This document shows positions 1 to 60,000 of a stretch of 60,000 bases of DNA, piece after piece; within the stretch, counting starts at the first letter, position 1; every line of letters starts with the position of its first letter. The notes under the pieces are model-generated. The model saw only the letters and a list, made by a program, of their open reading frames with translations. It was not told the origin of the DNA and ran no database searches. A program made the position numbers and the translations under genes. Source of the stretch: Callorhinchus milii (taxonomy: Eukaryota); contig NW_024704742.1 of NCBI RefSeq assembly GCF_018977255.1, positions 137,890,001 through 137,950,000 of the forward strand, written 5' to 3'.

Positions 1-654
1 TGCTGCTTGTCCAGTTAGGACCACCCTCCCCATTAAGGCTTTGGCTTGGAGAGTTAACAGGAGCTGAGGGGGAGGATTCCCTGCCCTGAGTGACTGGTCA
101 GCCCTTCCAGGTCCTGCCGATGAGCCAGGCCGTACTGTTCTGTCATCAGCAGTGAGAGCCCTGGAATACTGCAGACCCATCTGGCTCAGGAACCGGACTA
201 GAGACCGTCACAGAGAGCTGGCTCGATTCCAACACTGGGCTGCACGAAAGAAAATATGCCCCCCCATCACCATACACAACCCACCCGCCCTCACCCCCAT
301 CCTCCTCAGGGATTGGGGCAGTGTCTGAACTCTGCCCAAATCATGGAACAAGGAGCGGGGAGGTGTGTGGGGAGTGAGAGAGCAATATATTTTGCATTTT
401 AATACAATACTTTTTACATTTATCAAGTGGAGAGAACATCAGGACCAGCATTTGCCCTCTCCCCCACTGTGGAGATTCTCTGAGGGATGTGGGGGGGCGC
501 GGAGGTGAGGTCAGAGGAGGAGCCTTCAAATGGACTCAGACTGTCCAGTGCAGCAATAGAAAGTCCAGGGTTTGCTCTTCACTGGTCGTCAAAGCTCAGT
601 TTCCGTCCAGACGTGTTGGGTTTGGTCAAACGATGGCCATTTTGGTTTGTTTCC

Positions 655-980
655 TGATTCAATCATCAGCCCAGCCAACCAATGGTTAGCTCAACCAGTT
701 CGTGATCAACTCAACTCAAGCAGCTACGAGTTAGCTCAGCCAGCCAATGGTCAACTTAACTGGTCAATGATCAACTGAATTGGCTAATAGTTAACTCAAC
801 CAGCTGATATTTAACTTAACTGGCCAATGGTTAACTCAACCGGTTAATGTTTACGTTGATTGACCAAAAGTCAATACAACTGTTCCATCGTTACGTCAAC
901 TGGTCAATGGTTAACTCAACCAGCCATTGGCTAATCTCAACAGTTCACTGGTTGACTCATCATCAATTAGTGGCCAATCA
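655..980. repeat. Degenerate ~20-bp tandem repeat in the TMEM8B 3'UTR
   Basis: Recurring TGGTYAACTYAACYRGCCAA-like unit. Confidence 0.75.
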
Positions 981-1334
981 TCAACTGCTGCAGATGCTGT
1001 TGATGGACACCATGGCTGGATCGACCAATCCCATCTCCTCGTGCTCGTTAACACACAGCTGGTACCCGCAGCCTCGTCGCTTGTTCTGGAGAGGAACCAC
1101 GGAGCTGGGGGCGGGGCCTCTGCCAGGGCGGGGCCTGGGGGGCAGCAGGAAGCCCACGCTGCCCGCGATCAGCATATGCCAGATACTGTGGATGTAGAAA
1201 TAGTTCTCCTCCGTCTCCACAAAAGTGTAGAGAGCCACGGCGGACATGGCGATCACCGTGCCGGGAAACAGGTAGAAAACCCAGCGCTTCCACGTGGGCG
1301 GGTAACAGCGGCGCCTGCGGATCGTGCGGATTGT
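981..1334 (-). CDS. TMEM8B: TMEM8B terminal coding exon (to TGA)
   Basis: atccag|ACA; encodes [25 protein letters not shown]...[24 protein letters not shown]...SINSICSS*. Confidence 0.94.
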   Translation of the reverse strand, partial: TIRTIRRRRCYPPTWKRWVFYLFPGTVIAMSAVALYTFVETEENYFYIHSIWHMLIAGSVGFLLPPRPRPGRGPAPSSVVPLQNKRRGCGYQLCVNEHEEMGLVDPAMVSINSICSS

Positions 1335-4300
1335 CTGGATAGGGAGAAAGAAACATCAGAGCTCCGGAATATCATACAAGAACGTGAAGTCCTGTAATAA
1401 TAATAATAATAATAATCCTCGCATTTGATATAGCGCTTTTCACGTCGGGAGGACGTCCCAAAGCGCTTCACAGAACACACTGTAAAGTGAATTGACTGTA
1501 TATCTGTGGGAGAACGCGGCAGCCAATTGCGCACAGCAATGTCCCACAAACAGTCGTAGATTGAAAATGACCAATTTATTATTGTTTTTGCTTTTGGAGG
1601 GAATATTATTAGGCTCTGTGTGGAGTAAGGAAACTTGCCCAAGGTTTCGCCCTCTGCCTGGAATTGAACTCCGGTCTCTCACTTGCAAAGCGAGTGCTCT
1701 AACCACTGAGCTACACGACTCCACTGCACTGTAGTGCAGTGGTTAGAGCGCTCGCTGGGTTTGATTCCCAGGCGGGGCAAAACCTTCGGCAAGTTTGCTT
1801 ACTCCACACGCCTCTGTTTATTGAAGTAAGTAGGACCCGGTTGTTAGTCGATTGCGGGATCACTTTCCAGGGGTAATAATCCCTAAAAAGAAACCCTGTA
1901 ATTTGGACACTCAATCAATGACTGTGGGCAAATTGACTGTCACGTTTGGCCCACAAAATATACAGTCGATTCACTTAAACATATATTTCGTGAAGTGCTT
2001 TGAGACGTCTCAACGATGTGATAACGTTCCAACCCCGACCAGCGCTGACCCCATAATCCTCCCAATAAAATTGCTATTCACTTTGAGGCTGGGACATCCC
2101 TTGGCACAAATTGGTTGTGTCCACAAAAAAAAGCAATCACTACACTTCACAGTAAATTCTGTGAGTGATAACATCCGCAAATATTCCTTAAATCAGTGTT
2201 GGCCAACCTATGGCCCTCAAGGCCATCAAGAATCCCACCCCCACCCTCCGTCCCCATCATTCGCACGAGTCTAGGTAAGTCTGTATTTATAGGTACTGCG
2301 TTTGCATTGAATATTTCATGATTGATGTTGTTTTCTTATGTTGCTTACCCAGGCGATGGCCATGATCCCGAGGGCGAAGAGACTGGGGCCCAGGAGGTTC
2401 CACAGCCCGTGTCTGTCCAGCTGTAAAGCCATGGAGAGCAACATGGCGCCGAGGAGGTACAGGATCTGAGAAGAGCAAAGAGGAACGGTCAGAGTCACCA
2501 CCAGGACAGACCAAACCATACAAAGCACCAAATGATGGGGTTATTAATAATAATAATAATCTTACATCTGATTCAACTCCATTCAACAACAACTTACACA
2601 GCGCCCTTCACGCGAGGTAGCGTTTCGGAGCACTGGGTAGAGCCTGAAGCTGAGCCTGGGGGTGGGGGAGATGCCCCCACGCACAGTTGAAGCAGGAGGT
2701 TCTCAGCCGTGAGGGGGAGCAGAGGGATTGAGGGAGTGAGTTTTCATGTCAGAAGAAGGACGTCTCAAAGTGCTTCGCAAGATTTACAATAAAGCGTAGT
2801 GACTGCTTTTTTGTTGTGCACGAGCACGCAGCCAATTTGTGCCCAGCGATGTCCAGCCTCAAAGTGAATAGCAATTTCATCTGGAGGACCAGGGGTCAGC
2901 ACTGGTCAGGGGCAGGACTTCAGGGGTCAGCGTTGGTGTGGGCAGGGCTCAGGGGTCAGCACTGGCTGTGGACAGGGCTCAGGGGTCAGTGCTGACTGAG
3001 GGCGGGGTTCAGGGGTCAGTACTGGCTGAGGGCAGGGTTCAAGGGTCAGTGCTGGCAGTGGGCAAGGTTCAGAGGTCAGTGCTGGCTGAGGGCAGGGTTC
3101 AGGGGTCAGTGCTGGCAGTGGGCAAGGTTCAGAGGTCAGTGGTGGCTGAGGGCAGGGTTCAGGGGTCAGCACTGGCTGAGGGCAGGGTTCAGGGGTCAGC
3201 GCTGGCTGAGGGCAGGGTTCAGGGGTCAGCACTGGCTGAGGGCAGGGTTCAGGGGTCAGCGCTGGCTGTGGTAGGGGAGGTCAGGTGCCAGTGCCGGGGA
3301 CCCACCTGTTTGATGATCGGCTGTAGCCTCGCCATGGCGATGACGGTCACCCAGACGGACATCATGGAGCCCAGGAAATCACAGAACTGCAGCACGTCAT
3401 AGTCCATAATACACAGCACCACCACCCCCGGCTGGTCACACGCGTGATAAAACTGCCAGCAACACATGACTGTGTCAGTCACTACACCTCACATCGCAAA
3501 CACATCCCATCACTTCGCAGTGCATCAACAAACAACCAACAACAATTTACATTTGTATAGCGCCTTTCACATCAGGAGGACGTCCCAAGGCGCTAGAGGC
3601 CTATTGGTCACTATAGATAATAATAATAATCATTGCATCTGATATAGCGCCTTGTCACGTCGCTGAGACGTCTCAAAGCGCTTCATAATATACTGTAAAG
3701 TGAAGTGACTGTGTATTTTGTGGGTAATGAGAGCACTGATGGACACTGACCGTGGAGAAGAACATGGTGAAGGTGTAGACCGAGGCCTCCAGCAGGTATT
3801 GGCTGCGGACAGCGATGGCCACGGGCGGTACAAACATGAGGTTACTGAGGCACAGGAGGAGTGTGGCCAACAACTGGAACCCGTAGGACAGGGCGTAGAG
3901 GTTATCAGTGCAACCCCAGCCATTCCACCCTGTAACACAGCACAGTGTTACACAGACTCCCCCCCACGTACACACACACACATTGCCACCCCCCACCCCA
4001 GACACACTCCCACCGCGTACACCCACACACTCACCCCTCACACACACGCTCCCCACCTCATACACACTCACCGCACACACATACCCTCCCCCTCCACCGC
4101 GCGCACACACACACACAGCCCCCTGGAGTCACACCTGCTTTACACTCGCAGGCTGCGTACAGGTAGTTGTTGGTGCGGAGCAGTTTGCACTGCCCGTAGG
4201 CTCCACATTCATTGATACACGGCGTCAGGAAGCTCCGTACTTTCACCTCCGCACTCACATTACTGCACTCCTCAAACCTGGGACAGAGAGAGCGAGAGAG

Positions 4301-7300
4301 AGAGAGTGAGAGAGACTGAGCAGAATGAGAGACAGAGGAGAGCGAGCGAGACAGAGGAGAGTGAGTGAGACAGGAGAGTGAGCGAGACAGAGGAGTGAGC
4401 GAGACAGAGGAGAGTGAGTGAGACAGGAGAGTGAGAGAGATAGAGGAGAGGGAGCGAGACAGAGGAGAGTGAGCGAGACAGAGGAGAGTGAGTGAGACAG
4501 GAGAGTGAGAGAGATAGAGGAGAGGGAGCGAGACAGAGGAGAGTGAGTGAGACAGAGGAGAGTGAGTGAGACAGGAGAGTGAGCGAGACAGAGGAGAGCG
4601 AGCGAGACAGAGGAGAGTGAGCGAGACAGGAGAGTGAGAGAGACGGCCCCTGGACTGTCATGTCAGTCGACTGTGGAGGGTGTCACAGCCGAGCCTGACC
4701 TCTGCCCACCCAGCTGCCCCACGCTGGAGGGTGCTGTACGGCCCAGGAGCAGGAACCCTGGCTGGTTTTCCCTCTCGAACCCTGGACCATGTAGCCTCCC
4801 TGTGAGCAGCAAACAGCAGGGAGTGGGTTGTGGGCAGCGAGTTGCCAGGGTGTGACTGTGTCTCTATCCAAAGGGGAATGTGGCCTTACCCCAGGTCTGT
4901 GGAGCACAGGGAACGCAGGCTGATGTACCAGCTTCCTGTCTGGGGGTACGGGATCCGCAGCCTGGCAACGTTGGAGGTAGCGTTCACCACGAGGAGAAAC
5001 CCCACGGAAGATTCTGGAAGAGATGGGAGAGGGGGCACCACATGAATAAAAATATTAATAATCCTTGCTCTTGATTTAGCTCCTCATCACGTCGATGAGA
5101 CGTCTCAAAGCGCTTCACAGGATATACTGTAAAGTCCAGTGACTGTGTATTTTGTGGGCAAAACACGGCAGCCAAGTGCGCACAGCAGTGTCCCACACAC
5201 AGTTGTGGTTTGAGCAGCCAAAGTATTATTATTATTATTATTTTTAAAAGGGATCATTACCCCCAGGAAAGCGATCGGCCAATCAACTAACAACCGTGTT
5301 CCTGGATACTCCTAGGTAAACAGACACATGTGGAAACTTCCCTCCGGTTTGGTCCTGCCCAGGAATCGAACCCAAGTCCTCTCACTTGCGAGGCCATTGC
5401 TCTAACCACAGCCCCATTAGTGGAGGAATGTCTGTGTCTCTCCCTCAGAGTATCTGCGCCCAGGTGAGGTTAGCAAAGCATGCGGCGACTCTCACTGCCA
5501 GCAGGTCCTGGTCAATGATCAACATTTGTCTTTGGGTCCATAAGCTCTTCAACTCCATGGTACCCATCTCAACACAAAGGACCATCACCCACCATGCCAA
5601 CAACAAGTGAGGCGAAGGGACCGTGGGATGGAGTTCCCGAGTGTGGGGGCAGAGAGGCTGAAATCCCGGCCACCAATGTTAGGGCGGGTCGGGCGAGAGA
5701 CATGGAGCAGGCCGGAGCCCGATGAACGGAGGGAGCGAGCAGGTTGGTAGGGAGTCAGCAGGTCAGAGAGGTAGGTGGGGGCAAGGCCATGGATGGCCTT
5801 CAAGGTGAGAACGAGGATCTTGAATTCAATCCTCTGGGGGATGGGGAACCACTGGAGTCGGGTGAGGGTGGGAGTGATGGGGTCACGCAGCCCTGGTGCG
5901 TGAGAGTACACGAGCTGCAGAGTTTTGGATGATCTACAGCTTGTGAAAAGAAGAGTTGGGAAGGCCGATAGTAGGGAGTTCCCGTAATCGAGCCTTGATG
6001 CATGGGTGAGGGTTTGGGCATCCTGAGAGGTGAGGCAGTGGCGGAGTCTGGCAATGTTGCGGAGGTGGTGGTAGGCAGTGCCGGTCATGGCGCAGATGTG
6101 GGGGAGAAAGGACAGTTCAGGGTCAAACAAGACACCCAGGTTCTTGACTGGTTTAGTGAGGTTGAGCATCTGATGCTGCCAGCGCATGAGGTGCGGAGGC
6201 GCTGGCACGAGCCAATCAGGAGGGCCTTGGTCTTGCTGATGTTGATTTGGAGAAAGTTTCCGCATGTCCAGGACTTGATGTCGGACAGGCAGTCGGTCAG
6301 GACACCAGTAGTCCTGGAGTTCAGGGTGGAGGCAGAGAGATAGAGTTGGGTGTCATCCGCATACATGTGGAAATTTACCCCATATCTGCGGATGATGTCA
6401 CCAAGGGGAGCATCTAGAGGGTGAAGAGGAGGGGCCCGAGGACAGAGTCCTGAGGAACACCGCACAAGACAGTGCGGGGTTGGATGAGAAGCCATTTGCC
6501 GCGACGAAGTGGAGGTGGTGCGAAAGGTAGGACCTGAACCAGTCAAGGAGAGAACCTTGAAGGTTGAGGTGGGAGGAGAGGTGGTGGAGGAGAATTGAGT
6601 GGTCCACGGTGTCAAAGGCGGCGGAGAGGTCGAGGAGGATGAGGAGGCAGAGGGAGCCCTGGTCACACATAGTCAGGATGTCGTTTGTGACCTTGACCAG
6701 AGAAGAGTGAGAGGAGAGGAAAGAGCGAAGCTGGGAGGTAACGGCTCTCTCAAGGACCTTGGATAGCAACGGGAGATTTGAGATGGGCCGGTAGCTGGAT
6801 AGCTGTGATGGGTCGAGGGAAGGTTTCTTCAAGGTGGGGGTGATAGTGGCTTCCCTGCCATTCGCTTCCCTGCCAAGCGAGAACACAAACCTGCTCTTGG
6901 GGAAAAGAAGAAGCCGATCTCAGACTTTACCAGGGACTGACATGCCATGTGGCAAAGGAGAGACCAGCCTTTGAGAGAGGTTCTCACGGTCCTGATGTGG
7001 TGAGATTGTAGAGGCAGGTCCACACCCAGAGGACGGCATCTCTGACAACATGGCGCTCTCTCCCTCTCTCTCCCCCCTCCACCCCCCCCCAGCACTGGAC
7101 TGGAGCATCAGCCTAGATTGTGAGCTCAGAGACCCCGACCTGGGGGTCGAACCCACAATCTTGTGACTCAGAAGCGACGTACAACTCCATGCTCTGGTAA
7201 CTGACTCGCCAACTGTGAAATGATCGACCATCATTCACTCTCGTAACCCTTTGTGACCTTGACGTCCTCAATCAGTCTGCCCTTTAACCCTCTCAGCTCC

Positions 7301-10300
7301 AGTGAAAATTCCCTGCAGCCTCTCAGGCCCTAACTTACCTGACGCGCAGCTGAGTGATGTGTTGTCTGTCGATGTCAAAGGCATCCCGTGGTTCAGGCAA
7401 CCAAATACTGTCACGTTGTCTCCTGTCACTGAGGACTGAAAAAGGAGAGGTGAGGATTAAACACACACACACACACACGGTGACAATAATACTGGTGTTT
7501 AATACAATCTCTCAGAGCCATTCATAAAGTTTCTGTAAGGTGTAGTAACTGTACATTTGTAGCAGGCGTAGCAGCACAGCAACGTCTCACAAACAACTGA
7601 AGTGAATGATACAGTGCTTTCGTGTCCAGACGACGTCTTAAAGCGCTTCACAGGATTTACTGTAAAGTGTAGTGACTGTATCTTTTAGACCCAGAAGCCA
7701 ACTTGCACACAGCAATGTCCAACAAACAGCCATGAAGTGAGCGATTAATCTTATTGAAGGATTGTTGGCCAGGACACCGGGAGAGAGAAACTCCTTTCTC
7801 CTTTCCAATAGCGCTGCGGGATCTTTAACATCCACCTGGACAGGCAGATGGGAGCTCGGTTTAACATCTCGTATGTGTGTCAGCCTGGCACATTGGCAGC
7901 GGAAGGTTGTGGGCTCAAACCCCACGTTTGGGCTTGGAATCACACAGTCTAAGCTAATGCTGGGGGGTGGGGGGGTTGCATTGTCGGAGGTACCATCCTT
8001 CAGATGTGACGTTAAACCGAGGTCCCGTCTGTCTGTCCAGATGGACGTTAAAGATCCCACGGCGCTATAATAATAATAATAATAATCCTTGCATTTGATA
8101 TAGCGCTTTTCACGTCGGGAGGACATCCCAAAGCGCTTCACAGAACTCACTGTAAAGTGAATTGACTGTATATTTGTGGGTGAACGCGGCAGCCAATTGC
8201 GCACAGCAATGTCCCACAAACAGTCGTGGGATTGAAAATGACCAATTTATTATTGTTTTGTTTTGGAGGGATTATTATTAGGCTCTGTGTGGAGTAAGGA
8301 AACTTGCCCAAGGTTTCGCCCTCTGCCTGGAATTGAACTCTAACCACTGAGCTACAGGACTCCACAGGACTCGAAAAGAGAAGGGAGTTTCTCTCTCCTG
8401 GTCAACAATCCCTCAAATAAAGTTAGTCCCTCACTCCATGGCTTTTTGGGGGATGTCTTGCTGGGCACAACTGATAAGGCTCTATCAAGGATTATTATCC
8501 CCCCCAGCGTTGATCAGTCCATACTGTGAGCTCGGAATCTCTGGCTTGGATGGGGTGGGGGCTCGAACCCACGGCTTCCTGATCCAGAGCGTGAGGAGCT
8601 GAGACACCAAAGCAGAGCCATCTGTCTCCTGTTTCCCCTGTAAAGCAGCCAGTATCCAGCCTGTGCTCAGTGAGTGCTGACACTTACACGTAATTATTCA
8701 TCAACGCAAATGAGTTACAAGCGCAATGAGTGTAAGCCTGTCACAGCCAAGGAGACGGTGCCTGTGCCAAGCCGAGAGATAAGAGGCTTAGTGCCCGGCC
8801 AACAACCTACAGCAGGAATCTCGGCTTCACTTCCTCGGCTAATTAACCCCCCAATCCCCGTTACCAGAACACTTTACTAATCATAATCCTTGCATTTGAT
8901 ATCGCGCCTCATCACGCCTTCGAGACGCCTCGAAGTGGTTCACAGAGCACACTGCGAAGTGCAGTGACTGCGGGTTTCGCGGGCGAAATGCGGCAGCTGA
9001 TTGCGCACAGCTGCGTCCCACAAACAGTCGTGGATTGAGTGACCAAATTATTATAATTATTTTTGGGGGGGGAAGGATTATTACCCTCCCCAGATAGTGA
9101 TCCGCTAATCGACTAACAACTGAGTTCCTACTTAGTGCTGGAGAAATAGAGGCGAGTGGAGTAAGGAAACTTGCCTAAGGTTTCGCACCGCCCGGGAATC
9201 GAACCCGGGTCCTCTGGCTTGTGAGGCGAGGGCTCTAACCACCACACCGCGGGGCTCCGTATTAAGGTGCAAAAATAGTCAAAAACCCAGATGGATTTCT
9301 GTGCCCTGCGGCTCCGTAATGTGGAGATGGGCTATGGTGTTGCTTTGGTGACCAGCCTACCCTGTTCCTGTGTACCACACTGTCAGAGGAACCAGTGACC
9401 GATGGTTGCTGAGCAGGACTGTGGTCCTCGGCTTGTCTGTCACGCTGACCCCCTCCCACCCCCCAAACACACAGCTTTCCCTACAACATTGGGGGCCGTC
9501 GAGGCCTGGGCTTCATGCAATCCTTCCATCGGCCCCTTTCACAACGTCCCAAAGCGCTTCCCACTGTGTGCAAATTGGCCGCCGCGTTCACCTATGAAAC
9601 ACACAGTCGCTACACTTTACAGTAAATGCTGTGAATCGCTTTGACTTGTGCCCCCGACGTGCAATGTGCGGTGATGATCTTTTGGTTCGGTCGTGCGATC
9701 TCCACCCCCCCCCCACCTCCCACACTCACTGTGTTGAGCCGGATCTCCATGTTGAGCACCCCCCCGCTGTCCAGCACAGGCACCAGGTTGATGAGGAACA
9801 CGGCTGGTTTGTCAGGAGGGACCGAGACGTTGGGCCCAAAGAAGATGTAGAAATGGACGGAGAAAGTGTCCAGCTCGTTCCTCAGGGTAGGCCTGACAGG
9901 CCAACACCCGTCTCCCCCAGCAACCTCTCCCCGCGGACCAACCTCCTCCTCGGGGGATCGCGAGGGGCTTCCCTCCGAGACATTGAGCTGGTTCAGGTTC
10001 ATCCCCGTCACCGGAAGGTTCCGGAGCACGGAGGGACCCCCGGGGGAGCCAAAGGACTGAGGCATGTTGAGGGTTGAGGTGATGAGGAGAGAGATCCCCC
10101 TGGAGATGGCCGGCTTGGAACAGTCTGTAAACAACAACAACACATTACATTTACACAACACCTTTCACATCAGGAGGACGTCCAAGGTGCTGGACAGTCA
10201 GGGATTTGGACCCGAGTTGTGGTTGGGATCAGGAGGGGTGGAGGGCAGGAGGGTAGAGGTAGGAGGGTGGCTGAAGGTGCGGTTGAGGAGGAGGGTCTTG

Positions 10301-13300
10301 AGACGGGCCTTGAAGGAGGCCAGGGAGGAGATGAGGCGAAGGGACTGTGCAATGGAGTTCCAAAGGGTGGGGAGTAGAGAGGCTGAAGGCATGAAGGCTG
10401 ATGGTGGGTTGGGCCGGGCGGGGGACGTGGAGCAGGCCGGAGCCTGCTGAGCAGAGGGAGCGGACAGGTCGGTATAGAAACAAGACGGAAATCACCTCCC
10501 TCCGTTCAGAGCCTGTCACGCCGAAACCCCACCCGGCGCATTACAGGGTACTATAGTTTGGTGTAGTGACTGTGCATTTGTGAGGCAAACAAACACAACA
10601 GTCCACCATTCAAAAGACGCGATCTCCAACAATGCAGCGCTCTCCCCCACTGGAGCTCTCTACTCTAACCCCATTCCCTGCTCTCTCCCCATCGTGTCTA
10701 TGCTGGTGCTCCCTCCCCACTGGAGCTCTCAGCATTATCATCATCAACAACAACTTGCATTTAAATAGTGTCCCTCACACAGGGCAGCGTCCCAGAGCAC
10801 TTGACAGTGGCAGCGCACGATGCTGAGCCAGAGGGTGGGGGGAAGTGACCGTAAGCACGGTTGAATAGGAAAATCTTCAGACGCGACCTGAAGATGGGGA
10901 AGGAAGGAGCAAGGCGGAGGGATAGAGGAAGAGTGTTCCTGAGCTTCAGGTTGTAGTGGCTGAAAGCGCGGCCACCAATGGTGGAATGGAGGGCACGAGG
11001 GACATGCAGGAGGCCAGAGCCAGTCGAGCGGAGGCAGCAGGTAGTGGGTTGGGTGGGGTTAAGCAGGTCAGAGAGGTAGGGAGGTGCCAGGCATGAAGAG
11101 ATTTGAAAAAAAGTGTGAGAATCTTGAAATCGATCCATTTGGCGATAGGGAACCAGTGGAGCTTGGCTAGCACTGGTGTGATGGGGCTGCAAAGTTAGTG
11201 CGGGTAAGTATGGGGGCAGCAGAGTTTTGGATCAAATGGATCCTGAGTATGGTGGAGTTGGGGAGACCGAGTCAGGAGGTGACGAAGGTATGAGCAAGAA
11301 TTTTGGCTGCATCTGGGGTAAGGTGCAGTTAGAGGCGGGCAATATGGCGGAGGTGGAGAAAGGCGGTGCTGGTCTGGGACCAAATGTGGAGAAGGAAGTA
11401 CAGCTGTGGGTCGAACTGGAAGCCAAGGTTGCGGACTGGTACAGTAATTCTGGGGGATACGCAGGGGAGGTGCAGGAGGTCAGCCGCCAGTTGTGATCAG
11501 GCTGTCACTGATGAATATCACAAGATCTAAAGATCTCCTGACCTCCACCCATTGAGGCTCAAAACCGCAATGATCGGATGTAAAATAACCAACTGGTGAC
11601 TATTCTCCTTGGCAGGACCTGGAACTTTCTTCAGTTGAATGTCAACAAGACCGAGGCTTTCTTGATTGGCTCCTGTCAGCGTTTCCACACCTCAGGCATT
11701 GACAGCAACAACAACACAACAACAACAACAACAAGATTCCATTTATAGAGCGCCTTTCACGTCGGGAGGACGTCCCAAGGCGCTGCACAGTTGGGTTATG
11801 ACCCGAGCAGGGGGGAATGGTCAGGGCGAGGGGAGGGAAGGGAGGGAGTGGAGGGGAGGGGGGGGGGGGGGGGGGGGGAAGGGGGGGGGGGGGGGGGGGG
11901 GCGAGGAGGGGGTAGAGAGTCGAGAGGGGAGCTGAAGGCACAGTCAAAGAGAAAGGTCTTGAGACCGGTCTTGAAGGAGGAAAGGGAGGAGGCGGCGAAG
12001 GCACTGGGGATAGAGTTCCAGAGCCTCGGGGCTGAGAGGCTGAAGGCCACCGATGGTCAGGCGGTTGGGGCGGGGGATGTGGAGCAGACCGGAGCCAGAG
12101 GAACGGAGGGTACGGGCAGGTAGGTAGGGGGATAGTAGGTCGGAGAGGTAGGAGGACGAGGCCGTGAATGGCCTTGTAGGTGAGGATGAGGATCTTGAAA
12201 TCGATCCTCTGGGGGATGGGGAGCCAGTGGGGGTGAGCCGAGGGGTGGGAGTGATGTGGTCGCCGGTGTCCTGGTGCGGGACAGTACACGAGCTGCAGAG
12301 TTCTGAATGACCTGCCATGTGGAGGGAGGGCCGGTAAGGCCAGCGAGGAGAGAGTTCCCATAGTCCAGCCTTGAGGTGATAAAGGTGTGGACCAGAGTTT
12401 CAGCCGCGTGGGGGGTGAGGTAGTGCCGTAGTCTGGCGACATTCCGGAGGTGATGGAAGGCGGTACCAGTTGTGGCGCGGATATGAGGACTCGGACACCC
12501 TCCATGGTTTCACATTCCATCTCACTAAAGCCAGTCCGGAACTTTGGGGTCTTGTTTGACCCTCAACTATCCTTTCTACTCCACATCTGCGCCATGACCC
12601 GCTCTCCCTTCCCCCACCTCCGCAACAATGCCCGGCTCCGCCATTGCCTCACACCCCAGGTCACCGAAACCCTCAGACACACATTCATAACATCCAGGCT
12701 CAACTATGCAAACTCCTTGTTTGTTGGCCTCCCCAACTCCTCCCTCAATAGGCTGCAAATCATCCAGAACTCTGCAGCCCATGTCCTCTCCTGCACCAGG
12801 CTCTGTGACCCTATCAACCCCATCCTCGCCCGACTCCACTGGCTTCCCATCACACTGAGGATACAGTTCAAGATCCTGGCCCTCACCTTCAAAGCCCTCC
12901 ATAGACTTGCTTCCACCTGCCTCTGAGACTTCCTAACCCCCTACCATCCTGCTCGCTGTCTCCGCTCAGCAGGCACCGGCCTGCTTCACGTCCCCCACCT
13001 CGCCCGTCCCACAATTGGTGGGCGGGCATTCTTCCACTCTGCTCCCACCACCTGGAACTCCATCCAGTAGTCCCTCTGCCTCGCCCCCTCCCTTGCCTCC
13101 TTCAAGACCTATCTCAAGACCCTCCTCTTCGACCATGCTTTCAATCACCCTGCTTCCCCCCCTATCTCCACCCTCCCCAATTCCGAACCCCAGCTCGGGT
13201 CCGAAACACTGACTCTCCAGCGCCTTGGGACGTCCCCTGACGTGAAAGGCACTTTACGCATGTAATTTTGTTGTTGTTGTTGGAAGAGCAGACCAGTCAC

Positions 13301-16300
13301 TGGGGGCAGGGAATTCTCCCACTCAGCTCCTGGTAACCCTGCAGCCAAAGCCCTAACCGGTAGGGTGGTCCTAGCTGGTCAAGCAGCAGGAAAGCTTGTC
13401 AGACAGTGATATCAAGGATAAGCTGTGTGGTTTTAGCTGGTAAGACTCCAGCAGTTACCCCAACACACACTCTGGGGTCCCCCCAAGCCTTGGCTCTTGC
13501 CAACTGCACCTAATACTCTGCGGAATTAGGTAAAGAGGCTGCGCTTCTCCAGCGAGTGAGAGAGAGGGAGAGAATGTTTTCCATTCCAATAATCAACCTC
13601 TAGGATTTCTATGTGTAGGTGGGATATATGGAATTCTCAATTTGATTTGCAGAGCCTTAAGCAACGGTGAAGGGTTTCTGCATGTATCAGACACCCGGCT
13701 GACAAAAAAGAATCCTTTCTATCCCTCTTCACACAATGAGAACTACCTCCTCTTCTCCAGAGATAACACTGTCACTTGAAGGTCCATCACTAACCTGACC
13801 TCCCGCTAGCGCTGCTCAGTTTGCTGTCCTCAGCACATTGTCTGACGTGAAGCCTCTTCCACCAGGGAGTCGATGAATAATGTCGTACCTGCCCACGCTC
13901 TTATTCTGTCAGCCTGGACTGTGAGCTCAGCGTCCCCAAAGTGGGCTTGAACCCACATCCTACGGACATGAAGGGCCAGAAGGCCTCACTCTGAGGATTC
14001 CTGGGTATAGTTTGCGGTTCGCCAAAGGACCTCCTAGGGTTAATTTACGCCAGACGTTTCCCTCTGGTGAGGCTGCGAGCGAGTGTGAAAAATATAGCAC
14101 CATGCGTGTGACACAGGCGTCTGTGAGTCAGTATCTGCGCTCAGTCTGATCCCTTCCTGAATCACGAGTAATTCAATAATCCACCAATCTGTCACACCCG
14201 CATTTACATATCTTTCCAGATGCCATAATGCCAACAGTTGGACTTGATTTATAAATATTTACTCATAAAAGCTCTCGTCCATCATGCAATGCCTCCCTCT
14301 ATCCCTTCCACTTTCACTCATTTACTCCCTCGGCCCCACTCCCTCTCTCACTCCATCCCTCCCTCACTCTCTCACCAGTGCAGTGGTGGCAGCTTTTATT
14401 AAAGCTCCTGTGAGCCATCTATTCTGTTGCCTGACTCCGCTCTCCTCCTCTCCTCTGTCTCTAACGCTGTGATATCAGCTGTGTCCTCACCAGACACAGA
14501 GGGAGGCCATTCAGCCCAGCTGGCCTGTGCTGCCACTCTTTGTTTAGCCAATTTAATTTTAAAAAAGTTCTCCATAAAAAATATACCGCAGAGCAATTAA
14601 ATTACATTCGTATAGTGCTTTCACGTCGGGAGGACGTCCCAGGACAGTGAAGGATGTGCACCCGAGCTGGCGGTGGGATGAGGAATGGTGGAGAGGGAGA
14701 GCGAAGAAGAGAATGGGGTGAAGGGGTGGGGGAGTTCCCTACCTTTGATGTGGACCCCAATGCGGAAGTGCACCTGGAGATTGGGGAGGGAGCGCTCCAC
14801 CAGGATGTAGTACCATTGCTGCCAGTGGGGGGGGCTGTGGTGGAGCTGGCAGGTGGGGAGGGCGGAGCAGTCAGCGTGGGAGGAGTTGTGGAGAGGTGGG
14901 GCTCTGGCTCGGATCTTCAGGGAGATGGGGCATGCCCCCACCGTCCGGTTCCTGCTCCGGCAGCCGATCAGCTGCACCGTCACTGCAGAGGTATAACTGG
15001 GCACAAACACCCTGGACCACAACACAAGCCATCACCAACTCCCACATCATCACAACAACAACAACAACAAATAATAACATACAACACTTGCACGTGATAG
15101 AGCGCCTTATCACTTCGTTGAGACGTCTCGAAGCACTTCACAGAAAATACCTCTGTAGTTTCTGTGTGACTTGTGGGCGAAACGCGGCAGCTAATAGCCC
15201 ACAGCAGTGATCTACAAACACTCGTGGATTGAGTGACCAATTTTTATTGAAGGATTATTATCCCTGGAAAGTGATCCACCAATCAATTAGGTTCCTACTT
15301 ATGGCTGGGTAACCAAGAGGTGTGTGGGGTAAGGAACTGGCCTCAGGTTTTATTTGGGGGATTGTTGGCCAGGACAGCAGGATTGCACCATGAGATCTTT
15401 AACATCCGTCTCAACAGGCAGAGGCAACCTGGGTTCAATGTGTCACCTCATTGGAACGTTGTCTTAGACTATGTGATTCCAAGTCCCTTCGTGGGGTCTT
15501 GAACCCACAACCTTCTGACTCAGATACGAGAGAGTTACCAGGCTGTGCCAGGCCAATAAGAATAACGCTTACATTTGATACAGCGCCTGTACAGCATTGC
15601 AGTGACTGCGTATTTTGTGGGCGTACGCGGCAGCTCATTTATGCTGAGCGCCGGAGAGCGCAGGACCTGGCGGTGTAAAATGGCCGCCATTCGGTCGCGG
15701 CGCTGGCGTCACTTACTTGTACAGAGCCGAGCGGTTGTGAGCGGGGATTAACTGGTCAATGACGTAACCGGGATACAGCACGGGAATCCCGATCAGTCGC
15801 TGCACAATCAGCTGTGGCTGGAACAGGTACTGACATTCCTCATAGAGGCCCTGTGACGGGGAGAGCGGCGGAGGGGCATGGGGAGGGGGGAGCAGAGAGA
15901 GAAGTGGGAGCGGCAGAGATAGGATGGGGGAGGGGAGGAGCAGAGGGAGAAGGAGGATGGGTAGAGGGAGACGTGGGGGAGGTACAGAGAGAAGGCGGAG
16001 GGATAGAGGTAGGCGCGGGGAGGGCCAGGGAGAGGGATGGGGCAGAGAGAGGGAGGCGGAGAGAGAAGGATGGGCAGAGAGAGAGAGGGGGGCAGAGGGA
16101 GGGAGGGGCAGAGGGAGGAAGGGGCAGAGAGTGGGAGGGGTAGGGGAAAGACATTAGTGATGCCAACTCAAACTCCACCACCCACATCCTCACCGGCCCC
16201 AAACTCCATCAGCCACTCAACAACAACAACAACAACAAGATTCCATTTATTGAGCGCCTTTCATGTCGGGAGGACGTCCCAAGGCGCTGCACAGTTGGGT

Positions 16301-18899
16301 CAGGACCCGAGCATTGGGGGAAATGGTCAGGGTGAGGGGAGGGGAAGGAGCGAGGAGGGGGGAAATGGTCAGGGTGAGGGGAGGGAAGGGAGGGAGCGAG
16401 GAGGGGGCAGAGAGTCGAGAGGAGAGCTGAAGGCACGGTCAAAGAGAAAGGTCTTGAGACCTGACCGGTCTTGCCGGACTCAGTCAGGAAGGGAGACTCC
16501 GGACCTCTGCCCTCCGCCTCGCAACCCTTTTGTCTGTATTTAAATCACAGTCATCATCACCTCCCCACCCTCTCCCTCTCTCGGACAGACCTCACCAACG
16601 TTAAGTGCTCCGAGACACTAACCCACACAAAGGGCCTCGTACACGGTAAAACTCACCTAAGTCGTACCACTTGGGACCATAACATTGAACATGATTTACG
16701 TGAAGTCCGAGCTGCAGGCAAACTGTATAAATCGTCTAAAATCCAACTTAATCAATAATCTAATCGATCAGTAATTCCCAGTAGCCGGTAAATGCACCTG
16801 CAGCGACGGGTCAAGACTACATTTCCCGCGATTGAATGCGTCTCGTCCCGTCGCCGCTTTACACTTCCCGGCAAGTGTTGGAATCGCATTGAAACGCTGG
16901 CAATGAAGTTCTTCTGCGCTTGCGTCGACGGATCAATACTACATTGCTGTAGACCACACTGCTGTGCGCAATCGGCTGCCGCGTTTCGCCCACAAAACAT
17001 GCAGTCAATTCACTTTACAACATATTCTGTGAAGCGCATTGAGACGCCTCGAAGACGTGATAAAGGCGCTATATCAAATACTAGGATTATTATTACATTT
17101 CCCACATTCAATGCAGTGGTAACGGTTGGGAGTGGGGGGGGGGGGGAGATGTGTACCGATCGCTAGCTCGTTCATGTTAATTATCTGGTTCTTCCTTACA
17201 GTTGGATGAACAGAGGCGTGTGGAGTAAGGAAACCTACCCAGTGTTTCACCCTGCCGGGAATCAAACCCAGGTCCTCTCGCTTGGGAGGCGAGTGCTCGA
17301 ACCACTACACTACGGCACTCTGATAAAAATAATAATAATCCTTGCATTCGATATATCGCCTTATCACGTCACCAAGACGTCTCACAGCGCTTCACAGAAT
17401 ATATTGTAAAGTCAATCGACTGTGTGTTTGGTGGGCGAAACGCGGCAGCAAATTGTGCACAGCAGCGTCCCACAAACAGTGGTGGATTGAGTGATTATTA
17501 TGGGATTATTACCCCCGGGAAAGCTATCTGCCAAACGACTAACAACCGGGTTAATAGGGAATTTGAGGGAATTGGGAAAGAGCAGGGGATTGGGGTTAGG
17601 ACAGAGGCTTGACTGGAGGAGTGAACACGTGCCTTGACTGAGATCTTGCCCTCATCCTTGGGCAGGTGGGCAGCCAGGAACCAGTCCCCGGGCAGGGGGC
17701 TGCTCACGTTGAAGACCCCGGTGGTGCGGTTGGGCAGAGTCCAGGTCAGGGTGACGGTGAAGGAGCTGGGGATGACAGTATCTTGCGGGAATCGGGTGTG
17801 GAGAGGGTTAATTACCGGCGGAGCCCCAGCCCGGTAATACCTGGAGACAGAGAGAGACAGACGGAGGGAGAGTGAGAAAGACACAGAGAGAGAGAGAGAA
17901 AGAGACAGAGAGTGAGAGAGACAGAAAGTGATAGAGACAGAGAGAGACAGAAAGAGAGAGAGAGAGAGAAAGAGAGAAAATGAAAGAGACAAAGAGAGAG
18001 AAAGAGACAGAGAGTGAGAGAGACAGAGAGAGACAAAGAGAGAGAGAGAGACAGAGACAGACAAAGAGAGAGAAAGAGAGAGAGAAAGTGGCAGAGACAA
18101 AGAATTAGGTGGAAATGAACCAACAACAACAAATGACATTGACACAGCGCGTTTCCCGTCGGAGGCCATCCCAAGGCACTGGACAGTCAAGGCTTTGAGC
18201 CCGAGCTGGGGTTGGGATCAGACAGGGATGGGAGCTGTGGGGGTGGAGGAGGGAAGATGACTGACAACGTGGTTGAAGAGGAAGGTCTTGAGAAAGACCT
18301 TCAAGGAGGCAAGGGAGGGAGCAAGGTGGAGGGGCTCTGGGATAGTGTTCCGATTGCGCGGTGGGGCCTGGCGGGGGACGTGGAGCAGACCAGTATCTGC
18401 TGAACGGAGGGAAAGATTGGTAAGGATTTTAGTAGGTCGCAGAGCTGGGGAGGAGCAAGACCGTGGAGGGCTTTGAAAGCGAGGACAAGGATCTTAAACT
18501 CTATCCTCTGGGAGACGGGGAGCCAGTGAAGCCGGGCGAGGATGGAGGTGATGGGAGCTTAGTGGGATCAAGGCAGGGAGGTTCCCTGACTGAGGTCTTT
18601 ATATCGCGGAGAAGAGGGGGATGTACTCACACTATACTGTGGGTGGGGGGGAGAGTGGGGGGGGTTACTCACACTATACTGTGGGCGGGGGGGAAGGGGG
18701 GTTACTCACACGGTGATGTCCCGGTCGGGACAGGTGTCCCCAAAGTTGCCCCCCTGCTCCTTGAAGGTGATGAGGTTCCAGACGGCCACCACTGTATCTT
18801 CGGGCATGTGGAAATGAAAGAGCTCCACACTGGCAAAGGAGGTGAAGGGGTTCAGCTTCCGCGGCGTCCGCGTAAAGTAGTCCGTGACGAAGAGACCGT
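981..18899 (-). CDS. TMEM8B: Transmembrane protein 8B (TMEM8/CREST family), 5'-incomplete multi-exon gene. Coding exons 18710-18899, 17633-17840, 15717-15850, 14743-15011, 9730-10124, 7339-7435, 4890-5013, 4135-4277, 3751-3929, 3306-3452, 2349-2465, 981-1334
   Basis: 12 exons join in one frame (2357 nt) with matching intron phases. Peptides [32 protein letters not shown] and [25 protein letters not shown] match recalled TMEM8B rather than PGAP6/TMEM8A. An EGF-like Cys motif is followed by a 7TM region with CREST motifs FFSTFYHACD and HSIWH. Confidence 0.93.
1397..1725 (-). mobile_element. Young tRNA-derived SINE with an L2-type tail and (ATT)n end
   Basis: Head resembles a tRNA with A/B boxes (GTAGCTCAGTGGTTAGAGC...GTTCAATTCC). 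Near-identical to copies at ~22300, ~27110 and ~33725. Confidence 0.85.
2349..2465 (-). CDS. TMEM8B: TMEM8B coding exon
   Basis: ctcag|ATC...TGG|gtaagc; encodes [39 protein letters not shown]. Confidence 0.94.
2890..3270. repeat. 30-bp minisatellite, about 12 copies
   Basis: Unit GGGTCAGCACTGGCTGAGGGCAGGGTTCAG. Confidence 0.95.
3306..3452 (-). CDS. TMEM8B: TMEM8B coding exon
   Basis: cag|TTT...CAG|gtggg; encodes [49 protein letters not shown]. Confidence 0.94.
3751..3929 (-). CDS. TMEM8B: TMEM8B coding exon, first transmembrane helices
   Basis: tacag|GG...ACG|gtcagt; encodes WNGWGCTDN...[13 protein letters not shown]...[14 protein letters not shown]. Confidence 0.94.
4135..4277 (-). CDS. 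TMEM8B: TMEM8B coding exon, EGF-like domain
   Basis: cccag|G...G|gtgtga; encodes [47 protein letters not shown]. Confidence 0.93.
4283..4645. repeat. GA-rich tandem repeat directly upstream of a TMEM8B acceptor
   Basis: Unit approximately GAGACAGAGGAGAGTGAGC. Confidence 0.9.
4890..5013 (-). CDS. TMEM8B: TMEM8B coding exon
   Basis: ttccag|AA...GG|gtaagg; encodes [41 protein letters not shown]. Confidence 0.92.
5606..6860 (-). mobile_element. L2-clade LINE, degenerate RT and C-terminal region
   Basis: Frameshifted peptides [51 protein letters not shown] and [14 protein letters not shown]. Confidence 0.9.
7339..7435 (-). CDS. TMEM8B: TMEM8B coding exon, absent from the ORF track
   Basis: ttcag|TCC...G|gtaagt; encodes [32 protein letters not shown]. 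Confidence 0.9.
8067..8365 (-). mobile_element. Same tRNA-derived SINE, inserted into a Deu-domain SINE
   Basis: Same body and tail. The host SINE sequence stops at ~8066 and resumes at ~8373. Confidence 0.8.
8878..9260 (-). mobile_element. Older subfamily of the tRNA-derived SINE; related copies near 5045-5410, 17200-17550, 20610-20980 and 48780-49070
   Basis: Same head and tail with a longer, diverged middle. Confidence 0.75.
9730..10124 (-). CDS. TMEM8B: TMEM8B coding exon
   Basis: ttacag|AC...ACA|gtgagt; encodes CSKP...NMPQSFG...[27 protein letters not shown]...[17 protein letters not shown]. Confidence 0.93.
10130..11430 (-). mobile_element. Two L2 LINE 3' fragments (~10130-10480 and ~10745-11430)
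   Basis: LHWFPI..IDFKIL and LWNSI...SFKARLKT peptides; (TTG)n tails. Confidence 0.8.
11705..12490 (-). mobile_element. 5'-truncated L2 LINE
   Basis: [24 protein letters not shown] and [24 protein letters not shown]; (TTG)n tail. Confidence 0.85.
12520..13282 (+). mobile_element. 5'-truncated L2 LINE
   Basis: [14 protein letters not shown]...SRLNYANSL...LHWLPI..RIQFKI; ends GTGAAAGGCACT...(TTG)n. Confidence 0.85.
14743..15011 (-). CDS. TMEM8B: TMEM8B coding exon
   Basis: ccag|G...G|gtaggg; encodes [14 protein letters not shown]...[10 protein letters not shown]...[13 protein letters not shown]...GVHIK. Confidence 0.9.
15717..15850 (-). CDS. TMEM8B: TMEM8B coding exon, absent from the ORF track
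   Basis: cacag|GGC...AA|gtaagt; encodes [45 protein letters not shown]; phases 0/2 fit both neighbours. Confidence 0.9.
16650..16935. promoter_or_regulatory. Candidate intronic promoter or alternative first exon in TMEM8B
   Basis: CpG-enriched unique segment, ZNF143-type ACTACATTTCCC at 16816-16827, and a consensus minus-strand donor AG|GTGAGT at 16657/16656. Confidence 0.35.
17633..17840 (-). CDS. TMEM8B: TMEM8B coding exon ending at a GC donor
   Basis: ctccag|G; encodes [18 protein letters not shown]...[22 protein letters not shown]; donor AAG|gcacgt. Confidence 0.88.
18120..18560 (-). mobile_element. L2 LINE 3' fragment; similar fragments near 19440-19950, 21330-21680, 43845-44150 (+), 57155-57455 and 58700-59280
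   Basis: Shared L2 3' sequence and (TTG)n tail. Confidence 0.75.
18710..18899 (-). CDS. TMEM8B: TMEM8B coding exon, most 5' one identified (phase 1 in, phase 2 out)
   Basis: ttcacag|AC...GT|gtgagt; encodes [63 protein letters not shown]. Confidence 0.92.
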
Positions 18900-18924
18900 C
18901 TGTGAACAACAAGCACAGGGGTCA

Positions 18925-19410
18925 CCCTCACACATACTCACCCTCACACATACACACACACCGTCACACAAACACGCACACATACACACCCTCACACATA
19001 CACACCCCTCACACACACACACACCCTCACACATACACAACCTCACACATGCCCTCAAACATACACACACACCCTCACACATACATAACCTCACACACAC
19101 ACACACCCTCACACACACACACACACTCACACACAAACCAAACATACACACACCCTCACACATACATAACCTCACTCACAGCCTCACACATGCACACACA
19201 CACACACCCTCACACACAGCCTCACAAGCACAACCTCACCCTCACACATACAACCTCACTCACACCCTCACACATGCACACCCTCACACATACACGTACC
19301 CTCGCACACACTCACAAACACAATCTCACCCTCACACACAACCTCACTCACACCCTCACCCTCCCACATACATACACACACACACACACAACCTCACAAA
19401 CACACAGCCT
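18925..19410. repeat. CA-rich low-complexity tract
   Basis: CCCTCACACA-type repeats. Confidence 0.9.
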
Positions 19411-22299
19411 CATAGTAAATAGGAGAGCATTCACAGGCTACAACAACAAATTACATTGACACAGCGCCTTTCACGTCAGCAGTGCACCCCAAGGCGCAAC
19501 CTGCACACAAATTGGGGTTTGGGATCAGGAGGGTGGAGGGCAAGGGGAGTGGAGGAGGGAAGATGACCGAAGGGGCGGTCGAAGAGGAAGGTCTTGAGAT
19601 GGGGCTTGTTTGAGGCAGGGGAGAAGCAAGGTGAAGGGACTGTGGGATGGAGTTTCAGAGGGTGGGGGCACAGAGGCTGAAGACCTGACCCCCGATGGTG
19701 GGGCACGTGGAGCAACCAGAGCTGCTGAGCGGAGGGAGCAGACGGGTTTGATATGGGGTTATTAGGTCACAGAGGTAGGGGGGAGCGAGGCCATGGAGGG
19801 GTTTGAAGACGAGGACGAGGATTTTGAACTGTATCCTCTGGAGGATGGGGAGCCAGTGGAGCCGGGCGAGGGTGGGGGCGATGGGCAGGAGCGGGAGAGG
19901 ACACGAGCTGCGGAGCTCCAAACAATCTGCAGGTTGTGGGGGGAAGAGTTGGAAATGCCAATAAGCAGAGAGTCAGAGACAGACTCGGTGGGTGTGGTGG
20001 GGGAAACTGGAGTTGGTAACCAGTGTTAGTGATAGTAACCAGAGCTAAAGTTAGTAACTAGGTTAGTAGGCATAGTTAATAGGAGGAGTTAGTAATCAAG
20101 TTAGCAAACAGGGTTAGTAACTGTAACTGTAGTTAGTAAACAGCTCACACCCTGATCTCTGCCATCCTTTACTATTCACCATCCACACCTCGATCATTTC
20201 ATTAATAATATGACAATAATCCTCCCATTGATACAGTTTCTAGAGCATCAAACATCTCAAAGTGTCTCACAGGGCCAGCTGCCAGTGTAGTGACTGTGTG
20301 TTCTTTAGCCAAACACTGCAGCCAGAGGGGACGTCCCAGAGGTGTGTAACAGTGTGAATGGGATTGAAAAGTAAACCCAGATCATCGCTGTCAGATACAC
20401 TGAGACAGTAGAACAAGAGGCCACAGGGTTAGAGTTTAGTGTAAAGGGTCATTTTAGGACCGACACCAGGAAGTGTTTCTTTACCCAGAGGGTAATTAAT
20501 GAGTAGAACAGGGTTAGCAGGANGGGGGGTTGAGGCCGGGTCACTGGGACTGGTTTATAAAGCAGCTCAATGCTATGATGGGGAGACAGTTGGGTGGGGG
20601 TTCTGGGGGGATAATAATAATAATACTTCCATTTGATGTCGCGCCTTATATCATTGAGACATCTCAACGTGCTTCACAGAATATATTGTAAAGTGCAGTG
20701 ACTATATTTTGTGAGCAAAACGCAGCAGTCAATTGCACACAGCAGCGCCCCACAAAATATCGTGGATTGAGTGACCATTGTTTTTTTGGAGAGATTATCA
20801 TTATCACGGAAAGTGATCCTCCAATCCAATTCGACCAATAACTATTTCCTAGTTACTGCTAAATAAACAGAGGCACATGGAGTAAGAAAACTGTCCAAGG
20901 TTTTGTCTGACCGGGAATCAAACCCCCGGTCCTCTCGCTTGCGAGGCGAGTGCTCTAATCACTATACTACGGGACTCTACATCTATGAGATCAGAGGCCT
21001 TCTTCGTCCAGACCAATCTATGATCTAATGATAAAGTGCTGCTGTCTACAGTTGATGTACTGAGGGATTTATTGACTTGGTCGGGGTTCAGTAATGTTTA
21101 CAGTAAATGCTTCCACAACCCTGAGTCACTGTGTTGAGAAATGTCACATTATCTGCAGTAATACAGTGGGATAGTAACCTTTTATCTCTGTGTATGTCTC
21201 ACACTCACTGACTCGTACATTATCAGAAACCACAAGCCAGCTATAACGCTCCCCCTACCCACACCCAACTTAAAATGGTGTCCTGGCCAACAACCCCCAA
21301 ATAAAATGGTCACTTACTCAAGAACAACCTACATTTATACAGACCCCCGTCACGCAGAGAAGCATCTCGGAGCGCTTAATAATGGTGGAGGAAGTGACCA
21401 TAGGTATGGTAAAAGAGGAAGTTGATCTGAAAATGGAGGAGGGGGCAAGGCGGTGGGTTTGAGGGAGAGAGTTTTGTGGCCCAGTGGCTGAATGGGCAAC
21501 CACCGAAGGTGGAGCGGAGAGGACAAGAGACAAGCAGGAGGCCGGAGCCAGTCGAGCGGAGGCAGCGGGTTTTGGATTGGGGAGTAAGCAGGTCAGAGAG
21601 GTGCCAGGGCATCAACAGATTTGTAGACGAGTTTAAGGCTCTTCAAGCCGCATCCGTTCTGTGACAGGGAACAAGTGGAGCCTGACAAGGACTGGGGTGA
21701 TTGGGGAGTGGAGTTCAGTGTGAATTTATACACAGCAATGTCCCACAATGTGAAATTGGCTGCCATGTTTTTCCCCCAAAATACACAGTCACTACTCTTT
21801 ACAGTACATCCTGGGAAGCGTTCAAAGACGTCTAAACGTTTGTGGGGACACTGCCTCCACAATGACAGCAACAACAACTTGCACTTATAGAGCGCCCTCC
21901 ACACAGGGTAGCATCTCAGAGCGCTTAACAGTGGGCGGAGGCTGACTCCGAGCCAGGGAGGGGAGGGCAACGACAAAACAAATTGTATTTATGTAGCGCC
22001 TTGGATATCCTAAGTGAAGGGTTTGCACGTGAGGAGGGGTGGAGGGCAATAGGGGTGGAGGTAGGAGGATACCATAGGGGAACGTCTTGAGACAGGCCTT
22101 GAAGGAGGCGAGGGAGGGTGTGAGGCAGAGGTGCTCTGGGATGGAGATCCAAAGGGTCGGAGTAGAGAGGCTGAAGCCGAGAGAAGCCGAGCGAGGATGA
22201 GGGTGATGGGGTCACCGAGCTCAGTGTGGGAGAGGAAACAGAGTTCTGGATAGTCCGCAGGTTTTGTAAGGGAGAGTTGGAGAGTCCAGTTCTGCTCCC

Positions 22300-22630
22300 T
22301 AATAATAATAATAATAATAATAATCCGTGCATTTGATATAGCGCTTTTCACGTCGGGAGGACATCCCAAAGCGCTTCACAGAACACACTGTAAAGTGAAT
22401 TGACTGTATATTTGTGGGCGAACGCGGCAGCCAATTGCGCACAGCGATGTCCCACACACAGCCGTAGATTGAAAATGACCAATTTATTATTGTTTTTGGT
22501 TTTGGAGGGATTATTATTAGGCTCTGTGTGGAGTAAGGAAACTTGCCCAAGGTTTCGCCCTCTGCCTGGGATTAAACTCAGGTCTCTCGCTTGCAAAGCG
22601 AGTGCTCTAACCACTGAGCTACAGGACTCA
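22300..22630 (-). mobile_element. Young tRNA-derived SINE, full length
   Basis: Near-identical to the copy at 1397-1725. Confidence 0.85.
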
Positions 22631-23559
22631 ACTGCCGATGAGCCAGCCTGGAATACTGCGGACCCACCTGGCTCAGGAACCAGATACCACGACCGCCACA
22701 GAGGACTGGCTCGATTCCGGCAGTTTGTTGCCAAACGGAGTTGGTTCAGTCCCAGAGACCCTGCTTACCTTCCCCAGGAGGACACTCACAACCTGGCCAA
22801 GGAGGGTTTAAATAATGAAGGCAGGAGCGAGGATTATAGCCCTGAGGAACCACCGCTTAATACCGTGCGGGGGCGGGAGAAGACAAAGCGAAGTTGCTGG
22901 GATAGGGAGGAGTGAAGGCAGGATGAGCCTTGAAGGAAAATGAGGAGGAGAGACAGGGTGGGTGGATGGAGCCAATTTGGTCAGAGTAATGTCTTGCAGA
23001 CAGCCATGACGTGAGTGATTAATTTTATCCGGGGCATTGTCAGCCGGGGCTCCAGGGAAAAGAAACTTCTCTTTTACAATCGCGCTGTGGGATCTTTAAC
23101 ATCCACCTGAACACGGGCACAGACGGGGAGTGAGGTTTAACATCTCATCCAAAGGACACAGCATCTCTGGCATTTACTTCATGGCTGTTTGTGGGACATG
23201 GCTGTCCGCATTCACCTTATAAAATACACAGTCACTACACCCTACAGTAAATCCCGTGAAGGACATCCTCCTGAGTTGAAAGTTGCTGTGCTAAATGTAA
23301 GGATTATTAATAATTATTATTATAATAATGATAAACTCCCTTCTCTTAGTGCCGTGGGATCTTTAACTTCCACCTGAACAGCAAAGACGGGAACTCGGTT
23401 TAAGGTCTCATCGGAAAGTCGGCGTCTCTGACAATGCATCGCGCGCTCCCCCCCCCCCCCCCCCCACCACCCCAGCACAACACTGCAGCGTTAGCCTGGA
23501 CTGTGAGCTCACATTAAGGGAAATAGCCAATCATCAGAATGAGGCAATGCTGGGAGTGT

Positions 23560-35309: not shown

Positions 35310-37570
35310 GAAATATAGACAGACATAGAGACAGAGAGAGACACACAGAGAAACAGGGACAGACAAAGACACACAGAGAGAGGTACAGAGAGGGAGAGAC
35401 ACAGAGAGACATAGAGAGAGAGAGACAGACAGGGGGGGGACAGAGAGAGAGAGGGACAGGGAGAGAGTTAGAGACAGAGAAAGAGACACAGAGAGACAGA
35501 CAGAGAGAGATAGAGAGGGGACCGAGAGAGAGAGTGTGACAGAGAGAGTGACAGAGAGAGAGGAGACAGAGAGAGTGTGTGACAGAGAGAGTGACAGAGA
35601 GAGAGGAGACAGAGAGAGTGTGTGACAGAGAGGGAGACAGAGAGTGTGTGTGACAGAGAGAGTGACAGAGAGAGAGGAGACAGAGAGAGTGTGTGACAGA
35701 GAGAGTGACAGAGAGTGTGTGAGAGAGGGAGACAGAGAGAGTGTGTGACAGAGAGAGTGACAGAGAGAGAGGGAGACAGACACAGAGAGAGGGGGACAGA
35801 GAGAGAGTGTGTGACAGAGAGAGTGACAGAGAGAGAGGGAGACAGAGAGAGTGTGTGACAGAGAGAGTGTGTGACAGAGAGAGTGACAGAGAAAGAGGGG
35901 GACAGAGAGAGAGTGTGTGACAGAGAGAGTGACAGAGAGAGAGAGGAGACAGAGAGAGTGTGTGACAGAGAGAGTGACAGAGAGAGAGGGGACAGAGAGA
36001 GAGGGGGACAGAGAGAGAGTGTGACAGAGAGAGTGACAGAGACAGAGAGGGAGACAGACAGAGAGAGAGGGGGACAGAGAGAGAGTGTGTGACAGAGAGA
36101 GTGACAGAGAGAGACAAATCCACCCCCAGTCCCTGTGTCTGAGCTCAGTCCAGTTCAGCACCACCAGAGGTGGACAGTTCCCAGGTGTCGGCAGAGAGAG
36201 CGAGGAGAGGAGGGAGGGGGAGAGAGGGAGGGGGAGAGAGGGAGGGGAGAGGAGAGAGGGGGAGAGGAGAGAGGGAGGGGGAGAGAGGGAGAGGAGAGAG
36301 GGAGGGGGAGAGGGGGAGGGGGAGAGAGAGAGAGAGGGGGGGAGAGAGGGAGGGGGAGAGAGGGAGGGAGAGAGGGAGAGGAGAGAGGGGGAGAGAGGGA
36401 GAGGAGAGAGGGAGGTGAGGGGGAGAGGAGGGAGGGGGAGAGAGGGAGGGGGAGAGAGGGAGGGGGAGAGAGGGAGGGGAGAGGAGGAGGGGGAGAGGAG
36501 GGGAGGGGGGAGGGGGAGAGAGGGAGGGGGAGAGGGGAGGAGAGGGGGAGAGAGGGGAGAGAGGGGGGGAGAGAGGGAGGGGGAGAGAGGAGGGGGGAGA
36601 GGGAGGGGGAGAGGGAGGGGGAGAGGGAGAGGGAGAGGGGGGGGGAGAGGAGGGAGAGAGGGGGAGAGAGGGAGGGGGAGAGGAGGGGAGGGGGAAGAGG
36701 GAGGGGAGAGGGGGAGAGAGGGAGGGGGAGAGAGGGAGGGGGAGAGGGGGAGAGAGGGAGGGGGAGAGGAGGGGGAGAGAGGGAGAGGGAGAGGGAGAGA
36801 GGGATGGGGAGAGGAGGGAGGGGAGAGGAGGGAGGGGGCCAGAGAGGGGGGGGAAGGGAGGGAAGGGAGAGGGAGAGGAGAGAGGGGGAGGGAGGGGAGG
36901 GGAGAGAGGAGGGGGCCAGAGAGGGAGGGGAAGGGAGAGAGGGGGAGAGGGAGAGAGAGAGGGAGGGGGAGAGAGGGAAGGGAGAGGAGAGAAGGGGAGA
37001 GGAGGGAGGGGGAGAGGAGGGAGGGGGAGAGGAGAGAGGGGGAGGGAGGGAGAGAGAGAGAGAGAGGGGCAGGTGAGGGAAAGGAAGCAGAGGAGGGAGC
37101 GAGAGAGAGAGAGGAAGCAGGGGAGGGAGGGAGAGAGGGAGGCAGAGTGAAGGAATCAGCGAGTGGGAGGTAAGAGGGCAGGGAGAAGGAATGAGGGAGA
37201 TAGAGAAAATGAGAGGAAGGAAGAAAGGTAACGAGAGAGACGGAGGAACCAGATGGAGGGAGAGGGAAATTAAAGATTTGAGGCAACAACACGGAATGAG
37301 AGAAGGGAAGAAGAAGAGATAGAAGGAATGTGAGGGGGAAGAGAGAAGTAAGACAGACAGAATAAAGGTGAATGAAAGAAATGAAGGAGAGAGGGGGGTA
37401 ATGAAAGAGGGGAAAAAACAGTGGGGGGGGGGGGAGAAAGAGTACGAGGCGGAACAAAATAGAGGGACAGTGAGGAAGAGCCACAGAGCAAGGGAATGAG
37501 TCAGAAGAGACAAGTGAGATGGAGAGAGAGTCAACAAGATGAGAAGAGGAAGAGAGGGGGAGTGAGAGAG
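35310..37570. repeat. GA-rich low-complexity region including a ~900-bp almost pure purine tract (36190-37070)
   Basis: GACAGAGAGAGT repeats followed by GGAGAGAGGG repeats. Confidence 0.95.
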
Positions 37571-38096
37571 AGGGGAGTAAGTTGTGGTCAACCTCATGAA
37601 TTTAAGAAGCTTCACACACAGTTACTCAGACAGTAACAACTCAGACCTCTCCTGATCCCAACTCGGGTCCAGATCCCTGACTCAGCAGCACCTTGGACAT
37701 CCTCCCAACATGAAAGGCGCTGTACAAATTTAGTTTGTTGTTCGTTGGAAACCCGTTGGTTTTACACTCCCTCCGAGTGTCCACACCTCAACACCTCCAT
37801 TCCCTCTATCACGTAGGCAACAAACAACTCATTTCGCATAATCCACACCTCTGTCTCCAACCCTGACCTGGGAGTGTGGACTTACACTGTCTCTTATCTT
37901 CTCTCCCTCATTCTTTGTGTATTAGGGTTAGAGACACAGTAAAGCTCCTTCCACGTCCACACTCCCAGGTCAGTGAGTGTTACTCATAGGAACAGGAGTA
38001 GGCCATTCAGCGACTCAAGCCTGTTGCACTATTCTGTTTAATCATGACTGATATCTACCTGACTCTCAGTTCTGTCCCCCCACACCCGGTGCTCAC

Positions 38097-38365
38097 CATA
38101 TGCTGGACGGCAGAGACAATCTGAGCGAAGAGCTTGCGTGCGAGGTCCTCGGGGAGGGGTCCCTCGGTGCTGACGCTGGTGAACAACTCACCCCCGGCAG
38201 CATACTCCAGCACCAGGTGCAGTCTGGTGAGGGTCTCTATCACCTCATACAGACGGATGATGTGGGGATGGTGCAGCCGCTCCATACTGGCAATCTCACG
38301 GGACAGCAACCGCTCTGTCTTCTGGTCCAGCTTACTCTTGTCCAGGATCTTAATGGCCACTTTCT
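38097..38365 (-). CDS. NIM1K: NIM1K second coding exon (VAIK lysine to helix E)
   Basis: ctcag|AG...ATG|gtgagc; 269 nt; phase 1 in, phase 0 out. Confidence 0.93.
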
Positions 38366-40741
38366 CTGAGGGAGGGAACGAGGGAGAGGGAGATAATATT
38401 AGAGAGAACTTGAGAGAAAAAGTGGAGGAAATGAGACCGAGAAAGGGGGCAGAGTGAGAGAGCGATAGAGGGAACGAGAGAAGGAACAGAGGAAGAGGGT
38501 ACGTGAGAAGAAAGGAAGGAGAGGGGAAACGTGAGGGGGAGAGCAATACAGAGACAATACGAATGTGAAAGGAGGACGGAAAATTTTATTTTTTTAGCAT
38601 TCTCAAAGGTTTCATAGGAAGTTAGTCGTATGTAGTGACTATTCTGTAGGCAAACTAATTTGCACACAACAGTGTACCACAAACAGCCATTGAAGTGATT
38701 AACCAATTTCATCTGGGGAATTGTCCGACAGCTTCGCAGGAATTCTTTAGTTGGCCGAGTGCCTTTCACACGCGGAAACTCATCACAGTGATCAACTGGG
38801 CGTCTGACACATGAAACCCCATCACTGATCAGCCAAGGTGTCTGACACACTCGGAAACCCATCACCATGCTTAAGTCTCCAAGCCAGACTGAGATTTCCA
38901 CATACGTACACACGGAATTATCCCTGTATCTGGAGTGGAATGCACACTCTCCCTGGAGGAATGCACTCTGTCCACCTAATTCAGGAGAATATTAGGCGCA
39001 AGGTTGGAAAGGAGCCAGGACTTGGGGACAACAACAACTTGCATTTATAAAAAGTGCCTCATGTAGGGTAGCGTCCCAGAGCCAGGGACCCCAGAATGTG
39101 CGTTAGGGTAACTGCTAAATAATAATAATCATACTTGCATTTCGTATAGCGTTTGTCACGTCTTCTCGACATCTCAAAGCGCTTCACAGAATATGCTGTA
39201 AAGTGAATTGACTGTATATTTGTGGGTGAACGCGGCAGCCAATTGCGCACAGCAATGTCCCACAAACAGTCGTGGGTTGAAAATGACCAATTTATTATTG
39301 TTTCTTTGGTTTTGGAGGTATTATTAGGCTCTGTGTGGAGTGAGGAAACTTGCCCGAGGTTTCGCCCTTACTCTTTAATGTTGTTTTTCTCAAGCATTTA
39401 TGGTTCACAAGTTTGGTTCAGACCAAGAGACCCATCAGCCCATTTGATCAAACCATTGGACTTAATAGCCATTTGTGGTAAAAGTGAACTGACTGTATAT
39501 TTGTGGGTGAAACCCATCAGCCAATTGCACACAGCAGTGTTCCATAAACAGTCGTGGATTGAAGTGACCAATTTATTATCTTTTTTCTTGAGGGATTATT
39601 ATTAGACGTGTGGAGTAAGGAAACTTCCCCAAGGTTTCTCCCTGCCTGGAATCAAACCCAGGTGTCTCGCTTGTGAGCTACAGGACTCCACGATAGTGCC
39701 ATGGGATCTTTTAACGTCCAACTGAACAGCGGCACTGTGCTCACCCCCCCCCCCCCCCCCCCCCACCCACCCACCACAGCGCTGCACTGGAGAGTCAGCC
39801 TGGATTGTGAGCTCAGAGTCCCCAACGTGGGGCTCGAACCCACAACCCACAAGCTCCTGATTCGGAGGTGAGAGCCTGAGGGGGGGGTGAGTGTTGCCAG
39901 GGGGTGGGCAATGTTGCTGGGGGTGTGGGGAGTGTTACCGGGGGTTGAGGGGTGTTCTGGGGGATGGGTAGTGTTGGCGGAGGGAGGGGAGTGTTGCCGG
40001 GGACTGGGGTGTGTTCCGGGGGGGGGGGCGGTGTTACCGGGAGCCTGTACCTTTGGTCAGCACGTGGATGCCGAGTTTGACCTGGGAGAAGTTGCCGCTG
40101 CCGATCTGCCCACGGAGCCGGTAAAACCCGATCCTGCGGCCGAGGGTCACCTCCTTTATGGTCCTCTCATCGTGTGTCACATCGTGGTTCAGCTTCTCCA
40201 GGGGGGTCAGTGTGCGGGACCTCCCGTCCCCCTCACACCCCTCCTCTTTGCCTTGCCCCTCACATCCCACTCCCTTGCCCTGCCCTTCACAACCCTCCCT
40301 CTTGCCCTGCCCCTCACAACCCTCTCCCTTGCCTTGCCCCTTACAACCCTCCCCCTCCTTGCCCTGCCTCTCGTACCCCACCTTCTGCCCCTTACACCCC
40401 TCCCAGTTGCCCTGTCCTTCGCACCCCATCTCCTGCCCCTTACTCCCCTCCCCCTTTCCCTGCCCCTCACAACCCTCTCCCTTACCCTGCCCCTCGCAAT
40501 CCTCCCCCTTGCCCTGCCCTTCACAACCCACCCCCTTGCCCTGCCGCTCACAACCCTCCCTGTCCTTGCCTTGCCCCTCACAACCCTCCCCCTCTTTGCC
40601 CTGCCCCTCATAACTCTCCCCCTCCTTGCCCTGCCCCTCACATCCCTTCCCCCGACCATGCTCCTCCACACTCTCCTGTCGGCCCCACCGGGTGTGGTGC
40701 TGGGGCCCTGGGCAGCCTCCGCTCACGTCCACCGCCATCAT
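38097..40741 (-). CDS. NIM1K: NIM1 serine/threonine kinase (AMPK-related), 3'-incomplete. Coding exons 40051-40741 and 38097-38365
   Basis: N-terminus MMAVDVSGG..HTRWGRQESVE, then LTPLEKL..EVTLGRRIGFYRLRGQIGSGNFSQVKLGIHVLTK|EKVAIKILDKSKLDQKTERLLSREIASMERLHHP...IVSAVQHM. Matches recalled NIM1K. Adjacent to HMGCS1 as in mammals. Confidence 0.92.
40051..40741 (-). CDS. NIM1K: NIM1K first coding exon (ATG to Gly-rich loop), includes an in-frame tandem repeat
   Basis: ATG at 40741; donor AAAG|gtacag at 40050 (phase 1); 691 nt open. Confidence 0.9.
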
Positions 40742-41600
40742 AGCCCGGAAACAGCGCCCCACAGGGGTGGGAGACAGGGAGGTACAAACGCTCTGAATTC
40801 TATCTGTTTGCCCTCATCACTCGCTCGGGGATTAATCCAAATCTTCAACTCCTCTCCCAAGATCTTCACAAGCGAAGACTCTCTCCCACATTGCGACGAG
40901 CGGGGATTTAGACAGGAAGCGGGGGGAGGGTGGGAGGGGGCTGGGGTGTGTATGTGCAAATCCTTAACGGTCCCAACACCCTGGAATGCCCTGACGTGAA
41001 AGGTGTTGTATTAACGTAATTTGTTGTGTGTGTGTGCGAGGGGAGGAGGTTGAGTTACAGTTGGGGAATAACTTTAATAAGAGGAAGGAGTGGACAATTT
41101 TCACCTCTAACCAACCTGCCTGTTCCCTGCTCGCTAGGCACCGCTGCCCCCCAGCTCCGGATTAGGGATCGGGATGACCGGGAGCCTCACTCACTCATTT
41201 TCCCATTCCCGACAACCCGAAGGGCTCGGTCAATCACCTCCGGCATTCCCGGGGGAAGAGGAATTCCTATTTTTTCCTGGGTTAAAGGCTCTGGACTTCC
41301 TCGGGTAGCGGGATGTGTGACAGCGAGACAGGCCGAGGTGGAAGGAGTAGAGAGTTTCAGGGGAGTGGGGAAAGTGGAGGGCATTGATGTTAATACATCT
41401 GCTCAGATGTGATAAACTGGTGGAACAGGCTGCGTGGGCTGAATGGCCTCCTCCTTATCCCTGTTTTGGATGGGGGAGGCAGTGGGCACTTTCCAAAAAG
41501 GTCTAAGGCTGTTAAGCGTGTTCTCTCGCTCCTCTCCTCTCACTCTCGTTCTCTCCGATGTGCAGTCGTCAGGAGCTGAACTGGGAGATGGCCTTTCTCT
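40742..41600 (-). other. NIM1K: Probable long 5'UTR part of the NIM1K ATG exon
   Basis: Mostly unique sequence upstream of the ATG, bounded by an acceptor-like ttttttgttgtgtcaacag at 41601-41619. The boundary is inferred. Confidence 0.35.
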
Positions 41601-43154
41601 CTGTTGACACAACAAAAAATTACATCTGTAGAGCTTCTTTTCCATCGGGAGGAACGTATACAAAACACAGACAGTTAGTTTAGGGCACTTTGCACATTAT
41701 GTGGTTAGAATCACAGTAAAAGAGGTGATGCCCCCCCCCCCCCCCCCCCCACATTGTGCCTTTGCTGGTGATTGCTCCCCACTGCTGCTCTCTACTCCTC
41801 CCATTTACCCTCAACCTTCACTTACTAATAATAATAATCCTTGCATTTGATAATAGAGCTTTACCACGTTGGAAAGACATCTCAAAATGCTTCACGGGAC
41901 ATACTGTCGAGTGTGTAGTGACTGTGTATTTTGTGCATCAACAGCGTCCCACAGACAGTCAAGAGGTGAGTGATTTTATCTGGGGGATTATCAGACAGTA
42001 AACCGGGAGAGAGAAATTCCCTTCTCTTCCAACAGCGCTGCAGGATCTTTTAACGTCCATCTGAACAGGGCACAGCCGGGGAGCTCGGTTTAACCCCTCA
42101 TCCAAAGGACGGCGCCTCCGACAACGCCATTTTCTCCCCCCAGCACTGCACTGGAGCATCGGCCTGGATTGTGAGCTCAAGAGGTCGGGTGGGGGGGGGG
42201 GGGCGGTGAGTGTTGGAGCCGGGATGGGGGGAGCAGGGACTTGCCCTGTGACCTCAGTTGGTACCACATAATGAATGTACTGAGAAGGATGGGGTCCGCA
42301 GGGGAGGAGGGACTCTTATTGTCCAAATGGAGGGCGAGGAATCAAAGCAAATCAAACCCAGGCCCTGAATAATGGATCAGGAAAAGCTGCTCTTGAAAGG
42401 CACGTGGGAATAACGAGGCGAGGCCTGGCTCAGGCTGGCAACCCCACTGCTGCTGTCGTCTCGTTCATAATTCATGGGGCCCGTCCCACTGGCCTGCGTT
42501 CACACCCCCCTCTACCCTGCACACACACGCGTGTTGTAAACGGTGGGTGTGAACATGGACTCACATTTGGCTGTAAACTCCAGCACTCCCATGACCACAT
42601 CACCGCCAGGACCTGATTGCAGAGAATTATCACTCAGTGTGTGGGTAACCTGAGAAGCACGCCCCCCCCTCCCCATTCCCCGGGGTTTGACACCGCAGCG
42701 CAGTGGGGGAGAGACCCCCGCATTGTCAGAGACGCCATCCTTCAGATGAGATGCTAAACCCATCTCAGTGTTTTGCCCACAAAATACACATTACAGTATA
42801 TCCTCTGAAGTGCTTTGAGACTTCAACATTGTGATAAGGCGCTATATCAAAGGCAGGGATTATTTTTATTATTGTATGCACGGAATGGATTGCAGTATCC
42901 TCTCTCGTTAATTGTAAACCACAGCTCTCTTCATTACGATCCAAAATTACATTTGTAAAGCACAGTTGAGGGTCAGACAAGATGCCGAGCTTCCAGACTG
43001 GCTCAGTGGAGTGTGCATCCATGGATTATCCTGGTAATCACAAAGCACGTTGATCAGATCACAATCTGATTTTCTCGGCAACATGGTGTGAGGGGGTGGG
43101 GGGCAATCAGAATCTTATTATTAGATTAATTAGATTAAAAGTTGTATTTTGTCT

Positions 43155-43700
43155 TTGCCCAGCTGGGTGTCTAACACGTGGGGAAACCCATCACCATTGC
43201 TTAAGAGTTTCCAAACATGACTGAGAGTTCCATGCATCCCTCCTACACGTGGAAATCTCGGAGATAGAATGTGGAATGTGCTCTGTCCTCCTGGCGGGAT
43301 GCATTCCTGCTGACCCAATTCCGGAGAGTATCCAAAGCCTTGACTGTCAGGCGCCTTGGGACGTCCTGCTGACGTGAAAGGCGCGATACAAGTGTAATTT
43401 GTACTGTATTAGGTGCAGTTGGCAAGAGCCCAGGCTTGGGGACCTCAGAGTGTGTGTGGGGGTAACTGCTGGAGTCTAATCAGCTAAAGCTGTATTCCTT
43501 GCAATTGAGATCACTATCTGGCAGCTTCCCCGCTGCTTGTCCAGCGAGGACCGCCCTCCCCGTTAGTTAGGGCTTTGGCTGTAGGGTTAACAGGAGCTGA
43601 GGGGGAGGATTCCCCAGTGACTGGTCGGCCCTTCCAGGTCCTGCCGCTGAGCCGGGCCGGGCTGTGAGTGCCCTGGGATACTGTGGACCCGCCCGGCTCA
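43155..43700 (+). repeat. Unclassified ~600-bp interspersed repeat; copies near 1-230, 13290-13705 (-), 22630-22725, 38760-39030, 44420-44645, 47845-48165 and 54145-54350 (-)
   Basis: Shared strings GGGGTAACTGCTGGAGTCTAA, GCTGCTTGTCCAG, GGAGCTGAGGGGGAGGATTCCC and GGCCCTTCCAGGTCCTGCCG across copies. Confidence 0.75.
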
Positions 43701-44546
43701 GCAAATAATAATTTTATAATTGTACTGGTTGTCGCTGTGCGCAAGGTGTCTGTCACAACGGTCTACAGAACACACAGTCACTACACTTCACAGCGAATCC
43801 CGGAATACGTCTCCTGAGGTGAAAACCACTGTATGAATCAGTTGTAAGCCGTCCATGGCCTCACCCCACCCTACCTCTGCGACCTCCTAATCCCCTACCA
43901 ACTTACCCACTCCCTCCGCTCAGCCGGCTCCGCCTGCTCCATGTCCCCCGACACACCCGCCCCACCATTGGCGGGAGAGCCTTCAGCCACTCTGCCCCCA
44001 ACCTCTGGAATTCTATCCCCCAACCACCGTTGCCTAAATAACCCCCTCCTTAGCCTCCTTCAAGTCCCACCTCAAGACCCTCTTCTTGGACCATGCCATC
44101 GGCCACTCCCCTTCCCCCCCCCCCCCCCCCCGATCCCAGCTTGGGTCTGAAATGCTGTACTCCTTTGGTCATCTTCCCACCCTCTACTGAGAGGAAAGCT
44201 CCAGTGGGGGAGTGAGCACCGGCACAGACACGATGGGGAGAGAGCAGGGGATGGGGTTAGAATACAGAGTGGGGGAAGGGGGCTGTTGATGGAGTCACTG
44301 AGAGATTAACATGTTTCCTGAGAGACACTCAGTCACCATCCCCATGGTAATCAGCAAGAAGTGTTAATCCTTCCTAACAACATCAGAGGCGAGAGAGAGA
44401 GAGAGACGGAGATTTATTTTTGCTGAGCCGGGTGTCTGACACACGTGGAAACCCATCACCGTTGCCTAAGAGTCTCCAAACCAAACCGAGAATTCCCTGT
44501 ATCCCACCTACACACACGGGAATCCCAGAGACAGATTGTTGGAATG

Positions 44547-44578
<32 letters not shown>

Positions 44579-45019
44579 CCCCTCTCCCTGGAGGGACGAA
44601 TCCTGGTTATCTAATTCCGAAAAGTATTAGGTGCAGATTGGCAAAGAGATAAAGGGACTGAGAGGGAGAGACAGAGATAAAGAGACGAATAGAGACAGAG
44701 AGGGAGAGAGTGTAATCGAGAGAGACTGAGAAATAAATAGCGCCTGAGGACGTCCACTTGATGTGAACGGCACTATACAAACATAATTTTGTATCGTATG
44801 GTAAGCTGAGATACTGAAGAGTGAGAGACACAGAGAAAGACACGGAACGACGACAACAAATGACATTTGTGTAGCACTTTTCTGGTCGGGAGGACACCCC
44901 AAGTCCGGACCTGGGATCAGAACGCGTATTGACACAATGCCTTTATCGCGTTTCACGGGATTTTTTTACCGCAACGTATTAGTGACTGTGCGATTTGTGG
45001 GCGGACCAATTTACACCGG

Positions 45020-46924
45020 AGGGGGGGGACAGTGTGGGGGGGACAGTGTGGGGGAGAGGAGGGGTGACAGTGTGTGGGGGAGAGGGGGGGGAGAGGGGGG
45101 GGGACAGTGTGGGGGGGAGGGGGGGGACAGTGTGGGAGGGGGGGGACAGTGTGTGGGGGAGAGGGGGGGGGTGTGGGAGGGGGGGACAGTGTGTGGGAGA
45201 GGGGGGTGACAGTGTGGGGGGGTGACAGTGTGGGGGGAGTATGGGGGGGGAGGGGGGGGGGACAGTGTGGGGGGGACAGTGTGGGGGAGAGGGGGGTGAC
45301 AGTGTGTGGGGGAGAGGGGGGGGAGAGGGGGACAGTGTGGGGGAGGGGGGGGGGGGGACAGTGTGGGGGAGAGGGGGGGACAGTGTGTGGGGGGAGAGGG
45401 GGGGGACAGTGTGGGGGGAGGGGGGGGACAGTGTGTGGGGGGAGAGGGGGGTGACAGTGTGGGGGGTGACAGTGTGGGGGGAGTGTGGGGGGGGGGGGGG
45501 GGAACAGTGTGGGGGGGGACAGTGTGGGGAGAGGGGGGTGTGACAGTGTGGGGGAGAGGGGGCGTGACAGGTGGGGTGCAGTGTGGGGGAGAGGGGGGTG
45601 ACAGTCGTGGGGGGGAGAGGGGGGGTGACAGTGTGGGGGGGGAGAGGGGGGGTGACAGTGTGTGGGGGGAGAGGGGGGGACAGTGTGGGGGGAGAGGGGG
45701 GTGACAGTGTGGGGGGGGAGAGGGGGGGTGACAGTGTGGGGGAGAGGGAGGGGGGGTGACAGTGTAGGGGGGGAGAGGGGGGGGAGAGGGGGGGGAGAGG
45801 GGGTGAACAGTGGGGGGGGAGAGGGGGGGTGACAGTGTAGGGGGGGGGGGTGACAGTGTGGAGGGGGGTGAGTTGGAGGGGGGGTGACAGTGTGGGGGGG
45901 GTAGAAGTGGGGATTGTGTGAGTGTGGGGGGGAGGGGGGTGACAGTGGGGGGGGGAGANNNNNNNNNNNNNNNNNNNNNNNNNGGGGGGTGACAGTGTGG
46001 GGGGGAGAGGGGGGGGTGACAGTGTGTGGGGGGGAGAGGGGGGTGACAGTGTGTGGGGGAGAGGGGGGTGACAGTGTGGGGGGGGGAGGGGGTGACAGTG
46101 TGTGGGGAGAGGGGGGTGACACTGTGTGGGGGAGAGGAGGCGGGGTGACAGTGTAGGGGCGGAGGGGGGTTGACAGTTGGGGGGAGAGGGTGAGTGGGGG
46201 GGGGAGAGGGGGGGTGACAGTGTAGGGGGGGAGGGGGGGTGACAGTGTGGGGGGAGAGGGGGGTGCCAGTGTGGGGAGGGTGGGGTGACAGTGTGGGGGG
46301 GGTCAGTCACTATGTGTGTGTGTGACTGTGTTGTGTGTGTGGGGGGGGGGGGAGGGGGGGTGACAGTGTGGGGGGGGGGGGGGTCAGTCACTGTGTGTGT
46401 GTGAGACTGTGTGTGTGTGTGTGTGACTGTGTGTGTGTGGGGGGGTCAGTCATGTGTGTGTGGGGGGGGTCGGTCACTGTGTGTGTGTGTGTGACTGGTG
46501 GCCTGTGTATGTGTGTGTGACTGGCGGCCTGTGTGTGTGTGTGACTGTGTGGGGGGGGGGGGGTCAGTCACTGTGTGTGTGTGTGTGTGTGTGACTGGCG
46601 GCTGTGTGTGTGTGTGTGTGTGTGACTGGCGGCCTATGTGTGTGTGACTGGTGGCCTGTGTATGTGTGTGTGACTGGCGGCCTGTGTATGTGTGTGTGTG
46701 ACTGTGTGGGGGGGTGGGGTCAGTCACTGTGTGTGTGTGTGTGTGTGTGTAACTGGCGGCCTGTGTGTGTGTGTGTGTGTGTAACTGGCGCCTGTGTGTG
46801 TGTGTGTGTGTGTGTGTGTGACTGGCGGCCTGTGTGTGTGTGTGTGTGTGTGTGACTGGCGGCCTGTGTGTGTGTGTGTGTGTGTGACTGGCGGCCTGTG
46901 TGTGTGTGTGTGTGTGACTGGCGG

Positions 46925-46957
<33 letters not shown>

Positions 46958-47465
46958 CTGGCGGCCTGTGTGTGTGTGTGTGGTGTGTGACTGGCGGCCT
47001 GTGTGTGTGTGTGACTGGCCTGTGTGTGTGTGTGTGACTGGCGGCCTGTGTGTGTGTGTGTGACTGGCGGCCTGTGTGTGTGTGTGTGTGACTGGCGGCC
47101 TGTGTGTGTGTGTGTGTGTGTAACTGGCGGCCAGTGTGTGTGTGTGTGACTGTGTGTGTGTGTGTGGGGGGGGGGGGTCAGTCACTGTGTGTGTATGTGT
47201 GTGTGTGTGACTGGCGGCCTGTGTGTGTGTGTGTGTGATTGGCGGCCTGTGTGTGTGTGTGTGTGTGATGGCCTGTGTGTGTGTGTGTGTGTGACTGGCG
47301 GCCGGTGTGTGTGTGTGTGTGTGTGACGGGCGGCCTGTGTGTGTGTGTGTGTGAGTGTGATTGGCGGCCTGTGTGTGTGTGTGTGTGTGTGACTGGCGGC
47401 CTGTGTGTGTGTGTGTGTGTGTGACTGGCGGCCTGTGTGTGTGTGTGCGAGTGTGATTGGCGGCC

Positions 47466-47499
<34 letters not shown>

Positions 47500-47650
47500 T
47501 GTGTGTGATTGGCGGCCTGTGTGTGTGTGTGTGTGTGATTGGCGGCCTGTGTGTGTGTGTGTGTGTGTGTGATTGGCGGCCTGTGTGTGTGTGTGTGTGA
47601 CTGGCGGCCTGTGTGTGTGTGACTGTGTGTGTGTGTGCGTGTGTGACTGT
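45020..47650. repeat. G-rich (GACAGTGTGGGGG) then GT-rich (GACTGGCGGCCT(GT)n) tandem arrays
   Basis: Directly visible periodic units. Confidence 0.95.
45959..45983. other. Assembly gap (25 N)
   Basis: Run of N. A single N also occurs at 20523. Confidence 1.
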
Positions 47651-49530
47651 GTGTTGGTGAGTTTCTATGGGAATCCGCCGGGAGAGTGACAGCAGTTGGG
47701 GCTCAGACACCATTAACTATTCCGTGACCTCAATCATCTGATACACAATCCTCACATTTTCATTTGTTTTTCTCTGACAAACCCACAGCGCAGTCTGTGC
47801 TTAACCACATTTACACACAGTGCCATGTTGTGGGGCTTCCATGTCTCTCCCTCTGTCCTCCTGGAGGGAGGCCTCCTACTTACCTAATTCCGGAGAGTAT
47901 TAGGCACAGGTTGACGAGAGCCAAGGCCTGGGGGGGCCCCAGAGAGTGCGTTGGGGTAACTGTTGGGAGTCTAACCAACTAATCCCACACCGCTCGGCCA
48001 TTGAGATCACTGTCTGGCAGCTTTCCCGCTGCTTGTCCAGCGAGGACCCCCCTCCCCGTTAGTCAGGGCTTTGGCTGTGGGGGTAACGGGAGCTGAGGGG
48101 GAGGATTCCCGGCCCCCAGTGACTGGTCGGCCCTTCCAGGTCCTGCCGCTGGGCCGGGCTGCCGTCAGCAGCGCACTTGATACTTATACACATCAAAACC
48201 TCTCAAAGCGCTTCACAGGAAATCAATGTCGAGTGTAGTGACTGTTTATAGGCACAAACCACAATGGTTCACAACCATTTCGAACTCATCAAAACCCCAC
48301 AAACAGCCACGGAGTGAGTGAGCAAAATGGTGCCGTGGGATCTTTTCTGTACACCGGCACAGACGGGACGGGTTTAACGTCCCGTCTGAAAGACGGCGTC
48401 TCTGATAATGCGACGCACCTTCCTCGACAATGAGAGGAACTGTCGTGAGCTAAGAGTATGTCACTGTTTATCCTCAATATTAATTCCCCCCCTCCATCTC
48501 CCAGGGTTAATCCCTCTGGGAAACAAACTTGTTTTTCTCAGAGATGAAGAGAAAAAGGCAGAGAGCGAGAGAGAGAGAGGCAGAGAGATAAGAGTGTGTG
48601 AGGCACAGATGGAGGGACAGAAAGTTAGTGTGTGAGGGAGCGGAATGAGAGAGGTGATGTGTGTGTGGCGGAGACACGGAGTCCCAGAGGGAAACGGAGT
48701 GAGTTTGAGAGTAGAGAGTGTTAGAGAGCAAGTGGTTGGGAAACATATTTAATAATGATGATTGTATTGGATATAATAACGTATTGGATATAGTGCCTTA
48801 TTACATCGTTGAGACATCTCAAAGCACTTCACAGAATATACTGGAGAGCGACTGTGTATTTTGTGGGCGAAACGCGGCAGCCAACTTGCACACAGTTGTC
48901 CCACAGAGAGTCGTGGATTGAGTGACCACACTTTGTTTGAGGGATTATTAGTTACCCCGACCAACAGCGGGGTTCCTACTCACTGCTCGGCAAACAGAGG
49001 CGTAAGGACACTTGCCCAACATCGAACCGGGCCCCTCTTGCTTGCGAGGCCGGGGGATAAACACTACATTTGGTACCAAAACATCTCAAAGCTTCACTGT
49101 AACGTGTAGTGACTGTGTTTTGCTAGCAAACTCGGCAGCCCGCAAACATCTGCGAGGTGAGCGATTGATTTTATCTGCAGGACAACGGGCGAGAGAGAGA
49201 GAGAGAGAGAGAGAGACGGCTTTTCTTGACAAGGTGCCACTCTCTCGCCCCCGGCAGTGGGCTGGAGCACGTCAGCCCCGGTCTGTGAGCTCAGAGTCCT
49301 TGAGGTTTGGTATAGGGTCCAAGTGCTTCACAGTGATTACTGTTGAGTGAGTGACGCAGGTACGAGGTGGAGTAGGTGATTAATCTGGAGGATCTTTGGT
49401 GGGGGCCAGAGAGACGCAGCCAACCAACCAACCAGGCCGTAGGACAGACGGACCGACTGGGAAAGGATGTTCCGGCCGGACGGAGCCACAGACGGTTTGG
49501 CCAGACTTTTGCAGGAGTCATTTTTAGTTG

Positions 49531-49536
49531 TTTAAT
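49531..49536 (-). other. Candidate HMGCS1 polyadenylation signal (ATTAAA)
   Basis: ATTAAA on the minus strand in an AT-rich patch about 900 nt past the stop codon. Confidence 0.25.
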
Positions 49537-50328
49537 TCGTTTTAAATTTTTCTCCAACAAAAAAAAATTAATTCCACAATACGTTTTACGTAACTTTTAC
49601 AACAGGATATTCTCGGCTGAGGCGATCTGCTATGAAGTTTGCGCTCTCTCTCTCTCTCTCTCTCTCTCGCTCTCTCTCTCGCTCTCACACGCACTCACTC
49701 CCTCACTCACACACACACTTGTGAACGGAACAATCCGTGAGAGCAGACACGAAGGGTTAACTAGCGTTCGACGCCTCTGCAGCCTTGGAGCTGTATCATT
49801 GCGCTGGCATAAATAAGAACAGGTTATTATATATAGCTTGGGGGGGGGGGGGGGGGTGTGTGGGGGGGGAAACGGATTAAAAACTAAGGGTTGAGTTGCA
49901 CACAGAGGGGGCGACGAAGAATGGAGGCGTTGGCCCGATGGAACACAGCTCCGGGTTTCCCTCCCCGCGGTGCGGTAGGGTGGGTAACCGGGCCGGGAGG
50001 GGTTGGGGGGGGGGGGGGGTGGGGGGGGGGGGGGGAGAATTAACATGAAAAAAAACAAAAATACCGTATATATAAACCGCAGAATTAAAAATAATTACAG
50101 CTTTCCACTGCGAAACTAAACACCAGCCGTTGGGCTGTCGAGAGCCTTTCCGAGACTCGGGCTGGGGGTGGGGGCAGGGGGTTTACACACTGTCAATGAC
50201 GTTATCTGTGACCCCCCCCCCCCCGACCCCCTCACCCCCCCAACTGAGAGCCTCTCCCAGCCTGAGCAGCCGTGGGAACCTGCCTTTCAGCAGGACAGGA
50301 CCCCATGTTTCCAGTCTTCATTTCCCCC

Positions 50329-50363
<35 letters not shown>

Positions 50364-50438
50364 ATCTATCTCGCTCCCCCCACTCCCCCCCACCACTCCC
50401 CCCCCACCACTCCCCCCAGCAGTGTGCGGGTGACGGTT

Positions 50439-50522
50439 TCAATGCTCCCCGTTGCTGACGCTGGCGGTGCCCGATGCTGAGCCGGGAATCCTGGGCATCT
50501 TCTTGGCCGGGCTCGGGACGTG
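50439..50522 (-). CDS. HMGCS1: HMGCS1 terminal coding exon, absent from the ORF track
   Basis: tcacag|CAC; encodes [27 protein letters not shown]. Confidence 0.92.
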   Translation of the reverse strand, partial: HVPSPAKKMPRIPGSASGTASVSNGEH

Positions 50523-52712
50523 CTGTGAGAGGGAATAGATATCAGGGCTCAGTGCTCCAGGCTGACAACCTCCACCCCACCACCCAACAACAACAACAAC
50601 AACAACTTGCATTTACACAGCGCCAGGATAGCGCCTCACAGCGCCTGACAGTGACGGAGCCTGACACTGAGCCAGTTTTCAGACGCGACCTGAAGGTCGG
50701 GAAGGAAGGGGCAAGGAGGAGGGACAAGGGAAGGGGTTCCTGAGTCTCAGGGGGTAGTGGCTGAAAGTGCGGCCACTGATGGCGGAATCATACGCCCCCC
50801 CCCCCCCCACCCACCCCCGCCGCCCCCTGCCACTGTGCATGTGTGGTGAGGGAGGGGGTGAGAGATGAGGGTGAGGGAGGGGGTGAGGGTGAGGGAGGGG
50901 GTGAGGGATTCTGCGGGCTCACCTCATTAGCGTGCACGCCCGCCAGCCCTGCCTTGTAGCTCCCCACTTCCTCTAGGGGGCGCCGTGCGTACTCCCGCCG
51001 ATGCTTCTCGTCCACCTGTGTCAGGTACCACGTCCCAGGGAACAGGTCCTCCACAGGGCTCTGAGGTGTGTAGTTGGCTACAGAGAACAGCAGACACAGA
51101 CCAGACAGAGAGACACACAGAGAGTGTCAGAGACAGAGAGAAAGAGACCGAGAGAAAGAGACAGACAGACAAATGACATTTTTGCATCTCTTCACATTAA
51201 AACAAACATCGAAGCTTCAGGATGTAAGTGTCAGATGTAGTGACTGGTTTTGTGGACAAACTCTGAAAGAAAAACCCAGGAGCACTCATCTAAAGACTGT
51301 TCTCTCCAAGTCTAGATCATCATCACAATTATAATAATCCCTGCATTTGGTATGTGCCTTATCACTAGATGGGGGGGGGTGGGGGGAGATGTGGAGCCCT
51401 GCTCCCCACCCAGTGAGGCTCAGCGGTGACAGTGAATGGCCGAGACACAGGTCGATCACAGGCTGTGTCGGTGTCCGTTACTGTGGCTGACACAGATCAG
51501 TGTGTCAGATGCCAGTGATGGGGATTAAATGTTGAGGGAGCACAGCTCAGACAGCTTGTGTCACTGAGTACAACAGACATCCATTAGTGAGGGCTGTTAA
51601 CACAGCCACTGAGCTCCACAATCTTTCCCTCTACAGCTAGAATGTCAGTGAGGCCGACAAGGAAATACACTGCCTTCTCTCACTCTCAACAACAACAGCT
51701 TGCCCTTTACACGGGGTGGGGAGTCCGAGTGCTGAACAGCAGTGAGTTTGGCGCTGAGCTGGAAAGGGAACGGAGGTGACCAAAGCCATGGCCAAAGAGG
51801 AAAGTCTTCAGGTGTGATTTGAAGGCACATTTATGGAGTCCTGTAGCGTAGTGGTTAGAGCAGAGCAAAACGTTGTGCAAGTTTCCTTAGCCCACACGCC
51901 TCTGTTTACCAGCAGTCAGTAGGAACCCGGTCATTAGTCGATTGGCGGATCACTTTTCCCGGCTAATAATCAATACAAAAATTCTTTTAGCATGTGTAGG
52001 TGGGATGCACTGGATTCTCAGCTTGGTTTGCAGACTCTTAACCATGTTTCCCCTGTGTTGCTCACTCCTTCCTCCCACTGTGGCTGTTCCCCTGTGTTGC
52101 TCACTCTCTCTGCAGCTGTTACAGGAGAGTTGCTCACCCCACCCCCTGGGGCTCTTACCGAGGTGGTGTGTCTCCTCCCGCACTTTCATGCTGCTGGCGA
52201 AGGCCTCGGGTTGGATGCGATGCCGGGAGTCGAGGCGAGCCTGCAGGTCGGCCAGGCTGCTGACTATCTTGTCGAGTCTCGAGCCCGGAGAGGGGTCAGA
52301 GCTGACCCGCAGGGAGAACAGTGTGGCCGCAAAGCCAGAGCCGTAAGAGAAGAGCCCAATCCGCTGCCCTGACAGCTCCTGGGCTGTGCGTCTGGGAACA
52401 TAGTGAAGAGGGTCAGAGAGGGAGCAGGGGGGAGAGGGGCAGACAGACTGAGAGAAAGGAGGGGAGACAGAGAGAGAGAGAGAGAGAGAGAGGACGACAG
52501 AGGGAGAAACAGAGACAAACAGACTGAAAGAGAAAAAGAGATTGAGAAGAAAGAGATTGAGAGAGACAGATAGAGACGAAGACACAGAGTTAGAGAGAGG
52601 TTCAGAGGCAGAGAGAGAAAGAGATCGAGAGAGAGGGAGAGAGAGAGGAAAGAGACAGAGAGGAGAGCGCGAGAGTAAGATAGAGAGGAAAGAGTGACAG
52701 TCAGAGAGAGAC

Positions 52713-52745
<33 letters not shown>

Positions 52746-55294
52746 TGTACTCACTGGGCGAGCACGGCAGACAGACAGCCGTACACGGAGGGGGTGTACA
52801 TGTTGCCGTTCTGGTTGGAGAGGGTGAGGGAGGGTTTGGTTTTCTGGTGGAACAGCTCGGAGCTGGCTTTCAGGAAGGCTTTCTCCACGTCTTTGTCAAA
52901 GTAACTTTCCTCCAGCTTCACCTCCCTTTTGTGGGCAGAGCACAGCGTTCATCAACTCACACTCACACGCTGAGCCTGTCAGCAACTCACACTCACACAC
53001 TGAGCCTGTCATCCACTCACACTCTGAGCCTGTCATCAACTCACACTCACACACTGAGCCTGTCAGCAACTCACACTCACACACTGAGCCTGTCATCAAC
53101 TCACACTCACACACTGAGCCTGTCAGCAACTCACACTCACACACTGAGCCTGTCAGCAACTCACACTCACACACTGAGCCTGTCATCAACTCACACTCAC
53201 ACACTGAGCCTGTCATCAACTCACACTCACACACTGAGCCTGTCAGCAACTCACACACTGAGCCTGTCAGCAACTCACACTCACACACTGAGCCTGTCAT
53301 CAACTCACACTCACACACTGAGCCTGTCAGCAACTCACACTCACACACTGAGCCTGTCAGCAACTCACACTCACACACTGAGCCTGTCATCAACTCACAC
53401 TCACACACTGAGCCTGTCAGCAACTCACACTCACACACTGAGCCTGTCAGCAACTCACACTCACACACTGAGCCTGTCAGCAACTCACACTCACACACTG
53501 AGCCTGTCAGCAACTCACACTCACACACTGAGCCTGTCAGCGACTCACACTCACACACTGAGCCTGTCAGCAACTCACACTCACACACTGAGCCTGTCAG
53601 CGACTCACACTCACACACTGAGCCTGTCAGCGACTCACACTCACACACTGACCCTGTCATCCACTCACACTCACACACTGAGCCTGTCAGCGACTCACAC
53701 TCACACACTGAGCCTGTCAGCAACTCACACACTGAGCCTGTCATCAACTCACACTCACACACTGAGCCTGTCAGCAACTCACACTCACACACTGAGCCTG
53801 TCAGCGACTCACACTCACACACTGAGCCTGTCAGCGACTCACACTCACACACTGAGCCTGTCATCAACTCACACTCACACAGCAGGTCAGCAACACAGTG
53901 TTACAGATCAAAGTCAATGTAACAGAGGCCGAGGTGGCGGCTAATCTACTACCAATCCACGACTGTTTGTGGGAACCTGTTGTGCGCAATTGGCTGCCGC
54001 GTTTTGCCCACAAAATACACAGTCACTACACTTTACAGTGTATCATCTGAAGCGCTTTGAGACATCTCAACAGCCTGATAAGGTGGTGTGTCAAATGCAA
54101 GGATTATTATTATTATTAATCTGCGCCAGCGATGTCCTGCTCTGCTACAAGGTTTTAGCTGGTTAGACTCCAGCAGTTACCCCAACACACACTTGGGGTC
54201 CTCAAGCCTTGGCTCTTGCCAACCTGTGCCTAACACTCTCTGGAATTAGGTAAATCAGGGTGCGTCCCTCCAGGGAGAGAGAGAGAGAGGGTGGGGGGGG
54301 GGGGGGCAGAGAGAGAGAGAGATATTGCAGGTTCCACCCCTGTGTGGAAACTGACCTGAAGGTCTCAAGGCCAGAGTACAGGCCGCTCTGGGTGTTGGGG
54401 TTGGGGTCACTGAGGAAGTCGTTGAGCAGGAGCCTGGCCAGGGATTTCTGTACCAGTTTGCAGTACGGTGTGTGGAACACAACATAGGCAAAGTCCTGCA
54501 GGGTGATCCTCGTGTCACTGCCCTCTGGAAAAGAGAACAACAAGTCAGTCATTACACAGCCCGGCCCCGGCCTGGCCACTCACTGGTTAACTCCACCAGG
54601 TCACATCGTTAAATCCCACTCCCTCCCTCCCCCCCTAATCCCTTTACCCCCGCAGTATCTATCCAACTCCCTCTGGAACTCCAGCCTGCAGTCCCTTACT
54701 TATAATAACTTAGGAAAAGGAGCAGGTCATTCAGTCCCTCAAGCCTGTTCCGCTCCCTTACAGCCTGCCTCAGCCAGACCCCCACCTGCCCCACTGGCTC
54801 GGGAGCTCTTCGAGACGCCAACCGGACATGAGAGATGCTGTAGAAGTGTTAACTGTACAGGGTGAGCGTGCGAGGGCGAGAGTGGGCGTGCGAGGGGTCT
54901 GACAGGCGTGCGAGCAGGGTGACCGTGTCAGCGATGGGCGTGCGAGGCACAGCCGACTGACCTTTCTGTCTCAGCGCCTGCTCCTTGTTGCGGTACCGTG
55001 TGTAGCAGTGATCGAGGGCGCTCAGATAGCACTCGATGGACAGCTTCCCGTCCACCACAGGGTACTCAGACACCATGTCTGGCTTGTAGAAATCATAGGC
55101 ATGTTGCATGTGGGTCCCACGCAGACCTGAGGGACAGAGAGAGAGAGAGAGTCGCACAGTCACATCTCACTGAGAGAGACAGAGAGAGTCACCCCGTCAC
55201 CTCACTGAGAGAGAGAGAGATAAACTGTGTGAGAGAGAGATTGTGAGAAAGAGACCTGAAGAGACAGACAGAGAAAACTACAGACAGAGAAGAC

Positions 55295-55374
<80 letters not shown>

Positions 55375-58300
55375 CAGACAGACAGACGAGATCATGTCAT
55401 AATCTTGTTTGATATTGCCCTCTACCAGTGAGTAGCCCTGAACCAACCAGCACTCTCCCCCCCCCACCCTCACCACTATCCCCACCCAACCCCTGTCCCC
55501 CCCATCCTCAGAGCTATCCCTCACTCCCCCCTCTCCCTCTCTCCCCCCACCCCCTCTCCCCCCATCCTCAGAGCTATCCCTCACTCCCCTCCCTCTCTCT
55601 CCCCCCACCCTCTCTCCCCCCCCACCCTCTCTCTTCCCCCCACCCCCTCTCCCCCCATCCTCAGAGCTATCCCTCACTCCCCCCTCCCTCTCTCTGCCCC
55701 CACCCTCTCTCCCCCCCACCCTCTCTCTTCCCCCCACCCCTCTCTCCCCCCATCCTCAGAGCTATCCCTCACTCCCCCCTCCCTCTCTCTCCCCCCACCC
55801 TCTCTCTCCCCCCACCCTCTCTCCCCCCCACCCTATCTCTCCCCCCACCCTCTCTCTTCCCCCACCCCCTCTCCCCCCATCCTCAGAGCAATCCCTCACT
55901 CCCCCTCCCTCTCTCCCCCCACCCTCTCTCTCCCCCCCACCCCTCTCTCTCCCCCCACCCTCTCTCTCCTCCCCCCACCCTCTCTCTTCCCCCCCATCCC
56001 TCTCTCCCCCCATCCTCAGAGCTATCTCCTCACTCCCCCCTCCCTCACTCCCCCCTCCCTCACTCCCCCCCCTCTCTCTCTCTCCCCCCACCCTCTCTCC
56101 CCCCACACCCTCTCTATCCGACACCAGGAGGGCTAAATGGCTCTCCTACACCAGGTACCTCCGGCATAATCCCCTGTGAAGCCCTGAGAGCTGATCAGTC
56201 GCCATCAAATTCTCTTTCAGCAACTTGGGGGCAAAATAACTGCAGCAGCGGTACCACACACCACCAGCAGGAGGCGGTACACACACACACACACGCACAC
56301 AGCACTGCTGCACACACCACTTACACACACACACACACAGACACACCACTCACACACACACACACAGACATACACAGTCATACACCACTCACACACACAC
56401 CACTCACACACACACACAGCACTGCTGCACACCACTCACACACACAGACATACACACACAGTCATACACCACTCACACACATACACCACTCACACACACA
56501 CACCACCACACACACACAGACATACACACAGTCATACACCACTCACACACACACACATACTCACACACACACACACCACTCACACACACCACACACCACT
56601 CACACACACACCACTCACACACGCACCGACATACACCACTCACACACACAGACATACACCACTCACACACACACCACTCACAACCACACACACACAACCA
56701 CTCACAGACACACAAACACACACCACTCACACAGACACACACACTGAGGCACACACACACTCCAGTCACACAGAGACACACACACACACAACTCACTCAG
56801 ACAAGTCACACACACAGTCCCACAGAGATACACACACACACACACATTTTGCAGTTACACAGCAGCCTTCAAGTAGGATAACGCATCAGAGTGCTTGATG
56901 AAAACACGATGGGACACATAATACACACTCCACACACCTCCCTCCCCCCACACTTCCCCTTTGGCCGCTGAGCCATGTCATCCCCATGTACCTCTCTCGA
57001 GGGATAAGGGGGCATTGGGCCCCACCAGCATGGCCACGGCCCCTGCTCCCCCCGTGGGCGGGCACTCCCGGAGGCATAAACAGCAATATCACCAGCGACA
57101 ACCAGCGCGTAACGACCTGGACAAGAGAGAGAGATAGGGAGAGTGTCAGGAATACAAACAACAACAAATTAAATTTACACCGCGCTTTCACGTCGGGAGG
57201 ATGTCCTGAGGCGCTGGACAGTCAGGGATTTGTACCCGAACTGGGGGTTGGGATCGGTGAGGATGGAGGACAGGGAGGGTGGGGGTAGGAGGGTGACTGA
57301 AGGCGCTGTTGAAGAGGAAGATCTTGAGACATGCCTTGAAGGAGGGGAGGGAGGACGTGAGGCGGAGCAACTGTGGGATGGAGTTCCAGAGGGTGGGGGT
57401 AGAGAGGCTGAAGGCCCGACCGCTGGTGGGGGTTAGGGCGGATGTGGAGCACCAATAAGGCATCGATCATCATCACCAACCAATGGAGTTTGGGCTAAAA
57501 CCTGGTGAAGTTTCTCTCACTGAGTGATGAGAACATGGACCACTCAAAGGAGCAGGAGAAGGCCATTCAGCTCTAACAGCCTGATCTGCCATTCTATTAG
57601 ACCATGGCTGATCTCTACGTCAACTCCAATTACCTGCCTTTGCCCCCTATCCCTTGATCCCCTGACTTAATAAACATCTCTCCACCTCAGTCTGGACAAT
57701 GTGAAAGGATCCAGTCATAATCCACAGCCTTTTGGGAGAGAGAGAAACAAAGGGAGAGTTCCAGATTCCTACTGGCCTTTGGGTGAAAAACTGTCTCCTG
57801 ATTTCATTCCTAAATGGCTTGGATCTAACTTTAAGATGATTCCCACCTTGTTCTGGATTCCCACCAGAGGAAATAGTTTCTCTGTATTATTTTCTAGCAG
57901 AAATCTAATTTGTTCTTGAAACAAACAAAGCTTTCTGTTTCCACCGTCTCCCGAGGGAACCTGTTCCACAAGTTTGGTACTCGCTCCCTGAAGCAGATTT
58001 ACCGCCCTTTCAATCTCAGGCCGTGTTGTCTGGTTCTACTGTTCAGTACCAGATACAACAGCTTATCATTTCCCATCAGAATCTTAAATTAATCTCCTGC
58101 ACCGAGGCGAGCAAGCTCTCACCGTCCCCCACCCCGCGGGAGGCAAGCGAACTGTCACTGTACCACCCCCCCAACCCCCCTCCCCCTCGAGTGAGCTCTC
58201 ACCATCCCAGGAGCTGGACTCCACCCAGTTGACGGCATTGAAGAGGGCTGCGGTGCCCCCATAGCAGGCGTTGGTGGTATCGATGCCCTCCACGTCAGAG

Positions 58301-58650
58301 TTGCCCGACTCCTGGAAGAGCTGCATGAGCACGGTCTTGACAGCCTTGGACTTGTCGATAATGGTCTCTGTGCCCACCTCCAGCCGCCCCACGCTCTCAT
58401 AGGGGATCTGGTTTCTCTCCAGCAGTCGCTCCACCACCGTCAGGCACAGAGAGTTGATGTCCTCCCGGTCAGAGCAGAAGCCCATCTTGGACTGGCCCAG
58501 GCCGATGGTGTACTTGCCCGCGTCTACCCCATCGTACTGCTCCAACTCCGTCTGGTCCACGTACTGAGCCGGGAAGTAGATCTCCATCGCAATGATCCCA
58601 ACATCCTTAGGCCAGCCCGACTGGGCACAGGGGGGGACTGAGCCAGGCAT
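50439..58650 (-). CDS. HMGCS1: Cytosolic hydroxymethylglutaryl-CoA synthase (~516 aa). Coding exons 58203-58650, 56992-57116, 54962-55126, 54356-54524, 52755-52925, 52159-52391, 50923-51077, 50439-50522; one apparent -1 frameshift
   Basis: Starts [17 protein letters not shown] with no mitochondrial leader. Catalytic motifs GTET (Glu), NACYGG (Cys) and FHTPY (His), plus NGNMYT and FSYGSG. HMGCS1-type tail HVPSPAKK...NGEH*. All introns GT-AG. Confidence 0.95.
50923..51077 (-). CDS. HMGCS1: HMGCS1 coding exon
   Basis: tgtag|CC...GAG|gtgagc; encodes [32 protein letters not shown]...VHANE. Confidence 0.94.
52159..52391 (-). CDS. HMGCS1: HMGCS1 coding exon (233 nt)
   Basis: cccag|A...G|gtaaga; encodes [29 protein letters not shown]...PGSRLDKIV...[10 protein letters not shown]. 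Confidence 0.94.
52755..52925 (-). CDS. HMGCS1: HMGCS1 coding exon
   Basis: aaaag|G...CA|gtgagt; encodes [21 protein letters not shown]...[20 protein letters not shown]. Confidence 0.93.
52950..53880. repeat. 30-bp minisatellite, about 31 copies, in an HMGCS1 intron
   Basis: Unit CTGAGCCTGTCAGCAACTCACACTCACACA. Confidence 0.95.
54356..54524 (-). CDS. HMGCS1: HMGCS1 coding exon
   Basis: ttccag|AG...AG|gtcagt; encodes [31 protein letters not shown]...YSGLETF. Confidence 0.95.
54962..55126 (-). CDS. HMGCS1: HMGCS1 coding exon
   Basis: ctcag|GT...G|gtcagt; encodes [41 protein letters not shown]...RQK. Confidence 0.95.
55455..56850. repeat. CT-rich tract (55455-56115) and CA-rich tract (56280-56850) in an HMGCS1 intron
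   Basis: Low-complexity repeats around a short unique island. Confidence 0.9.
56992..57116 (-). CDS. HMGCS1: HMGCS1 coding exon, 125 nt (1 nt short of in-frame)
   Basis: ccag|[22 protein letters not shown], then a frame switch to [21 protein letters not shown]; donor G|gtacat. Confidence 0.9.
57530..58080 (-). mobile_element. Old CR1-clade LINE 3' remnant; short related pieces near 20400-20580 (+), 31730-31990, 37985-38060 and 54710-54750
   Basis: Plus-strand GGAGCAGGAGAAGGCCATTCAG...CCATGGCTGATCT is the reverse complement of a shark-type CR1 tail (recall). The 20400 copy encodes RTRGH..FRTDTRKCFFTQRVIN. Confidence 0.65.
58203..58650 (-). CDS. HMGCS1: HMGCS1 first coding exon (448 nt; exon starts 10 nt upstream at 58660)
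   Basis: ctcacag|cttctccaacATG...G|gtgaga; encodes MPGS...[23 protein letters not shown]. Confidence 0.95.
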
Positions 58651-60000
58651 GTTGGAGAAGCTGTGAGAGAGAGAGACACACAGAGGTGAAGGGAGAGCAG
58701 AGGTTACAACAACAACAACTTGGTTTACACAGTGCCCTTCACTCTCGGAAAGCTTAACAGTAGCGGAGTACGAAATCGAGCCGGGGGGAGGGGGGAGGTG
58801 ACTGTAAGAGCAGTCGAAAATGAAGATCTTCAGGAGCGATCTGAAGATGGGGAAGGAGGGGGCAAGGTGAAGGGACTGAGCAAGAGAGTTCCAGAGTTTC
58901 GGGGCGTATTGGCTGAAGGCACGGCCACCGATGGTGGAGTGGAGGGGAGGAGGGACACGCAGGAGGCCGGAGCCAGTCGAGCTGAGGCAGCGGGCAGTGG
59001 GTTGGGGAGTAAGCAGGTCAGAGAGGTTGGGCGGTGCCAGGGCATGAAGGGATTTGTAGACAATTAATGGGGACTTTGAGTTCACAATCCACAACTAAAT
59101 CGGGGGTCGGGCCTTCAGCCTCTCTACCCCCACCCTTTGGAACTCCATCCCACAGTGCCTTTGCCTCGCTCCCTCCCTCCCCTCCTTCAAGGCATGTCTC
59201 AAGACCCTCCTCTTCGACCGCGCCATCGGTCACCCTGCTAGACCACACCCTCCCGGCCCTCCACCCCTCCTGCAGCCGATTTGCACACATCCAACGTCCC
59301 ACAAACAGCCAATGTCATGATAGGGTAAGGATTATAAGTAGTATATAAGCTCCAAAATCTTCGGGCAAAGAGGTAAGGTTTCAGATGAGATTTAAAGACA
59401 GACGGAGCTGAGATATAAAACCACTTGGCAGCAGTAATGCTTGGAGACATTGATGTCAGAATATTAATAACAATCCTTGCATTTGTTACAGTGCCTGAAT
59501 GTCCTGAGATGATTCACAGGAAATTGCTGCCTTGTGACTGAGTTTGTGAGTACCTTCACTGAGCTAACCGCTCCGAGACCCTGTCCTGCGTGAAGGGCAA
59601 ATACAATACAAATGACACTTGTATAGCACCTTTCATTATATAAATATATGAATGCACTGGGCAAAACCTAGGACCTGCTGTAACAGGGACTATCTCCACA
59701 GAGGCTCCTACACGGTGCCTCAGTGATCAGGGGAGCAATCATCATCTTATGCCACCCTTACTCCCCTCACTCCCCAGCTGAGGCTGGAGAGGTATGACAT
59801 ACAATGTCTCTGATGAAGCTCTTTAATCAAGTTCAGACTCACAGATACAGACTGTAAACACACGCGCATACAGAGAGACAAAAACACAGAGGAAAACACA
59901 CAGAGAGACAGAGAAAGAGACACACGGAGAGAGGGAGACGACGGGGAGAGAGAGAGAGACAGACAGACACACACACACACACACACAGAAGGCGACTGAA

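What the first reader, a model, noticed from the sequence alone, without database searches (positions are those of the whole stretch)
18900..38096. NIM1K's last exon and TMEM8B's first exon both appear missing from the same interval
Seen: NIM1K stops at ...VSAVQHM|gtgagc (38097). I found no HRDLKAEN/DFG/CGSPPYAAPE exon on either strand anywhere in the window, and no ORF in the track encodes one. TMEM8B begins at an internal phase-1 exon (18899) with no convincing ATG plus signal-peptide exon upstream. Known: vertebrate NIM1K has one large terminal exon carrying the catalytic loop and C-lobe, and TMEM8 proteins have a hydrophobic leader before GLF. Inference: one lost segment would remove exactly these two adjacent exons. 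Assembly drop-out is the most likely cause. Alternatives are a real deletion leaving a half-kinase, or TMEM8B nested in the last NIM1K intron with the exon lying left of the window.
Basis: partly seen in the sequence, partly recalled or inferred. Interest (0 to 1): 0.7.

Follow-up and report, generated by a model that had tools for sequence, protein, structure and literature searches.

The report
Two exons missing from an assembly
In this elephant-shark genome assembly the last exon of the kinase gene NIM1K and the first exon of the next gene, TMEM8B, cannot be found, most likely because one repeat-rich stretch of DNA was left out when the genome was assembled and not because the animal lost it.

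Summary
NIM1K stops at its exon-3 donor (38097). Its terminal exon, which carries the catalytic loop, C-lobe and CaaX tail, is not in the window, the 150 kb beside it, or the rest of the assembly, either as small pieces or as a decayed remnant. TMEM8B is complete except for its short signal-peptide exon. The nested-gene alternative is excluded for assembled DNA.

An unmarked assembly drop-out is the best reading (about 0.78). The kept NIM1K half is an open 320-codon frame, and TMEM8B is conserved and spliced. The 19-kb interval is about 68% repeat, and three 25-N gaps lie within 90 kb. In one probable RNA run the contig graph forks exactly at the NIM1K donor, as it does at a spliced TMEM8B donor.

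The missing exons were never recovered: the forking partner is not shown, the NIM1K contigs seen are unspliced, and the kept half evolves somewhat fast. A real deletion stays open (about 0.13, fixed or on one haplotype). Low interest.

The parts
40051..40741 (-). NIM1K first coding exon: ATG at 40741, in-frame GCEGQGK repeat array (about 40229-40653), glycine-rich loop
   Evidence: 231 open codons
38097..38365 (-). NIM1K second coding exon (VAIK lysine, alphaC, hinge, to VSAVQHM); phase-0 GT donor at 38096
   Evidence: Pfam PF00069 positions 26-114 of 263
38055..38096 (-). 13-codon intron read-through and stop used by the truncated 229-aa database model P0005
18900..38096 (.). Interval where the NIM1K terminal exon and TMEM8B exon 1 are expected; neither found; about 68% repeat; no non-repeat CpG island
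35327..37142 (.). Long CT/AG low-complexity arrays with a unique island of about 100 bp; candidate collapse site, starting about 950 bp after the donor (paralog intron: 836 bp)
   Evidence: its role as the site is inferred, not shown
29313..29525 (.). 41-bp minisatellite of the same family as the array beside the 25-N gap at G000:C1:137868596; second candidate site
   Evidence: role inferred
25715..26400 (.). 30-bp minisatellite, 22.6 copies; candidate site
   Evidence: role inferred
20523..20523 (.). Single N beside a G run; probably an ambiguous base, possibly a join
18710..18899 (-). TMEM8B first assembled exon (phase-1 acceptor, GLFVTDY...DITV)
   Evidence: spliced to the next exon in runs X2 and X7
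1008..17840 (-). Remaining TMEM8B exons, complete to the C-terminus
45959..45983 (.). 25-N assembly gap upstream of NIM1K, inside a minisatellite
50440..58614 (-). HMG-CoA synthase (HMGCS1; gene name recalled), both Pfam domains fully covered: an intact neighbour used as control

Best explanation
The assembly lacks the NIM1K terminal exon and any recognisable TMEM8B first exon, most likely because one stretch between them was collapsed or skipped at a repeat during assembly, so the animal probably has an ordinary full-length NIM1K and an ordinary TMEM8B with its leader. Shown: both exons are absent from the assembled DNA, the flanking coding sequence is intact, and TMEM8B is spliced. Inferred: the cause, the single lost segment, its place (the CT arrays at 35327-37142 are my first guess) and the existence of the exons in the animal.
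For: (1) Run X2 (RNA by the tool's guess): the contig over NIM1K exon 3 ends exactly at 38097 and the intron contig overlaps it by the last 30 exon bases, 38097-38126 (table 8). That is a fork at the donor base. The same 30-base pattern marks the spliced TMEM8B donor in the same run, where the main exon contig is also not shown. A simple SNP bubble would break these contigs twice; each runs on unbroken. Orthologous exon 4 starts with His, so a fork at this base is what a normal splice gives. (2) The NIM1K half is open over 320 codons with both splice sites. Its repeat units are 21, 27 or 30 nt, all in frame. The one exon variant seen in X6 and X8 (38268) is synonymous (read from the sequence). 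(3) TMEM8B is otherwise complete, 82% identical to a shark over 734 columns, like lungfish at 82.8%, and spliced in X2 and X7, so a first exon and promoter should exist. The interval has no leader exon and no non-repeat CpG island. (4) No decayed remnant of exon 4. (5) Three 25-N gaps within 90 kb and three single Ns in 210 kb; interval 68% repeat. (6) Missing promoters and first exons are a documented assembly error (PMC9516821, passages).
Against: No sequence of either missing exon was obtained. The forking partner in X2 is not shown, so it could be TMEM8B exon 2 or a cryptic exon. None of the 4 runs laid shows a spliced NIM1K junction: X2, X6 and X8 (the last by only 10 bases) run through the donor into the intron, X2 and X6 also run through the acceptor, and X9 does not cover the exon. 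No multi-base gap is marked inside the interval. The kept half differs at 6 of 82 conserved columns (81 references: 0-5, though they define the columns) and has a long branch, 0.44 against a median of 0.059. It is faster than sharks in 6 of 6 relative-rate tests. TMEM8B is also faster in 4 of 4, but by a smaller ratio. A complete paralog on C21 could buffer a real loss. No full-length elephant-shark NIM1K was among the 120 listed of 372 hits, and none of the 117 newly listed C-terminal hits fell with cartilaginous fish.
Confidence: 0.78

Rival explanations
1. A real, fixed deletion removed the NIM1K terminal exon and the TMEM8B promoter and leader exon. This would leave a catalytically dead N-lobe that ends 13 codons into the intron, buffered by the C21 paralog, and a TMEM8B made from another start.
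For: Clean absence with no marked gap. Unspliced NIM1K contigs in X2, X6 and X8. Faster evolution of the kept half. Complete paralog. A 58-nt-shorter, frameshifting TMEM8B junction in X2. A 472-aa human TMEM8B is listed in a review (PMC13562381, passage), shorter than the roughly 800-aa forms.
Against: The fork at the donor in X2. No stop or frameshift in 320 codons. The TMEM8B N-terminal exon is 87-92% identical to sharks and rays, and the gene is spliced. The in-frame ATG in that exon is Val in the two database models of this species (P0238, P0239), so it is not a fixed new start. The neighbour shares the rate increase.
Confidence: 0.08
2. Two separate causes: NIM1K exon 4 is missing (dropped out or lost), while TMEM8B has a divergent or non-coding first exon inside the interval that my scans cannot recognise.
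For: Leaders are short and variable: 17 of 53 database leaders score below the interval's best candidate. The second lay of contigs gave no cover at the 18899 acceptor.
Against: Five shark and ray orthologs have a 25-29 aa hydrophobic leader ending at this exon border. The interval's candidates lie in repeats with poor donors.
Confidence: 0.08
3. The deletion is real, but only on the haplotype that the assembler chose in the sequenced animal; the species has intact genes.
For: It would explain both the seamless sequence and the fork in another run.
Against: An allele that disables two conserved genes should be rare (inference). No second-haplotype contig was found (weak, 39 of 54,789 candidates scored).
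Confidence: 0.05
4. TMEM8B is nested in the last NIM1K intron, or exon 4 lies elsewhere in the assembly.
For: None found.
Against: Not in 100 kb to the left or 50 kb to the right, nor in the whole assembly.
Confidence: 0.01

Closest known systems
XP_042187965.1, serine/threonine-protein kinase NIM1-like, Callorhinchus milii (P0005, 229 aa)
   Same: 100% identical over the exon-3 peptide; ends in the same intron read-through.
   Different: It starts at an internal Met of the repeat; the frame is open from an upstream ATG at 40741 that aligns weakly with the shark N-terminus. The database already carries the truncation without explaining it.
Shark and ray NIM1K (e.g. P0024 Heptranchias, P0042 Pristiophorus; 429-461 aa)
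   Same: 73-80% identity over the kept half; the window copy falls in their clade (94/87 support, not starred). NIM1K and TMEM8B records share a contig length in Heptranchias, Leucoraja, Rhinatrema, Pogona and Takifugu rubripes, which suggests old linkage.
   Different: All 11 have the C-terminal half with HRD, DFG, APE and a CaaX-type end; the window copy lacks it in the assembly and has a repeat insertion of about 140 aa.
False gene and exon losses in genome assemblies (PMC9516821)
   Same: Missing 5' exon and promoter in repeat- and GC-rich sequence, with intact neighbours.
   Different: That study deals with older Sanger and short-read assemblies, often with marked gaps; here no multi-base gap is marked in the interval, and a large terminal exon is missing too.
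Second NIM1K copy at G000:C21:297485-300143
   Same: Same three coding exons and phases; complete, with an 836-bp last intron.
   Different: 64% identical to the window copy; groups with the second NIM1-like copies of teleosts (SH-aLRT 96, quick tree), so it is an old paralog and not the displaced exon.

Membership tests
NIM1K (AMPK-related kinase) | N-lobe: glycine-rich loop, VAIK lysine, alphaC glutamate; orthology | tested here: met
NIM1K (AMPK-related kinase) | HRD, DFG, activation segment and APE in the terminal exon | tested here: not met
   absent from the assembly; presence in the animal unresolved
NIM1K (AMPK-related kinase) | C-terminal prenylation motif needed for ciliary entry (PMC9857354, passages) | tested here: not met
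   lies in the missing exon (orthologs)
NIM1K (AMPK-related kinase) | Spliced full-length mRNA | tested here: inconclusive
   fork at the donor in X2, partner not shown; other contigs unspliced
TMEM8B / NGX6 (TMEM8 subfamily) | Extracellular domain, EGF-like segment and membrane domain exons | tested here: met
TMEM8B / NGX6 (TMEM8 subfamily) | Hydrophobic leader in a first exon ending in phase 1 | tested here: not met
   a divergent leader cannot be excluded
Assembly drop-out (false exon loss) | Missing sequence present in raw reads or transcripts | tested here: inconclusive
   only assembled contigs could be laid; indirect fork
Assembly drop-out (false exon loss) | Read clipping or depth anomaly at a defined site | not testable with these tools
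   no raw long reads were listed
Unitary pseudogene / truncated kinase | Disabling changes or decay in the remaining exons | tested here: not met
   no stop or frameshift, splice sites kept; rate raised

The most novel reading that the evidence does not exclude
Elephant shark has really deleted the catalytic half of NIM1K together with the TMEM8B promoter and leader, yet keeps an open, transcribed N-lobe fused to a 15-unit Cys/Gly repeat as a non-catalytic protein, and runs TMEM8B from a new 5' end, possibly spliced from NIM1K's own exon 3.
Probability: 0.08. Interest if true: 0.5.

Novelty: not a real feature. Interest (0 to 1): 0.12.

Why it matters
If the best reading holds, this is a curation point. 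The 229-aa database NIM1-like model and any leaderless TMEM8B model of this species are incomplete, and gene-loss screens should not count NIM1K as lost in chimaeras. If the deletion were real, it would be a natural knockout of a little-studied ciliary kinase, with a retained half-kinase and a paralog that may compensate.

Tried and rejected
Split micro-exons or a decayed exon 4: none. Exon 4 beside the window or on another contig: none. A second-haplotype contig over 28500-38400: only repeat hits, weak search. The single N at 20523 as a gap: unresolved; a repeat runs through another single N nearby, so such Ns can be ambiguous bases. Recovering TMEM8B exon 1 from loose ends at 18899: no run covered the acceptor, and X9 and X10 gave nothing; a filter leaves contigs out, so this is no evidence. 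No listed holder is on record as RNA; the RNA labels are guesses. Contig depth of TMEM8B (105-168) against NIM1K (about 18) in X2 was not used as evidence, since the tool says depth cannot rank genes. A chimaera C-terminal fragment in the protein collection: none placed with cartilaginous fish among 117 newly listed hits of 548 found. A larger multi-gene block missing: NPR2 (fused to TMEM8B in bird model P0159) and a CREB3-type bZIP gene (fused to NIM1K in carp model P0117; CREB3 name recalled) are both present at C1:128.96-129.02 Mb and C1:130.16 Mb. One search had an off-by-one exon border; its window-copy results were discarded and redone. Literature: NIM1K+TMEM8B 0 papers, HMGCS1+NIM1K+synteny 0, NIM1K+gene loss 1 unrelated listing, species+missing exon 13 found, 10 listed, none opened.

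Full report
Setting. The window is G000:C1:137,890,001-137,950,000, about 1.25 Mb from the end of a 139.2-Mb contig. The exon-3 peptide is 100% identical to a record named NIM1-like of Callorhinchus milii, 229 aa (P0005). On the minus strand lie an HMG-CoA synthase gene, complete by both Pfam domains, then NIM1K, then TMEM8B.

Observation, NIM1K. Two coding exons, 40741-40051 and 38365-38097, join into an open frame of 320 codons that ends VSAVQHM|gtgagc. The 11 shark and ray orthologs continue for about 250 aa with HRD, DFG, APE and a CaaX-type end (one search shows 9 of them; all 11 entered the tree). That part is found neither by motif search, nor by tblastn on the window or on 210 kb, nor by a 92-sequence profile. 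The profile's best score there is 4.3 bits; the paralog exon scores 349, and 7 of 8 fifteen-residue pieces of its kinase core score 10-22. Whole-assembly searches return only a complete paralog on C21 at 52-57% identity, plus other kinases. The paralog groups with teleost second copies. The window copy falls among shark and ray NIM1K.

Observation, TMEM8B. All exons from the phase-1 acceptor at 18899 to the C-terminus are present. Five shark and ray orthologs have a 25-29 aa hydrophobic leader before this point. Among 295 ATG-to-GT candidates in the interval, the 40 best-ranked are repeat-derived or have weak donors. A leader profile peaks at 16.8 there, against 22 or more for 33 of 53 real leaders. 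Seventeen database leaders score lower than that peak, so a divergent exon is not excluded.

RNA contigs. Twenty of 24 listed runs hold part of the exon-3 region, and none is on record as RNA. I laid six of them in two calls. At TMEM8B, X2 and X7 join exon 2 to exon 3. In X2, two contigs leave the donor with a 30-31-base overlap, and the main exon contig is not shown. At NIM1K, X2 has one contig ending exactly at 38097 and another running from 38126 into the intron. In a graph of 31-base words this is a fork at the first intron base, or at 38127, where I see no splice site. It is the only break between these two X2 contigs over 720 bases, and it falls on the donor. A SNP bubble would break the contigs twice. 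Against this: the partner is unknown, X2 shows no fork at the exon-3 acceptor, X6 and X8 run through the donor unspliced, and X9 does not cover the exon.

Selection on what remains. There is no stop or frameshift. The 15 repeat units in the first coding exon are 21, 27 or 30 nt long (one false anchor in that output splits a 27+21 pair). Spacings in two non-coding arrays are multiples of three in only 13 of 40 and 8 of 24 cases. This is weak evidence, because the basic unit is already 27 nt. The kept half departs from 6 of 82 conserved columns, mostly conservatively, more than any of 81 references. In relative-rate tests it is faster than sharks (6 of 6, p<0.05) but not rays (0 of 4). TMEM8B shows the same pattern (4 of 4; 0 of 4) with smaller ratios; I did not test that difference. 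So there is no decay, and the acceleration is partly regional.

Assembly context. The interval is about 68% repeat, with no non-repeat CpG island. It holds a 1.8-kb CT/AG tract starting about 950 bp after the donor, two minisatellites and a single N. The paralog's last intron is 836 bp, so the CT tract is where exon 4 would be expected. Three 25-N gaps lie within 90 kb, two of them in or beside minisatellites. As context only: a published long-read assembly of this species was built with FALCON, HiRise and PBJelly gap-filling and had 90.3% complete, 4.3% partial and the rest missing BUSCO genes (PMC8302630; passages of the main text and supplement, file 4 not searched). PMC12952989 gives 93.1% (passages). 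Missing promoters and first exons are a known assembly error (PMC9516821, passages). That a 25-N run marks a gap-filler's unresolved join is recalled.

Mechanism. Most likely, reads or contigs were joined across two similar low-complexity tracts, and the DNA between them was dropped without an N. That DNA would hold NIM1K exon 4 and 3' UTR, the intergenic spacer, and the TMEM8B promoter and exon 1 (0.78). Rivals: fixed deletion 0.08, separate causes 0.08, deletion haplotype 0.05, exon elsewhere 0.01. Human NIM1K needs its C-terminal prenylation to enter cilia (PMC9857354, passages), so a real half-protein would lack both catalysis and targeting.

Comparison and novelty. The truncation is already in the database as P0005. 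Paper searches found nothing on this locus (listings only). The scan's notes held nothing near it. Two unchecked notes report real exon losses elsewhere in this genome, one with a decayed exon and in-frame skipping; they keep the real-loss rival open but differ from this case.

Noticed in passing
window 40229-40653 (-): About 15 in-frame units of a GCEGQGK(G/E)EG repeat (21-30 nt) lengthen the NIM1K N-terminus by about 140 aa, with a Cys in most units. No Pfam match; absent from the shark and ray orthologs seen.
   Followed up: partly
window 40741 (-): The likely true NIM1K start (MMAVDVSGG) lies upstream of the start used by database model P0005; the frame is open.
   Followed up: yes
window 18710/17782 (-): Run X2 has a second TMEM8B exon 2-3 junction that lacks 58 nt of exon 3 and shifts the frame. 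The assembled DNA has AA, not AG, before the joining base, so it may reflect a sequence variant or a deletion allele in that run.
   Followed up: partly
window 18807 (-): TMEM8B exon 2 reads FHFHMPED here but FHFHVPED in two database models of the same species: a probable Met/Val polymorphism.
   Followed up: partly
window 37700-38420: X2 and X6 contigs cover both NIM1K introns unspliced; the source (pre-mRNA, read-through from the upstream gene, antisense RNA or DNA) is unexplained.
   Followed up: no
G000:C21:297485-300143 (-): Complete, fast-evolving second NIM1K gene with a CaaX-type end (KICSFM); groups with teleost second copies.
   Followed up: partly
G000:C1:137,790,000-138,000,000: Neighbours read from ORFs (names recalled, not tested): Ig-domain exons, an SLC5A6-like transporter, a TESK1-like kinase, TMEM8B, NIM1K, HMGCS1, a ZNF131-like gene. 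From memory, human NIM1K and HMGCS1 are tail to tail; here they are in tandem, so the order differs.
   Followed up: no
P0117, P0159, P0003: Database models of carp (NIM1K N-half fused to a bZIP gene), nightjar (NPR2 fused to TMEM8B exon 2) and sterlet (scrambled NIM1K halves) break at these same exon borders, so such faults recur in other assemblies or annotations.
   Followed up: partly
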